IMG/VR virus record: IMGVR_UViG_3300025769_000005
Location: 2,085-66,084 of that record
Reading direction: 5' to 3' (one strand)
DNA length: 64,000 bases
Origin: a virus
Taxonomy: Duplodnaviria > Caudoviricetes
Shown: piece after piece, positions 1-64,000 of the stretch
Layout of the letters: the number at the start of each line of letters is the position of its first letter
Position numbering within the stretch: position 1 is the first letter of the stretch
The notes under the pieces: model-generated
Told to the model about the DNA's origin: nothing
Database searches by the model: none
The model's input: only the letters and a program-made list of their open reading frames with translations
Program-made: the position numbers and the translations under genes

Positions 1-3
1 ACA

Positions 4-492
4 ATGCGTTACAGAACTGGTACGGAGTATGTAGAGGTTGATGGGGTTGAATTAATAGTAAATGGGGATTTTGCCACTGATAGTAACTGGTCTAAAGGTG
101 CTAACACAACAATAAGTGGAGGAACTTTAAATTCAACATCTGCGGGTGTTTATATTATAGCTAGTCAAACCAATGTTGCTACACAGAATAAATATTATAA
201 ATGGGAAGCTACATACACTGTAACTTCAGGTGGGGTACGTTTAGGGTTTAGTAGCGGAGTATTTACTGGTTCTAGCCAAACATCTTCAGGAACATATACA
301 GGCGTCTTTCAAGCGCCTTCAGGTATTAATGGGCAGATTTACATAACCTCACCTAGCAGTGATTTTGTAGGTTCAATAGATAACATATCAGTAATTGAAG
401 TAGTACCAGAAGACGCAAGCTACGCAGACATGTGTATGCAAACAGGTGCATCAACATACGAATGGGTTAACATAGTAAGAAACACATATTAA
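4..492 (+). CDS. C-terminal part of a tail fibre/structural protein, probably truncated by the window edge
   Basis: ELIVNGDFATDSNW carbohydrate-binding-like segment; directly upstream of a tail fibre gene; frame is open at position 1. Confidence 0.55.
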   Translation: MRYRTGTEYVEVDGVELIVNGDFATDSNWSKGANTTISGGTLNSTSAGVYIIASQTNVATQNKYYKWEATYTVTSGGVRLGFSSGVFTGSSQTSSGTYTGVFQAPSGINGQIYITSPSSDFVGSIDNISVIEVVPEDASYADMCMQTGASTYEWVNIVRNTY

Positions 493-3489
493 ATGGGTAC
501 AGGAAAAACATATTCAACAAAATATTTACTAGATAGTAATAATAACTCTGGCGTTGCAGGCCAAGTTCTTTCAACAACCTCAACAGGTATAGACTGGGTT
601 GACGCTAATACAGTGCCAGGAACAGGTCTTTGGCTAGCTAATGGTAACGATATATACAATAGTAATTCTGGCAACGTCGGGATTGGGACAACTTCACCTT
701 TAGGTAAGCTACACGTATATAATACAGCTACTACTTCTAATGGTAATGGCACTGCTTCTGAAACAGCAATTGGACAAGATAGTATTACACTATATGGACA
801 CGGTGGTACTAACGGTCAAACTTACGGTAGTATAACTTGGATGGGTGGTTCTAGAAGACGTGCTATGATTAGTGCAGTTGCTGAAAATGCAGATACTGAC
901 TATATAGGCTTAGCGTTTTACACTCAAGGAACAGATGGGTCTGGAAATTACAACGAGTCGATGCGTATATCTAGAAGTGGCAACGTCGGGATCGGGACAA
1001 CTAGTCCTGGGGCAAAACTTGAAGTTGGAGCAAATGTGGCAAAAGGAGTTTTAATAAATAGAACTTTTACTACAAGTAGTCAAACGCTAGCTAACGTAAG
1101 AGCGTATTATGGTTTAGCAATAACACCGCTAAGAACCGGAACAGGCGGATTATATTTTACAAATTACGATGCTGATACACCTATTATACAATCTGTTAAT
1201 ACAAGTGATGTAGCACAGTTCTTATTGTTAAATCCTTTTGGCGGCAACGTCGGGATTGGGACGACTAGTCCTGATGGTAACTTAGAAGTTATTACAAGCA
1301 CAATTGTTAGTGGAGCGTCAGATACCGTAAACAATGTTCTTATAGGTTTACAAGCGGCAAACAGACCTACTATTATATTAGATACGGCAGATACTACATA
1401 TACAAATAGAACTTGGAATATAACAAACGTTGGTTCTGCAGGTAAATTATTTATTGGCAGAAATGGACTTGATGTTATGGTAATGGACAATAGCGGCAAC
1501 GTCGGGATCGGGACGAGTTCGCCTCAAACGTATTTACAAATAGGAGATTATCCTAGTAATAATATAGACATAACTACATATCCAGATGTTCCAAGTGAAC
1601 ATATGATTCATTTAACTGCTCCTGAAACAACCAACAGATACGGAGGGGGTATAAGTTTTGGAGAAAATGCTTTTACTGCTGCAAACATTACCGTGCAAGA
1701 TGCGGGCGGTGGCGGTTCACTGAATATGTTATTTGGTACAAGACATACTTCAGGAATAGTGCAAGAAAGAATGCGTATCACTTCCGCAGGCAACGTCGGG
1801 ATCGGGACGACTAGTCCTAATAGTAAGCTACAAATAAAAGTAGGTACTGATCAAAATATAGGTTTTAATTCACATTCAAGTGTAGCTAGAATATCTTCTT
1901 ATAATGACGCGTTTACAGCTTCATCTCCGTTAAAAATTAATGGTTCAGATTTAAGATTTGATATCTCTAGTGTTGAAAAAATGCGTATCACCTCTACAGG
2001 TAACGTCGGGATTGGAACGACTACTCCTAGCCAAAAACTTGAAGTAGCTGGTAGAATTAGAGTTACTACTGACCCAACACTTGAAGTATATGAAGCAGCT
2101 AATAAAAGAGGTGGTTTTCAATGGGATTCTACTAATGATTGGGTAAATATATTTTCTACAGGTGGTGATATAAGATTTGATCTTGGTGGTGAAAAAATGC
2201 GTATCACAACAGGCGGTAACGTCGGTATTGGGAGAACCAACCCAGCAGTTCCACTAGACGTTGAAGGTAAAATAAGAAGCAATGACAGCAGTAGCGGTGA
2301 TTACCTTGAAATATTCTGTGACGGAAGTGTTTCTGGTGATTCTTATATAGAAAACACTAATAATAACATACAAATAAAATCAGCATTTGCTACTAGTTTT
2401 TCTACATCAGGTAGTGTAGCTATGTTTATAAAAAATAATCAAAACGTCGGAATAGGAACGACTAGTCCTAACAGGCAATTAACTGTTTCTAAAGCAGATA
2501 CAGCAACAGGCTTTGGAAACCATACAGGCCCAGTTATAGCTATCACTCAAACAAATACGACCGTTAACAACCAAGCAAGTCTTATTTTTCAAAGCGTAAA
2601 CGGAGCGGTTGCTGAGATAACATCAAAAATAACTAACCATAGCTCTTATTATGGGGATTTGCTTTTTGGGACAAGAAGTGCAGGAGGCTATACTGCTAAA
2701 ATGACTATATTGAGCACAGGCAACGTTGGTATCGGGACTACTAGTCCAGGTGCTAAACTTGATGTTGCAGGTATTATATTTGCAGGTGATGGAAATAAAG
2801 CTACACCAGGTTATTCTTTTGCTAGTGACCCAGACACTGGTATGTTTAGAGATTCTGCCAATGTTTTAACCTTTGGAGTAGGCGCAGATAGAAGAATGTC
2901 AATATCAAACACTGTTATTACAACCGCTTTACCACTAGGTGTTAATACCACAGGAGTCACTTCTGGCATTAAGCTACAAGTTCAAGGAAATGTTTTATTT
3001 GGAAGTTCTGGTGTTGGTGATTTTTATTTAGGTAATTACGCAACAGCTAATCACTTTAGGTTCCACACTAACAATTCAAATACTTATTTTGATATGAATT
3101 GTGGTGATATATACTGGAGACAAGGAACTTCTACTAGATATCAGTTCTTCCCTTCAACTGCAAACATGACAGTTCAAGGTACTATAACTCAAAACTCTGA
3201 CGCAAGAATTAAGGAAAATGTAGTTGAAATAAGTGATTGTATTAGTAAGGTTCAAGCAATGAGAGGTGTTTATTATAATAGAACTGATTTTAATACAGAT
3301 GTTACTAAAGTTGGTGTTATAGCACAAGAAGTTGAAGCTGTGTTACCAGAGCTTGTATTAGAGTCACCTGAAACAGGATTAAAATCTGTAGCTTATTCAG
3401 AATTAACATCAGTACTTATAAACGCAATAAAAGAACAACAAGAAATAATAGAAGATTTAAAAACAAGAATAACTAAATTAGAAAACTAA
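493..3489 (+). CDS. Tail fibre with 9 GNVGIGT repeats and C-terminal intramolecular chaperone (peptidase S74-like)
   Basis: Repeated (E/K)RMRI..GNVGIGTTSP modules; C-terminal SDARIKENV...GVIAQEVE...coiled coil. Confidence 0.9.
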   Translation: MGTGKTYSTKYLLDSNNNSGVAGQVLSTTSTGIDWVDANTVPGTGLWLANGNDIYNSNSGNVGIGTTSPLGKLHVYNTATTSNGNGTASETAIGQDSITLYGHGGTNGQTYGSITWMGGSRRRAMISAVAENADTDYIGLAFYTQGTDGSGNYNESMRISRSGNVGIGTTSPGAKLEVGANVAKGVLINRTFTTSSQTLANVRAYYGLAITPLRTGTGGLYFTNYDADTPIIQSVNTSDVAQFLLLNPFGGNVGIGTTSPDGNLEVITSTIVSGASDTVNNVLIGLQAANRPTIILDTADTTYTNRTWNITNVGSAGKLFIGRNGLDVMVMDNSGNVGIGTSSPQTYLQIGDYPSNNIDITTYPDVPSEHMIHLTAPETTNRYGGGISFGENAFTAANITVQDAGGGGSLNMLFGTRHTSGIVQERMRITSAGNVGIGTTSPNSKLQIKVGTDQNIGFNSHSSVARISSYNDAFTASSPLKINGSDLRFDISSVEKMRITSTGNVGIGTTTPSQKLEVAGRIRVTTDPTLEVYEAANKRGGFQWDSTNDWVNIFSTGGDIRFDLGGEKMRITTGGNVGIGRTNPAVPLDVEGKIRSNDSSSGDYLEIFCDGSVSGDSYIENTNNNIQIKSAFATSFSTSGSVAMFIKNNQNVGIGTTSPNRQLTVSKADTATGFGNHTGPVIAITQTNTTVNNQASLIFQSVNGAVAEITSKITNHSSYYGDLLFGTRSAGGYTAKMTILSTGNVGIGTTSPGAKLDVAGIIFAGDGNKATPGYSFASDPDTGMFRDSANVLTFGVGADRRMSISNTVITTALPLGVNTTGVTSGIKLQVQGNVLFGSSGVGDFYLGNYATANHFRFHTNNSNTYFDMNCGDIYWRQGTSTRYQFFPSTANMTVQGTITQNSDARIKENVVEISDCISKVQAMRGVYYNRTDFNTDVTKVGVIAQEVEAVLPELVLESPETGLKSVAYSELTSVLINAIKEQQEIIEDLKTRITKLEN

Positions 3490-3507
3490 TAATTAAACAA
3501 AAACAAA

Positions 3508-3888
3508 ATGGCAATTACTTACAAATGGGACATCCCACAAATGAACGCTCACATTCAGGCAGAGGGTGAAGACAATGTAATATACACGGTACATTACAGA
3601 TACACTGGCTCTGAAGAATCTGGAGGAAAAACTTATTCATCAACTAATATCGGAACACAAAGTTACACGTACGTATCTGGAGATCCTTTTGTACCTTACG
3701 CAGATACAGAGGCTTTTGAAAACGTAGTTATTGGGTGGTTAGAAGATTCTTTAGATGTACCTGCAATGCAAGCTAGCATAGCTGCAACTATTCAATCTGA
3801 GATTACACCAGTAAACGAAGACTTATATTTTACATGGCAAAATCCAACTCCACCGGTACCACCAGTAGAAGAGGAAGAAGAAGAATAG
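3508..3888 (+). CDS. Tail-fibre-associated small acidic protein
   Basis: Follows the fibre gene; ends in a Pro/Glu-rich tail. Confidence 0.55.
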   Translation: MAITYKWDIPQMNAHIQAEGEDNVIYTVHYRYTGSEESGGKTYSSTNIGTQSYTYVSGDPFVPYADTEAFENVVIGWLEDSLDVPAMQASIAATIQSEITPVNEDLYFTWQNPTPPVPPVEEEEEE

Positions 3889-3917
3889 GTAAATTTCACT
3901 TAAAACAAGTGATAATA
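3889..3917 (+). promoter_or_regulatory. Class II promoter-like motif GTAA-N16-GT(A/G)A
   Basis: gtaaatttcacttaaaacaagtgataata; same 20-nt offset between the GT boxes as at 25524, 58574 and 50787(-). Confidence 0.5.
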
Positions 3918-3926
3918 AAAACTAAG

Positions 3927-3962
3927 CATATATCTGATTTTTTGGTTCGCCTCAGATATATG
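3927..3962 (+). other. Perfect 11-bp inverted repeat (hairpin) in a 5' leader
   Basis: catatatctga-N14-tcagatatatg. Confidence 0.6.
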
Positions 3963-4001
3963 TAAACAACAGTGAACCTTAATCCATTAAATATATATAA
4001 A

Positions 4002-4478
4002 ATGGCAGACAAATTTTTAAACATGACTTTAAGCTCGGGTATTGTAACTCCGCTTAAAATTAGCGATGTAGCAACAATCGTAGCAGGAGCAGACGCAGGA
4101 TCTGGCGCTACACTACAAGTAAAATTCGTAATTACTTACGGAAACGGTGGAACAGCAACTATCTTATCTCAAGCAAGAGGTGGAGCAGATGCAGTATTTA
4201 TCCCTTCTACAGCAGCTCAAAAAACAGCATTTATCAGAGGTCTTTGGGAACAAGTAATCGAAGGTGTAGCAACTCCTTGGAATCAACCAGTTTTACCAGG
4301 AGCATCTGACTCATGGGACATGACAACTTCACCAGCTGCGCCTCAAGGAAGTGAATACCGTAAGCAAAATGCTAATCCTGCTGGATCTGCAACATTTGCT
4401 GCTAAGCAATCAACTGCGTTATTAGGAACAGGATCAGCAACAGTACAAGCTGTATCTCCGTTCTTATCAATTGCGTAA
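4002..4478 (+). CDS. Hypothetical Ala/Gly/Thr-rich protein, probably structural
   Basis: ORF; ATG at 4002 with A-rich leader preferred to GTG at 3972. Confidence 0.6.
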   Translation: MADKFLNMTLSSGIVTPLKISDVATIVAGADAGSGATLQVKFVITYGNGGTATILSQARGGADAVFIPSTAAQKTAFIRGLWEQVIEGVATPWNQPVLPGASDSWDMTTSPAAPQGSEYRKQNANPAGSATFAAKQSTALLGTGSATVQAVSPFLSIA

Positions 4479-4512
4479 TACCTTATTTTATTAACCAATA
4501 AATTTTAAACCA

Positions 4513-4803
4513 ATGACCTTTTATTACCAGACTAGTTCGTGGAATAGTCAACCACAACCCAATGAAGAAACTATTAATTTTTGGAAACATCTTTCAGAGA
4601 AAAAACACTGGAGAATAGTACAATTACCAAATGGCTTTTTTCAAACCGAGTACCAACAACCTGTAAAGGAAGATACTTGGATCGACGTAACCCGAAGAGA
4701 AACACTTGAAGCAGCAGAAACAGCTATTGATTCGTCAGTAGACCATTATGCTAAGAAAGTAGATTTCTTGAAAGGACCAAAAGTCGTAAAAACCTTTAAA
4801 TAA
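4513..4803 (+). CDS. Hypothetical protein upstream of groEL
   Basis: 96-aa ORF in operon context. Confidence 0.6.
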   Translation: MTFYYQTSSWNSQPQPNEETINFWKHLSEKKHWRIVQLPNGFFQTEYQQPVKEDTWIDVTRRETLEAAETAIDSSVDHYAKKVDFLKGPKVVKTFK

Positions 4804-4830
4804 ATAAATCAAATTTAATCTAATCTAATT

Positions 4831-6384
4831 ATGTCAGACAAACTTGTCAAGAATCTTAACTTCGGTAGCGATGCCAAAGATAAGATATTTAAAGGGATAG
4901 ATAAACTCACAAAAGCTGTTAGCTCCACATTAGGAGCTAGCGGCAAATGTGTTATCCTTGAAGATGAATCCGGTAAACCAATTATTACAAAAGATGGTGT
5001 TACCGTTGCTAATTCAATAGTATTATTCGATGCTGTTGAAAACATGGGAGCAACATTACTAAAAGAAGCTGCTAGAAAAACTGTAGAAGAAGCCGGTGAT
5101 GGTACAACTACAGCAACAGTATTAGCTCAGTCAATACTAACTAAAGCAAGCTCTAAAGATATTAATTCAAGAGAATTAAAATTAGGTATTAACGCAGCTG
5201 TTAAAAAAGTTGTAAAATATCTTGAAGATAATTCCATCGAAGTTACAGGCGATATGATCGACCAAGTAGCCACAATCTCCTCAAATAACGATACTGAATT
5301 AGGTAAACTAATCGGTGGAGCTTTCAAAAGTGTAGCAAACACGGGAGTTGTGATGATGGAAGAATCTAATGATATAACTTCATCTGTTGAAGTAGTTGAT
5401 GGTATGCAATATCATAAGCCAGTTAAAAGCATGCACTTTGTGACTGACCAAGCTAAGAAAACATGTGAATTAAATAATCCATTAGTTTTAATCGTTGAAT
5501 CACAAATTGATAGTATAAGAAAAATACAAGGTGTGTTAGAATATGCTATAAAAAATAATGAATCACTTTTGATTATTGCAGATGTTGATCCTCAAGTTTT
5601 AGCTGCATTAGCTATGAATAAGATGAAAGGCAATATTAAAGTGTGTATAGTAGATGGACCAACATATGGTTTTACTAAAAAAGAAAAACTAAACGATCTA
5701 GCTATGATGACTGGAGCAACAGTTATTAATGAAGATTTAGGAGATGATATGGATTTAATTGAAGTTCAACATTTAGGTAGAGCTAAAAAATCTATAAGTG
5801 GACAACAGGATACTATTATTCAAATAGAGGAAACTCCTGATGAAGCAAAAGATCTAGTTGAACAAGTTAAGAAAAGATTAGCTACAGAAAAAGTTCCTGG
5901 ATTTATAGTAGCGCTAGAAAGAAGATTAGCGCTGTTAGCAGCTAAAGTTGCTATAGTAAAAGTTGGTGCTAATTCTGAAATTGAATTAAAAGAAAAAAGT
6001 GATAGAGTCGAAGACGCTATCTGTGCTACAAAAGCCGCAATCAAAGAAGGTATTGTATCTGGTGGAGGAATTGCTCTGCTAAATGCATCTTCATCTATCA
6101 AAGCTGAGTCAGAAGCTGAACAAACACTTCTAGACGCTATTAAAGCTCCTTTTAAGACAATATTAGATAACGCTGGTATATTAGACTACAAAGCGCCTAA
6201 AGTTCAAGGAGAAGGATTAGATGTGGTTACGGGAAATATGGTAAATATGATTGATAATGGTATCATCGATCCATTGTTAGTTACAAAAAGCGCTCTTTTA
6301 AACGCGGCTTCAGTAGCAACTACTATTTTATCAACTGATTGTATAATTAACAATATAAGAATACATGAGGGCGATAGGAAATAA
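4831..6384 (+). CDS. groEL: Chaperonin GroEL (Cpn60)
   Basis: ITKDGVTVA, AGDGTTTATVLAQ, GGGIALL, GIIDP motifs; no GGM tail. Confidence 0.97.
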   Translation: MSDKLVKNLNFGSDAKDKIFKGIDKLTKAVSSTLGASGKCVILEDESGKPIITKDGVTVANSIVLFDAVENMGATLLKEAARKTVEEAGDGTTTATVLAQSILTKASSKDINSRELKLGINAAVKKVVKYLEDNSIEVTGDMIDQVATISSNNDTELGKLIGGAFKSVANTGVVMMEESNDITSSVEVVDGMQYHKPVKSMHFVTDQAKKTCELNNPLVLIVESQIDSIRKIQGVLEYAIKNNESLLIIADVDPQVLAALAMNKMKGNIKVCIVDGPTYGFTKKEKLNDLAMMTGATVINEDLGDDMDLIEVQHLGRAKKSISGQQDTIIQIEETPDEAKDLVEQVKKRLATEKVPGFIVALERRLALLAAKVAIVKVGANSEIELKEKSDRVEDAICATKAAIKEGIVSGGGIALLNASSSIKAESEAEQTLLDAIKAPFKTILDNAGILDYKAPKVQGEGLDVVTGNMVNMIDNGIIDPLLVTKSALLNAASVATTILSTDCIINNIRIHEGDRK

Positions 6385-6625
6385 TTTAATAATAAAAAAG
6401 ATAGAAGAGTCAAACCAGTCTACAAAGGGTGGTTTACTTCTTACAGAAAAACAAAGAGAAGATGTTAGATTCCAAAAAGCTGAAGTTATTAAAGTAGGTG
6501 ACGGAGTTAACGCAGTAAAAAATAAAGATATAATTTATTTTGATAAAGCATCATCACATAGAATAGAAATAAATAAAGAACCTTATCACGTTATTCGACA
6601 AGAAAACGTTGTCGTTGTTTTATGA
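6365..6625 (+). CDS. groES: Co-chaperonin GroES (Cpn10)
   Basis: TKGGLLL mobile loop, AEVIKVGDG; overlaps the groEL stop. Confidence 0.9.
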   Translation: MRAIGNNLIIKKIEESNQSTKGGLLLTEKQREDVRFQKAEVIKVGDGVNAVKNKDIIYFDKASSHRIEINKEPYHVIRQENVVVVL

Positions 6626-7068
6626 AAAAGCTAACAGCAAGAGATTTAAAAGATCTTAGTTTGCTTAAACATTATCGTATAATACGTAAATGGGCTTGTA
6701 AAAACAACGGCTTAAATGACGCAGATCTTGAGCTACTAATTTATTTTGATTGTATGGATCTTTTTACTAAGCATGATTTTGAAATAGGTACATATTCTTA
6801 TAGTTGGGATAACAGGCGCTGGAACAGATTACTTAAAGAAGAGTGGATTGTAGTGTGGAGACGCAGAAACAGAACAACTCAAAAGTATAATATCTATAAA
6901 GTTTCATTCAAGTGCAAACAACTTATAAGTAGAATGTATCGAATCATGTTAGGTGAAGATGATATACCTTCTAGTGAAAGAAGAAATAAATTAATTAAAG
7001 GAGATAGCTACACAGACAAAGTACTGACAAGAGCTATTTATAATGTAAACAAAGATAAAGAAAGATGA
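6622..7068 (+). CDS. Basic hypothetical protein, possible winged-helix DNA binder
   Basis: GLNDADLELLIYF...RLLKEEWIVV resembles MarR-type wHTH. Confidence 0.45.
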   Translation: MKKLTARDLKDLSLLKHYRIIRKWACKNNGLNDADLELLIYFDCMDLFTKHDFEIGTYSYSWDNRRWNRLLKEEWIVVWRRRNRTTQKYNIYKVSFKCKQLISRMYRIMLGEDDIPSSERRNKLIKGDSYTDKVLTRAIYNVNKDKER

Positions 7069-7445
7069 GTAATAGTCCAATAAACTTTTTAGGAGCTTTA
7101 GGCGCTGCTGGTGCTATAATGGGTTCTAGAAGATCTAAAAAATCTAGACGTAAAATAAAAGCTAGAGTTTCTAAGTTAGAAAACCAAGTGCAAGCTATGC
7201 AAGCAAAAGAAAACGCAGGACCTACTCAAGTAGAACAACCTATAGAGATACAACCAGAACCTCAACTAGGTGTTGTTCCTCAAGCATTTGATGGATCAAC
7301 AGAAGAAGAGCCAGAACTATTAAGTAACACACCAACAATAGCTTCACCTTTTACGCCAGGAGCACAGAAAGCAGCTGGCGGAATGTTTGGAGCACCTATG
7401 CCAGGATCTTTTGATAGAAGCATGGGAGAAGAAGAAATATATTAA
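7065..7445 (+). CDS. Hypothetical low-complexity protein
   Basis: ORF with hydrophobic/basic N-terminus and P/E-rich tail. Confidence 0.55.
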   Translation: MSNSPINFLGALGAAGAIMGSRRSKKSRRKIKARVSKLENQVQAMQAKENAGPTQVEQPIEIQPEPQLGVVPQAFDGSTEEEPELLSNTPTIASPFTPGAQKAAGGMFGAPMPGSFDRSMGEEEIY

Positions 7446-7456
7446 AAAAATAAACT

Positions 7457-7666
7457 ATGATTGAAGATAAATCACACACGCACGCGTCAAAGAAAAACTC
7501 AGTAGGTATAGTAGGTGAAACTCGTATATGGGACGGACCACTAGATCAAGCTGGAAGACCTCATGGTAAAGGATCAAGTAATGGTTCTAGAGGTATGAAA
7601 CTAAAACTAGCAGCAGTTCCTATGGAAGCATGTTGCCAACCAATAACTCAAGTAGCAAAAGGATAA
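7457..7666 (+). CDS. Small hypothetical protein
   Basis: ORF tightly packed in the operon. Confidence 0.55.
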   Translation: MIEDKSHTHASKKNSVGIVGETRIWDGPLDQAGRPHGKGSSNGSRGMKLKLAAVPMEACCQPITQVAKG

Positions 7667-7668
7667 TT

Positions 7669-8223
7669 ATGGCATATACACAAAAATACAAAGGACTTTC
7701 AAGAAAAGGTAAGGGTTTTTCAATATCTTTAAGTGAAGAAGACATTAAAAACGAAAAATCAGCATCACCAGAAAAAGCTAAAGAAATAAGCTATGAAGGT
7801 CAAGGTGGAAAAGACTATGAAAACTTACCGAAATATGCTATTAATCCAGAAGGTCAAGGAGGTAGAGATTATGAAGCAAAAGATTATAAGCCAAAGAAAA
7901 ATGGTATGTCTAGAAAAGAGACAGGAGGAAATGTAGTTGGAAATGTAATGTCTCAGGTTATAGGACAAAAAGCTGCATATTTTGGTCTTGGAGAAGATGA
8001 TGGAAAAGCAAGAAAAACTAAAAAAGCTGACAAGACAGCTAAGCAGATTATTAAAATGCAAAATAAAAGAAGCAGTGTAAAAAATGTGTATCTTGGTGAT
8101 CCTGACGATTTACAAGGAGAAATGGTAAGAACTGCAGACAAACCTGCGGGGAAAAGAGAAAAAAGAAAAGTAAAAAAATTAAAGAAAACAAAAGACCAAT
8201 TAGGTGTCTCTAGAAAAAAATAA
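7669..8223 (+). CDS. Lys-rich hypothetical protein with G(L/M/V)SRK motifs
   Basis: Likely start MAYTQK at 7669; internal EGQGGxDYE duplication; contains the 52-bp copy of 30578-30629. Confidence 0.6.
   Translation: MAYTQKYKGLSRKGKGFSISLSEEDIKNEKSASPEKAKEISYEGQGGKDYENLPKYAINPEGQGGRDYEAKDYKPKKNGMSRKETGGNVVGNVMSQVIGQKAAYFGLGEDDGKARKTKKADKTAKQIIKMQNKRSSVKNVYLGDPDDLQGEMVRTADKPAGKREKRKVKKLKKTKDQLGVSRKK
7921..7972 (+). repeat. Exact 52-bp direct repeat, copy 1
   Basis: acaggaggaaatgtagttggaaatgtaatgtctcaggttataggacaaaaag, identical to 30578-30629. Confidence 0.95.
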
Positions 8224-8226
8224 ATC

Positions 8227-8811
8227 ATGATAATAAATACAAGCTCATATACTAGCGCAATACCGGTAGCTCCTAGTGACACTATAAATATTCCGGGACC
8301 TAGCGTAAGAGTTAGTTCAGCTTCTACAGCTACAACGCCAGATGGTACTCCTAATCAATTAATTGATGCTAATGCTAATTTTATAACTACTTATAACGCT
8401 GATGGATCAATTCTTAACGAAGGTGTTTCAAGAGGTATGGTAGTTTATAACATGTTTGCTACAATTGCTTCTAGCACTAATTCACCTTTAGTAGCTACTA
8501 TAGTTGAAGTTGTAAACAATACTACATTATTACTTTCTGCAGATATATTTCCATTTGCTGGAGGTACAGCTGTATCAGCTTATAAAATATACGATGCAAA
8601 TGACATATCTTCTCCAGGAGCCCAAATATATGTTGGAACTGCAGGTAATTTATACGTAGAAACTATTAATGGAGATTTAGTATTTATTGAAGATGTACCA
8701 GTTGGTGAAGTATTACCAGTTGTTGTACAAAAAGTATTAGTTGGTGCTGCTGCTGCTGGTGGTCAACCAAACACGCGTACTACAGCAGGAAAATTAACAG
8801 CATTTATATAA
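8227..8811 (+). CDS. Putative virion structural protein
   Basis: Beta-rich T/V/A composition; AIPVAPSD and IYVGTAGNL motifs. Confidence 0.5.
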   Translation: MIINTSSYTSAIPVAPSDTINIPGPSVRVSSASTATTPDGTPNQLIDANANFITTYNADGSILNEGVSRGMVVYNMFATIASSTNSPLVATIVEVVNNTTLLLSADIFPFAGGTAVSAYKIYDANDISSPGAQIYVGTAGNLYVETINGDLVFIEDVPVGEVLPVVVQKVLVGAAAAGGQPNTRTTAGKLTAFI

Positions 8812-8829
8812 CATTTAAAAAAAACAATT

Positions 8830-9207
8830 ATGCACCCAATACACAAACACGGTAGCGGTATGAGATCTGCTGAAAGATACGACGCTAAAGAAGCTTATAA
8901 CAAAAAACTATCTAGCAAAGCTAGAATGCATTATTTAGAGAATGATATCGCAGATCATAAAGGATCTCCAGCAGAGCTTACAGCTGAAGGAAAAAAGAAA
9001 ATAATGGCTAGCGATGCTAATCCAGCTTTTAAAAAAGCAATAGCATCTTCACCAATAGACAACGTTTCTTATGGAGACAAATCTGGTAAAACAGGATATA
9101 TAGGTGGTATGTCTAGAGAATCAGCTAAACAAGAGAAAAAAGATCTTATGAAATACAACGCTGTAGATGATAAAGCAGGTATGTCAAGATATAAGTGTAA
9201 AAAATAA
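8830..9207 (+). CDS. Small basic protein with SP and GMSR motifs
   Basis: Two GMSR and two SP motifs. Confidence 0.55.
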   Translation: MHPIHKHGSGMRSAERYDAKEAYNKKLSSKARMHYLENDIADHKGSPAELTAEGKKKIMASDANPAFKKAIASSPIDNVSYGDKSGKTGYIGGMSRESAKQEKKDLMKYNAVDDKAGMSRYKCKK

Positions 9208-9210
9208 TAA

Positions 9211-9534
9211 ATGGCATTTAAACTTAAACCACCATTTGAGCTAAGCAGTTCTCCTATTTACGTAAGAGATCTAGAACACGGTGTTTTAGGTAAAGGCAAC
9301 AAAAACGGTACTATATTAGTAGCGCCTAACTTAAACGATAAGGCAGAAAAAAGTGTTATAGAACATGAAGAAATACATATAGACCAAATTAAGCGTGGTG
9401 ATTTAGATTATGATGATGACAACGTATATTGGAAAGGTAAAACTTACCCTCGCTCTAAAATGAAAGAGGGTAGTCCTAACCTGCCATGGGAAAAAGAAGC
9501 TTACAGTAAAACAGATCCTTACGAAGCATTATGA
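9211..9534 (+). CDS. Small HExxH zinc metallopeptidase-like protein
   Basis: VIEHEEIHIDQ and downstream PWEKEAY third-ligand motif. Confidence 0.7.
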   Translation: MAFKLKPPFELSSSPIYVRDLEHGVLGKGNKNGTILVAPNLNDKAEKSVIEHEEIHIDQIKRGDLDYDDDNVYWKGKTYPRSKMKEGSPNLPWEKEAYSKTDPYEAL

Positions 9535-9995
9535 GCAAAAAGAAATTTCATGAAACTAAAGTAGGTCAGTTTTTATCTAAAACTGCGCCAGGTATATTAG
9601 GCACTGTTGGTGAAGTATTACCAAACAATGGCGTGTTAGGTTTAGTAAAAAACTTAATACACAAAGACCCTGTGTTACCTGCAGAGGATAAAGAAAAAGC
9701 ATTAAAATTATTAGAACAAGATATGATTGAAATGCAAGAAGTATCAAAGCGCTGGGAAAGCGATATGAAAAGCGATTCATGGCTTAGTAAAAATACACGC
9801 CCTTTGTCTTTGATATTTTTATCTGTAATGACTATTGCTTTTATATGGGTTGATAGTCATGAAAGTATATCTTTTACAGTAGAGCAAGAGTGGATAAGTT
9901 TATTAAAAACTTTAACTACAACAGTTTACGTAGCGTACTTTGGTTCGCGAGGAGCGGAAAAATTTAAAACTATAAGTAATAATAATAATAAGTAA
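9531..9995 (+). CDS. Holin-like membrane protein (GTA 3TM holin-like)
   Basis: RWESDM.SDSWLSKNTRP, two hydrophobic helices, YFGSRG.EK. Confidence 0.7.
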   Translation: MSKKKFHETKVGQFLSKTAPGILGTVGEVLPNNGVLGLVKNLIHKDPVLPAEDKEKALKLLEQDMIEMQEVSKRWESDMKSDSWLSKNTRPLSLIFLSVMTIAFIWVDSHESISFTVEQEWISLLKTLTTTVYVAYFGSRGAEKFKTISNNNNK

Positions 9996-10025
9996 AACAA
10001 ATAATAACAATTTAAATTAAATCAA

Positions 10026-10286
10026 ATGAGTAAAGATTCAAAAATTACAGACAAAGAGTTAGAAACAATTAAAGAACAACAACAAAAAATTCAAACAGTT
10101 GTTTATGACTTAGGAGCATTAGAAGCTAAGAAATTTGAAATTTCTACAGCGTTAAAAGAGTTTAATGATGCTTTAAACGAAACTAAAAAAGAATTAGAAG
10201 AAAAGTACGGGCAAGTTAATATTAACTTACAAGACGGATCTTACGAGGAAATTGTACCTGAAGTAGAAGCTGAAGAAGTAAAGTAA
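10026..10286 (+). CDS. Coiled-coil hypothetical protein
   Basis: Heptad-rich; EKYGQVNINLQDG. Confidence 0.6.
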   Translation: MSKDSKITDKELETIKEQQQKIQTVVYDLGALEAKKFEISTALKEFNDALNETKKELEEKYGQVNINLQDGSYEEIVPEVEAEEVK

Positions 10287-10287
10287 A

Positions 10288-10515
10288 ATGAACTCTATTA
10301 TAAGAAAGATAAGTATAGGCGCGGACTATAAAAACGAAGCTATGCATTATTCTGTAGGACAATCAGTTTATGGTGGTCATACAATTAATAACATAACTTT
10401 AGACGAATCTGATAATTCTTATAATATATACATTAAAAAAAACGACGAGGTAATGCCGTGGAAGAAATTTAATTCTAACATGGCTATCTCTGTTGAATAC
10501 GATTTAGAGTATTAA
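10288..10515 (+). CDS. Hypothetical protein
   Basis: 75-aa ORF, translationally coupled to the next gene. Confidence 0.6.
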   Translation: MNSIIRKISIGADYKNEAMHYSVGQSVYGGHTINNITLDESDNSYNIYIKKNDEVMPWKKFNSNMAISVEYDLEY

Positions 10516-11120
10516 TGAACAGTGTATATGACTTTATTATATCTCCTAAAAACAAAAGATATAATAACGAGAAAAAAGTTGGTGATAAAACTTTAGTATT
10601 AAATACTAACATTGAAGATCACAAACTGGTTAGCAAAGAAGCAATTGTAGTTTCTGTGCCATTAGCGTTTAAAACTATTTTAAAAGTTGGAGATGAAATA
10701 ATGGTGCACCATAATATATTTAGAAGATGGTATGATGTTCGTGGCGAACAAAGAAACAGTGGTCAATATTTCAAAGAAGATTTATATTTTTGTAAACCAG
10801 ATCAAATTTATCTATATAAAAAAGATAATAAATGGTTAGCAATTGGTCAAAGGTGTTTTATAAAACCTATAAAAAACATTGACAATTTAACGCTTGATAT
10901 TGAACAAAAACATATTGGTATACTAAAAATAGGTAATAGTTCATTAGAAGCGCTAGGAATTAACGAGGGAGATCTTGTAGGTTTTAGAGCTAACAGAGAA
11001 TGGGAATTTATTGTAGGCGATCAGCGTCTTTATTGTATGAAATCAAATGATATTATTATAGAGTATGAATACCAAGGAAACGAAAAAGAATATAATCCAA
11101 GCTGGGCACGTAGCGGTTGA
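10515..11120 (+). CDS. GroES-like tandem beta-barrel protein
   Basis: AIVVSVP...LKVGDEIMV and GINEGDLVGF...LYCMKSNDII resemble two Cpn10 units. Confidence 0.5.
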   Translation: MNSVYDFIISPKNKRYNNEKKVGDKTLVLNTNIEDHKLVSKEAIVVSVPLAFKTILKVGDEIMVHHNIFRRWYDVRGEQRNSGQYFKEDLYFCKPDQIYLYKKDNKWLAIGQRCFIKPIKNIDNLTLDIEQKHIGILKIGNSSLEALGINEGDLVGFRANREWEFIVGDQRLYCMKSNDIIIEYEYQGNEKEYNPSWARSG

Positions 11121-11340
11121 GGAACTTATTAAAGTTGCTAAAGAAGCTATTGTAGATTCAGACGATGATATATCAGCTGACAGACTTAAAAATGCTGCCG
11201 CTACTAAAAAGCTAGCTATATTTGATGCTTTTGAAATACTTAACCGTATTAACGAAGAACAAAGTATGTTAGAAGAAAAACCTAAGGAAGTCAAAAAAGA
11301 AACTACATTTCGTGGTTTTGCTGAAGGGAGGTCTAAATAA
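11065..11340 (+). CDS. Probable terminase small subunit
   Basis: Small helical protein directly upstream of and coupled to terL. Confidence 0.45.
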   Translation: MNTKETKKNIIQAGHVAVEELIKVAKEAIVDSDDDISADRLKNAAATKKLAIFDAFEILNRINEEQSMLEEKPKEVKKETTFRGFAEGRSK

Positions 11341-13550
11341 TGTACAAGCAAACTTTATATAAGGTATTACCTGATTATATTAAACCTAAAATTCTTAAAA
11401 GAATGAATAGGTATAATAAATGGGAGTATGGATATAATGATGATTATGATATGGTTGTTATATCTAAGACTGGACAAATTGGAGAGATTTATGAAATACA
11501 AAATCTTAAAATAGCTTTACCTAAACAAAACAATGTTCATAAGTTTGAAAAGAACAAATGGACTAGGTTTGATTATCCTAAAGTATTAAGTAAAATAAAA
11601 ACAGTATTTGATTGGAGAGAATACCCTGAAGATTTTAAAGAACAATGGTATGACTATATTGATCTTGAGTTTAAAAGACGTGAAGAAGGTTTTTGGTATA
11701 TAAACAAAGATAAACCTATATTTATAACTGGCACTCACTACATGTATTTACAATGGTCAAAAATTGATGTTGGCCAACCAGACTTTAGAGAATCAAACAG
11801 ATTATTTTTTATATTTTGGGAAGCCTGCAGAGCAGATAACAGAAGCTATGGTATGTGTTATCTAAAAAACAGACGATCTGGATTTTCATTTATGGCATCT
11901 GGTGAAACTGTTAACATGGCTACAATATCAACTGACGCGCGTTTTGGTATATTATCAAAGTCAGGTGCTGATGCTAAAAAAATGTTTACAGATAAGGTAG
12001 TACCAATATCGGTTAACTATCCTTTCTTTTTCAAACCAATACAAGATGGTATGGATCGACCGAAAACAGAACTAGCGTATCGTGTGCCAGCTTCTAAGTT
12101 TACAAGAAGGTCTATAGTTTCTACAGACAAACAAGAAGACATAACAGGACTTGATACAACTATTGATTGGAAAAACACTGGTGACAATGCTTATGATGGT
12201 GAAAAACTAAGATTATTAGTACATGATGAAAGTGGTAAATGGGAAAAACCTAATGACATACAAAACAATTGGCGTGTTACTAAAACAACATTAAGACTAG
12301 GTTCTAGAGTTATTGGTAAGTGTATGATGGGATCAACATCAAACGCTTTAGATAAAGGTGGTAGAAACTTTAAAAAATTATATGATGACTCAGATGTTAC
12401 AAAAAGAAACGCAAATGGACAAACACGTTCAGGACTCTATTCTTTGTTCATTCCTATGGAGTGGAATTACGAAGGATACATTGATTCTTATGGCTACCCT
12501 GTCTTCGAAACCCCATCAGAAAAAGTGTATGGACCTCATGGAATACCAATCAAAATTGGAGTCATTGAATATTGGGAAAATGAGGTAGAAGGTCTTAAAG
12601 AAGACCAAGATGGTTTAAACGAATTTTATAGACAATTTCCTCGTACAACTAAACACGCATTTAGAGACGAGTCTAAAATGTCTTTATTTAACTTAACAAA
12701 AATATATCAGCAAATAGATTACAACGAAGAAGCGTCATCTGCCGCTGTTGTAACTGCTGGAAGTTTCCAATGGGAAAATGGTATTATTGATACTAGAGTG
12801 GTTTTTTCACCTAACAAAAACGGTAGATTTCTTATAACATGGGTGCCACCAACAAATTTACAAAACAGATTTATAATTAAAAATGGTATTAAATATCCAG
12901 GCAATGAGCATATGGGTGCTTTTGGTTGTGATAGTTATGATATATCAGGTACAGTAGATGGAAGAGGCTCTAAAGGAGCTTTAAGTGGTTTAACTAAGTT
13001 TAGCATGGAAGATGCTCCTGTTGATCATTTTTTCTTAGAGTATATCGCTCGCCCACAAACCGCTGAGTTGTTTTTTGAAGATGTATTAATGGCTTGCGTT
13101 TTTTACGGTATGCCAATACTTGCAGAGAATAACAAACCTAGATTATTATATCATTTTAGAAGAAGAGGTTACAGAGGTTTTAGTATGAATAGACCAGACA
13201 AAGTCTATGCTAAACTATCATTAACAGAAAGAGAGATTGGTGGAATACCTAACTCTAGTCAAGATATAATACAAGCGCACGCTGCTGCTATCGAAACATA
13301 TATAGAAAATGCTGTAGGATTTGATGGTGATAGTTATGGGGATATGTATTTTCAAAGAACACTTGAAGACTGGGCTAATTTTGACATAACAAGAAGAACA
13401 AAATACGATGCATCTATAAGTTCTGGACTTGCTATTATGGCTTGTAATAAAAATAGATATGCTCCAGTTAATAGAACCATAAGAAAAACTATAGACCTTG
13501 GGATAAAAAGATATAACAACAAAGGTACATTATCAAAAATAATTAAGTAA
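11340..13550 (+). CDS. terL: Terminase large subunit
   Basis: Walker A-like KNRRSGFS, Walker B LVHDESGKW, MGST coupling motif, RNase H-like GCDSYD. Confidence 0.9.
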   Translation: MYKQTLYKVLPDYIKPKILKRMNRYNKWEYGYNDDYDMVVISKTGQIGEIYEIQNLKIALPKQNNVHKFEKNKWTRFDYPKVLSKIKTVFDWREYPEDFKEQWYDYIDLEFKRREEGFWYINKDKPIFITGTHYMYLQWSKIDVGQPDFRESNRLFFIFWEACRADNRSYGMCYLKNRRSGFSFMASGETVNMATISTDARFGILSKSGADAKKMFTDKVVPISVNYPFFFKPIQDGMDRPKTELAYRVPASKFTRRSIVSTDKQEDITGLDTTIDWKNTGDNAYDGEKLRLLVHDESGKWEKPNDIQNNWRVTKTTLRLGSRVIGKCMMGSTSNALDKGGRNFKKLYDDSDVTKRNANGQTRSGLYSLFIPMEWNYEGYIDSYGYPVFETPSEKVYGPHGIPIKIGVIEYWENEVEGLKEDQDGLNEFYRQFPRTTKHAFRDESKMSLFNLTKIYQQIDYNEEASSAAVVTAGSFQWENGIIDTRVVFSPNKNGRFLITWVPPTNLQNRFIIKNGIKYPGNEHMGAFGCDSYDISGTVDGRGSKGALSGLTKFSMEDAPVDHFFLEYIARPQTAELFFEDVLMACVFYGMPILAENNKPRLLYHFRRRGYRGFSMNRPDKVYAKLSLTEREIGGIPNSSQDIIQAHAAAIETYIENAVGFDGDSYGDMYFQRTLEDWANFDITRRTKYDASISSGLAIMACNKNRYAPVNRTIRKTIDLGIKRYNNKGTLSKIIK

Positions 13551-15935
13551 ATGAATATATACACAAATCCAAACAGTTCTTTTCCTAGCCAAGTTGTGCC
13601 GGACGAAGTAAAAAACTCGTTGAAATATGGAGAGCAAGTTGCTCAAGCTATTGAAGGTGAATGGTGGAGACAAGGTGGTAATGGAACTAGATTTGCTACA
13701 TCATATAATAGATTTCATAGTTTAAGATTATACGCAAGAGGTGAACAACCTGTGCAAAAATACAAAGACGAGTTAGCTATTAATGGCGACATGTCTTATC
13801 TTAATTTAGACTGGAAGCCAGTACCTGTATTATCTAAGTTTGTTGATATCGTAGTTAACGGTATGACAAATAAAGTTTTTGAAATAAAAGCTAGTGCTCA
13901 AGATCCTATATCATTAAAGAAAAGAACAGACTACGCTACAGCTATATATGAAGACATGTTAGCTAAACCTTATTTAGAAGAATTAAAAACAAAACTAGGT
14001 TTAGATTTATATCAAAGTCCTAACCCTGCAGGTTTACCAGAAAATGAAGAAGAGTTAGATATGCATATGCAACTAACGTATAAGCACGCTGTAGAAATAG
14101 CTGAAGAAGAAGTTATAGATAATATATTAGCTAAGAATAAATTTATTAATATAAAGAAAAGATTTAATTATGATTTGGTAACATTAGGTATTGGTGCGGT
14201 TAAAACAAACTGGAACAAAGCTAATGGTATTACTATTGACTATGTTGATCCTGCTAGATTAATATTTTCTTATACAGAAGATCCAAACTTTGAAGACATA
14301 TATTATGTAGGAGAAGTTAAGTCACTTACTATTGGTGAAATAGCTAAAGAGTTTCCTGATCTTACAGAAAGTGAATTAGATAAAATATCTAAACAAACAG
14401 GTAACAGAGATACTTTATATGGTTGGTCTACTTACGATCCTAACACTATACAGGTTTTATATTTTGAATATAAAACATATAATAGTCAAGTATTTAAAAT
14501 AAAAGAAACAGATCAAGGTTTAGAAAAGTCATTAGTAAAAGATGATAACTTTAATCCACCAAAGTCTGATACGTTTTCTAAAGTATCTAGAAAAATAGAA
14601 GTATTATACAAAGGAGCTAAAGTAATTGGTAACAATGAGCTACTAAGATGGGAACTTGCCGAAAATATGACAAGACCTTTTGCTGACACTACAAAAGTAG
14701 AAATGAGTTACGCTATTGTAGCGCCAAGGATGTATCAAGGAAGAATTGAATCTATTGTTAGTAAAACTACTGGTTTTGCTGATATGATTCAATTAACACA
14801 TTTAAAGCTACAACAAGTTATGTCCAGAATAGTACCAGATGGTGTATTCTTAGATATGGATGGTTTAGCAGAGGTTGATTTAGGTAATGGTACAAACTAT
14901 AATCCAGCAGAAGCATTAAATATGTATTTCCAAACTGGTAGTATTGTTGGTAGATCATTAACTCAAGAAGGTTCACTTAACCAAGGTAAAGTACCTATTC
15001 AAGAATTAACTAGTTCTAGTGGTCAAGGTAAAATACAAAGTTTAATACAAACTTATCAGTATTATTTACAAATGATACGTGACGTGACCGGACTTAATGA
15101 AGCTAGAGATGGTAGTGATACAGATAAGAATAGTTTAGTAGGTTTACAGAAACTAGCTGCTAATGCATCTAACACTGCTACAAGACATATATTAAACTCT
15201 AGCTTATGGTTAACACTTAGAACATGTGAAAACATTTCTTTAAAAGTAGCTGATTCATTAAGTTATCCTTTAACTTTAAACTCTTTAAAAAGTTCTATAT
15301 CTACTTACAACGTAGGTACGTTACAGGAAATACAAAACTTAAACATACATGATTTTGGTATTTACTTATCATTAGAACCTGAAGAAGAAGAAAAAGCACA
15401 ACTAGAGCAAAACATACAAATGGCTTTACAGCAAGGTGGTATAAACCTTGAAGATGCTATTGATATACGTCAAATTAAAAATTTAAAACTAGCTAATGAT
15501 GTTTTAAAACAAAGACGTAAAAAGAAAGAAGCTAGAGAACAAGCTAACCAACAAGCCAACATACAAGCTCAAGCAGCGGCTCAAGCTGATTCAGCTGAAA
15601 AAGTAGCATTGTCAGAAGTACAAAAACAAGAAGCTATATCAGGTTCTAAAGTACAGTATGAGCAAGCTGTTAATCAAATGGAAATACAACGTATGCAAAT
15701 TGCTGCTCAAATAGAACAACAAAAAATGGAGATCCAACATCAATATGATATGGCCTTGAAAGGTATGGATGTCCAAGCTATGGAGAAAAAAGAAAATATG
15801 ATCGAAGATCGTAAAGACAAACGTAGTAAAATGGAAGCTACACAACAAAGCGAATTAATCAGTCAAAGACAAAATGATTCTTTGCCTAAAAACTTTGAAC
15901 AACCAGACATGGCATCTATGACGCCAAGTGTCTAA
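13551..15935 (+). CDS. Portal protein
   Basis: Follows terL; 794 aa; RDVTGLNEARDG segment; Q-rich C-terminal coiled coil. Confidence 0.85.
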   Translation: MNIYTNPNSSFPSQVVPDEVKNSLKYGEQVAQAIEGEWWRQGGNGTRFATSYNRFHSLRLYARGEQPVQKYKDELAINGDMSYLNLDWKPVPVLSKFVDIVVNGMTNKVFEIKASAQDPISLKKRTDYATAIYEDMLAKPYLEELKTKLGLDLYQSPNPAGLPENEEELDMHMQLTYKHAVEIAEEEVIDNILAKNKFINIKKRFNYDLVTLGIGAVKTNWNKANGITIDYVDPARLIFSYTEDPNFEDIYYVGEVKSLTIGEIAKEFPDLTESELDKISKQTGNRDTLYGWSTYDPNTIQVLYFEYKTYNSQVFKIKETDQGLEKSLVKDDNFNPPKSDTFSKVSRKIEVLYKGAKVIGNNELLRWELAENMTRPFADTTKVEMSYAIVAPRMYQGRIESIVSKTTGFADMIQLTHLKLQQVMSRIVPDGVFLDMDGLAEVDLGNGTNYNPAEALNMYFQTGSIVGRSLTQEGSLNQGKVPIQELTSSSGQGKIQSLIQTYQYYLQMIRDVTGLNEARDGSDTDKNSLVGLQKLAANASNTATRHILNSSLWLTLRTCENISLKVADSLSYPLTLNSLKSSISTYNVGTLQEIQNLNIHDFGIYLSLEPEEEEKAQLEQNIQMALQQGGINLEDAIDIRQIKNLKLANDVLKQRRKKKEAREQANQQANIQAQAAAQADSAEKVALSEVQKQEAISGSKVQYEQAVNQMEIQRMQIAAQIEQQKMEIQHQYDMALKGMDVQAMEKKENMIEDRKDKRSKMEATQQSELISQRQNDSLPKNFEQPDMASMTPSV

Positions 15936-15962
15936 TTATTAATTATTTAATTATATTATATT

Positions 15963-17162
15963 ATGTCAGAAGAAACAAAAACAACTGAACCTGTTAAACA
16001 GGAGGGTGACTTTAAAATAAAGTCAAAAACAAAAGTTAAAAAGTTTACTGAAAAAAAAGAAGAACCAGTTAAAGTAGATCTTACAAAAGATCCAAACGTA
16101 AAAGCTGAAGAACCTATTAAAGTAGATTTAACACAGAAAAAAGAAGAAACAGATGCCATTCAAATCGGAGAAACAGAGAAGGTGGATGTGGGCGAACAAA
16201 CCGGAGATGGCAAAAGCGTGGACGTTGGAGGAGACAAACCAGTTGAAGAGTCCAGCCCGATTATTGAAGAAATTCAAGAGATGGGAGAAAAGCCACTACC
16301 AAAACAAGAAGAAATAGTTAAACCAACAAAGGTTGAACTACCAGATAATATAGAAAAACTCGTAGAGTTTATGAAAGAAACTGGTGGCACAATAGAGGAT
16401 TACACAAGACTCAACGCTGATTATTCAAACGTTGATGAAAATACTTTATTAAAAGAATATTATAAAAATACTAAACCACATCTTTCGGATGATGATCTTG
16501 CGTTTGTAATGGAAGAAAATTTTTCGTTTGACACTGATTTAGATGAGGAGCGAGATATCCGCAGAAAGAAACTCGCAAAAAAAGAAGAAATTGCAAAAGC
16601 TAAAAAGCATTTAGAAGATTTAAAGGTTAAATACTACGATGAGATTAAGTTAAGACCATCGCAAAACCAAGATCAACAAAAAGCTGTAGACTTTTTCAAT
16701 AGATACAACAAAGATCAAGAGTTAGCTACACAGCAACACGAAAGATTTGTTAACGATACTAAAAGTTTATTCTCTGATGATTTCAAAGGTTTTGATTTCG
16801 AAGTTGGAGAAAAGAAATTTAGATATGGCGTTAAAGATCCTAATTCAGTTGCAGAAAATCAATCAAACATTAACAACTTCGTCGAGAAGTTCTTAGACAA
16901 TGAAGGTAATGTTAAAGATACGAAGGGTTATCATAAGGCTATGTACGCTGCTCAGAATGTAGATCGTATTGTAAAACATTTTTATGAACAAGGTAAAACC
17001 GATGGGATTAAAAACGTAATGCAAAGTTCTAAAAATCCTACACTAGATGCTCCGCGTCAAAGTGCAGGTGAAGACATATCATTAGGTGGTTTTAAAGTAC
17101 GTGCTATAAACGGAGTAGATAGTTCTAAGTTGAAAATTAAAACAAGTAAATTTAACAATTAA
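15963..17162 (+). CDS. Capsid scaffolding protein
   Basis: Acidic, disordered N-terminus; lies between portal and capsid. Confidence 0.65.
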   Translation: MSEETKTTEPVKQEGDFKIKSKTKVKKFTEKKEEPVKVDLTKDPNVKAEEPIKVDLTQKKEETDAIQIGETEKVDVGEQTGDGKSVDVGGDKPVEESSPIIEEIQEMGEKPLPKQEEIVKPTKVELPDNIEKLVEFMKETGGTIEDYTRLNADYSNVDENTLLKEYYKNTKPHLSDDDLAFVMEENFSFDTDLDEERDIRRKKLAKKEEIAKAKKHLEDLKVKYYDEIKLRPSQNQDQQKAVDFFNRYNKDQELATQQHERFVNDTKSLFSDDFKGFDFEVGEKKFRYGVKDPNSVAENQSNINNFVEKFLDNEGNVKDTKGYHKAMYAAQNVDRIVKHFYEQGKTDGIKNVMQSSKNPTLDAPRQSAGEDISLGGFKVRAINGVDSSKLKIKTSKFNN

Positions 17163-17174
17163 AACTAAAAAAAA

Positions 17175-18641
17175 ATGGGTGTATTAAGTCCTCAATTTGG
17201 AAGTTTAGTACCTTCACTACAACCTCAAGCTTTAGTAAGCAATTACTTAAACTTTAATAGTGGTGGCGGGAATGACTTCGCACAACAATATCTACCGGAA
17301 ATTTATGAAGCAGAGGTAGAGCGTTATGGAAACAGAACGTTAAGTGGCTTCTTAAGAATGGTTGGCGCTGAAATGCCAATGATGTCTGATCAAGTGATTT
17401 GGTCTGAACAAAACAGATTACATATATCTTACGAAAACGTAACTTGTGGTAATGGTGGTACAGATAATACTTTAACTATTCCTTTAGTTGCAGGAAGTGT
17501 TTTTAACACTATTTTTGCTAACATGACAGTAGTAATAATGGATCCTGCTAATCCTGCGTTTACAGTAAAAGCTATAGTTGTAAGCTCTAACGCTGCAACT
17601 GGAGTTGTAGTAGTTGAACCTTACACTAGAACATCGGTTAATGCTGGTGGTGCTAATTTAACTGGTTTGAAAATGTTTGTATATGGTTCTGAATTTGCAA
17701 AAGGTTCTACATTAGGAACTACATCAGGTCAGTCTATTCAACCTCAGTTAACTACTTTTAGTAACAAACCAATTATCATCAGAGACAGATACGCTGTAAG
17801 TGGATCTGATACTGCTCAAATCGGTTGGGTTGAAGTAGCTTCTGAAGACGGAACTTCTGGATACTTATGGTATTTAAAAGCTGAAGGTGAAACTAGATTA
17901 CGTTTTGAAGATTACTTAGAGATGAGTATGATTGAAGGTGAATTAGCTTCTGCTGGTCAAGTTCCTAATATAATCGCTGCTGTACCTTCATTTGCAGGTC
18001 TTCCAAATGGTGGAGCTGGATCAATAGGTACTGAAGGTTTATTTGCTGCTATTAATAATGGTGGTAATGTACTTTCTGGTTACGCTGGATCATTACAGGA
18101 TTTTGATTCTGTACTAGAGAATTTAGATTCTCAAGGAGCTATTGAAGAAAACATGCTTTTCTTAGACAGAAAAACTGAGTTATTATTTGATAACATGTTA
18201 GCACAACAAAACTCTTACGGAGCTGGAGGTACATCTTACGGTGTATTTGAAAACTCTGAAGATATGGCGCTTAACTTAGGTTTTTCTGGATTCAGAAGAG
18301 GTTCTTATGATTTCTATAAGACTTCATGGAAATATTTAAACGATGCGTCAACAAGAGGTGGTTCTGCTAACTTTGTTAACGGTGACAACATTGATGGTGT
18401 ATTAGTTCCTGCTGGAACTTCTACAGTATACGATCAGTTACTTGGAACAAACATCAGACGTCCTTTCTTACACGTAAGATATAGAGCTTCTCAAGCAGAT
18501 GACAGAAGAATGAAATCATGGTTAACAGGTTCTGTTGGCGGTGCTCAAACTTCTACGTTAGATGCTATGGAAGTAAACTTCTTATCTGAAAGATGTTTAT
18601 GTGTACAAGCTAGAAATAATTTCGTATTATTTACAGCTTAA
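17175..18641 (+). CDS. Major capsid protein
   Basis: 488 aa after the scaffold; strong codon bias; followed by a hairpin. Confidence 0.8.
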   Translation: MGVLSPQFGSLVPSLQPQALVSNYLNFNSGGGNDFAQQYLPEIYEAEVERYGNRTLSGFLRMVGAEMPMMSDQVIWSEQNRLHISYENVTCGNGGTDNTLTIPLVAGSVFNTIFANMTVVIMDPANPAFTVKAIVVSSNAATGVVVVEPYTRTSVNAGGANLTGLKMFVYGSEFAKGSTLGTTSGQSIQPQLTTFSNKPIIIRDRYAVSGSDTAQIGWVEVASEDGTSGYLWYLKAEGETRLRFEDYLEMSMIEGELASAGQVPNIIAAVPSFAGLPNGGAGSIGTEGLFAAINNGGNVLSGYAGSLQDFDSVLENLDSQGAIEENMLFLDRKTELLFDNMLAQQNSYGAGGTSYGVFENSEDMALNLGFSGFRRGSYDFYKTSWKYLNDASTRGGSANFVNGDNIDGVLVPAGTSTVYDQLLGTNIRRPFLHVRYRASQADDRRMKSWLTGSVGGAQTSTLDAMEVNFLSERCLCVQARNNFVLFTA

Positions 18642-18656
18642 TATTTATTGTAATAT

Positions 18657-18683
18657 TTACCCTCGTAAAAACTACGGGGGTAA
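18657..18683 (+). terminator. Hairpin after the capsid gene (probable terminator or stabiliser)
   Basis: ttaccctcgta-aaaac-tacgggggtaa followed by T-rich sequence. Confidence 0.6.
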
Positions 18684-18726
18684 TTATTACTCTTATATTT
18701 TTTTAACTATTTAATTATATTATATC

Positions 18727-19500
18727 ATGTCAAAAACAAAAGAAAAAGAACCTAAGGCTAAAAGCACTTGGGAAATAAAAGATAGAAACTATTTTTTAAC
18801 AGGAGATAAAGAACCTTTAACATACACGTTAAAATCAAGACACACGGAAAAATATCCGTTGTTATATTTTGATCCACAATCAAACACGCAAAGAGCGTTA
18901 AGATATGCTACTAATCAAAACTCGCCATTTGTAGATGAACAAAAAGGAGAAGTTACATTAAAGCATATTATGTTCAAAGACGGGTCTTTATTTGTACCTA
19001 AAGAACAACAAGCTTTACAAAAGCTTTTATCATTGTATCATCCAGATTTAAATGGTAGATACGCAGAATTAAAACCTCAGGCTATTGCTCAAGATGAATT
19101 GGTTGATTTGCAACTAGAGATCATGGCATTAAACGCTGCAAGAGATATGGACGTAGAACAAGGGGAAGCAATCCTAAGAGTTGAAATAGGATCAAGCGTT
19201 TCTGATTTATCGTCTAAAGAAATAAAAAGAGATTTATTATTATTTGCTAAAAGAAATGCTAAATTGTTTATTGATTTAGCTAAAGACGAAAATGTAATGC
19301 TAAGAAACTTTGGTATTAAAGCAACTGAAGCAGGTATTATAAGTTTATCTCAAGATCAAAGAACCTTTGTTTATGGTTCAAACAAACGTAAATTATTTAC
19401 AATACCATTTGATGAAAACCCTTACTCAGCATTAGCTGCATGGTTTAAAACAGATGAAGGAGTAGAAGTTTACAAAACTATAGAGAAAAAAATCTCTTAA
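18727..19500 (+). CDS. Hypothetical protein in the virion module
   Basis: 257-aa ORF after the capsid gene. Confidence 0.6.
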   Translation: MSKTKEKEPKAKSTWEIKDRNYFLTGDKEPLTYTLKSRHTEKYPLLYFDPQSNTQRALRYATNQNSPFVDEQKGEVTLKHIMFKDGSLFVPKEQQALQKLLSLYHPDLNGRYAELKPQAIAQDELVDLQLEIMALNAARDMDVEQGEAILRVEIGSSVSDLSSKEIKRDLLLFAKRNAKLFIDLAKDENVMLRNFGIKATEAGIISLSQDQRTFVYGSNKRKLFTIPFDENPYSALAAWFKTDEGVEVYKTIEKKIS

Positions 19501-19519
19501 CCTGTAATACTAATATATA

Positions 19520-19539
19520 GGGCTCGTTCAATCGGGCCC
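19520..19539 (+). terminator. GC-rich intergenic hairpin
   Basis: gggctcg-ttcaat-cgggccc; no U-tract. Confidence 0.4.
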
Positions 19540-19563
19540 ATATATTATAATAAATACACTAGA

Positions 19564-20256
19564 ATGGCAATAAACGTAGACGCTGTATATAAAACAGTCT
19601 TATTAATACTTAATCAACAACAAAGAGGATATATGACACCTGATGAGTTCAACAAGGTTGGAACTCAAGTGCAATTAAATATATTTGAAAAGTATGAAGA
19701 TGATTTAAACCAACAGTATCGTATGCCACAAAATGATACTGAATACGCTAATCGCGTAAAAAATATTGAACAAAAATTACAATTTTTTCAAAGAACAGGT
19801 GCTACAGCTTACGTAGGACCTCACTTTACTTTAACACCTAACGATATATATAGACTTGGTAGCGTTTATTATAATGGTGAAGAATTAACACAATATTCAC
19901 AAAGAAACGAGATAACACAACTTCTATTATCTCCACTTACAAAACCAACAACTGATTTTCCTGTTTATTTATACGAGCAAGATTTATTATACTTGTATCC
20001 TACAACAATACAAGCAGGGGTTACTATATCTTATCTTAAAAAACCTGCAGATATAAACTGGGGTTATAGCGTAGGTGCTCTTGGTCAGTTTTTATACAAC
20101 TCTGCTGGATCTGTTAACTTTGAGTTAAGCGTTACTGAACAAACAAATGTTGTAACTAGAATATTAGCATATGCTGGAGTTATAATAAACGATCCTACTA
20201 TTATACAAGTAGCAGCGCAAGAGATAGCACAAGAAGAACAAAATTCAAAAATGTAA
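19564..20256 (+). CDS. Head-tail adaptor/tail ring-like protein
   Basis: Position and size; GYMTPDEFN N-terminus, YLKKP motif. Confidence 0.55.
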   Translation: MAINVDAVYKTVLLILNQQQRGYMTPDEFNKVGTQVQLNIFEKYEDDLNQQYRMPQNDTEYANRVKNIEQKLQFFQRTGATAYVGPHFTLTPNDIYRLGSVYYNGEELTQYSQRNEITQLLLSPLTKPTTDFPVYLYEQDLLYLYPTTIQAGVTISYLKKPADINWGYSVGALGQFLYNSAGSVNFELSVTEQTNVVTRILAYAGVIINDPTIIQVAAQEIAQEEQNSKM

Positions 20257-20259
20257 AAC

Positions 20260-21477
20260 ATGGCAAGACCTGATGGTGGATTAATCCAAGAAACAAACTT
20301 ACAATATTACGCGGGCGCGCAGATCATATATACTTCAGTTGCTGCAACCACTGTTTATACGTTTACCTTTAATACTCAATTGGTTTTAGGTAGCGCAACT
20401 AGCTTTGCACCAGCAGACCCAGAATTTGGTTTAAATAATTTTAGAATATATACTAGCCCAAATGGTATAAACAACTGGACCGAATATATAACTACATATA
20501 CTTTAGTTAATAACTCTACCGGTAGTAAAATAACTTTAGGTAATGGTCAAAACATAGGTACTTATGTAAAAGTACAATTAAAAGAAACGGCCGTACAAAA
20601 TAACTACGGTGGTTATGAATATATAAAATTAAAAGATATTATAAACAACTTTATAGTTGCTTATGTTGGTCAAGATAAACTTATACCAAACGTAAGAAGA
20701 AGCGATGTTATATTTCACGCTAAACGTGGTTTACAAGAATTTAGTTATGATACGTTAAAAAGCATAAAAGCTCAAGAACTAAGCGTGTCTTCTAGCTTAT
20801 CAGTAGTTATACCTCAAGATTACGTTAATTATGTTAAACTATCTTGGATAGATGGACTTGGCGTTAAACATACTATATACCCAACTCAACTAACTAGCAG
20901 CCCTTCTAATGCTCCAATACAAGATAATCTTGGAAATATAGTACAGGATAATTTTGCTGAAAATATAGACGGTACATCTATAACAAACGAAAGATGGGAA
21001 AAAGCAAACCCTAATTTGATAACAGGTTTAAGTCCTACTGATTCTAGTAATCCACTTGTCTTTATGAATGACTGGTGGGGAGAAAGTTCTTGGGGATTTG
21101 GCGGATGGTATGGCCAAAGATATGGAGGTGATCCAGTTAACATGCAAGTAAACGGTTGGTTTAACATAGATGAAGCGAGAGGTACATTTAATTTTTCTAG
21201 CGATCTAGCAGGTAAAATAATAATGTTAGAATACATATCTGACGGCTTAGCTTATAATTTAGATAGTAAAGTGCCAAAGATGGCAGAAGACGCAATGTAC
21301 GCTCATTTGAACCATGCGATACTTTCAACTAGAGCAAACACACAAGAATATATAGTACAAAGATACAAACAAGAAAGATACGCTAAACTTAGAAACACTA
21401 AAATAAGATTGTCTAATATTAAATTAGATGAAATAGTGCAAGTGATGAGAAATAAATCTAAATGGATTAAATCATAA
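20260..21477 (+). CDS. Tail ring/tubular structural protein
   Basis: IPQDYVNYVKLSW, EYISDG; lies in the tail module. Confidence 0.55.
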   Translation: MARPDGGLIQETNLQYYAGAQIIYTSVAATTVYTFTFNTQLVLGSATSFAPADPEFGLNNFRIYTSPNGINNWTEYITTYTLVNNSTGSKITLGNGQNIGTYVKVQLKETAVQNNYGGYEYIKLKDIINNFIVAYVGQDKLIPNVRRSDVIFHAKRGLQEFSYDTLKSIKAQELSVSSSLSVVIPQDYVNYVKLSWIDGLGVKHTIYPTQLTSSPSNAPIQDNLGNIVQDNFAENIDGTSITNERWEKANPNLITGLSPTDSSNPLVFMNDWWGESSWGFGGWYGQRYGGDPVNMQVNGWFNIDEARGTFNFSSDLAGKIIMLEYISDGLAYNLDSKVPKMAEDAMYAHLNHAILSTRANTQEYIVQRYKQERYAKLRNTKIRLSNIKLDEIVQVMRNKSKWIKS

Positions 21478-21480
21478 TAC

Positions 21481-24400
21481 ATGGCAGAAATTAAAAATAC
21501 CTTTTTAAAAGGTAAAATGAATCAAGATCTTGACTCTCGATTACTGCCAAACGGTGAGTATAGAGAAGCTATAAACTTAATGATTAGTAGATCAGAAGGA
21601 TCAACTGTCGGTGAGTTTGAAAATGTATTAGGTAATACTGTTATAAGAGATATTGATGGTAACGAATCTGTTGTTATAGGTCATTTTATAGATGAAACAA
21701 ATAACATAGCTTATTTTCTTTGGACTGACTTTGATAGTCCATCAGGCGCTAGAGCTACAAACTCTAATAACTGTGGTATAACACAAATAAGTTTAAACGC
21801 TCCTTACACACCTGTAATATTAGTAGAAGGTTGGTTTTTAAATTTTAATAAATCATTTCCTGTTACAGGTATTAACATGGTAGAAGATTTATTGTTTTGG
21901 ACAGACAATAATAATCAACCTAGAAAAATAAACGTACAATTAGCTCAAAACACTGGTCATTATACTAATGAAGATCAAATATCAGTAGCTAAATATGCGC
22001 CATGCGAACCTGTTATTGTTTTAGACAGATATAACACCGCTATAAACGGTACAGTTTCTAATAGCGTTATTGTTAATATAAGTGGAAATACTAGTAATGT
22101 AAAAATAGGTGATATAGTAAGTGAGTTTGAAACAATTACTATTCCTACTGAAATCACTGAAAAAAGATTTGTTGTAGCTATAAATAGCTCTACTCAAGTT
22201 ACATTAAACAAAGCAATAACAGCCACTACTTCAAATTTAAAAATTGTATTTGAAAGACCAACAATGACTAACAAAGCGCAAGAGCAAAATTCTAATGGTG
22301 CTACATCTTCAATTACTTCTGTGGCTGGCAGTGGATTAACTGCCACTTATCTTTTTAACACTGGCTTTGATCAAGTGTTACCAGAAGTTGGTATGATAGT
22401 AACAGGTCCTAACGCTACCGCCGCTAGTAATATAACTATAACATCTGTTGTTGCTAATTATGCGCCTGCCCCTGCTTCAGGTGATAGCGACTATCCTTTG
22501 GCTTATAACCAAATAACATTAAAGTTTTCTAAAGATGTATCTGCCGCTCCATATTCTTGGGTAGCAACAAATTCTATAACTATAGGTGTTAATCAGTTTT
22601 ACGATGGTAATTGGAAAGGTGATGATGCTTTTTTAGAAGATAAGTTTGTAAGATTTAGCTATAGGTTTAAATTTGAAGATAATGAGTATTCTTTAATGGC
22701 TCCATTTTCTCAACCAATGTTTATTCCAAAACAGGAAAGCGCTTTTGGTAAAGGAGAAAATTATGTAGAAAAAGACATGGACAATGCTTACAAGTCTACT
22801 ATATTGACTTGGTTTGAAAACTCTATAAACAATATATTAGTAAAAGTTCCTATGCCACAAACTAGTTCTGCGCTTATGCAAACTAAATTGTTAGTCACGG
22901 ATGTTGATATTTTATATAAAGAATCAGATGCTTTAGCTGTAAAGGTTTTAGATACTGTACCACTTTCCAGCATATCAGGTAATTTTTCTACAATAGCTTG
23001 GTCTGACCCAGTACATGGCGTTAGCTCTACAAGTTATTTAAGTTATGATTATACTTCAAACAAACCATATAAAACATTACCACAAGGTCAAACTACTAGA
23101 GTGTATGATAAAGTGCCAATTAAAGCTTTAGCTCAAGAATTAATAGGTAATAGAGTTGTGTATGGTAATTATGTTGACAAACATACACCACCAAAATCAA
23201 TAGCTTATAACGCTAGTATACAAGATAAAAAATATTATTTTCACGATACTGTTCAATATCCTTATCATAACTTAAAACAAAATAGAACCTATCAGGTTGG
23301 TTTTGTATTGTCTGATAGATATGGTAGGCAATCAGATGTTATATTATCTTCTTATGATAGTGTAGAAAATTTAGCAGGATCAACAGTTTATTCTCCATAT
23401 AGAAGCTCAAGCTTAGCGTCTACAGAGCCAGTTATTGATTGGTTTGGTGACGCATTGAATATTACTATAGACGAAGCTATAAACAGTACAGCTAGCACTG
23501 CGACTGGCGAACCAGGAATATATAACGAAGCTTTAAGACCATTAGGTTGGTATTCATACAAAGTTGTTGTTAAACAGCAAGAGCAAGAATATTATAATGT
23601 TTACTTACCTGGGTTTGTAAATGGAGCTCCAGTTAGAAATGCAGAAGACGTTAACACTGTTGCTTACATGTCATTACTTAGTGATAACATTAACAAAGTA
23701 CCAAGAGATTTAAAAGAAGTAGGTCCTACTGACTTAGAATATAGTAGTTCTGAAGTTTTATACATAAGAGTTAATAACCCAAATATGTTAACCATAGGTA
23801 CAAACGCTAGTTTAGTTCCTTGGAATCAGCAGTATTATCCTAATCTTAAAAAACAAAATATATTATCTATAGCCTCAGTAAGAGATATGGAAATAGCAGC
23901 AATACCTTTTGTTGCAAATGCTCCAGAAGGAGACTATGGTCAAGTTGGATCGCTTGTTTCTGGAAACAATACAACCCCTGTTAGTATTGGGTCTATTCCT
24001 TGGGGTCAATGTGGACCAGATGCTAGTTTATATAATTCTGACTTAAATCCTTTTGTTGGTAAAATAAGTACATCATCTAATGGTTTGTCAAATCCTGTAG
24101 GCTCTATAGTAACTCAACATAGTGTTAACAGTCCTGGTTCTGGAACTAAGATTTTATCAATGGTACCTTTTTTAAGTGTAGCAGAAACTAAACCAGTATA
24201 TTCTTTATTAGAAATATTCTGGGAAACTTCTTTACAAGGTAAAATACAAACTTTAAATAGCTTAATAAACGCTCAAGACAATAACGTAATTGGCACAACT
24301 GTTACTTCGGTTAACTTTGCTGAAAGCTTAGGTAACGCAAATGAAATAACTCCTTTTAATTTCGTAACAGGATCAAGCGGTAATATAAACACGCAACTAA

Positions 24401-25527
24401 CAAGCGCAGCAATACTTCAAGTTGTTGATCAAACAGGTGCAGATAGAACTTCAGAAAACTTATTTACTTTAACTTATAGTGGAGGTGGCGGAATATACAA
24501 ATTAAACACTAGTTCTTATTTTACTTTTTTAGCAAGTTCTGGAGGATCACCATCAACAGATATATATACGTTTACGTTTAGAACTGTTTATAACCCAGGT
24601 ACAGGAGCGGAAACAAGAGACACGTCTACTTTAACAGCTACTTTAACTAATGTTGTTCCAACTATAACTAGTTTTAGTAACCCAACAAATATAACGACAG
24701 CTAGCACTACTATAAATCAATTTGCTGGATTTAATGGTACTAATTCTAGTAACACAACTTCTAATAAAACAGCGCAACTTATATGGGATTTAAACCCTGC
24801 TCACGCAAATTACTTTGCTAATAGTTTGTTATTTTCTATGAGTTCAACTGGATTGTTAAGTGTTACAGGCACTATAGTCGAAGGAACTACTTATAACGTA
24901 GGCGTAAGACTTAGAGATTCTGATGGTTTAACAGGTTTTAATCAAGCTGTAGCTGTTATAAGCTTTACTGTTGGTGTACAACATACGCCCAAAGCTATAT
25001 GTGAAGGTAGAAAAGGCACTGTAGCCGCGGCATGTGGACAAAGTTATGCAACTTATTTCTTAGCATCTGCAACAACTCCAACTTTTTCTTGGCCTATTAC
25101 TGTTGGTGGAATTTCATTTCCAACACCTACATATAATTATAACGTTAGAAATAACGCTACAGGAAGTGGTACCTATACAACTGGAGCTTTAACACAAGGT
25201 GTAATGACTATAACACCAACTATAACATCTACAGGTGGTAGTGGTGGTGGAAGCGTATCAGCTTATTACACAATACAATATAGAGCTAATACAGGATCTG
25301 CATGGTCACAAGCTATAGACACTGGTAACAACAGCATTGGCGCAATACAAATATCAGCAAGTACTGGTTCACCTGGAACAAGTACTAAAACATTTAGTAT
25401 TTTAGGAGAATATAGAGTTGTAACAACAGATGTTGCTGGCGAAGGTTGTTCTGATGGATCTACTGTACAACTATACGTAAACTTTGCGGACGCTACATAT
25501 CCAGGAAATTGCACTGGACCACTGTAA
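21481..25527 (+). CDS. Large tail (stabilisation/nozzle-like) protein, part 1
   Basis: KMNQDLDSRLLPNGEYREAIN N-terminus, LFWTDNNNQPRKIN; Ig-like T/S-rich C-terminal domains. Confidence 0.7.
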   Translation: MAEIKNTFLKGKMNQDLDSRLLPNGEYREAINLMISRSEGSTVGEFENVLGNTVIRDIDGNESVVIGHFIDETNNIAYFLWTDFDSPSGARATNSNNCGITQISLNAPYTPVILVEGWFLNFNKSFPVTGINMVEDLLFWTDNNNQPRKINVQLAQNTGHYTNEDQISVAKYAPCEPVIVLDRYNTAINGTVSNSVIVNISGNTSNVKIGDIVSEFETITIPTEITEKRFVVAINSSTQVTLNKAITATTSNLKIVFERPTMTNKAQEQNSNGATSSITSVAGSGLTATYLFNTGFDQVLPEVGMIVTGPNATAASNITITSVVANYAPAPASGDSDYPLAYNQITLKFSKDVSAAPYSWVATNSITIGVNQFYDGNWKGDDAFLEDKFVRFSYRFKFEDNEYSLMAPFSQPMFIPKQESAFGKGENYVEKDMDNAYKSTILTWFENSINNILVKVPMPQTSSALMQTKLLVTDVDILYKESDALAVKVLDTVPLSSISGNFSTIAWSDPVHGVSSTSYLSYDYTSNKPYKTLPQGQTTRVYDKVPIKALAQELIGNRVVYGNYVDKHTPPKSIAYNASIQDKKYYFHDTVQYPYHNLKQNRTYQVGFVLSDRYGRQSDVILSSYDSVENLAGSTVYSPYRSSSLASTEPVIDWFGDALNITIDEAINSTASTATGEPGIYNEALRPLGWYSYKVVVKQQEQEYYNVYLPGFVNGAPVRNAEDVNTVAYMSLLSDNINKVPRDLKEVGPTDLEYSSSEVLYIRVNNPNMLTIGTNASLVPWNQQYYPNLKKQNILSIASVRDMEIAAIPFVANAPEGDYGQVGSLVSGNNTTPVSIGSIPWGQCGPDASLYNSDLNPFVGKISTSSNGLSNPVGSIVTQHSVNSPGSGTKILSMVPFLSVAETKPVYSLLEIFWETSLQGKIQTLNSLINAQDNNVIGTTVTSVNFAESLGNANEITPFNFVTGSSGNINTQLTSAAILQVVDQTGADRTSENLFTLTYSGGGGIYKLNTSSYFTFLASSGGSPSTDIYTFTFRTVYNPGTGAETRDTSTLTATLTNVVPTITSFSNPTNITTASTTINQFAGFNGTNSSNTTSNKTAQLIWDLNPAHANYFANSLLFSMSSTGLLSVTGTIVEGTTYNVGVRLRDSDGLTGFNQAVAVISFTVGVQHTPKAICEGRKGTVAAACGQSYATYFLASATTPTFSWPITVGGISFPTPTYNYNVRNNATGSGTYTTGALTQGVMTITPTITSTGGSGGGSVSAYYTIQYRANTGSAWSQAIDTGNNSIGAIQISASTGSPGTSTKTFSILGEYRVVTTDVAGEGCSDGSTVQLYVNFADATYPGNCTGPL

Positions 25528-25553
25528 TAATCAATAAAAACAAGTAATTAATA
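25524..25553 (+). promoter_or_regulatory. Class II promoter-like motif
   Basis: gtaataatcaataaaaacaagtaattaata just upstream of ATG 25558. Confidence 0.45.
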
Positions 25554-25557
25554 TAAT

Positions 25558-26964
25558 ATGTCACTAACATTACAAGTAGGATTTTTTAACTCATATTACG
25601 TGAAGAGATTAGCAGATGTTCCTGACATACCTAATATTGGCGATCCTAGTTGGGACGCTCCTCAAGTTGCAGTACCTGCACAAGACTGGTACGTTGAAGA
25701 ATCTAGAATAAGAGGAGGTTATAATAATGTATCTACTGATTACGGTGTAAAAGCATATATAGTTGAAGAGCAAGCAGATCAAACACGTAGAGGATCATCT
25801 CTTATATACTCAGGTATATTCAACTCAAGAACAGGCATTAATCAAACTAATCAATTTAGTGTAGCAGAAGAAATAACTAGAAGTGTAGATCCAATAAGCG
25901 GTAGTATACAAAAGTTATTTGCAGAAGATACAAACTTACTAGTATTCCAAGAGCGTAAAGTTAACAATGCTCTTATAGATAAAGACGCTATATTTACAGC
26001 AGAAGGTTCTGCTATAACAACTTCAGGTAAATTAGTAATAGGACAAATAACACCTATATCAGGTGAATGGGGTATTGCTACAAACCCAGAATCATTTGCT
26101 GATTATGGATATGCTAAATACTTTGTTGACAGACATCGTGGAGCTGTTTTGAGATTAGCAGGTGGACAGATAACAGAAATATCAAACTATGGTATGATTG
26201 ATTTCTTTAGAGATCAGTTATCAGCGGTTACAAGCACAGGAGCAATATTAGGTTGTTTTGATAATTATAATAAAAACTATGTATTATCCATACAACCAAA
26301 CAATAGATATGACTACGGAGTATATAAAACTTTATCTTTTGACGAAAGATCAAAAGGCTGGACTAGTTTCTTTGATTTTAAACCTCAAGACATGTTTAGT
26401 TCTCAAGGTCAGTTTTATTCTACTAAGCTAAGATCAGGCGAAGATATTAACGAATTATACCAACATTACACTAACCAAACTAGAAATAGTTTTTACGGAA
26501 CTACTACACCATCATCAATACAATTTGTATTTAACCCAGCACCTAACAACATAAAAACTTTTCAAACTATAAACTACGAAGGTACTAATGGTTGGGAAGT
26601 TACAGCTTTAGTCTCTGATGAAACTGGGTTTGATGCTAGTGGCGGTAACTGGATTAACCATGTTGATACAATTGTTGAAGGTCCAGGCGCTACGCAGTAT
26701 AGAAAAATATATAGCTATGATGAAGGCGCTTATGTAGATAATAACGTCCAGTATCGAGCTGGATTTAATAGAAAACAAAATAAATACATGGCAGTTATAC
26801 CTAATAATACGCAAACACCTATTGCGGGTGAGGTTGTATTTGGTAACCAAACAACAGGTATAAAAGCTTATTATGCAACAGTCACAATGAAGACAGATGC
26901 AACTACTGATCCTAACGGATTAAAAGAGTTGTTTGCTGTAAGTAGTACTTTTGCACCAAGATAA
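25558..26964 (+). CDS. Tail (stabilisation/nozzle-like) protein, part 2
   Basis: EESRIRGGYN, GIATNPESFA, GWTSF beta-propeller-like motifs. Confidence 0.65.
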   Translation: MSLTLQVGFFNSYYVKRLADVPDIPNIGDPSWDAPQVAVPAQDWYVEESRIRGGYNNVSTDYGVKAYIVEEQADQTRRGSSLIYSGIFNSRTGINQTNQFSVAEEITRSVDPISGSIQKLFAEDTNLLVFQERKVNNALIDKDAIFTAEGSAITTSGKLVIGQITPISGEWGIATNPESFADYGYAKYFVDRHRGAVLRLAGGQITEISNYGMIDFFRDQLSAVTSTGAILGCFDNYNKNYVLSIQPNNRYDYGVYKTLSFDERSKGWTSFFDFKPQDMFSSQGQFYSTKLRSGEDINELYQHYTNQTRNSFYGTTTPSSIQFVFNPAPNNIKTFQTINYEGTNGWEVTALVSDETGFDASGGNWINHVDTIVEGPGATQYRKIYSYDEGAYVDNNVQYRAGFNRKQNKYMAVIPNNTQTPIAGEVVFGNQTTGIKAYYATVTMKTDATTDPNGLKELFAVSSTFAPR

Positions 26965-26983
26965 TTAATTAAAACAAATAGAT

Positions 26984-27850
26984 ATGCCAGCAATAGCAGC
27001 GATAGGAGCAGCAGTAAAAATAGGTGGAGCTATCTTTGGAGCAGGAAGAGCTAAACGAGAAGCTAGACGACAAAGAAAAAGAGCAAGAGCCTTAAACAAA
27101 AAAATAAATCATTTAGAAGCAAATAGACAAGATGTCATAAATCCTTATGATCAAGTAACAAGTTTAGCTAGTATGGCTACAGACTTGTCTAGCACCATGT
27201 CTAACCCTATGGCTAATTTATCTGTTGCAACAAAAGCTGCTGAAATGAAAATTGAACAAGCTGATATATCTTTAGCAAATACTTTAGATACATTAAGGGC
27301 TACAGGGTCTGGAGCTGGTGGAGCAACTGCTTTAGCACAAGCTGCTTTACAAAGTAAAAAAGGCGTTGCTGCTAGCATAGAAGGTCAAGAAAAAGCTAAC
27401 GAAGATAAAAGAGCAGCTGGTGAAGAAAGACTAGAACAAAGAGTTGCTGCAGAAAAACAAAGAATACAACGTATTAACATTAGCGAAGGCGCAAGAGAAC
27501 AACAAGCTATGGCGCAAGGTAGAGCATTTGAATTCCAAGCTCAAGAAAGTAGAGATAATACTAAACTAAGTAGATTGTACGGGCAACAACAACAAGCTCA
27601 AGGAGCTGCCGCTGCTGCTAGACAATCAGAAACTTCAGCAATTATGGGTGGTATAAATGCTTTAGGTGGCGCTATTGGTAGTGGTGCTTTTGGTGGTTTA
27701 GGTGGTGGAGGAAATAACCCTGTAGATAACATGTCTGAAAGCGCTGTATTAAATAGAATAACTCAAGATCCAGGTGGTGTTGGTGTTGAAGATATGAACG
27801 CTGAAGATTTAGGATTAGTATTAGATGAAAACGGTGATATGATTGATTAA
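26984..27850 (+). CDS. Internal virion/ejection protein
   Basis: Ala/Gly/Gln-rich helical protein with glycine-zipper termini. Confidence 0.6.
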   Translation: MPAIAAIGAAVKIGGAIFGAGRAKREARRQRKRARALNKKINHLEANRQDVINPYDQVTSLASMATDLSSTMSNPMANLSVATKAAEMKIEQADISLANTLDTLRATGSGAGGATALAQAALQSKKGVAASIEGQEKANEDKRAAGEERLEQRVAAEKQRIQRINISEGAREQQAMAQGRAFEFQAQESRDNTKLSRLYGQQQQAQGAAAAARQSETSAIMGGINALGGAIGSGAFGGLGGGGNNPVDNMSESAVLNRITQDPGGVGVEDMNAEDLGLVLDENGDMID

Positions 27851-27853
27851 ATT

Positions 27854-28957
27854 ATGGATAAAATAAAAAACATACAAAAGAATTTATTGATTAAGCAAAT
27901 TAATCAAAGTGATGCTATAGCTTATAATAAAAGCTTTTTGCAAAATCCAGTTGACTCTAATTTTAATGTATTACGAGCTTTTGAAGGTACAGAAAAAGAA
28001 TACGCTAGATTAGAACTTGCTATTAAAGATGGCAAATGTGAAGAACAGGGTTGTCAAATGGAAATGGATAGATTACAGTATCTAACTAATGCTCCTACTA
28101 TATTTATGGATTTTATGGAAAATGTTATGGGTGAGCTTTCTGTTACTGATGAAGAAAACTTTGATCCTAATAACAATGCTGATTACACTATAGCAAATTG
28201 CATGTTAAATGATAGACCAGGTTTTACTAAAACATCTGGTTACGATATTGAACTTAGATTATTAGGCGATGGATCACAACAACTAACATTTACTGGTCCT
28301 GGTTTTTATGAGCCATTAATATTAAATAGCTCTAGCTTACAAATATTATTAGAAAGTGGAACTTTTTTAATTGCATCAACACCTAATATAGGTAAGATGA
28401 TGTCTAGATTATTAACTGAAGTAAATGTATTTAGCCCTGAAATGGTAAATGCTGAAACAGAAGAGTTAATGCCTAATGCTAAAATAAGTGAAGAGTTTAT
28501 TGTGATGACACCACAAGGTGATTTTGATTATCAAATAATAGACATAGGCGGTGGTAAAGGTAGAAACGTACTTAGATACGATATGGATAAAATAGAAAGA
28601 AAAGTAACTCCATTTATAAACGCTGAAGTTGCTGGTATTTTAGATAGTGAACAAGAAGCTGTAGCTGCTTGGAACATGTATATAAGCAAAGGCACTAGTG
28701 ATGAAGAAGACGATCAAATGGTACAAGACGCTAACGCTTACGGATCTAGTTGGTCATACGAAACTGACCTACCATTATCACAAGATAAAAAAGTTTTATT
28801 CATGAAAAAATATAAAGAGTATTTTATGAAAAACTATTTAGTACAGTTCACAACTAATCAATTACCTAGCGTACAAGCTGACGCTGCTGTATTTGATATG
28901 GCTGAAATTAAAAAAGCTAAAGCACAAAAATTTGCAGAAGAAAACCCAGTAAAATAA
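27854..28957 (+). CDS. Acidic hypothetical protein, possible ejection protein
   Basis: Lies between an ejection-like gene and the giant gene. Confidence 0.5.
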   Translation: MDKIKNIQKNLLIKQINQSDAIAYNKSFLQNPVDSNFNVLRAFEGTEKEYARLELAIKDGKCEEQGCQMEMDRLQYLTNAPTIFMDFMENVMGELSVTDEENFDPNNNADYTIANCMLNDRPGFTKTSGYDIELRLLGDGSQQLTFTGPGFYEPLILNSSSLQILLESGTFLIASTPNIGKMMSRLLTEVNVFSPEMVNAETEELMPNAKISEEFIVMTPQGDFDYQIIDIGGGKGRNVLRYDMDKIERKVTPFINAEVAGILDSEQEAVAAWNMYISKGTSDEEDDQMVQDANAYGSSWSYETDLPLSQDKKVLFMKKYKEYFMKNYLVQFTTNQLPSVQADAAVFDMAEIKKAKAQKFAEENPVK

Positions 28958-28963
28958 AATTAA

Positions 28964-31900
28964 ATGACTAGAGAAGAATTTATAGAATCATTAGACGAGT
29001 CATTATCTTACAATGCTAAACAAAAACTTTTAGCTCAGTGGGATATTGACAATCCTCAAACTGAACAAGTTGTTGAAGAAGTAAAGATAGACGTTGTTGC
29101 GGATCCAGTGGATGCAACTGTAGCAACGAAACCGGAAAATGCATCCGAGATAAAAGATACGGAATTAGAATCGGAGAATGGTTCTTTGGAGTCACAAGAA
29201 ATATATCAACCGTATTATATTCTAAGTAACGATAAAACAGTTAGTAATACTTTTGATATTATAAATCAAAGAACTAAAAGATATGTTGACCAAAAAAACA
29301 TTACTAAAGAATATTTAGATAGAATTAGCGGTAAAATAGCGCCAAATAGTTTGTTGATTGAAGAAGGAAAAAAACAAAAAGAATTTTCACTAGAAAAAAC
29401 CTTAGATTACAACGAAGATTATTATAATCAAAATCAATCATCTGAAAAAATAAAACCAATAATAGATACTAGGTTTAAAACAAAAGTAGATCCTTTAGGT
29501 TTAAACAAAGATTCTAAAGAAGAAAACAAAGTTGATTTATTTAATGAAATTCTTAAAGAAGAAGAAAAAAGAGTTTTAAATGAAGACACTTTTATAAACT
29601 ATGTTGATGGTTTTATAGAAGAAAATGATTTAGATATACCTTTGCCATATTTGTATTTTAATCCAAAAAAACAAACTGGCTTTATAGATCAATATTACGG
29701 TGGAACAAAAGTTTTAGAAGAATTTGGAATAAACACTGTTGACTTTGAGGGTTTTTTAACATCAAATGGTTATGCAGAAGATTTCTTAAATGCTATTGAC
29801 TCTGGTGAATACGATCAGCAAGGTGGTGATTTAGCTAAAGAAAGAGACTTAGAAGGTTATTTAAATTTTTATACTAGAATAATGGATTCTAGATTAAATC
29901 AAAACAAAAAACTTGATTTAATTAAAGAAGATTTAAAAGGAGAAAACAAAGTAGAAATATTTGGTTCAGCACAAGAAAATCTAAAAAAAGCTCTTAAAGA
30001 TTTTAAACCTGGGGACGCTTCTTATACTTTATTCGATCAAAGTTTAATGAAAGAATATAAACAGTCTAAGTTTAAACTTGCGGCAGATAAAGATAAAGAA
30101 TATCAATTAGCTAGAATTAAATACGCAAAAGAACTAGACAAAAGATCAGATGCTATGTCTGCTGCTGCAAACATAGGTCAAATGCTTGTAGAATCAGGAA
30201 AAGGTCTTTACCAAGGTTTTGAAGATTTATTTGATTTTGGTCTTAAAATAGCGGGCTTTGATGATTCGCTGGCTATTTCTCAAAACTTAAGAATGGAAGA
30301 AGAAAGAGCTAAAGATAATTCTTATTTTTTAAGTATAACAGGTAAAACTATAGAAAAATACGCTAAAGACGATGATGGTAATTTCTTATTAGATAAAAAC
30401 GGTGAAAAAATTAAAATAGTTTATGCTAAAGATTCTGATACTGGTCAAATATACAATGTAACTAAAGGCTATAATATGGGTGGTATTATAGATGCTTTTG
30501 AATTAAAAATGTTAAATGATGAAATAGAAAAATCTGATAGAATTGAAGATCATTATTCTGCTAGAGGTTTTTTAACTACAGGAGGAAATGTAGTTGGAAA
30601 TGTAATGTCTCAGGTTATAGGACAAAAAGGTGTAGGATACTTAACAAATGCTGTTAAGCTAAAAACTCTTGCCGCTGCTAATGGTTTTACTTCGATAAAA
30701 AAATATAAAAACATACGTGATCTGAGTGTTGCTGTTGGAGGGAAAGCACCTACTAGAATACCTGTTAAAAAATCTGTAGTAGATGCTATGTTATTTCAAT
30801 CAACATACGGGGGAGCTATAGGTTACAAACAAACTTTAGATTCAGCAAAACAAGCTGGTTTTACAAATGCAGAGGCAGAGGCTTTAGCTTCTTCAGCCTC
30901 ACAAAACATGGCGGTTTGGTATGCTGCAACTGGCCCATTAAACACTAGAACTGGATGGTTAGATGGAACTCTAGGTAAATTAGGAATAAATAGAATAGTT
31001 AATTCATCTATTTTAGCTGCTAGAAAAGAATCACAAAAAGCTAGCACAAATGCTTTTTTAAATAAATCCTTTACAAAAAACTTACAACTTAGATTATCTA
31101 ACTTGTCAACAAAATTAGCTAACAATGGTATAGTTTTTGTTAAAGAAGGTTCTAAAGAATTTGTTCAAGAAAACACTCAGCAAGCTGGAGAGTATTTGTG
31201 GATAAATAAAACGTTAAACATGAAGACAGGTATAAATTTTCTTAAAGATACTTATACTGACAATGATATAAAATCAACATCTATACTTTCTTTTGTTACC
31301 GGTGGCTTACTTTCACAAATGCAAGTGCCTAATTTTAAACCTAACTCTGCTGCTCAAGTAGATAATTACATTTATATTGCAAATAATAGCAATGACGCAG
31401 AGATAGAATTAAATAAATTAGTAGAATCTGGTTTAGCAACTCAAGAAGAAGCTGATCAAATAATGAAAAACGCTCAAGCAATTTATAACAATGCAGCTTC
31501 AATACCCGCTTGGATGCTTGAAACAGATTTTGTGCTAGAATCTAGTCTTTTACTTCAAGAAAAAAAAGATATAGAATTAAGAAAAAAGAAAACTGACCCA
31601 GCTTTTCACGGTCCTGATAATGATAAATTACAAGAAATTGACAACAAGTTAAAAGAAATTAACCTTGAGGCTTTAGCTTCTACAGACGCAGCTGCTGCTG
31701 TAGAAAAAGATGTTGAAAGCGTAACTAAGATTGTTGGTGAAGAAAACATAGAAACATTTGATACTACTGAAAAGTGGAAAGCTAGATTAGATGAATTAGA
31801 TATACCAGATGGTTACGATGCAGATGCTTTGTTCCATGAAAAAGATGGCAAAATATATATTAACAAACAAAGAGCCGCTGAAGTAGAAGCTGTAACGGCA

Positions 31901-34900
31901 GCTAATCACGAGTTATTACATAAAATAACAGCTTCTTTATTTAACGATCCTGAAAAAGGTAAAGAATTAGTAGAAAAATTTAAGAAAATATTGAGTCCGT
32001 CTGAAATGAAAGTAGTACAAAAACGTATTGACGACAATTATAAATTTAAAAGAGATGATGATGGTAATATTTTATTAGACGAAGACGGTAAAAAAATTGA
32101 AAATGACGAATCTACTTATGACAAAGAATGGTTTACAGCTTTTTCTGATGCGTTAGGTAAAAAAGAAATTAATTGGTCAGATAATTTAGGTGAAAGTTTT
32201 TTAAGATTAAAAGATAAATTTTTAAATGTATTTAAAGAAAAAGGTTTTGAAAATGCTGATTTTAAAACAGGTAGAGATATTTACAACTTTATAAGAGACT
32301 ATTCTTATAACATGAGAAAAGGAAAAGGCATTGACTCTAAAGCTAAAGCTTTATTAAAGGCTCCTGTTATACTTTCTAAAGAAGTTTCTTTATCACAAAC
32401 AGCCTCAGATAAAGTACAAAATATATTTGACAATCAAGGAACTGATGGAACTTTTGAAATTATAAAAGAATATGAAGGTATGGCTAATAAAATAGCTAAT
32501 AAATACCAAGATGTTCCTGGTTTTGATAGACAACTACTTGTTGATGAAATATTAACAGGTAGGCGTGGTGTTTTAGATATGATTAGTGAGTACGATCCTG
32601 CTACCAATGTGCCTCTTGCTGCTTATATAAACAAATATTTAAGATCTAGAGCGATAGAAGCTGCTAATAGAATATTAAAACAAGAGTTTGAAACTGATGT
32701 AACAGAGGCTAAAGGTGTTGTAGCAGAAGAAACTAAACAACCAGAAGTCGTTAGTAGAAAAGTTAAAAAACCTAGCGAAACTACAGGTTTTGATAAAGCT
32801 ACTGAAACTAGAATTGATGAAGCTGTAAGTGAAAATTTTAAAGGCAATGACGTTAAGTTTTCAGATACTAAAAACGTTCCTAAAGAAGTAGCAAATGTGT
32901 ACGCAGAAAAGCTAGGTCTTAATCCACAAACAATTACAGATAAAACAAGAAATTACTCTAAAAAAGACGCACAAGGTTTAACTAAAGCAAAACAATTTTT
33001 ACTTAAAAACGCTAAAGATGATTATGCTCGTTTACCTAAATTAAAAGATGACTTTGGTAAAGGTACTTTTGTTCCTAAAAACGTTAAAGATGCTTTATAT
33101 ACTGATGGTAAATTAACAGGTAGTTTAAAAGACTACATTAATCTTATTAGAGAAAAGCCAATTAAACCTATATACAGAGATCGCGTAGGTCAAACTATTA
33201 GAGGTTTATTAAACTTAGCTATTAGAAATCGTATGCTTGAAACAGCACAACCCTCACGAGCTAAAAGATTACAATCAGGGGCTTTATTTAGCAGATCGAC
33301 TTACGGTATTTTTGATTTAAAATTAAAAGGCACGTTAAAAGTAAATACTCTTTTAACAGGGAAAGGTTTAAAAAAATCTTTAGACTTTAAAACTTTAGTA
33401 AATACTCCAGAGGGAAGAGAAGAAATAATAAAAACTTTTAAAAATGAAGTTGTTGTCCTTGGACCAAAAGAGATGTGGATGGGTAAGCGTGGTGCAAACG
33501 TATTTACTACAAGTGGTGCTGATTGGGGTATAAGCATGTCCCCTACAATAACAAGAGGACCTAATAAAGGAAAACCAAATCCTAGATATGATAAAAAGAA
33601 AGCAGATGCACTTACTGAATTAAGAAAAGGTTTTAACAAAATGCTTAATGACAAGAAAACTAAATTTGGCAAACCTATTACCTACAAGGATGCAAATGGT
33701 AATACAAAAACTTTAACTGATTTTACATTATCTTCTTATGGAACTATTTTTAAAGGCGCGCCTGAAGAAATAAAAAGCAAATCAAAAAAGTTTAATACTA
33801 AAACAGGAGCTATACACAAAGCTCTATGGAGTCGCATTGCAGAAAGAATTAAAAAAGACAAAAAACGAGCTCCAGCTATAGCTTCTTATTTAAAATTAGT
33901 AGCTAATCACACTGGTCACTGGCACAAATTAGGTGCTCAAATTTGGGGTTACTCACCTAAACCAAGAGGGAAAAACGGTACTTTGTACGAATATGAACAT
34001 GCTATGCCAGCAACGGCAGCATATTTATACCTACTAGACAACGCTATTAATAATTTTGGTTCCAGTAAAAGTAATTTTAATAAAGCTTATAAATTAGTAA
34101 TAAAAAATTATAAGCTTATTGCTTTAGACGCGTCTCAAAATGCTAAACTTGGACTAGCTAGACTAGGTAGAACAATGCCTCAAGGCTGGAATTTAATAGA
34201 CAATTTTTGGTGGCAAAGATATTTTAACGATAAAGTAGCGCAATTTAATGGTGGTATTGATCCTAGCTCTGTTGTAGATTTAGATGGTCAAACAATGGCA
34301 AATGTTTTTAAAATAAAAGCCAACGGTCAACCAACTACTGAATCTTTAATTAACGAAGCAAAAACTGCAGTTACTTTAAATGATAATACTTTTGGAGATA
34401 AGTCTTCATTTAGCAAAACAACAATTGGCCAAATACAAAACTTAAGTAATTATGACAAAGCTGCTAAAAAAGCTAGAAGTTTAAATACAACTGAAAGAGG
34501 TATTAGCGTGTTTGATTTTGATGACACATTAGCTAGAACTAAAAGTAAAGTTATAGTAACTATGCCTAATGGCAAAACATTTAAAATAGACGCTACAGAG
34601 TTTGCAAAAAATTCTGTAACACTAGAAGAGCAAGGCGCTAAATTTAATTTTGATGAATTTAATAAAGTTATTGATGGTAAAAAAGGACCACTAGCAGATC
34701 TTGCTTTAAAACGTCAAGGTAAATTTGGCAGCCAAAATATATTTGTGTTAACAGCTAGACCACAACTTGCCGCCGAAGGTATAAAAGCTTTTTTAGATGG
34801 TATAGGTTTAAATTTACCGTTAAGTAATATTACAGGATTAGAAGACGGATCACCGCAAGCTAAAGCTAACTGGATTGTAAGTAAAGCCGCTGAAGGTTAT

Positions 34901-37162
34901 AATGATTTTTATTTTGCAGATGACGCTATCAAAAACGTTAAAGCGGTTAAAGAAGTTTTAGATCAGGTGGATGTCAAATCTAAAGTGCAACAAGCTATTT
35001 TTAGTAAAACTAAAACTTTTGATAAAATTATAAATGATATTCTTGAAAGTGGCACAGGTATAAAATCTGAAGCTAAGTTTTCTAAAGCAAGAGCACAAAC
35101 AGTTGGAGCTGGTAAAGGCAAGTTTACTTTCTTTACAACACCATCAGCAGAAGACTTTGTAGGTTTAATATATAAGTTTATAGGTAAAGGAAAAGTTGGT
35201 GATGCGCAGTTACAGTTTTTTCAAGATAATTTAATTGATCCTTATAATAGAGCAGAGCAAGCCGTAACTAGAGCTAAGATAACTGCTGCTAATGATTTTA
35301 AAGCACTTAAAAACAGTCTTAAGACGTTACCTAAGTCATTATCTAAGAAAACAGGTATTGGAGGGTTTACGTTTGGTCAAGCTGCTAGAGTTGCAGTGTG
35401 GACAAGACAAGGTGTGGAAGTTCCTGGTCTATCTAAAAGAGACGCAAAAGAATTAAACGCTTTTATAGATAATAATGCTGAGCTTGATGTTTTTGTAGAT
35501 GAATTAATAAACATACAAAAAGGTAAACCATATCCTAAACCTAGTCAAACTTGGTTAGCTGGTAATATAACATCGGATATTGTTAACGAAATAAATAAAG
35601 TTAACAGAAAAGAATACATGCAAGAGTTTAATGAAAATATTGATATAATATTCTCAGACAAAGTTATGAATAAGCTTGAAGCTGCATACGGTCCTAAATA
35701 TGTAGAAGCTTTGCGTGATATTATTCGTAGAATGAAGTCAGGTTCTAATAGACCTGTAGGTAATTCAAGAATTGTAGATGGATTACTAAACTGGTTAAAT
35801 AATTCTGTTGGTGCTATAATGTTCTTAAACACAAGATCTGCAGTGTTACAAACTATATCTGCAGTAAACTTTATAAACTTTGGTAACAATAATCTTTTAG
35901 CTGCTGGCAAAGCATTTGCTAATCAAAAGCAATATTGGAAAGACTTTATGACATTATTTAATTCACCTTACTTAGTTGAAAGACGTGATGGATTAAAGAT
36001 CAATGTTAGTGAATCTGAAATAGCAGATGCTGTAGCAGAAAGTTCTAATAAACCAAAAGCATTTTTAAACCTATTACTTAGCAAAGGTTTTGTTCTTACA
36101 AGATTTGCAGATAGTTTTGCTATTGCGGCTGGTGGTTCTACATTTTATAGAAATCAAGTTGCTGCTTATGTTAAAGGTGGTATGGATCAAAAAGCTGCAG
36201 AAAAACAAGCGTTTGATGATTTCTACGCTATTGCAGAAGAAAGTCAGCAGTCAAGTAATCCAAGCAAAATATCACAACAACAAGCATCAGGTGCTGGTCG
36301 TGTGATACTAGCTTTTGCTAATACGCCAATGCAATATGCTCGTATAATAAAAAGATCTAGTCAAGATCTTGTAAATGGTAGAGGTGATTGGAAAACTAAT
36401 GTTTCTAAAATAGTGTACTACGGAGCAATGCAAAACCTTATATTTAACGCGTTGTCTAACGCTTTATTTGCTTTAGCTTTTGACGAAGAAGATGAAGAAC
36501 AAGAAGATAAAACAGGTAGAATAGCAAATGGTATGGCTGATTCATTATTAAGGGGTCTTGGTATACGAGGCGCTGCTGTTTCCGCTGTTAAAGACGCTTT
36601 AATAACTGTATATGAAGAAGAAAACAAAGAAAAAGGCGCGCCTGAACTTAGAAAAGCTATAACTGATCTATTTGGTTTTTCACCACCACTTGATTCTAAA
36701 ATTAGAAAACTAACAAGTGGTCTTAATACATTATCATGGGAACGTGAAAAAATGAATCAAGAAGGTTTTAACTTAAACAACCCTGCTTATTTAGCTTTTG
36801 CTCAAGTAATTTCTGGTTTAACAAACGTACCATTAGATAGAGCAATAACAAAGATAAATAACTTAAGAGCTGTAACAAGTGATAGTTCTGATAAATGGCA
36901 AAAAGTTGCCTTATTAATGGGTTGGTCAGCTTGGGATCTTGGTTTACCATATTATGGTGTTGAAGACAAAGTAGAGATGACACCGCAAATGATACTTAAA
37001 GAAAAGGTAAACAAAATGAAAAAAGAAACTAGCACTAAACAACAAAAAGAAACGTTGTTAAAGCTAGGACTAACTAAGCAACAAATAAAAGCTTTAAAAT
37101 ACGAAGAAGCAAGAGTTAAAAAAATAATTGAACTACAAGAAAAAAAAGATGGTAAAAATTAA
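28964..37162 (+). CDS. Giant polyvalent (probably ejected) protein: zincin HExxH, sigma70 region 2/4-like and HAD phosphatase domains
   Basis: NHELLH (~31907); GVLDMISEYDPATNVPLAAYINKYLRSRAI (~32570); DFDDTL..TAR..K..FADD (~34510-34930). Confidence 0.75.
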   Translation: MTREEFIESLDESLSYNAKQKLLAQWDIDNPQTEQVVEEVKIDVVADPVDATVATKPENASEIKDTELESENGSLESQEIYQPYYILSNDKTVSNTFDIINQRTKRYVDQKNITKEYLDRISGKIAPNSLLIEEGKKQKEFSLEKTLDYNEDYYNQNQSSEKIKPIIDTRFKTKVDPLGLNKDSKEENKVDLFNEILKEEEKRVLNEDTFINYVDGFIEENDLDIPLPYLYFNPKKQTGFIDQYYGGTKVLEEFGINTVDFEGFLTSNGYAEDFLNAIDSGEYDQQGGDLAKERDLEGYLNFYTRIMDSRLNQNKKLDLIKEDLKGENKVEIFGSAQENLKKALKDFKPGDASYTLFDQSLMKEYKQSKFKLAADKDKEYQLARIKYAKELDKRSDAMSAAANIGQMLVESGKGLYQGFEDLFDFGLKIAGFDDSLAISQNLRMEEERAKDNSYFLSITGKTIEKYAKDDDGNFLLDKNGEKIKIVYAKDSDTGQIYNVTKGYNMGGIIDAFELKMLNDEIEKSDRIEDHYSARGFLTTGGNVVGNVMSQVIGQKGVGYLTNAVKLKTLAAANGFTSIKKYKNIRDLSVAVGGKAPTRIPVKKSVVDAMLFQSTYGGAIGYKQTLDSAKQAGFTNAEAEALASSASQNMAVWYAATGPLNTRTGWLDGTLGKLGINRIVNSSILAARKESQKASTNAFLNKSFTKNLQLRLSNLSTKLANNGIVFVKEGSKEFVQENTQQAGEYLWINKTLNMKTGINFLKDTYTDNDIKSTSILSFVTGGLLSQMQVPNFKPNSAAQVDNYIYIANNSNDAEIELNKLVESGLATQEEADQIMKNAQAIYNNAASIPAWMLETDFVLESSLLLQEKKDIELRKKKTDPAFHGPDNDKLQEIDNKLKEINLEALASTDAAAAVEKDVESVTKIVGEENIETFDTTEKWKARLDELDIPDGYDADALFHEKDGKIYINKQRAAEVEAVTAANHELLHKITASLFNDPEKGKELVEKFKKILSPSEMKVVQKRIDDNYKFKRDDDGNILLDEDGKKIENDESTYDKEWFTAFSDALGKKEINWSDNLGESFLRLKDKFLNVFKEKGFENADFKTGRDIYNFIRDYSYNMRKGKGIDSKAKALLKAPVILSKEVSLSQTASDKVQNIFDNQGTDGTFEIIKEYEGMANKIANKYQDVPGFDRQLLVDEILTGRRGVLDMISEYDPATNVPLAAYINKYLRSRAIEAANRILKQEFETDVTEAKGVVAEETKQPEVVSRKVKKPSETTGFDKATETRIDEAVSENFKGNDVKFSDTKNVPKEVANVYAEKLGLNPQTITDKTRNYSKKDAQGLTKAKQFLLKNAKDDYARLPKLKDDFGKGTFVPKNVKDALYTDGKLTGSLKDYINLIREKPIKPIYRDRVGQTIRGLLNLAIRNRMLETAQPSRAKRLQSGALFSRSTYGIFDLKLKGTLKVNTLLTGKGLKKSLDFKTLVNTPEGREEIIKTFKNEVVVLGPKEMWMGKRGANVFTTSGADWGISMSPTITRGPNKGKPNPRYDKKKADALTELRKGFNKMLNDKKTKFGKPITYKDANGNTKTLTDFTLSSYGTIFKGAPEEIKSKSKKFNTKTGAIHKALWSRIAERIKKDKKRAPAIASYLKLVANHTGHWHKLGAQIWGYSPKPRGKNGTLYEYEHAMPATAAYLYLLDNAINNFGSSKSNFNKAYKLVIKNYKLIALDASQNAKLGLARLGRTMPQGWNLIDNFWWQRYFNDKVAQFNGGIDPSSVVDLDGQTMANVFKIKANGQPTTESLINEAKTAVTLNDNTFGDKSSFSKTTIGQIQNLSNYDKAAKKARSLNTTERGISVFDFDDTLARTKSKVIVTMPNGKTFKIDATEFAKNSVTLEEQGAKFNFDEFNKVIDGKKGPLADLALKRQGKFGSQNIFVLTARPQLAAEGIKAFLDGIGLNLPLSNITGLEDGSPQAKANWIVSKAAEGYNDFYFADDAIKNVKAVKEVLDQVDVKSKVQQAIFSKTKTFDKIINDILESGTGIKSEAKFSKARAQTVGAGKGKFTFFTTPSAEDFVGLIYKFIGKGKVGDAQLQFFQDNLIDPYNRAEQAVTRAKITAANDFKALKNSLKTLPKSLSKKTGIGGFTFGQAARVAVWTRQGVEVPGLSKRDAKELNAFIDNNAELDVFVDELINIQKGKPYPKPSQTWLAGNITSDIVNEINKVNRKEYMQEFNENIDIIFSDKVMNKLEAAYGPKYVEALRDIIRRMKSGSNRPVGNSRIVDGLLNWLNNSVGAIMFLNTRSAVLQTISAVNFINFGNNNLLAAGKAFANQKQYWKDFMTLFNSPYLVERRDGLKINVSESEIADAVAESSNKPKAFLNLLLSKGFVLTRFADSFAIAAGGSTFYRNQVAAYVKGGMDQKAAEKQAFDDFYAIAEESQQSSNPSKISQQQASGAGRVILAFANTPMQYARIIKRSSQDLVNGRGDWKTNVSKIVYYGAMQNLIFNALSNALFALAFDEEDEEQEDKTGRIANGMADSLLRGLGIRGAAVSAVKDALITVYEEENKEKGAPELRKAITDLFGFSPPLDSKIRKLTSGLNTLSWEREKMNQEGFNLNNPAYLAFAQVISGLTNVPLDRAITKINNLRAVTSDSSDKWQKVALLMGWSAWDLGLPYYGVEDKVEMTPQMILKEKVNKMKKETSTKQQKETLLKLGLTKQQIKALKYEEARVKKIIELQEKKDGKN
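30578..30629 (+). repeat. Exact 52-bp direct repeat, copy 2
   Basis: Identical to 7921-7972 and encodes the same peptide, TGGNVVGNVMSQVIGQK. Confidence 0.95.
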
Positions 37163-37235
37163 AAAACTTTGGAACTCATTAATGTACAAATTAATGTTTA
37201 AGAATTACGAATGCGAATGCAAAAACAAAAAATAA
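37149..37235 (+). CDS. Possible 28-aa peptide MVKIKKLWNSLMYKLMFKNYECECKNKK
   Basis: Fills the gap between the giant gene and 37237; not in the ORF track. Confidence 0.35.
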   Translation: MVKIKKLWNSLMYKLMFKNYECECKNKK

Positions 37236-37236
37236 A

Positions 37237-37692
37237 ATGGGAGGAATAAAAATACCAAACTTTTACGCGTCACCTTTAAATAAAAACGGCATAACAGTTG
37301 GGGAAAACACTGGTGGAGTACAAAAAGATAAAAAAGGAGAGTATGTTTTACGTACTTTTGAAAGTGTTGGTGGGCAAAAAGGTGATACCATTAGACCTGC
37401 TAATAATAAAACGTTTAAGCCAGCTGTTATAGGAAAATCTTTAGGTTCTAAAGATGGTTATTTAATAGGTGGTGATTATAAAACTAAAAAAACAGGAGAT
37501 AAAAACTACAATATAATCCCTACGAATAGGAATAAATTTGGTGGAACACCTGACAATACAGACAAACAAGCAGCTTATGAAAAAGCTACTGAAGAGCTTT
37601 ATGCAGAAGGTAAAATAACTGAAACTGACGACAAGGCTGTAAAGTTAATTAAAAGAAGAGTTAAGAAAAACGCAAAAAAACTTTCAAAATAA
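37237..37692 (+). CDS. Basic hypothetical protein
   Basis: Lys-rich ORF with a YASPLNK motif. Confidence 0.55.
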   Translation: MGGIKIPNFYASPLNKNGITVGENTGGVQKDKKGEYVLRTFESVGGQKGDTIRPANNKTFKPAVIGKSLGSKDGYLIGGDYKTKKTGDKNYNIIPTNRNKFGGTPDNTDKQAAYEKATEELYAEGKITETDDKAVKLIKRRVKKNAKKLSK

Positions 37693-37997
37693 TGGCACAA
37701 GAAATAAGTGAACAAACTAAAGTAACACTTGACCTTAAAACTATAGGAACAATAGTAGGATTTACTATAGCATTAGCTACAACTTATTTTACATTAAAAG
37801 CAGACATAGCTATCGCTATGGAAATGCCTGAACCTGAAATATCTAGTGTAGAGTTTAAATACAAAGACGAACTAATACGATCTAATGTAGAAAAAGTTAT
37901 AGAACAAGTAGATAACATTGAAAAAGATGTTGATGAAATTAAAGAAATGATGAAAACTTTAGACGCAAGATTGTATGAAATACAAAAAAGACCATGA
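37692..37997 (+). CDS. Single-TM plus coiled-coil membrane protein
   Basis: Hydrophobic TIGTIVGFTIALATTYF followed by heptads. Confidence 0.6.
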   Translation: MAQEISEQTKVTLDLKTIGTIVGFTIALATTYFTLKADIAIAMEMPEPEISSVEFKYKDELIRSNVEKVIEQVDNIEKDVDEIKEMMKTLDARLYEIQKRP

Positions 37998-38332
37998 AAC
38001 ATGTAATAATAATAGTAGGGCTTTTATTCACAACCTTAAGCTTTGGCCAATATAAAGATGACATTAGCGTAGTACAGTTTAGCGCTAAGTTTTTAGTTGA
38101 CAAGCAAATCTCATTAAAAAAGTTTAAAGAATTTAATACGCATACTTTATTTATAAGCGAGCATGGTAAGTTTTTTAAAGAAGAAAAGGTGGAGTATTTA
38201 CCAACTGTTATAATATACAATAACGGTGACGTTGTTTTTAGAATAAATGGTGGTTTATCATTAGAATTACCTGAAGACACTATTAAGCAATTGCAAGAAC
38301 ATTTAAACGAAGTACAATCAAATAAATTTTAA
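37994..38332 (+). CDS. Secreted thioredoxin-fold-like protein without CxxC
   Basis: Signal peptide; ISVVQFSA...VEYLPTVIIYNNG. Confidence 0.55.
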   Translation: MKHVIIIVGLLFTTLSFGQYKDDISVVQFSAKFLVDKQISLKKFKEFNTHTLFISEHGKFFKEEKVEYLPTVIIYNNGDVVFRINGGLSLELPEDTIKQLQEHLNEVQSNKF

Positions 38333-38334
38333 AT

Positions 38335-38952
38335 ATGAAAAAACTTATATTATTAGTTATGCTACTATGTAGCTGTGGAAGTTATCAATATGTTAATGAT
38401 ACTATGCTTATAACAGAGACAACAGACGTTTCTATGTTTAGCAACTACGATACTAATATTATACGTTTTGTTATTAAGCCAATAAAACCAAGATTTTATT
38501 TTGCTAATGATTATGGTTACTGGGGCATGAGACCTTTGTGGTTAGATTTTAATTTTTACCATGGTAACTATTATTCTTATTACTCTCATTTTTATAGACC
38601 GTGGAATTACTGGGATTATTACATGAGACCTTGGACACAAGGACCTTTTAATAATCAAGGTTATAATGTAGTTTATAATTCTAGCAGAAGAAATAGTATT
38701 AAAAATAATGTAATTACTAAACCAAAAAGATCTAGACTGATTTTAAATAAGAAACCAGTTGTAAGTTACAAACCAGTTGCAAAGCCAAGAGTTAATTATA
38801 ACAAGCCAAAACCTATTTATAATAAACCTAGTTATAACAAACCTAGCTTTAATAGCAAACCTAGTTTTAATTCTAGACCAAGTTATAATTCAAAGCCAAG
38901 TACTAACTATACACGTCCTGTTGTTACAAGAAGTGTTAAAAAAGGAAATTAA
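38335..38952 (+). CDS. Lipoprotein with Y/W-rich core and KPS(Y/F)N repeats
   Basis: MKKLILLVMLLCSC lipobox; C-terminal pentapeptide-like repeats. Confidence 0.65.
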   Translation: MKKLILLVMLLCSCGSYQYVNDTMLITETTDVSMFSNYDTNIIRFVIKPIKPRFYFANDYGYWGMRPLWLDFNFYHGNYYSYYSHFYRPWNYWDYYMRPWTQGPFNNQGYNVVYNSSRRNSIKNNVITKPKRSRLILNKKPVVSYKPVAKPRVNYNKPKPIYNKPSYNKPSFNSKPSFNSRPSYNSKPSTNYTRPVVTRSVKKGN

Positions 38953-40034
38953 TGAAAAACTTATTATTACTAATAATGATGTTTAGCTTAAATGCTAACG
39001 CTCAATTTTTAAAAGACATATTTAAATACAGTACATTGTACGCTAGTTATGATCAAAGTAATGCTTTACAACCTACAAAAACATTTTATGTAACACAGGG
39101 TAATGAGTTACAAGAAACTACACCTAGAGTTCCTAATGATGCTACTTATACTTTTGGTTTAAGAAAATTAGCATTTTTTGATTATGAAGATAAAGATAGA
39201 TTTTATGATGGTACAGAAACTAACATAGGACAAAAAAGTAACGAAGGTAATACTAATGGCCTAGAGTACTTATTTGAAATGTCTAAAGGTAAACAACAAG
39301 GAGATGATTTTAAGAACTCTAAGATCTTCTTAAGATATCTAGCTGATCATTATATTATAAAGCTTGAACAAACTAAAAATGAATTAGTAGATTTAGATTA
39401 TAGATCTGCAGATGTAAGACTTAGATTACCAATAGGTAAAAAACTTAGTTTATCAATTGGTGGAATATATAGAACATATCAAAAAGCTTATGGCGTAAAT
39501 CCTATACAATCTTACTTAGAAGAAAACCAATGGTGGAATTTAAGTAGAGATTACTATGGACATAGTGATATACCTTATTCGTGGGAAAATCTTCAAACAG
39601 GAGAAACAGGTATTGATTACTTTTGGTATGACAATCAGGGAACGTTACTCTCTAACTCAGATCTTGATTACAGAAACAATATCTTTGGCCAACTAGTTAA
39701 TAGTTATAATGATGAGCAGTTAGAATTAATATCAGGTGGTTATGCTAATTTATCAGGTATTATCGGTTTAGACTATTACCATTATCGTAAGTCTTTTTGG
39801 TTTCACGCATATGGATCAGTGTTGCCAATACATAAAACTTTTTCTGAATCAGATAAAGATAAATATTCTTACGAATCATTTATAGGTAAAAACGATTGGA
39901 TTGATTATTCTGTTGGTGGACAATTTGGAATTAAGCTAAATAAAAAATTAGGATTATTTACAGAAGTAGCAATACAAAAATATTGGGATAGAAAAATAGA
40001 AGTACTTAAGGCAGGTATTAACTTTAAATTCTAG
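38952..40034 (+). CDS. Putative outer-membrane beta-barrel protein
   Basis: Signal peptide ending ANA-QF; amphipathic strands; C-terminal AGINFKF beta-signal. Confidence 0.6.
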   Translation: MKNLLLLIMMFSLNANAQFLKDIFKYSTLYASYDQSNALQPTKTFYVTQGNELQETTPRVPNDATYTFGLRKLAFFDYEDKDRFYDGTETNIGQKSNEGNTNGLEYLFEMSKGKQQGDDFKNSKIFLRYLADHYIIKLEQTKNELVDLDYRSADVRLRLPIGKKLSLSIGGIYRTYQKAYGVNPIQSYLEENQWWNLSRDYYGHSDIPYSWENLQTGETGIDYFWYDNQGTLLSNSDLDYRNNIFGQLVNSYNDEQLELISGGYANLSGIIGLDYYHYRKSFWFHAYGSVLPIHKTFSESDKDKYSYESFIGKNDWIDYSVGGQFGIKLNKKLGLFTEVAIQKYWDRKIEVLKAGINFKF

Positions 40035-40036
40035 TT

Positions 40037-40498
40037 ATGAAAATAAGCGATCATATTACTTTTGCTGAAGCGATACACTCGAATACAGCTAAAAGGTATA
40101 GTATAAAAAATATACCTAACGAAGAGCAAACTAACAACATGAAAATGTTAGCTGAAAAAATATTTGAACCACTAAGACTATGGGTTGGTGGACCGATAAA
40201 GATCAATAGTATGTTTCGTTCTGAAGAATTAAATAAAGCCATAGGAGGATCATCTAGCTCTCAGCATTGTAAAGGTATGGCAATGGATATTGATGACGTC
40301 TATGGACATAAAACTAATGCAGAGATGTATGAATGGATATGTAACCACTGTAATTTTGATCAAATCATATGGGAATTTGGTAATGACAAAAATCCAGCGT
40401 GGATACATGTTAGTTACATAAGTGTAGATAAAAATAGAAACAGAAAACTACTCGCTGAAAAAGAGTTTGGTAAAACAGTATATAAAATAATAAAATAA
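40037..40498 (+). CDS. Endolysin, peptidase M15A family
   Basis: INSMFRS..LNKAIGGS.SSQH..G.A.D, WIHVSY. Confidence 0.88.
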   Translation: MKISDHITFAEAIHSNTAKRYSIKNIPNEEQTNNMKMLAEKIFEPLRLWVGGPIKINSMFRSEELNKAIGGSSSSQHCKGMAMDIDDVYGHKTNAEMYEWICNHCNFDQIIWEFGNDKNPAWIHVSYISVDKNRNRKLLAEKEFGKTVYKIIK

Positions 40499-40501
40499 AA
40501 A

Positions 40502-40948
40502 ATGCACAAAGGTAAAAAACACACGGAAAGTTCTTATCAACCTATTAAAGACAAAGGTGGTAAAGTAATTTTAACTTCAAAACAAGCTAGAGATGTAGAT
40601 GAAGATTTTCCTTCAAATGACGAAAATAGTCACGAGTTTGATCATAAGCCATCTCAAACAGATGTTAAACAAGCTGATTTTATTAATAGTAAGATGCAAA
40701 AAATGAGAAAAGAATCTCAAGGCAGAAAAGCTGTTACTGATTTAAACAAAGCTTTAGAAACTATAAAAGGTCCGCAAAGAAAATCTGCATTGAATATGTT
40801 AGGTGTATCTAGTCCTTTAGATAAAAAAGTTTCTTGGAAATATGGTAAAGGAACTTATTCAGGTGATTTAATTCCTAGTATGGAAACTAGTACTCATAGA
40901 TACGCTAGAACACATAATGGCAAAATAAAATCACTGCCTAAAAAATAA
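40502..40948 (+). CDS. Basic hypothetical protein
   Basis: ORF with VSSPLDKK. Confidence 0.5.
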   Translation: MHKGKKHTESSYQPIKDKGGKVILTSKQARDVDEDFPSNDENSHEFDHKPSQTDVKQADFINSKMQKMRKESQGRKAVTDLNKALETIKGPQRKSALNMLGVSSPLDKKVSWKYGKGTYSGDLIPSMETSTHRYARTHNGKIKSLPKK

Positions 40949-40953
40949 ACAAT

Positions 40954-41241
40954 ATGTATACTCAAAAATTTGGAATATCTAGAGGCTCTAGTAATGAACC
41001 TAGAAAAACTACTAAAGGTAAAGGTAGAAACTTTAGAACTACTAAAGAAGGTGCAGGTATGACTGCTAAAGGAGTTGCTGAATATAAAAGAAAAAATCCA
41101 GGTAGTAAATTAAAGACTGCAGTAACAGGTGATGTAAAGCCTGGTAGTAAAGATGCTAAACGTAGAAAATCATTTTGCGCAAGATCAAAAGGTTGGACTG
41201 GAGAAAGAGGTAAAGCTGCAAGACGCAGATGGAAATGTTAG
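40954..41241 (+). CDS. Small very basic phage protein
   Basis: RRKSFCARSKG...ARRRWKC; last gene of the + arm. Confidence 0.65.
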   Translation: MYTQKFGISRGSSNEPRKTTKGKGRNFRTTKEGAGMTAKGVAEYKRKNPGSKLKTAVTGDVKPGSKDAKRRKSFCARSKGWTGERGKAARRRWKC

Positions 41242-41291
41242 GAACAAAATAAAACTGGGCGTACCATACCCAAAAGTTCCTGTAACCGAAG

Positions 41292-41326
41292 AAGGGGATC
41301 ACGCAAGTGGTCCCCTTTTTCTTTTT
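41292..41326 (+). terminator. Rho-independent terminator at the convergence of the two arms
   Basis: aaggggatcac-gcaa-gtggtcccctt followed by a T-tract. Confidence 0.85.
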
Positions 41327-43022
41327 ATCCATCACAAGCAACACAGTCTTCCATAGCTTGATTGGCAATATCGCCACGCAAGACTGATTCTGTTCGCATA
41401 TAGTATAAAGTTTTAATTCCTTTATGCCAAGCATCCATGTGGACTTTATTAATCCACTTTGGTGTTGCTTCGCTAGGAAAAGCTAAGTTTAAACTTACAC
41501 TTTGATCTATATACTGCTGGCGGATACCAGCTTGCCTAACCAACTCTAGCTGGTTAAGTTCTTTAAAGGTTTTAAATACTTCTTTCGTATCTTCGCTTAA
41601 ACCTTCTATATCTTGTACCGAACCTCCATCGGCCAATATTTTGTCCCATATCTCTTTTGTATTTAGTTTTTGTTTTTTGAGAATGTTTTCCAGAGTAGGG
41701 TTTTTACGTATAAAAGTACCCTTAGCGCTTTGCTCGGTAAATATATTGGCGGCCCAAGGCTCAATACCTGGTGACACATTTCCACTAAGCTTGCTATTGC
41801 TAACAGTAGGAGCAACAGCACGTAAGTGAGTATTACGCATACCAGTTCCAACACACCATAAAGGTTCTCCATAAGCTTCTGCAAGTGCCATACTAGCTCT
41901 TTCGCTTTCAATTTTAATTTGACTGAAAATTCTTCTTGTTTCATATTGTGCTAATAGACCTTCAAATGGTAAACCTTTTTCTTGTAAATACGTATGCCAT
42001 CCGAGTACACCTAAACCTAATGCTCTACCTTTTTCAGCAGATCTTACAGAGTTTTCAAATCCTTTTCTGTATTTAGCTTTTTGTATAAACTCTTCTAACA
42101 CACCGTCAAGAAACCATATCGAGTCATGTATTATATTAGTATTTTTCCACTCATCATATTTAGCTAGGTTTAAGCTAGACAGGCAACATATAAAGCTATG
42201 ATTTTCATCTGTATGTAATGTTATTTCACTACAGATATTTGTCATATGTACTTTTAATGCGTTTTGTTTATAGGCTGCGGGGTTATTTTTATTTGTGTTC
42301 CCTTTAAATAAGACATATGGTTCTCCAGTAGCTTTACGCTTTTGAAGTAATTTTCCCCAACGTTTTCTAGCCTCTGCATCTCCTTGTTCAAGTCTTCGCA
42401 TGAACTTATCGCCGACAACAGCGCACTGATGCAAGTTAAGTGACTGTCTATTGACGTCTCCTTTAGGCTCACGTATTTCGATCCAGTCTTCAAAATCGGG
42501 GTGTTCAATGTTAATATTAACCGATGCAGCTCCTCGTCTGACAGATCCTTGATTAGTGGCAAGTATTGTTGAATCGTATATTTTACAAAAAGGCACAACG
42601 CCGTCACTTGTTCCATTTCCTTTAATTTGAGCGCCAGCGGGTCTAATTTGATTTACTCCGATACCAACTCCACCGCCGTGCTTAGCAAGTAGCATCATCT
42701 CTAAATTTTTCTGTCCTATATCTATTATGCTATCAGCTACATCGATACCAAAGCAACTAATAGGAAGGCCGCGATCAGTCCCAGTATTACTGAGAACAGG
42801 ACTAGCAAGACAGAGCCAACCATTCCATATATACTCAAAGAAAGTTTCTTCAAGTTCAGGTTTGTCAAGTCTATTTGCGACTGTTTTACATACCCTTTCA
42901 TAGGCATCTTTAGGAGACTCGCTGCCAAGTAAATATCCCCCGGCGATAGTTTTTTTGTAGACTTCAGTGTCTCCCCACTCTGGATAGTCTTTTCCTTTTT
43001 TCCATTCATTATTCCACATCAA
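41325..43022 (-). CDS. nrdA: Ribonucleotide reductase class I alpha subunit (no ATP cone)
   Basis: PISCF, TNICSEI, CCLSSLNL, APTVSNS, KTLYY, C-terminal CVAC. Confidence 0.95.
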   Translation of the reverse strand: MMWNNEWKKGKDYPEWGDTEVYKKTIAGGYLLGSESPKDAYERVCKTVANRLDKPELEETFFEYIWNGWLCLASPVLSNTGTDRGLPISCFGIDVADSIIDIGQKNLEMMLLAKHGGGVGIGVNQIRPAGAQIKGNGTSDGVVPFCKIYDSTILATNQGSVRRGAASVNINIEHPDFEDWIEIREPKGDVNRQSLNLHQCAVVGDKFMRRLEQGDAEARKRWGKLLQKRKATGEPYVLFKGNTNKNNPAAYKQNALKVHMTNICSEITLHTDENHSFICCLSSLNLAKYDEWKNTNIIHDSIWFLDGVLEEFIQKAKYRKGFENSVRSAEKGRALGLGVLGWHTYLQEKGLPFEGLLAQYETRRIFSQIKIESERASMALAEAYGEPLWCVGTGMRNTHLRAVAPTVSNSKLSGNVSPGIEPWAANIFTEQSAKGTFIRKNPTLENILKKQKLNTKEIWDKILADGGSVQDIEGLSEDTKEVFKTFKELNQLELVRQAGIRQQYIDQSVSLNLAFPSEATPKWINKVHMDAWHKGIKTLYYMRTESVLRGDIANQAMEDCVACDG

Positions 43023-43230
43023 GTTCTAGTTTTTTTTCTTTTGGTTTTGACTCTTGTTCTCTTTCTTGTAATTGTTTAAATACTTTTTTCCACTCTTCTT
43101 CACCTATGTGTAATTGAAAAGCTGTTAATGTTCCTCTAGTCATACTATCTAACTTTATAAAATCTTCTATAAGCTGTTTTACAGTTTTAGTTAGTATTTC
43201 TACTTTTTGTTTTAATTTGTTTTGTGGCAT
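43009..43230 (-). CDS. Hypothetical protein
   Basis: 73-aa ORF between nrdB and nrdA. Confidence 0.55.
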   Translation of the reverse strand: MPQNKLKQKVEILTKTVKQLIEDFIKLDSMTRGTLTAFQLHIGEEEWKKVFKQLQEREQESKPKEKKLELDVE

Positions 43231-43231
43231 A

Positions 43232-43501
43232 TTAATTTATTAAATGATTAATCCACGCTGTTAAACCATTAAGGTTTAGCGCTACTAAATTCCATTGTTT
43301 TCTTGACGCTGTCTGTATCATTACACAAATAAAACCTACTATAAATAATTTAGGTTCTAACGTCCATTGTCCAGCGATTAAAAAAGCTGCACCAAAATAT
43401 CCTATACGTGATGCAACTTTTTGATATGCTGTAAGTTTATTTGTATATCTTAAAAACTTTATAAGTCTATACTTCCATCTTCTTTTTCTTTCCATTACCA
43501 A
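43232..43501 (-). CDS. Small membrane protein
   Basis: Basic N-terminus and 2-3 hydrophobic segments; KQWNLVALN. Confidence 0.55.
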   Translation of the reverse strand: MVMERKRRWKYRLIKFLRYTNKLTAYQKVASRIGYFGAAFLIAGQWTLEPKLFIVGFICVMIQTASRKQWNLVALNLNGLTAWINHLIN

Positions 43502-44463
43502 ATGTCTTCGAAATCTTCACCTTCATTTGCTTTACTATAGTCAGTTGGCCTAACAGCGAAAAAATCAGTGTGAGTGTGACCCCCTGTAAGATGGAAGAAC
43601 CAATCCAGATTAGCCGCTGCTTCTTTGTCATAGTGGAATAATCTTCTTTTATCCGTGTAACCAAGTTCTTGTAATTTGTCATTAGCTCTTTTTCTTATAA
43701 ATTGTTTTAAGTCAAATGATCTCATACCTTCAATATCACCCATTTCAAACATCTTGTCTATATACTTTTCTTCTAGCTCAACCATAGTCTTAGCAGCTAA
43801 ATATATATCTTCTTTACAAGCATCTAGTAAGCTATTGTCTTCTTCGCACATATGTCTAAACAACTGACAACCCATTTTACTGTGTAAGCTTTCGTCTCTT
43901 ACAGACCATTTCATTTGTTGTCCGATGCCTTTAAGTAGATTACGTAACTGAAAAGAATAAAGTACAGCGAAGGCACTATATAAGCTAACACCTTCTGCAA
44001 AAGCGGAGAAGATAGCAAGGGAGGTTCCGATACCCACAGCATTGTTGCCATCATAAGCAACCAAGTTATCAAAACGATCGGCTGTCGCAGGTTCGTGTAA
44101 AAACGCTTCATAGTTTTCTAGTTTTAAAGTTTCATTTAAATAGCTATAAGCTACAGCATGTATAGTTTCCTGTGATCCAAACATCATAGCCATTTGTTGT
44201 ATCTCATGTTTAGGAAACCAACCAACCACTTTTTGTGTCCAGTAATCACTTACAGCGCATTCAGTCTGAGCAAAACCTAATAGTATATTACCTACTAAAT
44301 GTTTTTCTTCTGCTGTTAGCTTTTCGTTCCAGTCTTTTACATCACCTGACATAGGTATTTCTGTATGTAACCAAAACGCCTGAGCTTGTTTTAACCAACC
44401 TTCTGTATAGTACTCAGGATACTCAAAAGGTTTATACGGTATTCTATTATCAAATAGTCCCAT
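43495..44463 (-). CDS. nrdB: Ribonucleotide reductase class I beta subunit
   Basis: ETIHAVAY, EGVSLYSAF, RDESLH, DFFAVRPTDY. Confidence 0.95.
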   Translation of the reverse strand: MGLFDNRIPYKPFEYPEYYTEGWLKQAQAFWLHTEIPMSGDVKDWNEKLTAEEKHLVGNILLGFAQTECAVSDYWTQKVVGWFPKHEIQQMAMMFGSQETIHAVAYSYLNETLKLENYEAFLHEPATADRFDNLVAYDGNNAVGIGTSLAIFSAFAEGVSLYSAFAVLYSFQLRNLLKGIGQQMKWSVRDESLHSKMGCQLFRHMCEEDNSLLDACKEDIYLAAKTMVELEEKYIDKMFEMGDIEGMRSFDLKQFIRKRANDKLQELGYTDKRRLFHYDKEAAANLDWFFHLTGGHTHTDFFAVRPTDYSKANEGEDFEDIW

Positions 44464-44612
44464 TAGTTATCGTGTATTTCTAGTGATATATCAACAAAAG
44501 GTATATATAAAACATAAGTTGTTTGATCAGGCTCTTCGTATGTTCTTATACCAAAACATATTCCAGGGTAAAAACCTATACTTAAAGTCCAGTTTTTTAT
44601 TTCTTTATCCAT
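44463..44612 (-). CDS. 49-aa hypothetical protein
   Basis: MDKEIKNWTLSIGFYPG...; stop overlaps the nrdB ATG (TAATG); not in the ORF track. Confidence 0.5.
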   Translation of the reverse strand: MDKEIKNWTLSIGFYPGICFGIRTYEEPDQTTYVLYIPFVDISLEIHDN

Positions 44613-44880
44613 TTATTGTTTTTTTATTAATTACTATAGGTGAACCATCTTTGTGAGATGATACAAAATAAACCACATCGTTTTCCTCTACTATAACGTC
44701 ACTAACATCTTTAAATGTTTTAGGATAATTTGTTACAGCATATTCTTTTATTTTATCCATAAACTTTTATATTATATTTATCTTGTTGTTCTACTAATTC
44801 TTTATATTTAATTTTGTTTCTCATTTCAAAGCTCCATTTCCACCATTTGTCGATTTGACGCTCTCTGTATTTACATCTTG

Positions 44881-45348
44881 CTAAGTGTTTTGCTTGAGCA
44901 GGATTAATCTTATTGTTTCGTCGCATTCTTTTTGATTTTGTGGTTTGTATAATGTCCAGTTAACTGGTTGTTGAGTTATAAAATTGTTTTCTATTAGTAA
45001 TCTTTTAAATAGTTTCCAACGTAGTGGAAATGATTCATTAGCTCTACCTTTAGTTTCAATAATAAAATCTTTACCTATAAAATCAGGTGTATACTTTATG
45101 TTAAGTATTTTTTTATTACCTCTATTTTTATATTCTCCTTTTCCGTTGCTTTGTCTTTCTATAGACTCTAAATCAAACTCAAATGATGGTATTAATTCAA
45201 ATGTTTGTCCTTCATATTTAGCTTTGATTTTAGCTTTTTTTAAAGCCATATACATATATCGCTCTAAACCTGAGGCAAACTTAATACCATCGTAAGTTAT
45301 TTTCTTTGATTGTACTGGACCTTTTTTACGTTTAAAAGATCGTTTCAT
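44881..45348 (-). CDS. PD-(D/E)XK endonuclease (T7 endonuclease I/DUF1064-like)
   Basis: FASGLE...YTPDF...IIETKG. Confidence 0.8.
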   Translation of the reverse strand: MKRSFKRKKGPVQSKKITYDGIKFASGLERYMYMALKKAKIKAKYEGQTFELIPSFEFDLESIERQSNGKGEYKNRGNKKILNIKYTPDFIGKDFIIETKGRANESFPLRWKLFKRLLIENNFITQQPVNWTLYKPQNQKECDETIRLILLKQNT

Positions 45349-45628
45349 CGTATATGTTTATATCATTTATGTTTTCATTTACTCTTCTAGCTTTAGCATA
45401 TATAGCTTCTTCAATTTCATCACGTAAACAATGTCTAGCTGATTCAAGATATAGTATTGCATCCATTAATTCTTCTTGTACGTCAACAATAAATCTACCT
45501 AGATCTTTCTTTTGACCTTCAATTTCTTGCATCATTGTAGCGCCATATTTCTTCTGACCTATTAAACTACGTTCGTCCATCTTCCTTAGTACGTTTTGTA
45601 CTATCTTATCTTGTGTTTTAATCTGCAT
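45332..45628 (-). CDS. Small helical protein, possible nucleotide pyrophosphatase-like
   Basis: GQKKYG...VQEELMDAILY. Confidence 0.5.
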   Translation of the reverse strand: MQIKTQDKIVQNVLRKMDERSLIGQKKYGATMMQEIEGQKKDLGRFIVDVQEELMDAILYLESARHCLRDEIEEAIYAKARRVNENINDINIYDETIF

Positions 45629-46379
45629 CTTTCACGAATGTTCCGTTAATCATTTTACCTGTTCTTGTTGCTATAACTTTATAAGCTTCATCAATACAGT
45701 ATTCTATATCATACCCTTGTAAGTGAGCTAAGTTTGTAAGTACTACAACCATATCACCTATTGCATCTACAATTTCTGGTTGATCATTTTTAAGTAATGC
45801 TTTAGCAAGCTCACCAGCTTCTTCTTGTAATTTAACATATTGCGTATGTGGATTACCTTGTTGGTACAAACCTCTTGTTGCTGCCCAGTCTCTTATAAGA
45901 TCAAATCTTTCATCTGTTTTTACAGGCGTGTGATCTGTATTGTAATAGGCCTCATAAAAAGCTTTGTTGTAGATATAAGATCTGTCATTGTTAAACATAG
46001 ATGTTTTAACATTTTGCATAATCCATGGTATGTTCTTTTCTGTTATTTCAAACTGGCCGAACTCTGTTTGCCATTTTAAACCTATGTTATCCATCAGTTG
46101 TCCTTTTAATTTATTAACCGGACACGGGAAAGTTGAGGTCTGCTCTGTAGCGTTTATTTTCATTTTATTAAAGTTTAGATTTTTATATTTTTTTAAATCA
46201 ACCTTATAGCCATAAGACTTTTGAAGTTCTATTTCACGGTCTGATATATAATCTATATCGTCTGACTGTTCAAGAACTTCATACTCTGTCTCCTTATAGC
46301 CTTGCATAAGGGTTACTCTGTTCTTAAGATTACGCGTTACGCCTATCTTTTTACCTGGTATGTGGTATAAATAATACAT
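45618..46379 (-). CDS. MazG-like NTP pyrophosphohydrolase with N-terminal GIY-YIG-like domain
   Basis: C-term KLQEEAGELA...DAIGD; N-term YYLY...KIGVTRNLKNR...E. Confidence 0.75.
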   Translation of the reverse strand: MYYLYHIPGKKIGVTRNLKNRVTLMQGYKETEYEVLEQSDDIDYISDREIELQKSYGYKVDLKKYKNLNFNKMKINATEQTSTFPCPVNKLKGQLMDNIGLKWQTEFGQFEITEKNIPWIMQNVKTSMFNNDRSYIYNKAFYEAYYNTDHTPVKTDERFDLIRDWAATRGLYQQGNPHTQYVKLQEEAGELAKALLKNDQPEIVDAIGDMVVVLTNLAHLQGYDIEYCIDEAYKVIATRTGKMINGTFVKDAD

Positions 46380-46382
46380 ATT

Positions 46383-47027
46383 TTAAAGTTTGTTATTATA
46401 TAAATGTAAGTTGTGTGCAAAGTGGTAATAAGTACCTATTTCAATAGACAGTCTCTTAGCAATCATTTGTTGTAACATTGAGAATTGATATTGATCATTA
46501 CAGAAACCGTACCAGATGTCATTAGAACGCATCAGAACTGACATGTTTAACTTATTGTCTAGTATTGTAAACTGTACTGCGTAAGTACACGGTGTGTCTT
46601 TTCTATATGATCCCCACTCTTTTGCATCATATATACTTATTGCCGCGTGTCTTGTATTTTTATTTTGTCTAAGTTTAGCACATACATAATCTATTTGATT
46701 ATTACGTTTCCACTGATAACCATAGTTAGAATTAACGTTACGATTACTGTCTGCCATCTTTTCCCATATCGGTGGTATCTTGCCATATATTTGACCAAGC
46801 TTATCTATACTACGATCACCTGATTTATACCACTCCCACTCTGCTTCAGCATATTCTAAGCTCCACTTACGTTCTTTATTTGTAATGTGGTTATCCATAG
46901 GGTTTGCAATTGTAAAACCTATATTGAATAAAGCTTTAGTATCATCAAAGTCTACACCATCAATTAATATTCTATTAAGTTGATAAGCATAAGCTTCGTT
47001 TGCGTTTTTAAATAGTGTTCTTGCCAT
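46383..47027 (-). CDS. Thymidylate-synthase-fold enzyme, probably dCMP (hydroxy)methylase-like
   Basis: Catalytic PC; MRSNDIWYGFCND with Asp at the E. coli Asn177 position; HLY. Confidence 0.8.
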   Translation of the reverse strand: MARTLFKNANEAYAYQLNRILIDGVDFDDTKALFNIGFTIANPMDNHITNKERKWSLEYAEAEWEWYKSGDRSIDKLGQIYGKIPPIWEKMADSNRNVNSNYGYQWKRNNQIDYVCAKLRQNKNTRHAAISIYDAKEWGSYRKDTPCTYAVQFTILDNKLNMSVLMRSNDIWYGFCNDQYQFSMLQQMIAKRLSIEIGTYYHFAHNLHLYNNKL

Positions 47028-47259
47028 ATTTATTGTAATAGTATTTGTAATAATTAAATATTTGTTCCCATAAATCCTTTTTAGTGTGAACGTGTGGAGA
47101 TCTGTTTTTTCTGCCGTTTATTTCTATGTCTACGTACCATTCATATGTGCTTTTAGCAAATGGTGATATTTTTATTCCATTGTTTATACACCATCTCATA
47201 TGTTCTCGCTGTTTTGACGTAGCCATAAAATGACCCATGTTAATTTTTCTTACTCCCAC
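47008..47259 (-). CDS. Hypothetical protein
   Basis: 83-aa ORF overlapping both neighbours. Confidence 0.55.
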   Translation of the reverse strand: MGVRKINMGHFMATSKQREHMRWCINNGIKISPFAKSTYEWYVDIEINGRKNRSPHVHTKKDLWEQIFNYYKYYYNKYGKNTI

Positions 47260-48956
47260 GGCATTGCTTCGTTTTCATTTACAGCATTTACATGAGGAAC
47301 AAAACAACCAGATCTTGGTTCCCACGTGAAATGAGCTTCAGCTCCGTTTTCACCTAAGTTTTGGAACTTAACTTTTAGTATCTTTGCTTTAACGGTTTTT
47401 TCTTCATAGTTCCTGTGAACTAATATACCGTGATAACTAGCATCATACCATTCACCGCCACCTTTTATGTTATACATTGTAGGCTCTTCCATTCTACCGT
47501 CTTTGTCTTTGTACATTTTTGTAGGATGCGCAACTACAAATACAAGCACATCATACTTCTTAGCAAACGTTTCTATTTTAGTTAGATATTCCATTGTGTA
47601 ACGATTAACATCTTCTGTCTTACAGTCTACATCTCTAACTTTATTAAAAGGATCAATGACTAAACATTTAATACCTTTACGTTTTACTAGCTCAGCACCT
47701 TTACGTAATACAGATTCTAATGTATATCTTTCCATGTCAATAAAGAAATAATTATCATTAACATGATTAGCAACTCTATTCCATTTGTCTCCGTGTATAT
47801 CTTTAGACGATGGCATACCTTGCCAAGTCTTACGCATTAACTTATGCGCATGTAAATACGTAGGAGCATTTTCAGGTGATGCAAAAGCTGTTTTCCAACC
47901 ATAGTTGTTATTATAACCTACAACCATCTGGTCAACAAAATCAGACTTACCGCTACTAGGTATCCCAGTAACAGTGATAAACTGACCGGTATACGTTGAG
48001 AATATTTCGTCAAAGTTACTAAGGCCGACTTGATATCCTTTCTTAAAGCCATTACGAACAAAGTCTGTGACTTCATCTTCAATGTCTTTGAACGTTGTAA
48101 CGTTTTCAAGCGGTACAGGTCTTGCTGTATTGATACGCTCTTGTAGTTTTTCTTTGCCATGTTTCTGTAAATATTCATTAGCATCTTTACAATCATCAAA
48201 TGATACTAGGTAACATACTTCAGCACCTAGTCTACGAACTAACTCTGATTGTAATGCTTGACCTGCTTCATCTGAATCAACAGCTAATATGATTTTTTCT
48301 TTATCTTCAAAATAATCTATACAATTATCAAGATAATCTAGGTTGTTAGAATTTAATGTAGCACCATTAGGAACTGATATAGAGTTTTTAATACCAGCTT
48401 CGTGTAACGCTAACACATCCATCTCGCCCTCAGTTATAACGCAAGTGTCATAACCTACTATACTATTTATATTGTAGAATACTTTTTCAGCACCCTTATA
48501 TAATTTAAAGTTCTTTCTGCCATCGCGATACTTAACATTAATAAGTTGATCGCCCATAAAGTAATTAAACTTTATAGTATTCTCGGTCTTACCGGTTTGC
48601 GGCATAAACTCAGAACCTTCACCGACATTTAAGTCAGTCAAGGTTTTCTGAGATATCCCTCTTGTTTCAAACCAACCAATTACTTTAGTTGCTGGTGGTT
48701 GATATGCTGAGACTGTAGGTCTTACATATACTTTTTCACTAGCACCTTTACGTTGATACGTATGTAATTGAAAGGTTGTGTTACAATTGTGACAAGTACC
48801 GAGACCACGTTCCCAATCATAAGACGCACATTTGGCCTTTTGATTTTTAGGTTTCCTATCATGAGAACACAAAGGGCATATACCCTGTGTCTTCTCTTCT
48901 AGGCCATGTTGATTGAATTCATCAATCAAAAATCCATTGATCTCTCTGTCCTGCAT
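47250..48956 (-). CDS. Twinkle/T7 gp4-like primase-helicase
   Basis: Zn finger CPLC...CHNC; TOPRIM TEGEMD and DSDEAG; Walker A GIPSSGKS; VAHP. Confidence 0.93.
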   Translation of the reverse strand: MQDREINGFLIDEFNQHGLEEKTQGICPLCSHDRKPKNQKAKCASYDWERGLGTCHNCNTTFQLHTYQRKGASEKVYVRPTVSAYQPPATKVIGWFETRGISQKTLTDLNVGEGSEFMPQTGKTENTIKFNYFMGDQLINVKYRDGRKNFKLYKGAEKVFYNINSIVGYDTCVITEGEMDVLALHEAGIKNSISVPNGATLNSNNLDYLDNCIDYFEDKEKIILAVDSDEAGQALQSELVRRLGAEVCYLVSFDDCKDANEYLQKHGKEKLQERINTARPVPLENVTTFKDIEDEVTDFVRNGFKKGYQVGLSNFDEIFSTYTGQFITVTGIPSSGKSDFVDQMVVGYNNNYGWKTAFASPENAPTYLHAHKLMRKTWQGMPSSKDIHGDKWNRVANHVNDNYFFIDMERYTLESVLRKGAELVKRKGIKCLVIDPFNKVRDVDCKTEDVNRYTMEYLTKIETFAKKYDVLVFVVAHPTKMYKDKDGRMEEPTMYNIKGGGEWYDASYHGILVHRNYEEKTVKAKILKVKFQNLGENGAEAHFTWEPRSGCFVPHVNAVNENEAMPWE

Positions 48957-48966
48957 TTAATTTAAT

Positions 48967-49281
48967 TTAAAATGGTAAATCGTCTTCTACTTCTTGTTTA
49001 GCTGGTTGTGCTTGTTGTTGTGGTTGATCTGTTCTAGGTGCTGCGTTTACATTATCACCATTAGTCCATACCACTTTTACATTTCCTAAATAAGTTTTAG
49101 CTACTTTAGCCTCACGTTCTTCTTTAGTTTGATCCACTATTACTGGACCTTGATTACCAAACTGATCAACTTCGTCGTTCAGTGTAATCGTAATTGGTAA
49201 GTATTTACCTTTTTTACCTATGATAATTTTATCTTTAGGTATTTCATTAAGGTTAATACTAGCTTTAATTATTGATGCCAT
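48967..49281 (-). CDS. Probable single-stranded DNA-binding protein
   Basis: OB-fold-sized; acidic C-terminus EDDLPF. Confidence 0.65.
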   Translation of the reverse strand: MASIIKASINLNEIPKDKIIIGKKGKYLPITITLNDEVDQFGNQGPVIVDQTKEEREAKVAKTYLGNVKVVWTNGDNVNAAPRTDQPQQQAQPAKQEVEDDLPF

Positions 49282-49282
49282 A

Positions 49283-49450
49283 TTAATATGCGTTTACTTG
49301 GTTAAACATTCTTGTTATTTGTTGTTTTGTTGCACCTGTGTTTCTTCTTAAGTTATCTACTGCTTTTACGTGGTTTTGTCCTGTGTAAAAGTTGTTGATG
49401 CTTGTGTTGATTCCTGATACTGTGCAAATTTGTTTTCTAGTTCTTGCCAT
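49283..49450 (-). CDS. 55-aa hypothetical protein
   Basis: MARTRKQICTVSG...; fills the gap; not in the ORF track. Confidence 0.5.
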   Translation of the reverse strand: MARTRKQICTVSGINTSINNFYTGQNHVKAVDNLRRNTGATKQQITRMFNQVNAY

Positions 49451-49453
49451 GGT

Positions 49454-50185
49454 TTAAAGGGTTTTAGTTAAAAAATATTGTTTAGGATCAAAGTCCTCTG
49501 ACTTATAAAATAATTCATAAGCCTCGACTGCTCTTTTTACTTTATCTTGACCTCGTTCATAGAACTCAGGTGAGCAATCAAAGATACCTATTTGATGTGT
49601 GTTTTTGTCTATTGCAATGAATAGCATTTCGTAACCAAATAGTTTACTGTAAATATAAGCTTGACTATCATAGTTGTACTTAGATGCTGAATACTTAAAC
49701 TTTGTAATGTCTGCTGTCGTCTTTAAATCGATAATCAGTTTTTCATCATGGTTTACAATATCAGCTTTACCTTTCCACATTTGACCTTCAAGCTCTGTAA
49801 TTTCAGGTTGTTCATATTTAACATTGCCTGATCTTATTAAATCTCTACATACTTCGTTGTCTAGCATCTTTTCTGTCATTAATTCAATTTGATCAACCTC
49901 ATGTTTTAATAAACACATTTCACCCCCTGAAATCTCCTTATATGCTTTAGTATTTCTAGTTGTAGCTTCTACTATCTTAAAATTCTTAAGCTTGTCTGGC
50001 TCAAGTATTGCTGTGTGAAAGTATCCACCGACTAGAAACGCAGGTCTTTGTGCTTGCTGCTTTCCTAAAGCTAAGGGATTGGTTAAGAGCGTACCGATGT
50101 CTGAATTACTAAGATACTTTTTACCAAAGTCTCCGTAATAATTAGCATCATCTTCTAACGCTTTTAATACCTCTTGCTTTTTCAT
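49454..50185 (-). CDS. RecE/exonuclease VIII-like PD-(D/E)XK nuclease
   Basis: LSNSD, FHTAILEP, KGKAD, IDLKTT, YDSQAYIY. Confidence 0.85.
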   Translation of the reverse strand: MKKQEVLKALEDDANYYGDFGKKYLSNSDIGTLLTNPLALGKQQAQRPAFLVGGYFHTAILEPDKLKNFKIVEATTRNTKAYKEISGGEMCLLKHEVDQIELMTEKMLDNEVCRDLIRSGNVKYEQPEITELEGQMWKGKADIVNHDEKLIIDLKTTADITKFKYSASKYNYDSQAYIYSKLFGYEMLFIAIDKNTHQIGIFDCSPEFYERGQDKVKRAVEAYELFYKSEDFDPKQYFLTKTL

Positions 50186-50186
50186 A

Positions 50187-50732
50187 CTACAGTGTTGTTA
50201 ATTCTTGCTCTGCTTCTTTAGACAGGGCATACTTAGCTTTAATAGCTTCGATTTTACCTCCAGCTTTTACATAGTCTTTAGCTTTAGCTAACTGGTCTGC
50301 TGTTATAGAGGATTTAGTTTTTGGCACAAATTTCTTTTTGCCGTGATCATTAGTAGCGTCACTATCAGCTGTATCATCAATTAGAAATAAATTACCTAAC
50401 GCGTACTTTTTTGCATACGAAGATGCTGAACCAAATTGTTGTGGTACGTTCATACCCTTTTGGTTTAAGTCTACACCGACAATTGCTTTTGCATGAATCA
50501 TGTCTTTACCATCGCTGATAGTTGCTGTAGATTCCATGACAGGCATATTGTCAAATAATACGTTAAGTTCTTCATTGATCGTAACTGTTACTCCTAACTC
50601 TAATAGAAAGGGTTTTGTTGCTTCTAGGATGTCTTCGGCTGATCTGAAGTTGTACTTGCCGAAGGAGTTAAATCTACTCTTTTTCGATTTAAACTTTGTT
50701 TGGATTGTCGCTAATTTTTCGTTTATGTTCAT
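50187..50732 (-). CDS. ERF-family ssDNA annealing protein
   Basis: YNFRSAEDIL, QQFGSASSYAKKYAL.NLF..DD..D.D. Confidence 0.88.
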   Translation of the reverse strand: MNINEKLATIQTKFKSKKSRFNSFGKYNFRSAEDILEATKPFLLELGVTVTINEELNVLFDNMPVMESTATISDGKDMIHAKAIVGVDLNQKGMNVPQQFGSASSYAKKYALGNLFLIDDTADSDATNDHGKKKFVPKTKSSITADQLAKAKDYVKAGGKIEAIKAKYALSKEAEQELTTL

Positions 50733-50758
50733 TCGTTCTTAGTTAAATTGCTTATTAA

Positions 50759-50787
50759 TATAATTACATGTATTAGATTTAATTTAC
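50759..50787 (-). promoter_or_regulatory. Class II promoter-like motif upstream of the ERF/replication operon
   Basis: Minus strand gtaaattaaatctaatacatgtaattata. Confidence 0.5.
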
Positions 50788-51536
50788 AGGTAGTCAAGCA
50801 CTTGCGAGTGATCTACGTTGTCTATTAATTTCTGTACTGCTTGTTTTTTTAGTTCTGATACTCTTACATAATCACTTGCTCCTGTTATACCTAAAGTTAA
50901 TGCTATATCTTTAGCTGAGTGTTTATCACAGTCTAAACCATAGCTCAATCTTAGTACTTCAAACTCTTTATCAGTTAAATGTTTTCTTAATAAACCTACT
51001 AAATATATATTTAATAACTGTATGTTATAAGGCTCAGACTTATCAGGTATTTGATACATAGAGTTTTCATCGTCTGTAGGTTGTGCGTCAATAGATAAAA
51101 ATATACTATTAAAAAACATTGCAACCATTTTTTGATCTTTACCATTGTCTTTACGTATTTCATTTAGCTTATGTTCAGGTATACGTATATCACCTCTGTT
51201 TTTATCTATAGCTCTACGTATAGCGCCTTTAATTCTTTTTGATAGAAATGATTTTAAAGTTTTTTCTACGTCTTCGGATTGTTCTAATGTTTCCCAGTCT
51301 AATCTATCTACAGCTTTTGTAAGACCTGCGCTACCTTCTTGTATGATATCATTAATACTCATAACGCCTGAAGCTTGTTGTGTTGTTGAAAACTTACGCG
51401 CTATATTTTCTACTAAAGGTAAAAACTTAGTTATAAGTTCTTTTCTAGTATATTGATCATAAGGCTTATCATCAGGCATACAAGCCTTAACGTCTTCTTT
51501 GTATCGTATGTAATTCTTTACATTATATTTTTTCAT
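50784..51536 (-). CDS. Phage sigma70-family factor
   Basis: Region 2 LPLVENIARKF...DIIQEGSAGLTKAVD...RIKGAI; region 4 VLRLSYGL..AKDIA..LG...RVSELKKQAVQKL. Confidence 0.9.
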   Translation of the reverse strand: MKKYNVKNYIRYKEDVKACMPDDKPYDQYTRKELITKFLPLVENIARKFSTTQQASGVMSINDIIQEGSAGLTKAVDRLDWETLEQSEDVEKTLKSFLSKRIKGAIRRAIDKNRGDIRIPEHKLNEIRKDNGKDQKMVAMFFNSIFLSIDAQPTDDENSMYQIPDKSEPYNIQLLNIYLVGLLRKHLTDKEFEVLRLSYGLDCDKHSAKDIALTLGITGASDYVRVSELKKQAVQKLIDNVDHSQVLDYL

Positions 51537-52134
51537 TTAATAGTTTTTTTTCATGTTTAAGTTCTTCATTAATGTTTCTTAATACTGTTCTTACAGAGCA
51601 GTCTAATAGTCCTGCAACACGAGACCAAGTTATCTTGTTGCCATTGTCGTTAAGATCAATCATACATTCATACACATCGTCTTTATGTATTTGTTTAGAC
51701 TTACCTAACAACTGTCCTACGATTTGCATTTTAGATTTAAAATCTAAACCACAAAAGTCTTTAAATATTATTTTACGTGCTTTGTTTTTAGGAGCATAAA
51801 TTCCACCCCAAAACGTACTTTGTATTATGTTTTCAATGCTAGCTTCACCGATTTTAAATGTAATAAATCCATTAGACTTATCAGCTATAAATCTGACGAT
51901 TTTAGCATGTGTATTCATGTTGTATCTGTTTAAATAACATAATACTAATGCGTGCCAAGTTAATGACTTATAGGACGTTATTTTAGACTTACTATTAAAT
52001 AAATGATAATGCTCATGAGTACCATCTTCGTAGTAATCGAAGTGCTCGGTACTATAAGTAGGATCATCATTTACAGGATTACGCCTGTATATAATCCTAT
52101 TGTCATTTAAATATTCTATTTTCCTATGTGACAT
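51523..52134 (-). CDS. DNA-binding protein with C-terminal HTH (possible replication initiator or regulator)
   Basis: KITWSRVAGLLDCSVRTVLRN HTH. Confidence 0.6.
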   Translation of the reverse strand: MSHRKIEYLNDNRIIYRRNPVNDDPTYSTEHFDYYEDGTHEHYHLFNSKSKITSYKSLTWHALVLCYLNRYNMNTHAKIVRFIADKSNGFITFKIGEASIENIIQSTFWGGIYAPKNKARKIIFKDFCGLDFKSKMQIVGQLLGKSKQIHKDDVYECMIDLNDNGNKITWSRVAGLLDCSVRTVLRNINEELKHEKKLLNEKI

Positions 52135-52172
52135 TAGCCTATTACTCTTTTATTCTTATTAGCTTTTGTCAC
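52128..52172. promoter_or_regulatory. Inverted repeat GTGACA-N33-TGTCAC, site 1
   Basis: Overlaps the start codon of the HTH gene; same geometry at 58507-58551. Confidence 0.55.
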
Positions 52173-52224
52173 CCTTGGCTTAACAAAATTTTTAATTTTG
52201 GTTCTTGTGTTGAAAACGTCTGTC

Positions 52225-52740
52225 TCAACTAAATGTTTGTATAATTTTCTTCTCATCTGGTCTAAATATTAATGGTTCGTCTTTTGCTGCTACTGTATGC
52301 TTTTCTTGTTCATAGTAATTCCAATAAGCTGTAATACTACAACCTGGAACTTTGTACTGATCAGGCATACATTGTGGAGGTTCGTTAAACTCACCGCCTA
52401 ATGGCATACCGACAGGACAATCTTTTAATACGTTAAAGCATTTAGTTATACTTAAATGTACTTTATTATAACGTTTAGTATACTCATCACCTAGAGCCAA
52501 CATGTGATGAAACAACCAATAGTACTGTCTACTGTTTTGTCTACACCATATAGTTGATGGGTGATTGTAATGCGCTTTTTTGTAAGGCACATAACTATTG
52601 TCATACTCACGTTCTTCTGCGTAATGATGATGCGCAGTACAAAGCATCTGGGCTGATTCTAAGATCATTTTAACCACATGCTTATTGTATTGTATCTGTG
52701 CAGCTTTTACAGGGTCTGAATCTAAATAAAATATATTCAT
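52225..52740 (-). CDS. Pyrimidine-dimer DNA glycosylase-like protein
   Basis: MNIFYLD..P...A....KHVVKMILESAQML, HPSTIW. Confidence 0.75.
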   Translation of the reverse strand: MNIFYLDSDPVKAAQIQYNKHVVKMILESAQMLCTAHHHYAEEREYDNSYVPYKKAHYNHPSTIWCRQNSRQYYWLFHHMLALGDEYTKRYNKVHLSITKCFNVLKDCPVGMPLGGEFNEPPQCMPDQYKVPGCSITAYWNYYEQEKHTVAAKDEPLIFRPDEKKIIQTFS

Positions 52741-52815
52741 CTGTAGTGTTCGTCTAGTAACTGATTAGCAACTTCTATGCTTATCAAGTTGTTGTTATAT
52801 AATTTCCATATTAGT

Positions 52816-53667
52816 CTACTCATAGTTTCTGATGCATTTGTAAAATGGATGTCTGTAACTACCAGCTTTAGTACGTTCGAAATATGTAAACGTTGCTGTT
52901 TGGCCTATGTAGTCATGAATGTTGTTTTGTATATCAGCTAGATCTTTGTAAGTAAAGCCTTTGCCTGGTGGACAACCGAACTTAACACCTTGATCGTCCA
53001 TCATAAAGAACTTACCTAGTGTACCTTCGCGCTTGCCTTTACCTGCTTCATAGCCTACAATTGTAGCTTCAGCATCGTGAAAGTCTTTGAACTTTTGTAA
53101 GTTGTAAGAACGTTTGCACTGATAAGGACCGTCAAGACGTAAGATAGAACCTTCGTAACCTTGAGGTAGAAAAGCATTGTGATGTAAGTCTAAAGCTTCT
53201 TCGTGCTTGTTAACTAGATACGATGGCACATAGCGTACAGAATCTGTATACATATCGCTTGTACATAATTGATCCATTCTGTAACTGTATGGCATATTCA
53301 TCACTGTTTCTACATAGTCATAGCAATGAAACTGTACTAGTTTTGCTGCTTCAGATCTGTCATCGTCTGTAGGTTTTTGTTTACGAACAAGAGATATAAT
53401 CTTTTCGAAGTCGTCACGTAGATCGTGGTTGTATAATTCACCATCGAGCACTACGTCAGGATGTATTTCGAAGAAATATTCTAGATCTTCTAGTATGTGC
53501 GCAATGTTGAGCCACGGTTTACCTGTACGAGAGTATGCATATACTTCGCCTTTGTCATTAAGTTGGATTAGACAACGTACGCCGTCAAGTTTTGGTTGCA
53601 TGTAGACTTTTTTAGTCCAGTCGACTGGTTTTGAGTCAACTTTGTATGCGAGCATTGGTTTTATCAT
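52816..53667 (-). CDS. lig: ATP-dependent DNA ligase
   Basis: QPKLDGVR, LDGELY, EGSILR, LQKFK motifs. Confidence 0.93.
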   Translation of the reverse strand: MIKPMLAYKVDSKPVDWTKKVYMQPKLDGVRCLIQLNDKGEVYAYSRTGKPWLNIAHILEDLEYFFEIHPDVVLDGELYNHDLRDDFEKIISLVRKQKPTDDDRSEAAKLVQFHCYDYVETVMNMPYSYRMDQLCTSDMYTDSVRYVPSYLVNKHEEALDLHHNAFLPQGYEGSILRLDGPYQCKRSYNLQKFKDFHDAEATIVGYEAGKGKREGTLGKFFMMDDQGVKFGCPPGKGFTYKDLADIQNNIHDYIGQTATFTYFERTKAGSYRHPFYKCIRNYE

Positions 53668-53924
53668 TTATATTTATTTAATTGGTTTTCTATTTTTATT
53701 ATTTGTTCTTGTAATTCTGCGCATCTTGCGTAGTCTTCATTGCTAAGAGCGAAGTCTAGCTGAGTCATAGCTGTAGCTAATTGAGCCAACAGTTGTTGCT
53801 CTGTATTTTGCTCGTGAAGATCAGCAACGAGAGCTTTATCCCACTCTTGCTGCTTATCTTCTAGAGCTTGTATAACTATGTCTGCTACACGTATTGCCAT
53901 TTGTTCGATTTGTCTGTCTGTCAT
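53664..53924 (-). CDS. Small coiled-coil protein with a UVR (UvrB/C) motif
   Basis: ALSNEDYARCAELQEQI; start at 53924 lies just downstream of a promoter motif. Confidence 0.55.
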   Translation of the reverse strand: MTDRQIEQMAIRVADIVIQALEDKQQEWDKALVADLHEQNTEQQLLAQLATAMTQLDFALSNEDYARCAELQEQIIKIENQLNKYK

Positions 53925-53929
53925 ATTTA

Positions 53930-53962
53930 TATTATCCAGCTTTGTTCGTATTATGTTTGTAA
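53930..53962 (-). promoter_or_regulatory. Early promoter-like motif, copy 1
   Basis: Minus strand TTACAAACA-N15-TGGATAATA. Confidence 0.75.
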
Positions 53963-54408
53963 TTCCAGTCTGTATAATCATAACCATGATTTGGACTCGA
54001 CCATTTTTTAATTATTTTATCAGGTGTTGATACAAATACACACTCTTCAGTGTATTGATTCCAACAACTTACCCACACGTCAGATTTACCTATCCATATA
54101 ATATAAGTATAGTTGTGATCAATACTGTCTACGCTAGGGTATAAATATTGTGAGTTATAATGCATATCTTTAACTAAATGAGCTGCAATTCTTGAGCCAT
54201 CGCCAAAGTTTGTAAAACCTTTAGTATCTTGCATATACTTAATCCAGTTAGCTGTCTGAACACCTTGGTATTCAGGATAACCATCATGATGTAAGTACAT
54301 ATTTACATAGCTTTTGTCTGCTACTTCAGTTGGATTTACAGCAAAACCTTTTACGTATTTTTCTGATTCTTGTCTATGGACTACCATAGTTATGTTTCTT
54401 GTTGCCAT
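53932..54408 (-). CDS. Hypothetical early protein
   Basis: MATR...YLHHDGYP motif. Confidence 0.65.
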   Translation of the reverse strand: MATRNITMVVHRQESEKYVKGFAVNPTEVADKSYVNMYLHHDGYPEYQGVQTANWIKYMQDTKGFTNFGDGSRIAAHLVKDMHYNSQYLYPSVDSIDHNYTYIIWIGKSDVWVSCWNQYTEECVFVSTPDKIIKKWSSPNHGYDYTDWNYKHNTNKAG

Positions 54409-54409
54409 A

Positions 54410-54919
54410 TTATTCGTTGTTTGCTATTAAGTTTAACATATCTATTGATTTAGGCTCGTCAAAACCTTCATCTGTTAATTCATCTTTACATAAATCTGTG
54501 TATAGTTCTACTAGTTCTAGATAAATATCTTGTATAGTATCTTGAATCCAGTATTCGTTATCGAATAGCATAGATAAGTATATTTTAACGTCACTGTGAT
54601 CGTTATCGTAAATAGCTTGTTTAAGCTCTGCAGACAAGTCATTGTCATAGTAGAATATGTTTTCGCTTACACACACGTTTGCATTAGCTTCATATAAACT
54701 TACATACACAGTATAGCCATCAGCTGTACTTTCTTCGTATATGTAGTGATCACAGTCGCTTGACCATGTGTCTGTTAATTCTAGATCGAAGTGTTTGCAC
54801 ACTACTTTCATTACGTGTTCTTCATCGTGTGAATCTACTTCACCGAAGCCTTTGCTGATCATTTTTTCTTCCAGCTTTTTGTCGTACATTTCTTCGTACT
54901 TTTTAATTGAGTCTGACAT
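54410..54919 (-). CDS. Very acidic early protein
   Basis: D/E/Y-rich 169-aa ORF. Confidence 0.6.
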   Translation of the reverse strand: MSDSIKKYEEMYDKKLEEKMISKGFGEVDSHDEEHVMKVVCKHFDLELTDTWSSDCDHYIYEESTADGYTVYVSLYEANANVCVSENIFYYDNDLSAELKQAIYDNDHSDVKIYLSMLFDNEYWIQDTIQDIYLELVELYTDLCKDELTDEGFDEPKSIDMLNLIANNE

Positions 54920-54931
54920 AGTTTATTTAAT

Positions 54932-55162
54932 TTAATTGTTATTTATTAAGATTTTGTCGCCAAATAGTATATCTGCAGATGACCATTCGCTAAGATTTAG
55001 GTTAGCAAACATTACAATTTCACTAAGCTCGTATATAGTTAGTTGACTATAAACTTCTTTGTTAGCTAGTGTGTTATAAATTTCATTTACACTTGTGTTA
55101 TACTTTTCATAGTCTTTGTTTAGACTTAGTAATACTTCTGGTTTGATTTTGTCTATTAGCAT
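54932..55162 (-). CDS. Hypothetical early protein
   Basis: Start at ATG 55162, downstream of promoter copy 2. Confidence 0.55.
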   Translation of the reverse strand: MLIDKIKPEVLLSLNKDYEKYNTSVNEIYNTLANKEVYSQLTIYELSEIVMFANLNLSEWSSADILFGDKILINNN

Positions 55163-55176
55163 ATTATTGTTTATTA

Positions 55177-55209
55177 TATTATCCAACTGTTATTGTATTT
55201 TGTTTGTAA
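55177..55209 (-). promoter_or_regulatory. Early promoter-like motif, copy 2
   Basis: TTACAAACA-N15-TGGATAATA. Confidence 0.75.
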
Positions 55210-55293
55210 CTAGATGAGGAATCGAACCTCAATACTCGTCAGTAGTCGCATATAGAGCACCTCTTTTTAGAACTATATAAACCATACCTAGTT
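55207..55293 (-). ncRNA. tRNA-like RNA B (87 nt, no D-stem)
   Basis: AACUAGG/UCUAGUU acceptor stem plus A; T-arm UGAGG-UUCGAUU-CCUCA; UAUGGU linker; two internal hairpins. Confidence 0.6.
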
Positions 55294-55433
55294 AGTCAGC
55301 TAGTTAGTGTGACTATTGTCTCCTATTTCTAGCATGTGCTAGCAATTCAGTTATGTGATTAGGTACCATTTATCGTGGTATCTTTGCGGCATTCGCCCAC
55401 CTAACCCTAATTAACCTACTCGTCTAGCAATGT

Positions 55434-55462
55434 GCTCACCTTTGCTTTCGCCGCGGTTGAGC
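55434..55462 (-). repeat. Hairpin module CAACCGCGGCGAAAGCAAAGGUG, copy closed by GCU/AGC
   Basis: 55437-55459 identical to 55840-55862. Confidence 0.85.
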
Positions 55463-55616
55463 TAACTCCATTCTTGGAGCATTATAATTGCCATATCTTT
55501 TATGGACTTCATTTCTTCATCAGTTAGATCATTATAGTTTACTATACGTTCTAACGCGTGTTCTATTGTGTCTATTAAATAGCAAGCTTCACGCTCTACT
55601 ATTTCCATTTCTTGTT

Positions 55617-55796
55617 TTATTCCGCTATCCATGTTAATCCTTTATAGTTAAACCAATTTGAAATACCTGCTTGTTCTTTTTCTTCATTATATATAAAGCC
55701 AAATGTTGGAAGTAATTCGCCTACAGCATAACCTTTATACTTTAGACCTTCGCTAGTTTTAGCGGTAGTTTTTGATGTGAATTTTATTCTTTGCAT
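55617..55796 (-). CDS. 59-aa hypothetical protein
   Basis: MQRIKFTSK...KGLTWIAE; directly after tRNA-like RNA A; not in the ORF track. Confidence 0.55.
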   Translation of the reverse strand: MQRIKFTSKTTAKTSEGLKYKGYAVGELLPTFGFIYNEEKEQAGISNWFNYKGLTWIAE

Positions 55797-55809
55797 ATTT
55801 ATTATTTAG

Positions 55810-55882
55810 TGGACGTGGCAGGATTCGAACCTGCGTTGACACCTTTGCTTTCGCCGCGGTTGTCGCTTACCATTTCACGCCC
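55810..55882 (-). ncRNA. tRNA-like RNA A (73 nt), resembling the tRNA-like domain of tmRNA
   Basis: GGGCGUG/CACGUCC acceptor with G3:U70 and A73; AAAUGGUAAGCGAC 5' loop; T-arm GCAGG-UUCGAAU-CCUGC. Confidence 0.7.
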
Positions 55883-55885
55883 ATT

Positions 55886-55964
55886 TACCACCTGTCACTA
55901 CGACTGGCTTTGTACAACTGATACCTTAAGGAAGCCAAGGCGTCGGTTTACTGTTAGGGTGGTA
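55886..55964 (-). ncRNA. Long interrupted hairpin in the leader of RNA A
   Basis: Nested stems UACCACC/GGUGGUA, CGAC/GUCG, UGGCUU/AAGCCA. Confidence 0.45.
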
Positions 55965-56153
55965 TTATTTTCTACGCCATGCTTTGTGTACTGCTGCAGA
56001 TAGTTCTTGTGATACTATTTGTAGCTCGAGCACTTGTTTGTTACCGATAATTGGTATATAACTATAAAGCTCGGTTGTGCTACAATTGACACAGGTTCTA
56101 TAACCTAAGGCTAATCGACCTTGAGGAATTACATTTGTACATTTACATTTCAT
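55965..56153 (-). CDS. TraR/DksA-type C4 zinc-finger protein
   Basis: CKC...IPQGRLALGYRTCVNC. Confidence 0.6.
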   Translation of the reverse strand: MKCKCTNVIPQGRLALGYRTCVNCSTTELYSYIPIIGNKQVLELQIVSQELSAAVHKAWRRK

Positions 56154-56168
56154 ATTGTTTGTTTATTA

Positions 56169-56201
56169 TATTATCCAATAATTATTGTATTTTGTTTGTA
56201 A
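56169..56201 (-). promoter_or_regulatory. Early promoter-like motif, copy 3
   Basis: TTACAAACA-N15-TGGATAATA. Confidence 0.75.
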
Positions 56202-56389
56202 TTGAGTCATTATAAGTGTTCATCATTACATACATCTCATCCCAGCTATGATCTTTGTAGCAAGATGCGCAAAAACCTACGTCATATACTTTAACTTTAA
56301 CAGTTTTTTCAACTATTATAGGATTACCTTGTCCTAACTTATAACAACTATATGACAATAGAGCTATAAGTATTGATAGTTTTATATAT

Positions 56390-56668
56390 TTAGAAGCAGA
56401 CATAACATTCGCCTTTGTTACCATATTTTTCCCATTCTTCATGGTTGCTACCATCACAAGTTAATTCATTTGTAATAGTATGCTTAAAACCTTCAGCTTC
56501 ACCTTGACATATCCATTCTTTTATCTTTTCAGTGTAATTATCAGGGTGATATTTAACGTCTAGCTTTATTACATCATCATTATGACCTGTGCATTTCTTG
56601 TAACACACTTTGTCATCTACTTGTCCTGTTAAGGATATCGCTAGCGCGATAGCTAGATTAGTAACCAT
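56390..56668 (-). CDS. Cys-containing protein with a signal-peptide-like N-terminus
   Basis: MVTNLAIALAISLTG, then six Cys. Confidence 0.5.
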   Translation of the reverse strand: MVTNLAIALAISLTGQVDDKVCYKKCTGHNDDVIKLDVKYHPDNYTEKIKEWICQGEAEGFKHTITNELTCDGSNHEEWEKYGNKGECYVCF

Positions 56669-56846
56669 TTATAGATTCATTGTTTACTATTCTTTCTACG
56701 TCTTGCCATTGATACCAATCCATGTCATGATCACTTAGTTTATTTAAGATTTCAGTTCTTTTTTGTTCTTTACCATTTGTGTTACCTGCGAAGTAACCAC
56801 CGATAAATACTAAGCACGCTAGTGCAATTGTTTTCTTTTTGTCCAT
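56658..56846 (-). CDS. Small membrane-anchored early protein
   Basis: N-terminal hydrophobic helix. Confidence 0.5.
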   Translation of the reverse strand: MDKKKTIALACLVFIGGYFAGNTNGKEQKRTEILNKLSDHDMDWYQWQDVERIVNNESINGY

Positions 56847-56848
56847 AT

Positions 56849-57037
56849 TTAAAATTTATTTGTCATTAATTTATTTATTACGAGTGTCATTACATAGTCA
56901 TGAGCATCATGCAGCTCATCACCTTCAAAATCAAAATCGCTGTATGCTAATTCAGTATTGATTGTATTATATATTTTGTGTAGTATTTGAGGAACTAGCT
57001 TGTTAGCCATTTCATCGAGTTGTTTCATTTTTGCCAT
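56849..57037 (-). CDS. Small early protein
   Basis: ORF coupled to neighbours. Confidence 0.5.
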   Translation of the reverse strand: MAKMKQLDEMANKLVPQILHKIYNTINTELAYSDFDFEGDELHDAHDYVMTLVINKLMTNKF

Positions 57038-57243
57038 TAGTCACCTGTGTAATTAGTTGGGTTATTATTATACATGCTTTGCATTGCTTTGTCATGTAAT
57101 ACTTTGATTTCTTTGTAATACTCTGCGTTTGGTACATTGTCATCTCGCCACTGCATTACACTGTTGTAATCTGGGCTAGTAAATGATATGTTATCAATAC
57201 TGCAAGTATATAATTCTTGTGATTTATGTTTTATTATTTTCAT
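57037..57243 (-). CDS. Small early protein
   Basis: ATG just downstream of promoter copy 4. Confidence 0.55.
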   Translation of the reverse strand: MKIIKHKSQELYTCSIDNISFTSPDYNSVMQWRDDNVPNAEYYKEIKVLHDKAMQSMYNNNPTNYTGD

Positions 57244-57250
57244 ATATTAT

Positions 57251-57283
57251 TATTATCCATTTAACATTTGATTTTGTTTGTAA
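57251..57283 (-). promoter_or_regulatory. Early promoter-like motif, copy 4
   Basis: TTACAAACA-N15-TGGATAATA. Confidence 0.75.
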
Positions 57284-57525
57284 TTATTATACTTTAACCA
57301 GTATGCTCTTTCCATTGCTTCTATCTGTTGTTTACTTATTTTAAACAGTGGATCTCTTTGTCTTGCTTTTGCAAATCTATACAAATCTTTTTTCATATTA
57401 TACATTGTTTATTAGTTTCTATTATACCTAAGACATCTTGTCTTGTTAGTATTCCTTCACTTTGAAGATTTATTATGTGAGTCATATCAATCACTGTATT
57501 ATTTATTGTTTGAGTTATTATCATA

Positions 57526-57696
57526 TTATTGTATTGTATCTACTAGCATATTTAACTCATCAAATAGATTACCATAAGGTGAATCATATACATTATCTAG
57601 TGTGAATGTTTTGCCATTGATTGTTAATTCATATAAGTCATTGTCATCATCTACTAGACATTGAATAAAGAATGCTTTTTGTATTTTTGTTATCAT
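57526..57696 (-). CDS. Small acidic early protein
   Basis: Likely start MITKIQK at 57696, after tRNA-like RNA C. Confidence 0.5.
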   Translation of the reverse strand: MITKIQKAFFIQCLVDDDNDLYELTINGKTFTLDNVYDSPYGNLFDELNMLVDTIQ

Positions 57697-57710
57697 AGTT
57701 ATTATATTAG

Positions 57711-57751
57711 TTGACATAGTGAGAATCGAACTCACATTAACCATTATGTCA
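57711..57751 (-). ncRNA. tRNA-like RNA C (41-nt minihelix with GG loop)
   Basis: UGACAUA-AUGGUUAAU-GUGAG-UUCGAUU-CUCAC-UAUGUCA-A; all 12 pairs Watson-Crick. Confidence 0.65.
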
Positions 57752-57754
57752 GAT

Positions 57755-57772
57755 TGTCATGACAGTTTGTCA
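57755..57772. promoter_or_regulatory. Operator-like TGTCATGACA-N3-TGTCA, copy 1
   Basis: Same arrangement at 58131-58148. Confidence 0.45.
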
Positions 57773-58000
57773 CTACACTAACTCTTTATCTCTTAGTATT
57801 ACTGGAATATTATTAGATGAAGTGTAAGATTTATACTTAGTGAAACAATTCATAGCATTTAATTTATCTTTCATTATTTCATAAGCAATATCATGATTGT
57901 ATTCAATAGTGATACCTTTTTTGTTAGTGAAGTTAATGATTTGGTTTTTACCAATTAGTGATTTTCTGATTACAAATCTTTTAGAATTTAAAGTTGACAT
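57773..58000 (-). CDS. Small basic early protein
   Basis: 75-aa ORF downstream of promoter copy 5. Confidence 0.6.
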   Translation of the reverse strand: MSTLNSKRFVIRKSLIGKNQIINFTNKKGITIEYNHDIAYEIMKDKLNAMNCFTKYKSYTSSNNIPVILRDKELV

Positions 58001-58033
58001 AGTTATTATTATTTAAGTTATTATTTATATAGT

Positions 58034-58066
58034 TATTATCCAGTTAGTTAAGAGTTTTGTTTGTGA
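58034..58066 (-). promoter_or_regulatory. Early promoter-like motif, copy 5
   Basis: TCACAAACA-N15-TGGATAATA (one mismatch). Confidence 0.7.
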
Positions 58067-58130
58067 TTTATACAAGTGTATATTTATTTATGTGTTATAA
58101 ATGTGGAGGAAGTATAAGTCAGTGACTCTT

Positions 58131-58148
58131 TGTCATGACATATTGTCA
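58131..58148. promoter_or_regulatory. Operator-like TGTCATGACA-N3-TGTCA, copy 2
   Basis: tgtcatgacatattgtca. Confidence 0.45.
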
Positions 58149-58310
58149 TTATATTCTATCAATAATGACTTGTTGAATATCATTAATATCAAATATATCT
58201 TCATTGATTATAAAGTCTTGTAATTCTTTGTCAAAAAACACTGTGTCATGTGTTAAATAAATTGGTGAATCTTGGTTTTTTAAGTAGAATGTAAATTCGA
58301 ATTGTATCAT
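58149..58310 (-). CDS. First small early protein
   Basis: Likely start MIQFEF at 58310, downstream of promoter copy 6. Confidence 0.45.
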   Translation of the reverse strand: MIQFEFTFYLKNQDSPIYLTHDTVFFDKELQDFIINEDIFDINDIQQVIIDRI

Positions 58311-58336
58311 TGTATAGTTTTTATTAGTTTCACTTA

Positions 58337-58369
58337 TATTATCCAAATGTTTTAATGATTTGTTTGTAA
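58337..58369 (-). promoter_or_regulatory. Early promoter-like motif, copy 6
   Basis: TTACAAACA-N15-TGGATAATA. Confidence 0.75.
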
Positions 58370-58506
58370 AAGTTGTATATATAGTTGTAAAACTGTATAA
58401 AAAGTGGTGGGTTGGGTTAAAAAAAATGAGTTTTGTGAGGAAAAAGCAAAGAAAAAAGTGAGGGGGAGCGCTACACCCCTCTATTTGTGACAACTTTTTA
58501 ATTTTA

Positions 58507-58551
58507 GTGACAATAGGTAGTTATAAGTATATAGTAGTACCCTTGTGTCAC
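58507..58551. promoter_or_regulatory. Inverted repeat GTGACA-N33-TGTCAC, site 2, in the divergence region
   Basis: Same half-sites and 33-bp spacer as 52128-52172. Confidence 0.55.
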
Positions 58552-58573
58552 TTTTTCTATTTCCTCTTCACTT

Positions 58574-58602
58574 GTAAATATCACTAGATATATGTAAGTA
58601 TA
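58574..58602 (+). promoter_or_regulatory. Class II promoter-like motif at the start of the structural arm
   Basis: gtaaatatcactagatatatgtaagtata; shares GTAAAT.TCACT with 3889. Confidence 0.5.
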
Positions 58603-58638
58603 TAGAGTATACAAATATACATACTAAATACTTAACAA

Positions 58639-59091
58639 ATGGCAATAATATATAGCTATCCTCAAGGAACACCTACATTATCAGACAATGTAATAGGTTC
58701 ACAGATAGATCCAATTACAGAAGAAAACAAAACAGTACAATTTACAGTAGGTCAAATAGCAGCATTTGCTAATTCATACAGTCTAGGTTATACAGTTTAT
58801 ACAGCATTACTTACCCAAGCTGGAACAGCAGCACCAGTTGCTACAATATTACAAAATACTACAGGAAAAACATTTACATACGCTAGAACATCAGGCGGTG
58901 ATTACACAATAACAGCATCGTCAAGTTTATTTACAGCTAACAAGACTATAGTTTTCTTAAATGGTGGTTCTGCAGAGAATAACCACGATATTGCTTGGGG
59001 TAGAGCAAGTGATACTGTTATAAATCTTGGTACACATAACAGTGATGGTAAATTTACAGCTGGTTCTATAGAAATAAGAGTATACGCATAA
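58639..59091 (+). CDS. Tail/fibre-associated structural protein
   Basis: MAIIYSY N-terminal module shared with the next gene; ends IEIRVY. Confidence 0.6.
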   Translation: MAIIYSYPQGTPTLSDNVIGSQIDPITEENKTVQFTVGQIAAFANSYSLGYTVYTALLTQAGTAAPVATILQNTTGKTFTYARTSGGDYTITASSSLFTANKTIVFLNGGSAENNHDIAWGRASDTVINLGTHNSDGKFTAGSIEIRVYA

Positions 59092-59100
59092 ACAAAACAC

Positions 59101-59679
59101 ATGGCAATAATCTATACTTATAATACAGTACTTCCTGCACTTGACGATATACTGTTAGGTACAGAGAAAGATGCTACACTTAGAAATCCTACAAAGAATT
59201 TTAAGGTAAGTGATTTAGCTAAGTTTATAATTGATAGCGTAAATGGTACAAATCTAACTGTACCATTATTTTTTGATGTAACTGATCCTATAACAGGTTT
59301 AACATCTACTACACTAGCAGATTCCATATTAACACAAAACGCTAACCCCGGCGGAACAACTCTAACAGTCGCGGGTAATCTATATGTAACTGGTGCTTTA
59401 AGAGATAGCACAAATAAACCAGGCGCATTAGGTGAAGTACTAAAATCTACAGTTACAGGTACAGAGTGGGGTTTAGTTTCTGGTTCTACAGAAGTTATAC
59501 CTTTTAACAATGTAACAACAATCACAGCAACTCATACTGGAGCATTAGGAACTTTTCCTTCTATTACAGTAGTAAATAACAATAATATAGTTGTATATGG
59601 TGAAATAGCTTATGTAAGCACAACACAACTAACAGTAACATTTGCCTCAGCACAGACAGGTAAATTATATCTAAACTAA
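59101..59679 (+). CDS. Tail/fibre-associated structural protein
   Basis: MAIIYTY module; LRDSTNKPGALGEVLKST resembles the N-terminus of the 493 fibre. Confidence 0.6.
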   Translation: MAIIYTYNTVLPALDDILLGTEKDATLRNPTKNFKVSDLAKFIIDSVNGTNLTVPLFFDVTDPITGLTSTTLADSILTQNANPGGTTLTVAGNLYVTGALRDSTNKPGALGEVLKSTVTGTEWGLVSGSTEVIPFNNVTTITATHTGALGTFPSITVVNNNNIVVYGEIAYVSTTQLTVTFASAQTGKLYLN

Positions 59680-59684
59680 AAAAA

Positions 59685-61316
59685 ATGGCAATTAATTTTT
59701 TAAATAACGTTAACTTAAACTCTATACAAGTAGAGAACATAGTTATAGAAAAGTTCGCAAGTGACGCTGCGGCAGGCACAGGTGTTGTTGGTCAATTATA
59801 TTTTGACACAACAGCAGACACATTAAAACAATATGTATCAGATACTGGAGGCGGAGCAGCTGGTTGGATAGAAGTAGGCGCAACAAGTGCTGTAGAATCA
59901 ATTATAGCTGGAACTGGTATAGGTGTAAGCTCTGCTACAGGAAATGTAACAGTAAGAAACACAGGACTTGTAACTGTATTAGATGGCACGTATATAGATC
60001 TTACTAAAGGCGGTGGCGGTGACAACACGCGTTTGCAAGCAGATCTTTCCGCTGTTGATGGAACTTCTATAGCTAGTGATAGATTTTTAACTAAAAACAA
60101 TAAATGGGCAACAATACCATTTGGTGATATAACAGAAGTACAAGGCGGTACTTATATAAGTGTAACAAATCAAACTGGTCCTATACCAATAGTTAATCAC
60201 GATGCAACATCTAGATCAAATACAACATCGACTGCATCTCCTGGTTACGGAGTTTCTTTCACGGCTATTGATAGTGTTACAACAAATGCTACAGGTCACG
60301 TTACCGCTACAAATCTTAAAACAATAACATTACCAGCAGATACAAACGAAACATATACATTACCAGTTGCAGCAGGTGCTTCAAATTCTGCTATAATGAA
60401 TTTAACTGCTGGTGGAACTGGATCGGGTATAAAATCTTCGGTTACAGTATTTGGTACAACAGGTAGAATAGCAATATCAGAACAAACAGGTAACAACGGT
60501 AGTATAACTGTTGATTTTCCAGACGATGTAACTATTGTAGATGATTTAACTGTTGGTGGTGTAATTACTCAAAGCCAAGCAGGTGAAACAAATAGTTTTG
60601 CTAGTCAGTTAAACATGAACAACAATAAGTTGCAAAATGTTAAAACTGGTACAGCTTCTACAGACGGTGTTAATTTAGGTCAAGTAGAATTACTAGTTGC
60701 AGGTGTTGGTGTATTTAAAGGGTCTTATAATGCTGCTACAAATTCTCCAGCTTTAGAAGGTTCAAGCAATATAGCTTTAGATCAAGGTGATTACTTTGTT
60801 GTTTCAGTTGCTGGTAGTTTCTTAGGCGAAGCTTTAGAACCAGGTGACTTTATATTTGCTAACAATGCTATTGCAGCAAACTCATCTCCAGCTATATCAA
60901 ACTATACAGTTGTACAAGCTGATGCTAACATAGCAGGTGCTGGTAGTACTGATGGTGGTACACAAAAAGGTGTTGCTGGTTTTGATAGTGCAAACTTTAC
61001 AGTATCAGCAAATGGTTGGGTACAATTAAAATCTCAATCAAACGCTAACGGTAGAAAACAAACATTAAATAACACTCCTCCTTGCGCAAGAGTTGAAGCA
61101 AACGGTCTTACAACATTTACTATAGATTTAGCAAACGCTAGTTTATTTGGAACTGGTGCTTTAGCAGAAAACGTTACAGCAGAAGTAACACAAAATGTTT
61201 CACCATACCAAACAGTATACGCAGACGTAACAAGAAGTGGATCCGCAAGTATAAGCGTAATATTTTCAGGTAGCGTAGCAGTAGACATATATAGAGTGTT
61301 ATTAACACACGTATAA
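59685..61316 (+). CDS. Tail fibre/baseplate-like protein
   Basis: G/T/A-rich beta repeats; GQLYFDT, TNATGHVT, FKGSYNAATNSP. Confidence 0.7.
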   Translation: MAINFLNNVNLNSIQVENIVIEKFASDAAAGTGVVGQLYFDTTADTLKQYVSDTGGGAAGWIEVGATSAVESIIAGTGIGVSSATGNVTVRNTGLVTVLDGTYIDLTKGGGGDNTRLQADLSAVDGTSIASDRFLTKNNKWATIPFGDITEVQGGTYISVTNQTGPIPIVNHDATSRSNTTSTASPGYGVSFTAIDSVTTNATGHVTATNLKTITLPADTNETYTLPVAAGASNSAIMNLTAGGTGSGIKSSVTVFGTTGRIAISEQTGNNGSITVDFPDDVTIVDDLTVGGVITQSQAGETNSFASQLNMNNNKLQNVKTGTASTDGVNLGQVELLVAGVGVFKGSYNAATNSPALEGSSNIALDQGDYFVVSVAGSFLGEALEPGDFIFANNAIAANSSPAISNYTVVQADANIAGAGSTDGGTQKGVAGFDSANFTVSANGWVQLKSQSNANGRKQTLNNTPPCARVEANGLTTFTIDLANASLFGTGALAENVTAEVTQNVSPYQTVYADVTRSGSASISVIFSGSVAVDIYRVLLTHV

Positions 61317-61340
61317 TATTAATTTAATCCAGTATAATAA

Positions 61341-64000
61341 ATGGCATTAAAGTTTTTAAATGATGGATATTTCGCCGGCAAGGTAGGTATTGGAACTGAA
61401 AGTCCTACAGCTAAGTTACATGTTTCAACTGGGTCAAGCGGTGCTACTGTTTACTCAGGTTATAATGACATGGTAATAGAAGGAGGAAACGGGGCGTCGT
61501 TAAGTTTTTTAACACCGGATGCTAATCCTGTAGATATTAATTTTGGTACTCCATCAAGTCAATTTGCTGCTGGTATTAGAGCTGGATATAATAGTGGTAC
61601 AGAGTTTATTGCTTTTAAGGTAGTAGATAGTGAAAAAATGAGAATTATTGATACCGGTAATGTCGGTATTGGAACGATTAATCCTGGTGCTAAGTTAGAG
61701 GTTGCAGGTACTGGTGACTTATCTTTTAAAATAAATAACACACAATACAATAGGTCACTAATTATAGAACAAGGTGGTGGTTATTCACATTTAAAAGCAT
61801 CACATGTTTCAGGGATCGCTATTAATTACGGCCAAGGGAATCCTGGTATTCTTTCATTGTTTAACAACACAACACAAGCTGTAAAAATAAACACGAATGG
61901 TACTTCTTATTTAAATGGTGGCAACGTCGGTATCGGAACGACTAGCCCAGGAGAAAAACTAGATTTAGCTGGAACAAATGTAGGCGTTAAAATAAATGGA
62001 ACTCAATCTTCAAGAGTATACTACAACAGGTCAGGCACATATACTTGGTCTACAGGATTAAGATCAGGAGATACTAAATTTCATATTTTTGACGAAAGAA
62101 CTGGCGACAGAGTTATAATAGATGACGCAGGCAACGTCGGCATAGGGACGACTACACCTACGGCTAGGTTAGATGTAAGGTTATCTGCAGCAACAGGCAG
62201 AGTTGCTGAACTTCACAACAACACGGGTTATGGTATTGGATTTACCGTAGAAGGCGATGGGGGCGTTAATACTATAAATTCAGAAAGCAACCAAGCATTA
62301 GCGTTTGCAACAAATGGAGCATCAAATGAAAGAATGCGTATCACAACAGGCGGTAATGTTGGGATCGGGACGACTAGTCCTGATTATCAATTAGAAGTAG
62401 AAAACACAAGCGCACAAGCTACTGTTGGAATTACGGGAGGAAACACAGATGCAAGATTACATTTAAAAAATAACGAGGGTACTTGGCTAATTCAAAACGA
62501 CTATTCTAATACAGGTGCTTTAAGTTTTTACAATTCTACGCATAGAGTTGTTATAACAGAAGGCGGCAACGTCGGGATTGGTACTACTAGTCCTGTTTCT
62601 AGTTTAAATATAACAACTACCAAAACAGTTGCTCTTGATACAGCTGCTAAATTCTTAACGCTTGGTTTAACTGTAGACGATTTAACAGCGGGTAATACAG
62701 CAGGTGGTGGTGGTGGAATAGCTTTTAGATCTAAAAACACAAACGCAGGAACCCAAATAGTTTTCGGGGCAATTGATGCAATTAAAGAAAGCGCAAATGT
62801 TAGTGACTTTAGAGGTTCTTTAAGATTTTTTACAAATCAAAATTCAACGGGAATACCTTTAGAAAGAATGCGTATTGATTCTTCAGGCAACGTCGGGATC
62901 GGGACGGATAGTCCTAGTGGTATTCTTCACGTAAAAGGTTCAACTGATGATACGGTTGTTTACATAGATACCAATAATAATGCGTTAGGAGATTCTGCTA
63001 AAATAAGTTTTAACGATAGGGCGCAAGTTGGTTGGATAGACGCTGCAGTAACTTTAACAGATGGCGGAGGTAATAAGGATATTAAGTTAAAAGTAGCTAC
63101 AGGTTCTGTATTTGTTCAAACCAACAACACAACTAGACTTACTGTTGCAGACGGCGGCAACGTTGGTATTGGCACAACTTCACCTACAGCTAAATTACAC
63201 GTAGCAGGTACAGGATTATTTACAGGTTTAGTATCTGGTATAACACCAGTTGCTGCAGCTAACTTTGTAACTAAAGCTTATGTAGACGGATCAGGCGGTG
63301 GTACAGGACCTTTCTTACCACTGGCTGGTGGTACAATGACTGGAGTTGCTGGCGTTGTATTTCCTGATGCTTTCAAATTAAACTTAGGTACAGGTTCAGA
63401 CCTTGAAATATATCATAATGGATTAAGTGGTAATAATAATATAGACAATATAAATGGAGATTTATATATGTCTCAATACGCAAATGACAAAGATATTATT
63501 TTCAGAAGTGATAATGGTGGTGGAGGAATTGCTGAATATTTTAGATTAGATGGTAGTTTTGAAAAAACAGTATTTTCAAAAGATATTTTCTTGAATGATA
63601 GTGTAAAAGCTTTATTTGGAAATTCATCAGATTTACAAATATATCACAACGGAAGTAATAATATTAGCTTTATAACAAATTCAAACGCTGCAGGTCTTAG
63701 ATTACAATCAGATGAGCTTATAATTTTTGCAGCTAATGGAACTACTGCTCGTGCAGACTTTGATATTGCTGTTAAATTATTTTATAATGACTCTAAAAAG
63801 TTTGAAACCACAAACACAGGTGTTACTGTAACAGGTGCAGCTACTGCAACAACATTCTTAGGTGATTTAAACGGTACAATAAATACAGCAACTACGGCTG
63901 TAACAAAAGCAAACGCTACAAACGACACTACGGTAGCTACTACAGCCTTTGTACAAAACTTAATAGGTACAATACCTGCAGGTTTAGTATTTCAAGGTAC
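61341..64000 (+). CDS. Second GNVGIGT-repeat tail fibre, 3'-truncated by the window
   Basis: MALKFLNDGYFAGKVGIGT...; about 8 repeats; FLPLAGGTMTG; frame open at the window end, so absent from the ORF track. Confidence 0.85.
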   Translation, partial: MALKFLNDGYFAGKVGIGTESPTAKLHVSTGSSGATVYSGYNDMVIEGGNGASLSFLTPDANPVDINFGTPSSQFAAGIRAGYNSGTEFIAFKVVDSEKMRIIDTGNVGIGTINPGAKLEVAGTGDLSFKINNTQYNRSLIIEQGGGYSHLKASHVSGIAINYGQGNPGILSLFNNTTQAVKINTNGTSYLNGGNVGIGTTSPGEKLDLAGTNVGVKINGTQSSRVYYNRSGTYTWSTGLRSGDTKFHIFDERTGDRVIIDDAGNVGIGTTTPTARLDVRLSAATGRVAELHNNTGYGIGFTVEGDGGVNTINSESNQALAFATNGASNERMRITTGGNVGIGTTSPDYQLEVENTSAQATVGITGGNTDARLHLKNNEGTWLIQNDYSNTGALSFYNSTHRVVITEGGNVGIGTTSPVSSLNITTTKTVALDTAAKFLTLGLTVDDLTAGNTAGGGGGIAFRSKNTNAGTQIVFGAIDAIKESANVSDFRGSLRFFTNQNSTGIPLERMRIDSSGNVGIGTDSPSGILHVKGSTDDTVVYIDTNNNALGDSAKISFNDRAQVGWIDAAVTLTDGGGNKDIKLKVATGSVFVQTNNTTRLTVADGGNVGIGTTSPTAKLHVAGTGLFTGLVSGITPVAAANFVTKAYVDGSGGGTGPFLPLAGGTMTGVAGVVFPDAFKLNLGTGSDLEIYHNGLSGNNNIDNINGDLYMSQYANDKDIIFRSDNGGGGIAEYFRLDGSFEKTVFSKDIFLNDSVKALFGNSSDLQIYHNGSNNISFITNSNAAGLRLQSDELIIFAANGTTARADFDIAVKLFYNDSKKFETTNTGVTVTGAATATTFLGDLNGTINTATTAVTKANATNDTTVATTAFVQNLIGTIPAGLVFQG

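Follow-up and report, generated by a model that had tools for sequence, protein, structure and literature searches.

A diverged sigma-2-like domain within a cysteine-free, probably ejected giant protein of a marine phage

The giant open reading frame and its place in the genome

The window analysed here, a stretch of 64,000 nucleotides of a phage genome, contains on its plus strand a giant ORF (28964..37162) for a protein of 2,732 aa, a mosaic of polyvalent type that closes the virion gene block; all coordinates within it given below are on the plus strand. Relative to the other 47 ORFs, where cysteine makes up 0.66% of residues, the giant has none (0/2,732 aa; P ~1.4e-8), and cysteine is equally scarce across the family, with one in 318,776 residues of 120 giants and one in 206,330 residues of the 74 giants from IMG/VR. 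Gene order runs from TerL through the portal and virion proteins to the muzzle homologues and then the giant as the end of the block, the genes just upstream of it being two crAss-type muzzle-like virion genes (21481..26964, plus strand; PHROG 14478, Pfam crAss_MUZ and crAss_MUZ_C). In Flavobacterium phage elemo and Cellulophaga phage phi38:1 this slot is taken by 'structural' giants, and in the crAss-like phage phi14:2 by g065-g067, which are virion proteins by MS/MS according to the record annotation. Sequence comparison detected no homology of the giant to the virion giant of any cultured relative, so that position and composition are the grounds for assigning it to the virion. Its place in the gene order, its mosaic build and its avoidance of cysteine suggest that it most likely travels inside the particle and is ejected with the DNA through the muzzle-bearing tail. 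The first-pass annotation had placed a sigma-like domain inside a giant virion protein, and the domain indeed lies in a mosaic giant, in the slot where relatives encode virion-packaged giants. The giant is likely a polyvalent protein of a podovirus of ~66 kb with marine Flavobacteriia as hosts. The phage that carries it is marine and abundant.

The modules of the giant family are shuffled as in a mosaic, with P-loop kinase domains in 2/17 homologues and LysM in 1/17; no Pfam polyvalent-protein family matched the giant or its 17 homologues. Upstream of the sigma-like domain is an HExxH...E module (aa ~913-1121; 31700..32326), delimited by the ends of BLAST segments and zincin-like by motif alone. 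Its HELLH (aa 982 on; 31907-31921) was reported earlier as a zincin, and the motif is at that position and is conserved together with an invariant Glu1055 (32126-32128): H982, E983, H986 and E1055 are found in all 17 diverse homologues, and HExxH in 109/120 giants. However, Pfam and fold searches of the giant recovered neither a zincin fold nor a family match for this module. Further downstream, a basic domain has an EH..PA motif with invariant Glu1678-His1679 (33995..34000), followed by a HAD-like phosphatase-type domain (34496..34993) that is assigned by motif, without a Pfam match. We take its FDFDDTL (aa 1850-1856) to be HAD motif I by comparison with HAD signatures; D1851, D1853 and T1855 are nearly invariant among homologues, and DxDxT[LIVM]A occurs in 117/120 giants. 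The C-terminal region (aa 2013-2732; 35000..37159) is the most conserved, has an FSKT motif at its start and contains amphipathic or hydrophobic stretches. Its nearest named clusters in the ESM Atlas, with LPD39 in 28% of members and LPD38 in 92%, are taken as a lead only.

Motifs of the form [FL]S[KRQ][TS] were found at the domain borders of the giant (4 observed, 0.5 expected; 3/2,000 shuffles reach 4). The first, LSQT (aa 1143 on; 32390..32401), is kept in 1/17 homologues and is not conserved. FSRS (aa 1442-1445; 33287..33298) marks the end of the sigma-like module, where BLAST segments stop (aa 1444-1446), and its xSK core is conserved, with (F/A/Y)SK at this position in 14/17 homologues as counted by hand. 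At FSKT (aa 1816-1819; 34409..34420) the full motif is kept in 2/17. The border motifs bracket a fragment of 299 aa and pI 9.3, which is the size of a sigma factor.

The sigma-2-like domain and its neighbour

The strings quoted in the first-pass annotation lie in this one ORF, at positions right to within a few bases. IIKEYEGMANK begins at aa 1166 and RSRAI at aa 1227, so that the region-2-like stretch spans aa 1166-1231 of a helical sigma-2-like domain (aa ~1143-1240; 32390..32683) which by alignment comprises regions 1.2 and 2.1-2.4, as seen by hhalign, AF2, Foldseek and homologue HMM matches. An alignment of 64 family sequences over aa 1140-1245 was compared by hhalign with 31 sigma factors, and matched in the correct register over 62 columns (Prob 82.7%, P 9.4e-6), falling on region-2 residues 381-442 of RpoD-type sigma. 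The score was 38.4, compared to 8.9 for a reversed-alignment control, and column shuffles never reached it (0/120; maximum 12.6). When the full length of the giant was compared with sigma in 75 sliding windows, the top two both overlapped aa 1156-1296. Alternative builds of the family alignment gave P 1.3e-4 and P 7.2e-5; the match to a short, ECF-rich sigma set was weaker (P 3.3e-4, Prob 38%), and that to the phage's own sigma had P 0.003. Pfam and NCBIfam sigma models showed no match to the giant itself, even at E up to 1-10. The homologue P0106 was matched by Pfam Sigma70_r2 (E 0.003) and NCBIfam TIGR02937 (sigma70-ECF; E 2.2e-5) in the part aligned with query aa ~1188-1236. In a second subfamily, 22 giants missed by the module HMMs, the best of ~73 windows against sigma lay in the corresponding position (P 0.002) and matched the query module at P 1e-4. 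The conserved block VPLAAYINKYL..R.IE aligns to regions 2.3-2.4; by our reading of the alignment, Q406, E407 and N409, the core-binding residues of region 2.2 in E. coli numbering, are not kept.

AF2 predicted the helices of the domain with pLDDT ~80 in two models. With the first model, the top row in BFVD was a phage sigma factor (E 0.057, prob 0.94) and 9/48 PDB rows were holoenzyme F chains; with the second, 31/48 PDB rows were sigma or holoenzyme chains, among them the RpoS region 1.2-2 fragment 5h6x_A (prob 0.87, TM 0.59 on target, rmsd 4.4, 98 columns). Sigma chains were the best Foldseek rows of both models, but no row had E <=0.001, the best values being 0.057, 0.19 and 1.1. The nearest named ESM Atlas clusters were viral sigma factors of ~120 aa (score 0.77), again a lead only. 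Profile comparison, homologue HMM matches and the two fold models bear out the sigma70 region 2 likeness first noticed at ~32455-32680: it is more than chance, and argues for a real but very diverged sigma-2-type domain.

It is through domain 2 that sigma factors dock on the beta-prime clamp helices of RNA polymerase. When aa 1140-1245 were modelled in complex with residues 1-400 of Flavobacterium johnsoniae beta-prime, the score was 0.55 (runs 0.42, 0.75 and 0.55) against 0.01 for the best of 3 controls, with a partner pLDDT of at least 81 and agreement between runs in at least 70% of contacts. The pass mark used is reached by 58/80 solved complexes and 2/110 mismatched pairs, and passes at a score <=0.60 comprise just 7/80 solved complexes plus both passing mismatches. 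Modelling with beta-prime thus passed, but in a score range shared with mismatches, and because sigma-2 with beta-prime is an already solved complex type the pass may reflect likeness alone; it gives weak support to the predicted docking.

An acidic/basic linker (aa ~1245-1268; 32696..32767), modelled at low confidence (pLDDT <50 in both models), leads to a second domain (aa ~1278-1437; 32795..33274) of pI 9.8 and pLDDT ~90, the most conserved part of the module, which co-occurs with the sigma-2-like part in 95/120 giants. It contains, by sequence, an HTH-like stretch (aa 1307-1348; 32882-33007), in which VYAEKLGLNPQ begins at aa 1312 and GLTKAKQFL at aa 1338, so that the portion quoted earlier as region-4-like covers aa 1312-1346. 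The sequence is present, but its region-4 likeness in the giant is not above chance (hhalign P 0.08-0.12; windows P 0.05-0.07), and its putative recognition helix has four residues in the model. In group A relatives, whose whole module is homologous to the query module (P 7.1e-7, 213 columns), the HTH-like stretch matches region 4.2 (P 3e-4 to 1.3e-3).

Clusters with the sigma-2-like domain number at least 327 (50% identity), and many relatives match over this part alone (query residues ~3-135). Among the best 150 of the 327 clusters, most proteins exceed 1,000 aa and the shorter ones look like fragments. Short matches to the module amounted to only 24 proteins of 168-536 aa, of which 10 are on contigs <=1.2 kb and 8 on contigs of 8.7-35 kb. 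By this cluster and short-protein survey, the module has no free-standing form.

The free sigma gene and six promoter-like sites

The separate second sigma proposed earlier was found as a free-standing gene of 250 aa (50784-51536, minus strand), the sole Pfam Sigma70_r2 match (E 1.8e-8) in the 66,084-bp genome, with >8,000 close metagenomic relatives. Six promoter-like sites TTACAAACA-N15-TGGATAATA (53930..58369, minus strand) lie where the leftward block begins; the bipartite motif has 6 matches, a number reached in 0/100 shuffles. Its core is kept in 10/10 near-complete relatives, and 9/10 of them have a free sigma of 59-75% identity, whereas tblastn detected the sigma-2-like piece of the giant in 1/10 only (36% identity). 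The module HMMs assign 5 of these relatives' giants to the main type and 2 to a divergent type; they miss the other 3, of which one is homologous by hhalign. Since the motif is kept in 10/10 while the module diverges beyond tblastn in 9/10, the link between the module and the six sites is weakened; a promoter-specificity factor is not expected to vary far more than its site. The claim that the sigma-like module directs polymerase to these early sites is thus not supported. The suggestion that a sigma is used as an alternative to a virion RNA polymerase agrees with the absence of a DFDxD motif from the giant and of polymerase families from the 21 ORFs scanned.

Interpretation and known systems

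Domain homology, family architecture, gene position and cysteine avoidance are the observations on which our preferred reading is built, and we hold it with slightly less than even confidence: a polyvalent, probably ejected giant would carry a sigma-2-type RNA-polymerase docking module that serves as a minimal starter or tether for first transcription. The giant would leave the particle together with the DNA through the muzzle-bearing tail, with the two-part module, a diverged sigma-2 homologue and a basic conserved domain, placed between the HExxH...E module and the enzyme-like domains. The module of ~300 aa, possibly released at conserved xSK junctions, would bind the host RNA polymerase core in the cell and act locally on the entering genome. 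If so, the phage may carry a transcription-hijacking module into the cell along with its DNA.

A fuller injected-sigma model, in which a zincin frees sigma-2 with a sigma-4-type HTH to bring host core to the six sites, the free 250-aa sigma following later, seems rather improbable to us. The whole evidence for the sigma-2 domain counts for it, as do the six real sites on one strand at the head of the leftward block, the free sigma gene that lies downstream of them and so cannot start its own expression, the four border motifs around a sigma-sized fragment (299 aa, pI 9.3), the region 4.2 match in the homologous group A module (P 3e-4 to 1.3e-3), and the lack of DFDxD in the giant and of polymerase families in the 21 ORFs scanned. 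However, the motif core persists in 10/10 relatives despite differing giant types (5/2/3), with the sigma-2-like piece found by tblastn in 1/10 and a free sigma of 59-75% identity in 9/10; region 4 is not significant in the giant (P 0.08), the putative recognition helix is just four residues in the model, no zincin fold was recovered, and neither the border motif at aa 1143 nor that at aa 1816 is conserved (1/17 and 2/17). No more probable is a decoy that occupies the beta-prime clamp helices and shuts off host sigma-A transcription rather than starting that of the phage. It fits the sigma-2 fold and the weakly passing complex prediction, divergence at the presumed region 2.2 to 2.4 positions could mean that promoter reading was lost and docking kept, and injected host-modifying proteins are an established theme of polyvalent proteins in the account of Iyer et al. 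(2017; PMC5512222). Yet the conserved basic second domain that accompanies the module (95/120) suggests more than simple blocking. Internal virion giants of N4 and crAss-like phages are present at few copies per particle; the same is expected here, and a few molecules would not titrate thousands of polymerases stoichiometrically.

Exaptation, by which a sigma-derived domain no longer touches RNA polymerase and is a helical structural, DNA-binding or packaging element of the capsid or ejection apparatus, is in our judgement unlikely. It would accommodate the very high divergence, the lack of curated model matches on the giant, the loss of canonical region 2.2 residues, and the fact that the protein carrying the module is best conserved elsewhere, in its C-terminal 900 aa. 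Against this, at least 327 clusters (50% identity) retain the domain, many relatives share this part only, VPLAAYINKYL..R.IE is conserved where the alignment places regions 2.3-2.4, and the complex prediction with beta-prime passed, if weakly. That an ordinary helical bundle resembles sigma region 2 by chance is very unlikely: every Foldseek E-value is >0.05, HH probabilities are 54-83% with none >95%, and weak matches come readily from helical domains, but profile alignment with its controls, homologue HMMs, fold searches (2 models, 2 libraries) and language-model neighbours agree on family and register, and the sigma signal is repeated in the second subfamily.

Compared to domain sigma-2 of sigma-70 (regions 1.2 and 2.1-2.4; PF04542, TIGR02937), the domain of the giant is likewise helical and matches by profile in register, keeps the succession hydrophobic helix, D..(I/V)..G, (Y/F)(D/N)P and (L/F)xx(Y/W)I..(Y/L)..R, and has sigma-2 fragments and holoenzyme sigma chains as its top fold rows. 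It differs in that it sits in the middle of 2,732 aa, stays under every curated threshold, has the presumed region 2.2 core-binding residues replaced, and is followed by a basic domain instead of a demonstrable sigma-3 or sigma-4. In phage sigma factors of the T4 gp55 type, a sigma-2 domain alone can dock on the beta-prime clamp helices and read a -10-type element, and the nearest named ESM Atlas clusters of the giant's domain are viral sigma factors of ~120 aa. Unlike that domain, gp55 is a free, late-expressed protein outside any virion giant, with gp33 and the sliding clamp as partners. With the polyvalent proteins described by Iyer, Burroughs, Anand, de Souza and Aravind (2017; PMC5512222), the giant shares a multi-domain phage architecture with an HExxH...E module and shuffled enzyme-like domains, LPD38 and LPD39 among the ESM Atlas neighbours of its C-terminal part, and a proposed role at entry, which in that paper includes to 'jump-start transcription'; there the task falls to a fused N4-type RNA polymerase, the main text does not contain the word 'sigma', and the polyvalent-protein families held in Pfam match neither the giant nor its 17 homologues. 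A counterpart in gene order is the virion RNA polymerase block of phi14:2, with g065, an 'RNA polymerase associated protein' with HExxH, g066, the catalytic subunit, and g067. It occupies the same place after portal, head and muzzle genes, is of giant size and cysteine-poor (4 Cys in 5,398 aa), and belongs to a phage of Flavobacteriia, likely also the hosts of the phage studied here. The phi14:2 proteins are in the virion by MS/MS (record annotation); no sequence homology to the giant was detected, and g066 has DFDxD at aa 1361, which the giant lacks. Where phi14:2 has a whole polymerase, the studied phage has a sigma-like, putative docking domain and a free sigma gene.

Sigma region 2 likeness of the giant protein

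The giant protein of this phage is encoded by a single plus-strand ORF of 2,732 aa (28964–37162), and the stretch that the first-pass annotation had quoted as following the pattern of sigma-70 region 2 is present at aa 1166–1231 of this ORF. For profile comparison, a sigma alignment was assembled from the phage's own sigma and 30 genes that PF04542 picked out of four MAG genomes. Against this set, the family alignment of aa 1140–1245 gave an hhalign probability of 82.7% (P 9.4e-6), in a register that places IIKEYEGMANKIANKY...LAAYINKYLRSR on regions 2.1–2.4 of an RpoD-type protein. The register was unchanged against the phage's own sigma (P 0.003), and the short, ECF-rich sigmas alone gave P 3.3e-4. 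Whereas the real alignment scored 38.4, the reversed alignment scored 8.9, and 120 column shuffles had a mean of 8.6 and a maximum of 12.6. Alignments from other sequence sets gave P 1.3e-4 and P 7.2e-5; pooling both sigma-like subfamilies in a single alignment brought no gain in significance (P 7.2e-5 versus 9.4e-6). When 75 windows along the giant were compared with sigma (median P 0.34), the top two both overlapped aa 1156–1296, and ranks 3–5 fell within aa 1121–1471, as did 8 of the 9 best. The Pfam Sigma70_r2 and NCBIfam sigma70-ECF models had no match on the window's own protein. P0106, a homologue with 27% identity to the giant over the region, matched Pfam Sigma70_r2 (PF04542) at E 0.003 (17.8 bits; cut-off 24) and NCBIfam TIGR02937 sigma70-ECF at E 2.2e-5 (24.2 bits; cut-off 42.9), at its aa 1308–1357, which correspond to aa ~1188–1236 of the giant. 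The claimed likeness to region 2 is thus upheld by the hhalign comparison with its controls and by the matches of P0106 to curated models at the aligned residues: sequence homology to sigma-70 region 2 is found, at curated-model scores that stay below the cut-offs for both the giant and P0106.

The fold was assessed from two AlphaFold2 models (aa 1100–1460 and aa 925–1445; mean pLDDT 72 each), both of which show a helical domain at aa ~1143–1238 (pLDDT ~80), then a linker modelled as disordered and, after it, a second domain of high confidence. The Foldseek comparison proposed by the first-pass annotation gave a divided answer, in that sigma chains were the top rows in PDB and BFVD but no row from either model reached E <= 0.001. 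In BFVD, the top row was a phage sigma factor (E 0.057, prob 0.94, 217 columns, 204-aa target), and 5 of the 50 rows were named sigma factors. In PDB, 9 of 48 rows for model 1 were F chains of holoenzyme entries and 31 of 48 rows for model 2 were sigma or holoenzyme chains; we take chains F and L of the matched holoenzyme entries to be the sigma subunit. Among the model 2 rows are a SigB-RpoC model (E 0.19, prob 0.96), the RpoS region 1.2–2 fragment 5h6x_A (prob 0.87, TM 0.59 on target, rmsd 4.4) and SigA domain 2 (4x8k_A). The nearest named ESM Atlas clusters were viral sigma factors of ~120 aa, at a weak score of 0.77. Taken together, the profiles, the curated matches of the homologue, the fold and the language-model neighbours argue strongly that aa ~1143–1240 is a true sigma-2 homologue.

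The second domain (aa 1270–1445) is a different matter. The stretch that had been read as a region-4-like HTH does exist, at aa 1312–1346, and the best local sigma alignment of the domain is indeed to the region 4.2 HTH, with VYAEKLGLNPQ on EIAE.LG.S; but the P value is only 0.08–0.12, and the would-be recognition helix in the AlphaFold2 model comprises only 4 residues; we regard region 4 as unproven. In a relative subgroup of giants, group A, the HTH site reads ...IADQLGIPVSRI... and the region 4.2 alignment reaches P 3e-4 to 1.3e-3; the whole group A module is homologous to that of the giant (P 7.1e-7 over 213 columns).

Docking to host polymerase was modelled by complex prediction of aa 1140–1245 with residues 1–400 of Flavobacterium johnsoniae beta-prime. 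The score was 0.55 (runs 0.42, 0.75 and 0.55), with partner pLDDT >= 81 and at least 70% of contacts shared between runs; among the controls, the best of three was 0.01. Of 80 solved complexes, 58 pass the mark used for such predictions, as do 2 of 110 mismatched pairs; at scores <= 0.60, the passes comprise only 7 of the 80 solved complexes and both of those mismatches. The beta-prime prediction thus gives weak support, in the score range where both passing mismatches fall. Because sigma-2 with beta-prime is a kind of complex already solved, and F. johnsoniae stands in for the actual host, this result speaks for resemblance to sigma-2 rather than for binding.

The module is widespread among giants. 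Its HMMs, run over 120 giants, found both halves in 95, one half in 2 and neither in 23. The two one-half giants, P0053 and P0109, are the shortest listed proteins (1,578 and 1,621 aa), and 22 of the 23 negative giants form one subfamily; the window of this subfamily that aligns best with sigma (P 0.002) occupies the equivalent position and matches the giant's module at P 1e-4. An exhaustive phmmer search with the module gave 327 clusters (50% identity), of which 279 have E <= 1e-10, nearly all of proteins > 1,000 aa matched mid-protein, and many matched query residues ~3–135 alone, i.e., the sigma-2-like part. Short proteins (168–536 aa) matching the module numbered 24, with 10 on contigs <= 1.2 kb and 8 on contigs of 8.7–35 kb; no free-standing module was seen among the phmmer clusters and these 24 proteins.

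Probable virion status, build and likely host of the giant

The source virus record is 66,084 bp long with terminal repeats, and the window comprises its bases 2085–66084. The giant ends the particle gene block: upstream of it lie genes for the large terminase (11340–13550), the portal (13551–15935), two proteins with crAss-type muzzle domains (21481–25527 and 25558–26964) and several PHROG 'virion structural' proteins. In the same slot, Flavobacterium phage elemo has a 3,757-aa 'structural protein', phi38:1 has one of 1,691 aa, whose annotation derives from similarity to phi18:1, and the crAss-like phi14:2 has g065–g067, annotated from particle MS/MS, of which g066 is the virion RNA polymerase. 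HMM comparison of the giant with elemo gp72, phi38:1 gp101, the MW202828 giant and phi14:2 g065–g071 showed no convincing homology; the best result was a piece flanking the HExxH against g065, at E 0.012 in a 6-sequence set. The giant lacks the hallmark of a crAss-like virion RNA polymerase, the catalytic DFDxD motif of its double-psi beta-barrel, with no DFDxD or D[FY]DxD in its sequence and no HMM-level likeness to g066. A polymerase was not found by phmmer against PDB chains either, since the sole match was a MarR regulator at E 0.12, as expected by chance.

Cysteine content sets the giant apart. It has 0 cysteines in 2,732 residues, versus 0.66% in the other 47 ORFs (P ~1.4e-8), and the family has 1 in 318,776 residues across 120 giants and 1 in 206,330 across 74 IMG/VR giants. 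The replication proteins of this phage contain 1–3.5% cysteine and its particle proteins 0–0.8%; phi14:2 g065–g067 have 4 in 5,398 aa. We infer that cysteine is selected against because the protein exits the cytoplasm and has to be threaded through the envelope in an unfolded state. Gene position and cysteine avoidance, as indirect evidence, suggest that the giant is probably a virion polyvalent protein, which may be delivered into the cell with the DNA. Near-total cysteine exclusion is a simple sequence signature by which ejected proteins of other phages might also be recognised.

No relevant family was matched by the whole giant in Pfam or PHROGs, the family profile against PDB chains returned only coiled-coil and low-complexity rows, and tblastn found nothing among 50,697 phage records. 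A word-indexed search found 1,737 relatives among the 8,000 candidates scored, and 568 stretches related to the C-terminal part were confirmed in IMG/VR. Coverage by 119 relatives delineates conserved blocks at aa ~850–1450 and ~1800–2732, with variable sequence elsewhere, and BLAST segment ends set sub-modules at aa ~913/964–1121 (HExxH) and aa ~1100–1445. The first ~45 residues (28964–29098; MT..EY...L....) are kept family-wide, followed by 800 variable residues, and may be a packaging or targeting signal. Across 17 diverse homologues, E1678 and H1679 are invariant and a DxDxT motif (aa 1851–1855) nearly so; they belong to a basic domain with an invariant Glu-His (EH..PA, 33995–34000) and to a HAD-type domain (34496–34993). 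Extra domains occur in homologues, namely a P-loop kinase in 2 of 17 and LysM in 1 of 17, and the added kinases are of AAA_33/Zeta_toxin type. The pairing of kinase and HAD phosphatase is reminiscent of polynucleotide kinase-phosphatase repair enzymes. A very large, multi-domain phage protein with shuffled domains, the 2,732-aa giant belongs in kind to the polyvalent proteins, whose architecture, as described by Iyer et al., 2017 (PMC5512222), it shares. As a lead only, the language-model neighbours of its C-terminal 723 aa include clusters with LPD39 (28% of members) and LPD38 (92%).

The zincin-like metallopeptidase of polyvalent proteins consists of an HExxH helix and a downstream Glu, with a three-stranded sheet and helices. 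In the giant, the HELLH reported earlier begins at aa 982 (nt 31907), and H982, E983, H986 and E1055 are invariant in 17/17 diverse homologues. In model 2, the part before the HExxH helix, where the sheet is expected, has pLDDT < 50, the N-terminal 51 residues of the piece being of low confidence. Foldseek of model 2 gave 0/48 peptidase rows, and Pfam peptidase families did not match the giant or the homologues scanned. The giant contains four copies of the motif [FL]S[KRQ][TS], where 0.5 would be expected (3/2,000 shuffles reach 4), at aa 1143, 1442, 1816 and 2013 (32390, 33287, 34409 and 35000), all at module borders. By count of alignment rows, the xSK core is kept at aa 1442 (14/17) and aa 2013 (15/17), and the motifs at aa 1143 and 1816 are kept in only 1/17 and 2/17. 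The xSK motifs at aa 1442 and 2013 are candidate processing sites, offered as a lead; cuts at 1143 and 1442 would release a 299-aa fragment of pI 9.3.

The closest cultured relatives by terminase and portal are Flavobacterium elemo phages, Cellulophaga phi38:1-like phages, and Tenacibaculum and Maribacter phages. All 87 of these relatives are phages of Flavobacteriaceae, and on this basis the host is probably a marine member of Flavobacteriia. MAG contigs were rejected as a guide to host: relatives of the giant lie on short contigs (loci L006–L018) in MAGs labelled Aliivibrio, Woesearchaeota, Gemmatimonadota, Parcubacteria, Ilumatobacteraceae and others. Since the labels of these 13 loci disagree with one another, they are most likely phage contigs mis-binned into cellular genomes. 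The phage also carries genes for a Cpn60-type chaperonin, both ribonucleotide reductase subunits, a MazG-like pyrophosphatase and a primase-helicase (4831–6384, 41325–44463, 45618–46379, 47250–48956), and a ligase gene (52816–53667); no DNA or RNA polymerase was seen among 21 ORFs scanned.

Promoter-like sites and the free sigma

The six early promoters proposed by the first-pass annotation correspond to a real bipartite motif: TTACAAACA-N15-TGGATAATA has 6 matches, all on the minus strand at 53930–58369, and 0/100 shuffles reach 6. The separate second sigma that it had proposed is likewise present, as a free 250-aa sigma gene (50784–51536, minus strand) downstream of the six sites. This free sigma has >8,000 metagenome relatives, which implies that the phage group is very abundant in the sea; the best 120 are 94–100% identical, and one is a Tara Oceans record. 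In four marine metatranscriptome runs from one study, related sequence was found only as short Logan contigs, which do not reveal transcript starts and for which DNA carry-over is possible. The candidate late-promoter word AGATATATGTAA was rejected as not enriched (28 versus 20.5 expected; 7/100 shuffles reach 28), and no TAnnTTTG was found in seven plus-strand gaps.

Conservation of the sites and of their supposed reader was compared in ten near-complete relatives (G005–G014; terminase 72–84% identical). The motif core TTACAAAC...GATAATA is kept in 10/10, clustered on one strand, and the free sigma is 59–75% identical in 9/10, the tenth record being 91% complete. By tblastn, the giant's sigma-2-like piece was found in 1/10 only, at 36% identity. 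By HMM, five of the relatives have a giant of the main type and two a giant of a divergent type; in the other three none is detected, and hhalign shows one of these three to be homologous. A site that stays fixed while its supposed reader diverges argues against the module as specificity factor for the six sites, and the claim that an injected sigma reads them is weakened by this comparison. A conserved factor, either host sigma or the free phage sigma, would fit the six sites better than the module, judging by conservation, and conserved sites are still compatible with a module role in recruiting core polymerase. The dinucleotide before GATAATA varies with lineage, being TG in 5 of 11 genomes (this one included), CA in 2 and a mixture of AA and TA in 4. 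A tracking of module type by this dinucleotide was set aside: 5/5 TG genomes have the main type and 4/4 AA/TA genomes do not, a pattern inseparable from relatedness (n=11).

Routes to the first transcript

The original observation of a sigma-like domain in the giant is confirmed in part: on the sequence comparisons, the giant, probably a virion polyvalent protein, contains a genuine but highly diverged sigma-2 domain. An injected-sigma model is possible, and its promoter-specific form is not supported. In the boldest reading, the injected factor would load host core polymerase onto the entering genome, and the free phage sigma would continue the cascade. The full version, in which a sigma is injected, is cut by the zincin from its own cysteine-free polyprotein, replaces the virion RNA polymerase of crAss-like relatives throughout a large group of marine Flavobacteriia podoviruses that is abundant worldwide, and starts a two-sigma cascade, we regard as improbable.

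Three ways are known by which phages obtain their first transcripts: from host promoters, by injecting a complete RNA polymerase, as N4, crAss-like and phiKZ-like phages do, or by injecting enzymes such as T4 Alt that modify the polymerase of the host. A docking module of sigma type in a virion giant would, if true, be a fourth way, used by a group of marine phages that is very common. The module gives a concrete, testable fragment of ~300 aa, together with defined candidate sites. No virion-borne or polyvalent-protein sigma domain was found in the literature searched: 'sigma' is absent from the main text of Iyer et al., 2017 (PMC5512222), whose supplements list 40 novel domains that may include a sigma-like one, and from Bartlau et al., 2021 (PMC8776804) on these flavophage families. 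The closest working likeness is to the transcription-starting cargo of injected phage giants, the virion polymerases of N4-like and crAss-like phages; in those giants the cargo is a polymerase, whereas here it would be a docking domain of sigma-2 type.

Follow-up and report, generated by a model that had tools for sequence, protein, structure and literature searches.

Three families of anticodon-less tRNA-shaped RNAs

The stretch of 64,000 nucleotides analysed here (the window) comes from an uncultivated phage of ~66 kb, whose host class is probably Flavobacteriia. It contains three minus-strand elements, RNA A (55807..55882), RNA B (55204..55293) and RNA C (57708..57751), which by sequence and fold are tRNA-shaped and each of which represents a conserved RNA family of its own, with numerous orthologues in contigs of related uncultivated phages. 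The explanation that we consider best, though as a whole it is held with somewhat less than even confidence, is that they are genes for small anticodon-less tRNA-shaped RNAs within a presumed early polycistronic transcript. The original prediction had described the individual features of A, B and C correctly throughout, but had grouped them into one family of three; as other phages contain separate orthologues of each element, they are not close paralogues.

All three elements possess a 7-bp acceptor on a 5-bp T-stem, a T-loop of the form UUCRANY and an elbow GG, and all three lack the D-stem and the anticodon arm with 7-nt loop of the canonical tRNA (RF00005). The acceptor and the T-arm were present in the MFE folds of A, B and C alike. 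As had been expected, ARAGORN called no tRNA and no tmRNA in the whole window and Rfam gave no match there at its gathering thresholds; A and B did not match the Rfam tRNA model at E values up to 10 either. The sequence GTTCGAWTC occurs at three sites in the window, each of them within A, B or C (0.41 expected; none of 100 shuffles reached three). A scan for the combination of acceptor, GG and T-arm in 764 kb (the window and its relatives) yielded 19 matches, every one of them on the strand that carries the small (presumed early) genes, versus 0-4 matches in 20 mononucleotide shuffles. Every element is preceded by a stop codon and followed by an A/T-rich leader of 11-26 nt and the next ATG.

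In each family we found selection to preserve the acceptor helix together with the T-arm and the elbow-closing GG. Orthologues of A, B and C were all recovered from related phages using patterns, our own pairing scans and a covariance model, methods that favour structure, so that the pairing percentages given below lean upwards. The proposed selection on structure is corroborated by covariation in the stems of C, the extra hairpin of B and the P2 helix of A, and the notion of a tRNA elbow lacking D-stem and anticodon arm agrees with the absence of ARAGORN calls and with the linker GG and T-loop of C, which are invariant in 18 of 18 sequences. Among 219 loci, A and C co-occur in 36, A and B in 18 and all three in 7, always on one strand and, for C, A and B, in a similar order across loci. 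The gap between B and A is often 2-3 nt, like that between the genes of a tRNA cluster (L246, L258, L277).

The corresponding region of two relatives (L015, L020) contains tRNA-Met genes, which, together with the rearrangement of the window's A discussed below, could suggest that the elements are functionless remnants of decaying tRNA or tmRNA genes, or attachment-site fragments. We disfavour this explanation and regard it as extremely improbable, considering the compensatory changes in 11 of the 12 pairs of C, in the extra hairpin of B and in P2, the invariant GG and T-loop of the C-type RNAs, and the dozens of distinct orthologues with conserved placement. Moreover, attachment-site fragments keep just the 3' part of a gene, whereas both acceptor strands are present in the elements.

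The C(U/A)A that follows the discriminator had been taken as a special mark replacing CCA, but it turned out to reflect an ordinary CCA-less gene design. In tRNA genes of Cellulophaga and Tenacibaculum phages C74 was followed by no CCA in all 28 ARAGORN calls, and in the three genomes behind Bacteroidetes-labelled loci the chromosomal tmRNA genes end in ACCA, ACAA or ACTT. In the proposed mechanism, host RNase P would cut the 5' side of each element and, because CCA is not encoded, the 3' end would be finished by RNase Z or exonucleases and the host CCA-adding enzyme. Stable small RNAs would thus be released and the flanking small mRNAs separated. No gene for SmpB or for a CCA-adding enzyme was found in the phage, so host enzymes would have to act.

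RNA A resembles the tRNA-like domain of tmRNA

Judged by its sequence, RNA A is homologous to the tRNA-like domain (TLD) of tmRNA, with neither a tag reading frame nor pseudoknots; sequence, Rfam, fold and orthologues all point to a tag-less mini-tmRNA that combines this domain with a short P2 hairpin. On the minus strand it consists of the acceptor 5' strand (55876-55882), a D-loop analogue (55865-55875), P2 with a GAAA-capped hairpin (55838-55864), AAC (55835-55837), the T-arm (55818-55834), the acceptor 3' strand (55811-55817), the discriminator A (55810) and CUA (55807-55809). The acceptor, GGGCGUG/CACGUCC, has 7 bp including G3.U70, and is followed by AA-AUGGU, a 27-nt bulged hairpin, GCAGG-UUCGAAU-CCUGC, the discriminator and CUA. 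The fold has an energy of -28 kcal/mol (z -3.17), in which P2 is a 6-bp bulged helix. A aligned end to end with the Rfam tmRNA model (RF00023; 32.4 bits, E 1.4e-10), missing the 47-bit gathering cut-off, and covered model positions 1-374 with 27 nt standing for 326.

Like bacterial tmRNA (SsrA), A has G1-C72, G2-C71, G3.U70 and A73, thus including the alanine identity of acceptor G3.U70 and discriminator A73, as well as a T-arm and a D-loop analogue that contains GG but no stem, both joined to P2; its P2, T-arm and acceptor 3' strand align to the ends of the model. The D-loop analogue reads AAAUGGUAAG in A versus ..GGUUUUGACAG in the three chromosomal tmRNAs mentioned above. Unlike bacterial tmRNA, A lacks the messenger-like domain (resume codon, tag frame and stop; ARAGORN reported neither a tmRNA nor a tag) and the pseudoknots PK1-PK4, for which the 27-nt insert leaves no room.

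A-type orthologues comprise 93 distinct short sequences from related uncultivated phage contigs. A scan for TCCACTA gave at least 114 distinct contexts from at least 119 viral loci, of which ARAGORN classified those listed as 13 tmRNAs, 12 tRNAs and 89 without a call. Position 3 was free to vary, as the scan pattern fixed the 3' strand alone. Yet among the matches listed, the uncalled short contexts with a 5' partner had G3 opposite U70 in 73 of 77 cases and A3 in 4, while the called tRNAs with a 5' partner had A3 in 8 of 11 cases and G3 in 3. In 71 of the 93 A-type sequences P2 had 5 or more pairs without interruption, a proportion that leans upwards owing to the collection methods, versus 27% of shuffles; 66 different P2 sequences were present among the 93, indicating covariation. 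Full-length phage tmRNAs share the acceptor of A, and a bona fide one of 244 nt with the tag ANKNQFALAA has both GGGCGTG and the ACTA end, meaning that an ACUA gene end is compatible with a working tmRNA. Full phage tmRNAs measure 244-433 nt, and a size continuum with identical ends connects them to minimal A forms of 65-72 nt.

This continuum, the retention of the alanine identity set and the stop triplets found in several interior modules of A-type RNAs (e.g. UAACAGUAA in L004, L020, L178 and L090) are what one would expect if A were a working tag-less or minimal-tag rescue RNA that releases ribosomes stalled on damaged mRNAs of the phage but leaves their products unmarked for proteolysis. 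We nevertheless consider this very improbable. The window's A has only 27 nt between its P2 strands, all within a hairpin, which leaves no single-stranded template, and the one tag that ARAGORN called in an intermediate form (ERTEVYYIC, L154) is unlike known tags, with none in A itself. In addition, the available part of Hudson, Lau and Williams 2014 (PMC4131195) describes an experiment in which a TLD-only molecule inhibits rather than rescues.

The same article, as far as available, cites a tmRNA Website entry for a TLD-only tmRNA in Mycobacterium phage DS6A, and suggests for such an RNA SmpB titration and inhibition of trans-translation. The view that the elements do not belong to a described family may hold for B and C, for which no description was found in the literature, but not for A: this phage-borne RNA of the tmRNA TLD alone is, in the sources available, a precedent in print, and A matches its description. 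Host phylum and phage type differ. In the sources available DS6A is also the single phage example of a tag-less mini-tmRNA so far, whereas the present data reveal a large and diversified family of this kind in environmental phages (at least 73 distinct short G3:U70 forms; at least 114 contexts, at least 119 loci) with covarying P2 and swappable interior modules, accompanied by two further tRNA-like families. A also differs from the DS6A RNA in that CCA is not encoded.

We infer that A, once cut out by the RNase P and RNase Z of the host, would interfere with SmpB-dependent trans-translation. Mature A would be recognised by AlaRS and SmpB and would compete with host tmRNA, a competition that may damp or redirect trans-translation during infection, as is proposed for the DS6A RNA in the accessible text. 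If A titrates SmpB, many environmental phages would switch off or redirect ribosome rescue via an RNA of ~75 nt.

RNAs B and C lack the alanine identity

RNA B was delineated on basis of sequence, fold and orthologues, and on the minus strand contains the acceptor 5' strand (55287-55293), a GG linker (55280-55286), a variable hairpin (55249-55279), a conserved extra hairpin UACU-GACG-AGUA (55233-55244), the T-arm (55215-55231), the acceptor 3' strand (55208-55214), the discriminator A (55207) and CAA (55204-55206). Its acceptor AACUAGG/UCUAGUU has 7 bp, G7.U66 included, and is followed by U-AUGGU, the two hairpins, UGAGG-UUCGAUU-CCUCA, A and CAA. The fold is no better than those of shuffles (z -0.26); in its centroid the acceptor and the T-arm persist, as does the extra hairpin. 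We recovered 46 distinct orthologues from 57 viral stretches, the minimal form being 55 nt (L277). Of the 46, 43 retain the extra hairpin, with a compensatory change from TACC/GGTA to TACT/AGTA. Most orthologues have 6 acceptor pairs and hence a stack of 11 instead of 12 bp, which departs from the 12-bp ruler that is canonical for RNase P and RNase Z.

RNA C, identified by sequence, fold, the Rfam tRNA model and orthologues, is a minimal tRNA-like RNA of 41 nt plus CUA. It is built, again on the minus strand, from the acceptor 5' strand (57745-57751), the linker AUGGUUAAU (57736-57744), the T-arm (57719-57735), the acceptor 3' strand (57712-57718), the discriminator A (57711) and CUA (57708-57710); the sequence reads UGACAUA/UAUGUCA with AUGGU following directly, GUGAG-UUCGAUU-CUCAC, A and CUA. 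The fold has a z of -2.14, and the match to the Rfam tRNA model (21.7 bits, below the 29-bit cut-off) skips the D and anticodon arms. In the alignment of the 18 distinct orthologous sequences 94.9% of the cells are paired, a figure that leans upwards as explained, versus 25-51% in slid controls, and both-sided changes occur in 11 of 12 pairs. The covariation score was 0.548 versus 0.183 in shuffles, none of 500 of which reached 0.548. Pair 7-66 is unpaired in 10 of the 18 sequences.

B and C, both without the alanine identity G3.U70, appear to be undescribed families and would most likely be processing and stability scaffolds. They may offer minimal natural substrates on which to study the requirements that the CCA-adding enzyme, RNase P and RNase Z have in Bacteroidota. 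The working model for B and C is provided by the t-elements of plant mitochondria, tRNA-like structures in polycistronic transcripts which, according to the accessible text of Forner et al. 2007 (PMC1920247), define mRNA 5' and 3' ends. These are organellar, unrelated in sequence and without alanine identity, and their processing is documented in that text, whereas here it is inferred.

The precedent of the t-elements, as far as that text goes, raises the question whether the elements might be purely cis-acting RNase P/Z punctuation that divides a presumed early polycistronic RNA into mRNAs which are stable or translatable separately, with the released RNAs being functionless. The intergenic location of all elements, immediately ahead of A/T-rich leaders and start codons, and the bare acceptor, T-arm and elbow of C would suit this reading, which we consider unlikely. 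Punctuation needs helices and an elbow only, and leaves unexplained the covarying P2 helix, the conserved structured modules within A and B, and the retention of G3.U70 in 73 of 77 A-type RNAs among the matches listed, although A3-U70 pairs better. Moreover, B and A are frequently direct neighbours that no ORF separates.

Structured modules are exchanged between frames

The predicted modularity of the inserts in A and B was borne out. The 23-nt hairpin module inside A (55840..55862, minus strand) has an exact second copy at 55437-55459, thus two in the window where 0 were expected. A-type RNAs of L185 and (with 1 mismatch) L201 contain it as well, and in the window and L004 it lies upstream of B. 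In the window this second copy belongs to a structured ORF-free tract that runs into B (55294..55462, minus strand), in which the fold delineates three parts, likewise on the minus strand: the 23-nt hairpin occupies 55434-55462, a three-way-junction module lies at about 55345-55420, and a small hairpin module follows at about 55305-55340. The fold of 55207-55470 has an energy of -70.4 kcal/mol (z -1.96). About 97 nt of the tract are missing in L004, and a homologue is present in L030.

Excision from longer transcripts by tRNA-processing enzymes is known for other tRNA-like RNAs, namely mascRNA (MALAT1) and the stable 'species 1 and 2' of the phage T4 tRNA cluster. In MALAT1 the same cut defines where the upstream RNA ends on its 3' side, and this could also happen to the tract upstream of B. 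However, mascRNA is eukaryotic, species 1 and 2 stem from a T-even phage and both have fuller cloverleaf-like folds.

Modules of the tract recur within A-type RNAs (L198, L206, L177; L157, L216, L202). More explicitly, the three-way junction is enclosed by A in L198, L206 and L177 but precedes B in the window and L299, with copies that differ in the sequence of the second hairpin, and the module GGTGAGGGATCGTTATGAACTC is enclosed by A in L209 and L135 and by B in L295. The B of L266 contains a duplicated module. Such swapping resembles a natural counterpart of the man-made tRNA scaffold used to express recombinant RNAs, in which a structured foreign RNA replaces the anticodon arm and the cell processes and stabilises the product. 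The B scaffold, like that of A, would then carry exchangeable structured modules.

Two related readings can be based on these observations. It is quite unlikely, in our estimation, that A, derived from tmRNA, and B both serve this phage clade as natural scaffolds which display shuffled structured RNA modules and are cut out of the presumed early transcript by host tRNA-processing enzymes, with the modules and not the frames as effectors, i.e. decoys or regulators directed against host translation-quality-control or defence proteins. That A and B are tRNA scaffolds whose interior modules are cargo (decoys, aptamers or antisense RNAs, e.g. against host defence), the frame serving excision and stability, we judge similarly unlikely. 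The recurrence of modules in different frames, the duplication in L266 and whole-module differences between population variants argue for cargo; against it, the modules in the window match no Rfam family, and C, the minimal B (55 nt) and the minimal A are conserved with almost no cargo. If the frames are module scaffolds, the locus would amount to a naturally occurring library of small RNAs that bind proteins or act as regulators, and cassette exchange would be a new route to RNA-based counter-measures of phages.

The differences between population variants were seen as joints in assembled RNA-library contigs, which show no RNA ends. One such contig (joint 55882->55965) lacks module X, a structured 80-nt leader located directly upstream of A (55883..55962, minus strand) and defined by alignment of the window with L004. 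Between the two, a compensatory change from CGAC/GUCG to CGAG/CUCG was observed. In L004 the homologue of module X lies inside the A-type RNA, which means that the window's A is rearranged, with module X outside the acceptor frame, and could be a decaying copy.

Three conserved tRNA-like genes among small ORFs

As judged from comparative sequence analysis, the minus-strand elements A (55807-55882), B (55204-55293) and C (57708-57751) represent conserved tRNA-like RNA genes selected for structure, and A in particular represents a tmRNA reduced to its tRNA-like domain (TLD). Small ORFs surround them, in a segment bounded by a divergence point at about 58.5 kb on one side and by the genes for a ligase, a primase-helicase and a ribonucleotide reductase on the other; the label 'early region' is plausible for these surroundings. 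The features listed in the original prediction are all present in the sequence. The motif GTTCGAWTC occurs three times in the 64 kb (expected 0.41), each time as the T-loop of one of the elements, and none of 100 shuffles contained three or more sites. RNAfold reproduced the proposed acceptor/T-arm frame as the minimum-energy structure of both A (z -3.17) and C (z -2.14). The z-score of B was only -0.26, but its centroid structure retains acceptor and T-arm along with an additional hairpin of 4 bp.

Relatives were gathered via the 543-aa protein encoded beside the region, which yielded 49 related loci. A scan for the frame, defined as an acceptor of 7 bp, a linker containing GG and a T-stem of 5 bp with a TTCRANN loop, gave 19 matches in 764 kb, all 19 on the strand of the small genes, against 0-4 matches in 20 mononucleotide shuffles. 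The matches sort into three sequence families, one each for A, B and C, and because of this one-to-one pairing the elements are not recent paralogues: what had been taken for one family is three conserved genes. The three types were analyzed one by one, with positions scripted from the ends; a joint MAFFT alignment left the 5' ends unaligned.

Canonical tRNA or tmRNA genes can be ruled out. As had been anticipated, neither ARAGORN nor Rfam at gathering thresholds made a call in the window, and at permissive thresholds C matched the Rfam tRNA model with 21.7 bits (cut-off 29), both inner arms being skipped. Protein coding finds no support in the overlapping ORFs, PHROG or Pfam. Of the ORFs that cover C, the longest (57526..57744) has the AUG of the AUGGU sequence as its start codon, and a downstream ATG at 57696 fits better; A is overlapped by a plus-strand ORF (55791..56003). 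Ten small flanking ORFs had no PHROG match, and a Pfam search with four of them gave nothing at E up to 1. An attachment-site fragment or a pseudogene is rejected in view of the covariation and the presence of both acceptor strands. Finally, C does not look like a copy of a common host tRNA arm, considering that its 17-nt T-arm was found in just 2 of 301 genomes sampled from the phylum of genome G003 and in none of the others searched.

A as the tRNA-like domain of tmRNA

At permissive thresholds the Rfam tmRNA model matched A end to end, 27 nt of A standing in for 326 model positions; the score was 32.4 bits against a cut-off of 47 (E 1.4e-10). The scans for the A and B families were pattern-based. 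The pattern for A, consisting of the T-arm and a 3' strand ending in ACTA with position 3 left free, was recovered in at least 119 viral stretches, and the matches listed represented 114 distinct contexts. At the long end are complete phage tmRNAs (244-433 nt), and at the short end RNAs of 65-130 nt for which ARAGORN made no call; 13 of the contexts were called as tmRNAs. One listed phage tmRNA, with the tag ANKNQFALAA, has an acceptor (GGGCGTG) identical to that of A in the window.

The G3:U70 pair is the determinant for alanyl-tRNA synthetase (AlaRS). Among the matches listed, the short uncalled forms with a partner had G3 opposite U70 in 73 of 77 cases and A3 in the other four; the ARAGORN-called tRNAs with a partner had A3 in 8 of 11. 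Retention of a wobble at a position where Watson-Crick pairing would be more stable suggests that alanine identity is under selection. A helix between the D-loop analogue and the T-arm occupies the position of P2 in tmRNA. It had at least five uninterrupted pairs in 71 of the 93 A-type sequences listed, versus 27% of shuffles, and was made up of 66 different sequences. Together, the match to the tmRNA model, G3:U70 and P2 identify A as a tmRNA tRNA-like domain with P2 and devoid of the coding part.

Passages of Hudson, Lau and Williams (PMC4131195) list "Mycobacterium phage DS6A (TLD only)" and mention that a similar TLD-only molecule strongly inhibits tmRNA, perhaps via SmpB titration; Mao et al. 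2009 is cited there. The likeness to A, a phage-borne TLD that stands alone, is one by description of DS6A rather than by alignment. Given that listing, the kind of RNA that A represents is known. The initial impression of an undescribed family thus cannot be maintained for A, which is best considered a new member of a kind already in print.

Two A-type mini-tmRNAs were found in tandem at about 53388-53650 of a 56-kb contig (L309; G002 contig C16) from a Bacteroidetes MAG bin, probably a phage contig or a prophage. The first encodes an ACCA end and the second ACTA.

Covariation in the C and B families

A covariance model built from C, as proposed at the outset, recovered further C-type copies in related phages and the covariation was supported. 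The 18 distinct sequences could be aligned unproblematically and share an invariant linker GG and T-loop. In all, 94.9% of cells were paired, with changes on both sides in 11 of 12 pairs, figures that lean upwards because the recruiting tools reward pairing. The covariation score was 0.548 versus 0.183 with shuffled partners, none of 500 shuffles reaching the observed value, and when partners were slid by 1-3 columns just 25-51% of cells paired. Pair 7-66 was unpaired in 10 of 18 sequences, mostly as A.C. The copies have flanking genes in common, which supports their orthology independently of pairing. Two loci, L008 (2244-2322, minus) and L009 (153-196, minus), have identical flanks around the C-type RNA, which in one of them (it is 44 nt in the other) carries a 35-nt insert and a different T-stem; the sequences imply a recent internal replacement with the acceptor retained.

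The B pattern (T-arm and 3' strand of B) occurred in 57 viral stretches, corresponding to 46 distinct sequences; as the pattern fixed both parts, covariation can be judged only outside them. The common plan consists of AACTAG(G), a GG linker and a variable interior, followed by a conserved hairpin TAC(C/T)-GACG-(G/A)GTA, the T-arm, CTAGTT and an A, after which come CAA (32 sequences), CTA (11) or CGA (2). Of the 46 sequences, 43 have the hairpin, with TACC/GGTA in 28 and TACT/AGTA in 12, and the difference between these two is a compensatory change. The acceptor usually has six pairs, the seventh of B in the window being a G.U pair that results from an extra U.

Some further observations concern B and its surroundings. 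One B-type RNA (L266:10267-10386, plus) contains the same module of roughly 30 nt twice in tandem. The tract upstream of B (55294-55430, minus) contains five copies of the tetranucleotide CTAG, and several of these sites could pair with the 3' acceptor strand of B, replacing the proximal 5' strand; the alternative tRNA-like frames would be far longer (203-209 nt in the window, 213-230 nt in the related locus L030). On the minus strand, 18 nt (TTGGATAATATAATAAAC, with ACAAACAAAATACAATAA before it) are repeated exactly at 55169-55186, directly after B, and at 56161-56178, after an ORF ending near 56182. Taken with about 20 nt more on its 5' side, the repeat resembles a promoter of the extended -10 type or another start signal for the next gene.

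3' ends

The C(U/A)A end, originally regarded as a special mark in place of CCA, turns out to be ordinary, since all 28 ARAGORN-called tRNA genes in the loci of Cellulophaga phages phi38:1 (L061-L087) and phi13:2 and Tenacibaculum phage Gundel_1 (L072-L086) end in N73-C74 without CA, and the chromosomal tmRNA genes of three genomes behind Bacteroidetes-labelled loci end in ACCA, ACAA and ACTT. These flavobacterial phages uniformly end their tRNA genes with an encoded C74 and leave out C75-A76. CUA nevertheless varies remarkably little: it was found in 17 of 18 C-type sequences and also in all seven A-type copies recovered with a pattern that did not specify those two bases.

Terminase relatives of the phage (MW202828, elemo, phi13:2, phi38:1 and Gundel_1) carry tRNA clusters and some odd tRNA-like elements; the sequences of A, B and C were found in none of them. 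In phi13:2 an element at about 27790-27880 of the record (L060, plus) has a 7-bp acceptor, a T-arm, a U-CUA end and a disordered middle, and at about 63320-63410 (L064, minus) a tRNA-Cys is followed within 30-70 nt by two T-loop motifs, spaced too tightly for full tRNAs. In MW202828, the closest deposited relative, two adjoining odd tRNA-like genes (L058, about 520-720, plus) directly precede a terminator-like hairpin. Both have a D-arm, accompanied in one gene by a long inner stem with interruptions; the other gene lacks an anticodon arm.

Arrangement and exchange of modules

Arrangement was counted over 219 loci, many of which are fragments. A and C occurred on one strand in 36, with C typically 1.6-3.2 kb upstream, A and B together in 18 and all three in 7. 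The gap between B and A is often 2-3 nt, and downstream of each element come an A/T-rich leader (11-26 nt) and then a start codon. A conserved 62-aa ORF (55965-56153, minus) with the pattern C-x-C ... C-x2-C lies upstream of A. It is shared by 89 related loci, and in 59 of them A follows within 400 nt. Its product, which had no Pfam or PHROG match, we presume by eye to resemble a TraR/DksA-type zinc finger.

The interiors of A and B and the adjoining ORF-free tracts are composed of a few structured modules, which are exchanged between frames. An exact 23-nt repeat module is located inside A in the window, L185 and L201, and upstream of B in the window and L004. The 80 nt upstream of A in the window recur inside the A-type RNA of L004, a compensatory change included. 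About 97 nt upstream of B are absent from L004, present in the distant L030 and also found inside the A-type RNAs of L198, L206 and L177. Contigs from four public runs (three RNA, one DNA) represent variants that differ by whole modules.

Proposed function and phage context

The original observation was confirmed and extended, and its interpretation was partly right. Host RNase P and RNase Z may cut the elements out, after which CCA would be added. A could compete with host tmRNA for SmpB, AlaRS or EF-Tu, and B and C could act as processing and stability frames, possibly with functional modules. Rival explanations are that the elements are nothing but punctuation, that they serve to display modules, that A rescues ribosomes without tagging, or that the elements are decaying. 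The phage genome contains neither an SmpB domain nor a CCA-adding enzyme domain. No description of B, of C, of the trio as a conserved set or of the exchange of modules was found in the literature searched, which includes few subscription journals, and passages of PMC11662646 and PMC10542128 held nothing relevant to the elements.

The underlying IMG/VR record is 66,084 bases long, has direct terminal repeats and is rated 100% complete; the window covers 64,000 of these bases. The terminase of the phage has 64% identity to that of the uncultivated podovirus MW202828; with Flavobacterium phages (elemo group) the identity is 44% and with Cellulophaga phages 36-39%. Considering the latter two, the host is probably a member of the Flavobacteriia. 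Two long ORFs, of 2732 aa (28964-37162, plus) and 1348 aa (21481-25527), had no Pfam match at E 0.001. In the phage collection searched, from which records close to the window may have been left out, the 3.4-kb region and B had no match and A just two T-arm matches of 29-33 nt. DNA near-identical to the window was present in freshwater and marine metagenome runs, and part of the stretch was recovered from 20 runs in 14 studies, six of the runs being RNA libraries.

Follow-up and report, generated by a model that had tools for sequence, protein, structure and literature searches.

Genomic context of the locus

The locus lies in a window of 64,000 nucleotides (positions 2,085 to 66,084 of IMG/VR record IMGVR_UViG_3300025769_000005), the stretch of DNA analysed here. 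The whole genome of this marine phage, named G000, has 66,084 bases, and its ends share 127 identical bases, as expected for a closed assembly. It encodes a terminase, a portal protein, a primase/helicase, ribonucleotide reductase, a sigma factor, an ERF-like protein and an exonuclease. GroEL- and GroES-like genes are found in the structural region (4831-6384 and 10515-11120, plus strand), and an ORF of 2732 aa at 28964-37162 (plus strand) has no PHROG match. Among the terminase matches, 86 of 87 are phages named for Flavobacteriaceae hosts, with an identity of at most 44%; the closest match is an uncultured record (64% identity). Judging from these names, the host of the phage is presumably flavobacterial.

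Two copies of a short hairpin, in the following called the module, are surrounded by a cluster of tRNA-like RNAs, further hairpins and small ORFs (Table 1). Their position among small ORFs without a family, downstream of a promoter-like motif, suggests that they belong to an early region. Further copies of this motif are located at about 55172-55207 (overlapping the S2 3' end), 53937 and 58344 (minus strand). It differs from the sigma-70 consensus, and a phage-encoded sigma factor is located at 50784-51536.

Table 1. Features of the module cluster; all positions refer to the window.
Feature	Position	Strand	Remarks
Module copy 1	55437..55459; core 55438-55457	-	GCU/AGC closer at 55434-55462
Module copy 2	55840..55862; 20-nt core 55841-55860	-	GA/UC closer at 55838-55864
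RNA A (carrier S1): tag-less tmRNA tRNA-like domain (TLD)	55807..55882	-	Rfam RF00023
RNA A, acceptor	55876-55882 paired with 55811-55817	-	G3.U70; RF00023 alignment
RNA A, other parts	discriminator A 55810; T arm 55818-55834	-	D loop stemless, with GG; no encoded CCA
Module C: free hairpin bundle, leader of RNA A	55887..55963	-	S1 insert in L004, L096 and L098
Module B: carrier stem, AGUA/GAA loop, three-way junction 55359-55404	55338..55428	-
Module D: hairpin	55298..55333	-	S1 insert and nesting carrier in L016, L028, L039 and L067
Carrier S2: second tRNA-like RNA	55207..55293	-	holds an insert other than the module here; the module in relatives
Promoter-like motif upstream of the cluster	56164..56199	-	repeated motif; putative promoter
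62-aa ORF	55965..56153	-	two CxxC pairs; no family
59-aa ORF between the two copies	55617..55796	-	no family
56-aa ORF	55462..55632	-	stop codon abuts copy 1; no family
Exonuclease VIII-like and ERF-like annealing genes	49454..50732	-	candidate cassette-exchange machinery (presumed link)

An array of hairpins (55298-55462) reaches from the stop codon of the 56-aa ORF to S2, and copy 1 takes its first slot. The slots vary among 27 distinct versions of the array, with module B present, absent or replaced. Module B, whose AGUA/GAA loop we take to be S-turn-like, is flanked by a short direct repeat and missing from the array in many relatives, and metagenome runs contain a contig joint across it (55311 to 55423). 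Its three-way junction serves as an S1 or S2 insert elsewhere. Two loci (L144 and L153) carry another hairpin in the first slot instead of the module. The same presence and absence of array parts was seen at contig joints in four marine runs. S2 is built from a 7-bp acceptor, a short GG loop, the insert, a variable-arm-like hairpin and a T arm. All non-coding pieces of the cluster occur as inserts or carriers elsewhere, and G000 showed no cassette site beyond this cluster.

Of 24 runs listed, 8 are recorded as RNA, all in the form of assembled contigs; four were examined. Their summed contig depth is highest at the T arm of S2 and at RNA A; this depth sums over relatives and cannot rank the parts, and it was left uncounted.

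Sequence and fold of the two copies

A first-pass annotation of the letters alone had described an identical 23-nt hairpin at two sites. Both copies are indeed exact and lie on the minus strand, while 100 dinucleotide shuffles yielded no match; a third copy with up to three mismatches was not found within the window. The fold is predicted as proposed in both contexts, with an ACC/GGU helix, a 3x3 internal loop and a 2-bp GC stem carrying a GAAA loop, and the two copies have the different closing stems that had been assigned to them. In the natural context, the CC/GG and GC/GC pairs reach pairing probabilities of 0.99-1.0, and the bulged A is ambiguous, being shared 50:50 between two adjacent As. 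The 23-mer alone does not fold convincingly better than its shuffles (z = -1.71; 14 of 200 equally good). With the closing stems, z-scores of -2.4 and -2.7 were obtained, and -3.07 for the whole of RNA A. The GC content of the module is 0.61, compared to 0.34 for the genome.

The two closing stems had also been read as a compensatory change within one genome. This reading has to be abandoned: the stems sit on two different carriers, and thus do not represent a compensatory change in one homologous helix. The proposed double display, in contrast, is seen in the two copies here and in at least three independent arrangements overall (the window type, L128 and L320).

RNA A is a tRNA-like domain without a message

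In RNA A, copy 2 occupies the place of the tmRNA helix H2 and of the whole mRNA-like domain. Its sequence aligns to both ends of RF00023, with 27 nt where the model has 326, and scores 32.4 bits (E = 4.7e-11), which is below the gathering score of 47. Neither ARAGORN nor Rfam calls a tRNA, a tmRNA or any Rfam family at cut-off in the window, and RNA A itself is uncalled by ARAGORN. It nevertheless carries the 7-bp acceptor with G3.U70, which we take as alanine identity, A73, a T arm and a stemless D loop. The latter two define tmRNA's tRNA-like domain in the passages available from PMC3968760. An mRNA-like domain, a tag frame and a pseudoknot ring are absent from RNA A (a full tmRNA has 230-400 nt), and it does not agree with canonical tRNA (RF00005), which has a D arm and an anticodon arm with a loop of 7 nt; a D stem is lacking. 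The TLD-only type, known from phage DS6A, fits RNA A, but neither copy 1 nor S2.

Among 119 unique S1 RNAs, G3.U70 is present in 117 and A73 in 118, both partly fixed by the search patterns, and position 4-69 covaries. Compared to host TLDs, the S1 elbow has a D loop that is one base shorter after the GG, with the GG and the AC before the T stem kept; the connector reads AAC in 106 of the 119 RNAs, where host tmRNAs have GGAC.

A 244-nt phage tmRNA with a tag frame (L024:703-946, minus strand) has an acceptor stem identical to that of RNA A and is a possible intermediate toward S1. A full tmRNA (87.6 bits) is also encoded by the cultured Cellulophaga phage phi38:1, a terminase relative; its tag is long and unusual. 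In view of this acceptor match and of the phi38:1 tmRNA, a phage tmRNA that lost its message region is a plausible origin of S1. L085, tried as another full tmRNA, received no ARAGORN call and was rejected. S1 carriers often adjoin a tRNA-Met(CAT) (L003, L008, L026, L037, L042, L141, L200, L211, L285), which the window does not have.

The module in related phages

Absence from relatives, which the first-pass annotation had named as evidence against the element, is not what we found: the exact 23-mer is present in seven IMG/VR contigs. By our own count, 58 of 118 metagenome loci and 30 of 73 IMG/VR loci place the module in a phage carrier context, the rest being of chance type. About ten carrier contexts were distinguished. 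On S1 the module occurs directly or nested in two other carriers, and it is also found on S2, on a third tRNA-like carrier, in the free array, in module B and on two further stems. Pattern scans added the third tRNA-like carrier (L002), nested forms (L073, L076, L341), terminator-like and other stems (L187, L274, L275) and a locus with two module arms (L320). The latter (L320:330-470) is a variant-acceptor carrier with two adjacent arms, whose loops read AAAA and GAGA.

Among the carrier-only matches listed, the module was seen in 8 of the 116 S1 loci and 6 of the 48 S2 loci that were parsed, and it is the commonest single insert of that catalogue. Variation within these loci is confined to the N position (G/A/U) and one loop base (A/U), and other variants with up to five mismatches were not found. 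The strand of the module is that of the T arm in 129 of 136 occurrences, counted over redundant loci, and the opposite strand in none.

After removal of three non-phage chance matches (L252, L258, L271) from 34 contexts, 31 distinct contexts remained. Conservation therein reaches 90% or more in 18 of the 20 core-and-loop columns, most of which had been fixed by the search patterns. The outer C-G pair and the bulged A are not kept across these contexts, whereas the 20-nt core is invariant; this invariance could also reflect a recent spread by recombination. For the closing stem we used the 15 of the 31 contexts that we judged to share the bulged-A register. 92.6% of their cells are paired, compared to 17-28% in slid controls, and none of 500 shuffles was as high. 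All four outer pairs of this stem show two-sided changes. In the hairpin forms, all five core pairs are constant, and thus show no covariation and are silent on the fold.

A scan for the flanking carrier (38 loci) revealed split forms in L558, L578 and L586. Here, a long insert takes the place of the cap, both module strands are kept, and the second inner pair is changed from C-G to U-A or U.G. Unconstrained folding of L558 and L578 reproduces the module loop; for L586, an alternative fold is favoured by 2.7 kcal/mol. The inner helix is supported by these three contigs, which are related to each other. L560 has a 5-nt loop instead of the cap, and other loops are also found in L128 and L320. 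In S1-type closers, 84 stretches gave chance matches only for a split module. As the cap is replaced by a long insert in three contigs, the sequence data point to the NCG/AAA internal loop as the unit, rather than to the whole hairpin or the bulged A. The hairpin as the conserved unit thus holds in part: the element is structured and its sequence is kept, but the GAAA cap and the bulged A are dispensable in the sequences compared.

A blastn search with the region and with RNA A against cultured phages gave no match, and a search of five cultured or deposited terminase relatives, run without a positive control, did not find the module. The module is a portable RNA unit of uncultured phages whose closest cultured relatives infect Flavobacteriaceae.

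Carriers and their pool of inserts

Scanning for the S1 3' end gave at least 119 loci and the S2 scan 49 loci; parsing of all phage loci yielded 119 unique S1 and 55 unique S2 RNAs. A total of 173 inserts was grouped into 96 families, 66 of which occur in S1 and three in both S1 and S2; these counts depend on the clustering threshold and the parsers and are inflated by nested variants. 12-mers are shared by 61 family pairs, which reflects nesting, compared to 0.74 in shuffles that do not keep the RNA-motif vocabulary. A closing stem of four or more pairs bounds the insert in 114 of 119 S1 RNAs, compared to 68 of 200 control chimeras. Near-empty carriers occur as well (L013, L222, L517). For inserts from 40 loci no Rfam family was found, neither at cut-off nor by E-value, and all matches concerned the tRNA or tmRNA scaffold; a 20-nt unit is close to the detection limit of such scans. 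As far as can be judged from these comparisons, the carriers are a natural tRNA-scaffold display set, with approximately 96 insert families that are shared and nested.

Some loci are of interest in their own right. An insert module is tandemly duplicated within one S2 carrier (L515). In L097, L100, L105, L110, L114 and L064, self-pairing of a short direct repeat produces an internal loop with two-fold symmetry, as would suit a dimeric partner. The group L438-L506 consists of unrelated IMG/VR contigs with tRNA-like RNAs and imperfect acceptor stems, and lies outside this system. In the cultured Tenacibaculum phage Gundel_1 (NC_062747.1, 68787-68896; L686, L691), an annotated tRNA-Tyr of 110 nt shows two T-loop-like motifs and no ARAGORN call; this element is a possible tRNA-like carrier holding nested inserts. 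In phi38:1 (KC821614.1, 15678-15750, minus strand; L688), an unannotated intergenic tRNA-like element has an S1-like 3' end without G3.U70 and no ARAGORN call.

Comparison with host RNAs

The module had been suggested to be a decoy of a host RNA site, with a comparison of the 23-mer and its fold to host RNAs proposed as a check. We carried out this comparison on sampled Bacteroidia, including genomes with the Flavobacteria-type 6S RNA, using shared words, ungapped best matches, a two-strand scan for the loop and a covariance model; CRISPR repeats and antitoxin RNAs were included via the whole-genome scans. No match was found in host 16S, 23S, RNase P, SRP, 6S-Flavo or tmRNA beyond the GC-GAAA-GC cap and one 10-mer. 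The best match is the 23S hairpin near nt 650, which shares the cap and is identical in 14 of 20 positions; the 10-mer, from the 3' strand of the module, occurs in one SRP RNA. The covariance model reaches at most 11.1 bits in 24 host loci, compared to 30-42 bits for true copies, and the two-strand loop scan gave no host-conserved pairing that matches known helices. With up to one mismatch, 32 of 401 Bacteroidia genomes match; the reversed control gives about 32, so that this is chance level. A GTDB scan returned 27 matches, two in a phage-type context on short contigs and the rest scattered.

As a class, the 96 inserts match 23S slightly more often in sense: at 13/16 identity, 19 and 28 do so, compared to 9 and 12 in antisense and 15 and 13 in the reversed control; at 14/16 identity and against 16S this excess is absent. 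Module C shares a word of 13-14 nt with the 23S of one host genome (L413, near nt 2560), which is the longest insert-to-host match and roughly what chance gives for a search of this size. The loop does not fit several RNAs considered for likeness either, that is, c-di-GMP-I P2, SRP helix 8, 16S h45, the BglG/LicT antiterminator site, Y RNA, and the hammerhead and twister cores. Lacking a counterpart in host rRNA, RNase P, SRP, 6S or tmRNA, the literal host-site decoy is unsupported, and the module is unlikely to be a host RNA copied letter by letter; a decoy need not copy its model in this way.

Proposed function and alternatives

We favour, with a probability of about 0.55, the explanation that the module is a portable ligand-binding RNA unit, probably for a protein, which acts in early host takeover or counter-defence. 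This explanation builds on the portability of the module, its covarying carriers, its dispensable cap, the nesting and the shared inserts described above. The working part would be the N-C-G/A-A-A internal loop between the ACC/GGU helix and a G-C pair, with N free and the GNAA cap merely closing the stem. The module would be transcribed early, in a polycistronic transcript, from which host tRNA-processing enzymes may excise the tRNA-like carriers as stable small RNAs showing the loop. Release and stability would then be analogous to laboratory tRNA-scaffold expression. ERF-type proteins are annealing proteins. Acting on the constant carrier ends as homology arms, phage recombination could swap and nest inserts from a pool of approximately 100 kinds. 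The loop may bind a host or phage protein, or a small molecule; the likeliest purpose would be titration of host-takeover or anti-phage factors, with the two copies raising the dose. Considering all inserts, the set of modules most likely binds something in the infected cell.

A tentative extension, for which the odds are clearly against us at present, is that this group of phages keeps a naturally evolved, recombining aptamer library of approximately 100 modules, each sponging a specific defence protein or immune nucleotide. If so, it would be the RNA equivalent of anti-defence gene islands and, like these, be reshuffled among phages, and the NCG/AAA loop would be its commonest specificity.

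As the main alternative, the function might reside in the carriers. S1 could antagonise trans-translation by titration of SmpB, AlaRS or EF-Tu, or be a sacrificial tRNA-like substrate, with the inserts as inert hitchhiking caps. TLD-only RNAs are reported to be inhibitors of tmRNA, possibly through titration of SmpB (Mao et al. 2009, in the account excerpted from PMC4131195), and SmpB-like domains are predicted in defence systems according to a section of PMC10542128. S1 keeps G3.U70 and A73 with a covarying position 4-69, almost any insert is accepted, and near-empty carriers exist. Yet copy 1 lies outside any tRNA-like carrier, the same module is found on S2, which does not have G3.U70, and S1 departs from host TLDs at the expected SmpB-binding site (D loop and connector). 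Moreover, the unpaired loop bases persist where the cap is replaced, and an inert cap needs neither an asymmetric purine loop nor nesting. We therefore consider a function of the carriers alone rather unlikely.

Docking between RNAs is improbable in our opinion. Here the module would be a loop receptor or tetraloop that packs phage small RNAs together or with another insert. The inserts are rich in what we take to be a tertiary-motif vocabulary (GNRA caps, AGUA/GAA loops, CCUAAC stretches, three-way junctions), and L320 displays two arms in tandem, but the GNRA cap is dispensable, with other loops in L128, L320 and L560, and no obligatory partner insert is evident in the neighbourhoods read. 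The chances are slim, too, for a module that copies a universal host RNA site and thereby decoys its protein or toxin: what it shares with the 23S hairpin is precisely the dispensable cap, and the SRP 10-mer and the slight sense excess are set against the low covariance scores, the chance-level genome counts and the disappearance of that excess under the stricter comparison. Least of all do we expect the repeat to act as DNA, be it as a recombination site, a protein-binding site or a selfish insert with an incidental fold. Exact repeats, the short direct repeats around module B, the presence/absence variants and the ERF-like and exonuclease genes nearby would be in line with such a role; the fixed orientation on the transcribed strand, the U.G and G.U substitutions in stems, the GNRA-type loops, the siting within tRNA-like folds and the survival of both strands when split by long inserts argue against it.

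Comparison with known systems

Small, repeated, structured phage RNAs that bind a host defence protein are exemplified by the pseudo-ToxI repeats of phage phiTE and by RNA anti-CRISPRs. These copy a recognisable host RNA and are not placed on tRNA-like scaffolds, whereas no host original was found for the module. tRNA and tmRNA fragments take part in one anti-CRISPR, as stated in an extract of PMC11662646. If the cargoes described here bind host factors, phages possess an RNA-level repertoire for counter-defence or takeover that annotation tools have missed.

Neither the module nor any exchangeable cargo on tRNA-like carriers of phages turned up in the literature searched, to which subscription papers largely do not belong. 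For the survey of structured RNAs from viruses by Fremin et al. (PMC10690425), six supplement files gave no match, and three others may list these RNAs. The consulted portion of PMC9004378 concerns two-piece phage tmRNAs, not exchangeable cargo carriers. RNAC and RNAD of phage T4 are small RNAs from the tRNA region and late RNAs (PMC9697503, PMC3014915); the excerpts, compared by description only, mention no modular exchange, unlike the situation here. Small RNAs from tRNA regions and TLD-only tmRNAs are an old puzzle, to which the module opens a direct test: mutants and controls follow from the 20-nt loop itself, since its free position is known, its cap can be dispensed with and its carriers occur in nature.

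Full-length tmRNAs are known from phages, e.g., Cellulophaga phage Calle (PMC8776804, in part). Together with those of phi38:1 and L024, the Calle tmRNA keeps its tag frame, unlike S1, and tmRNAs of this type are a plausible source of S1. The type of the S1 carrier itself, the TLD-only tmRNA, is already known. A TLD-only (CDS-less) tmRNA is listed for mycobacteriophage DS6A, and CDS-less tmRNAs occur in organelles (PMC4131195, PMC11915505, both in extracts). Like S1, the DS6A RNA has little beyond the tRNA-like domain, with an alanine-type acceptor, a T arm, a stemless D loop and no tag. In our phages, however, exchangeable and nestable inserts (66 S1 families) occupy a slot where H2 and the message would be; the extracts mention nothing comparable for DS6A. 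These inserts are common to non-alanine carriers and free arrays, and the module is not part of tmRNA.

A close parallel in design is the engineered tRNA scaffold, which stabilises inserted aptamers (PMC3753655, in the parts at hand). Both share a constant top half of the tRNA, with a cargo hairpin replacing the lower arm. The engineered version is a laboratory design with a D arm, stable via host processing, whereas the carriers described here are natural, D-stemless, of several kinds and known from their sequences. Natural, exchangeable and nestable RNA cargoes on several tRNA-like carriers appear to be a new architecture.
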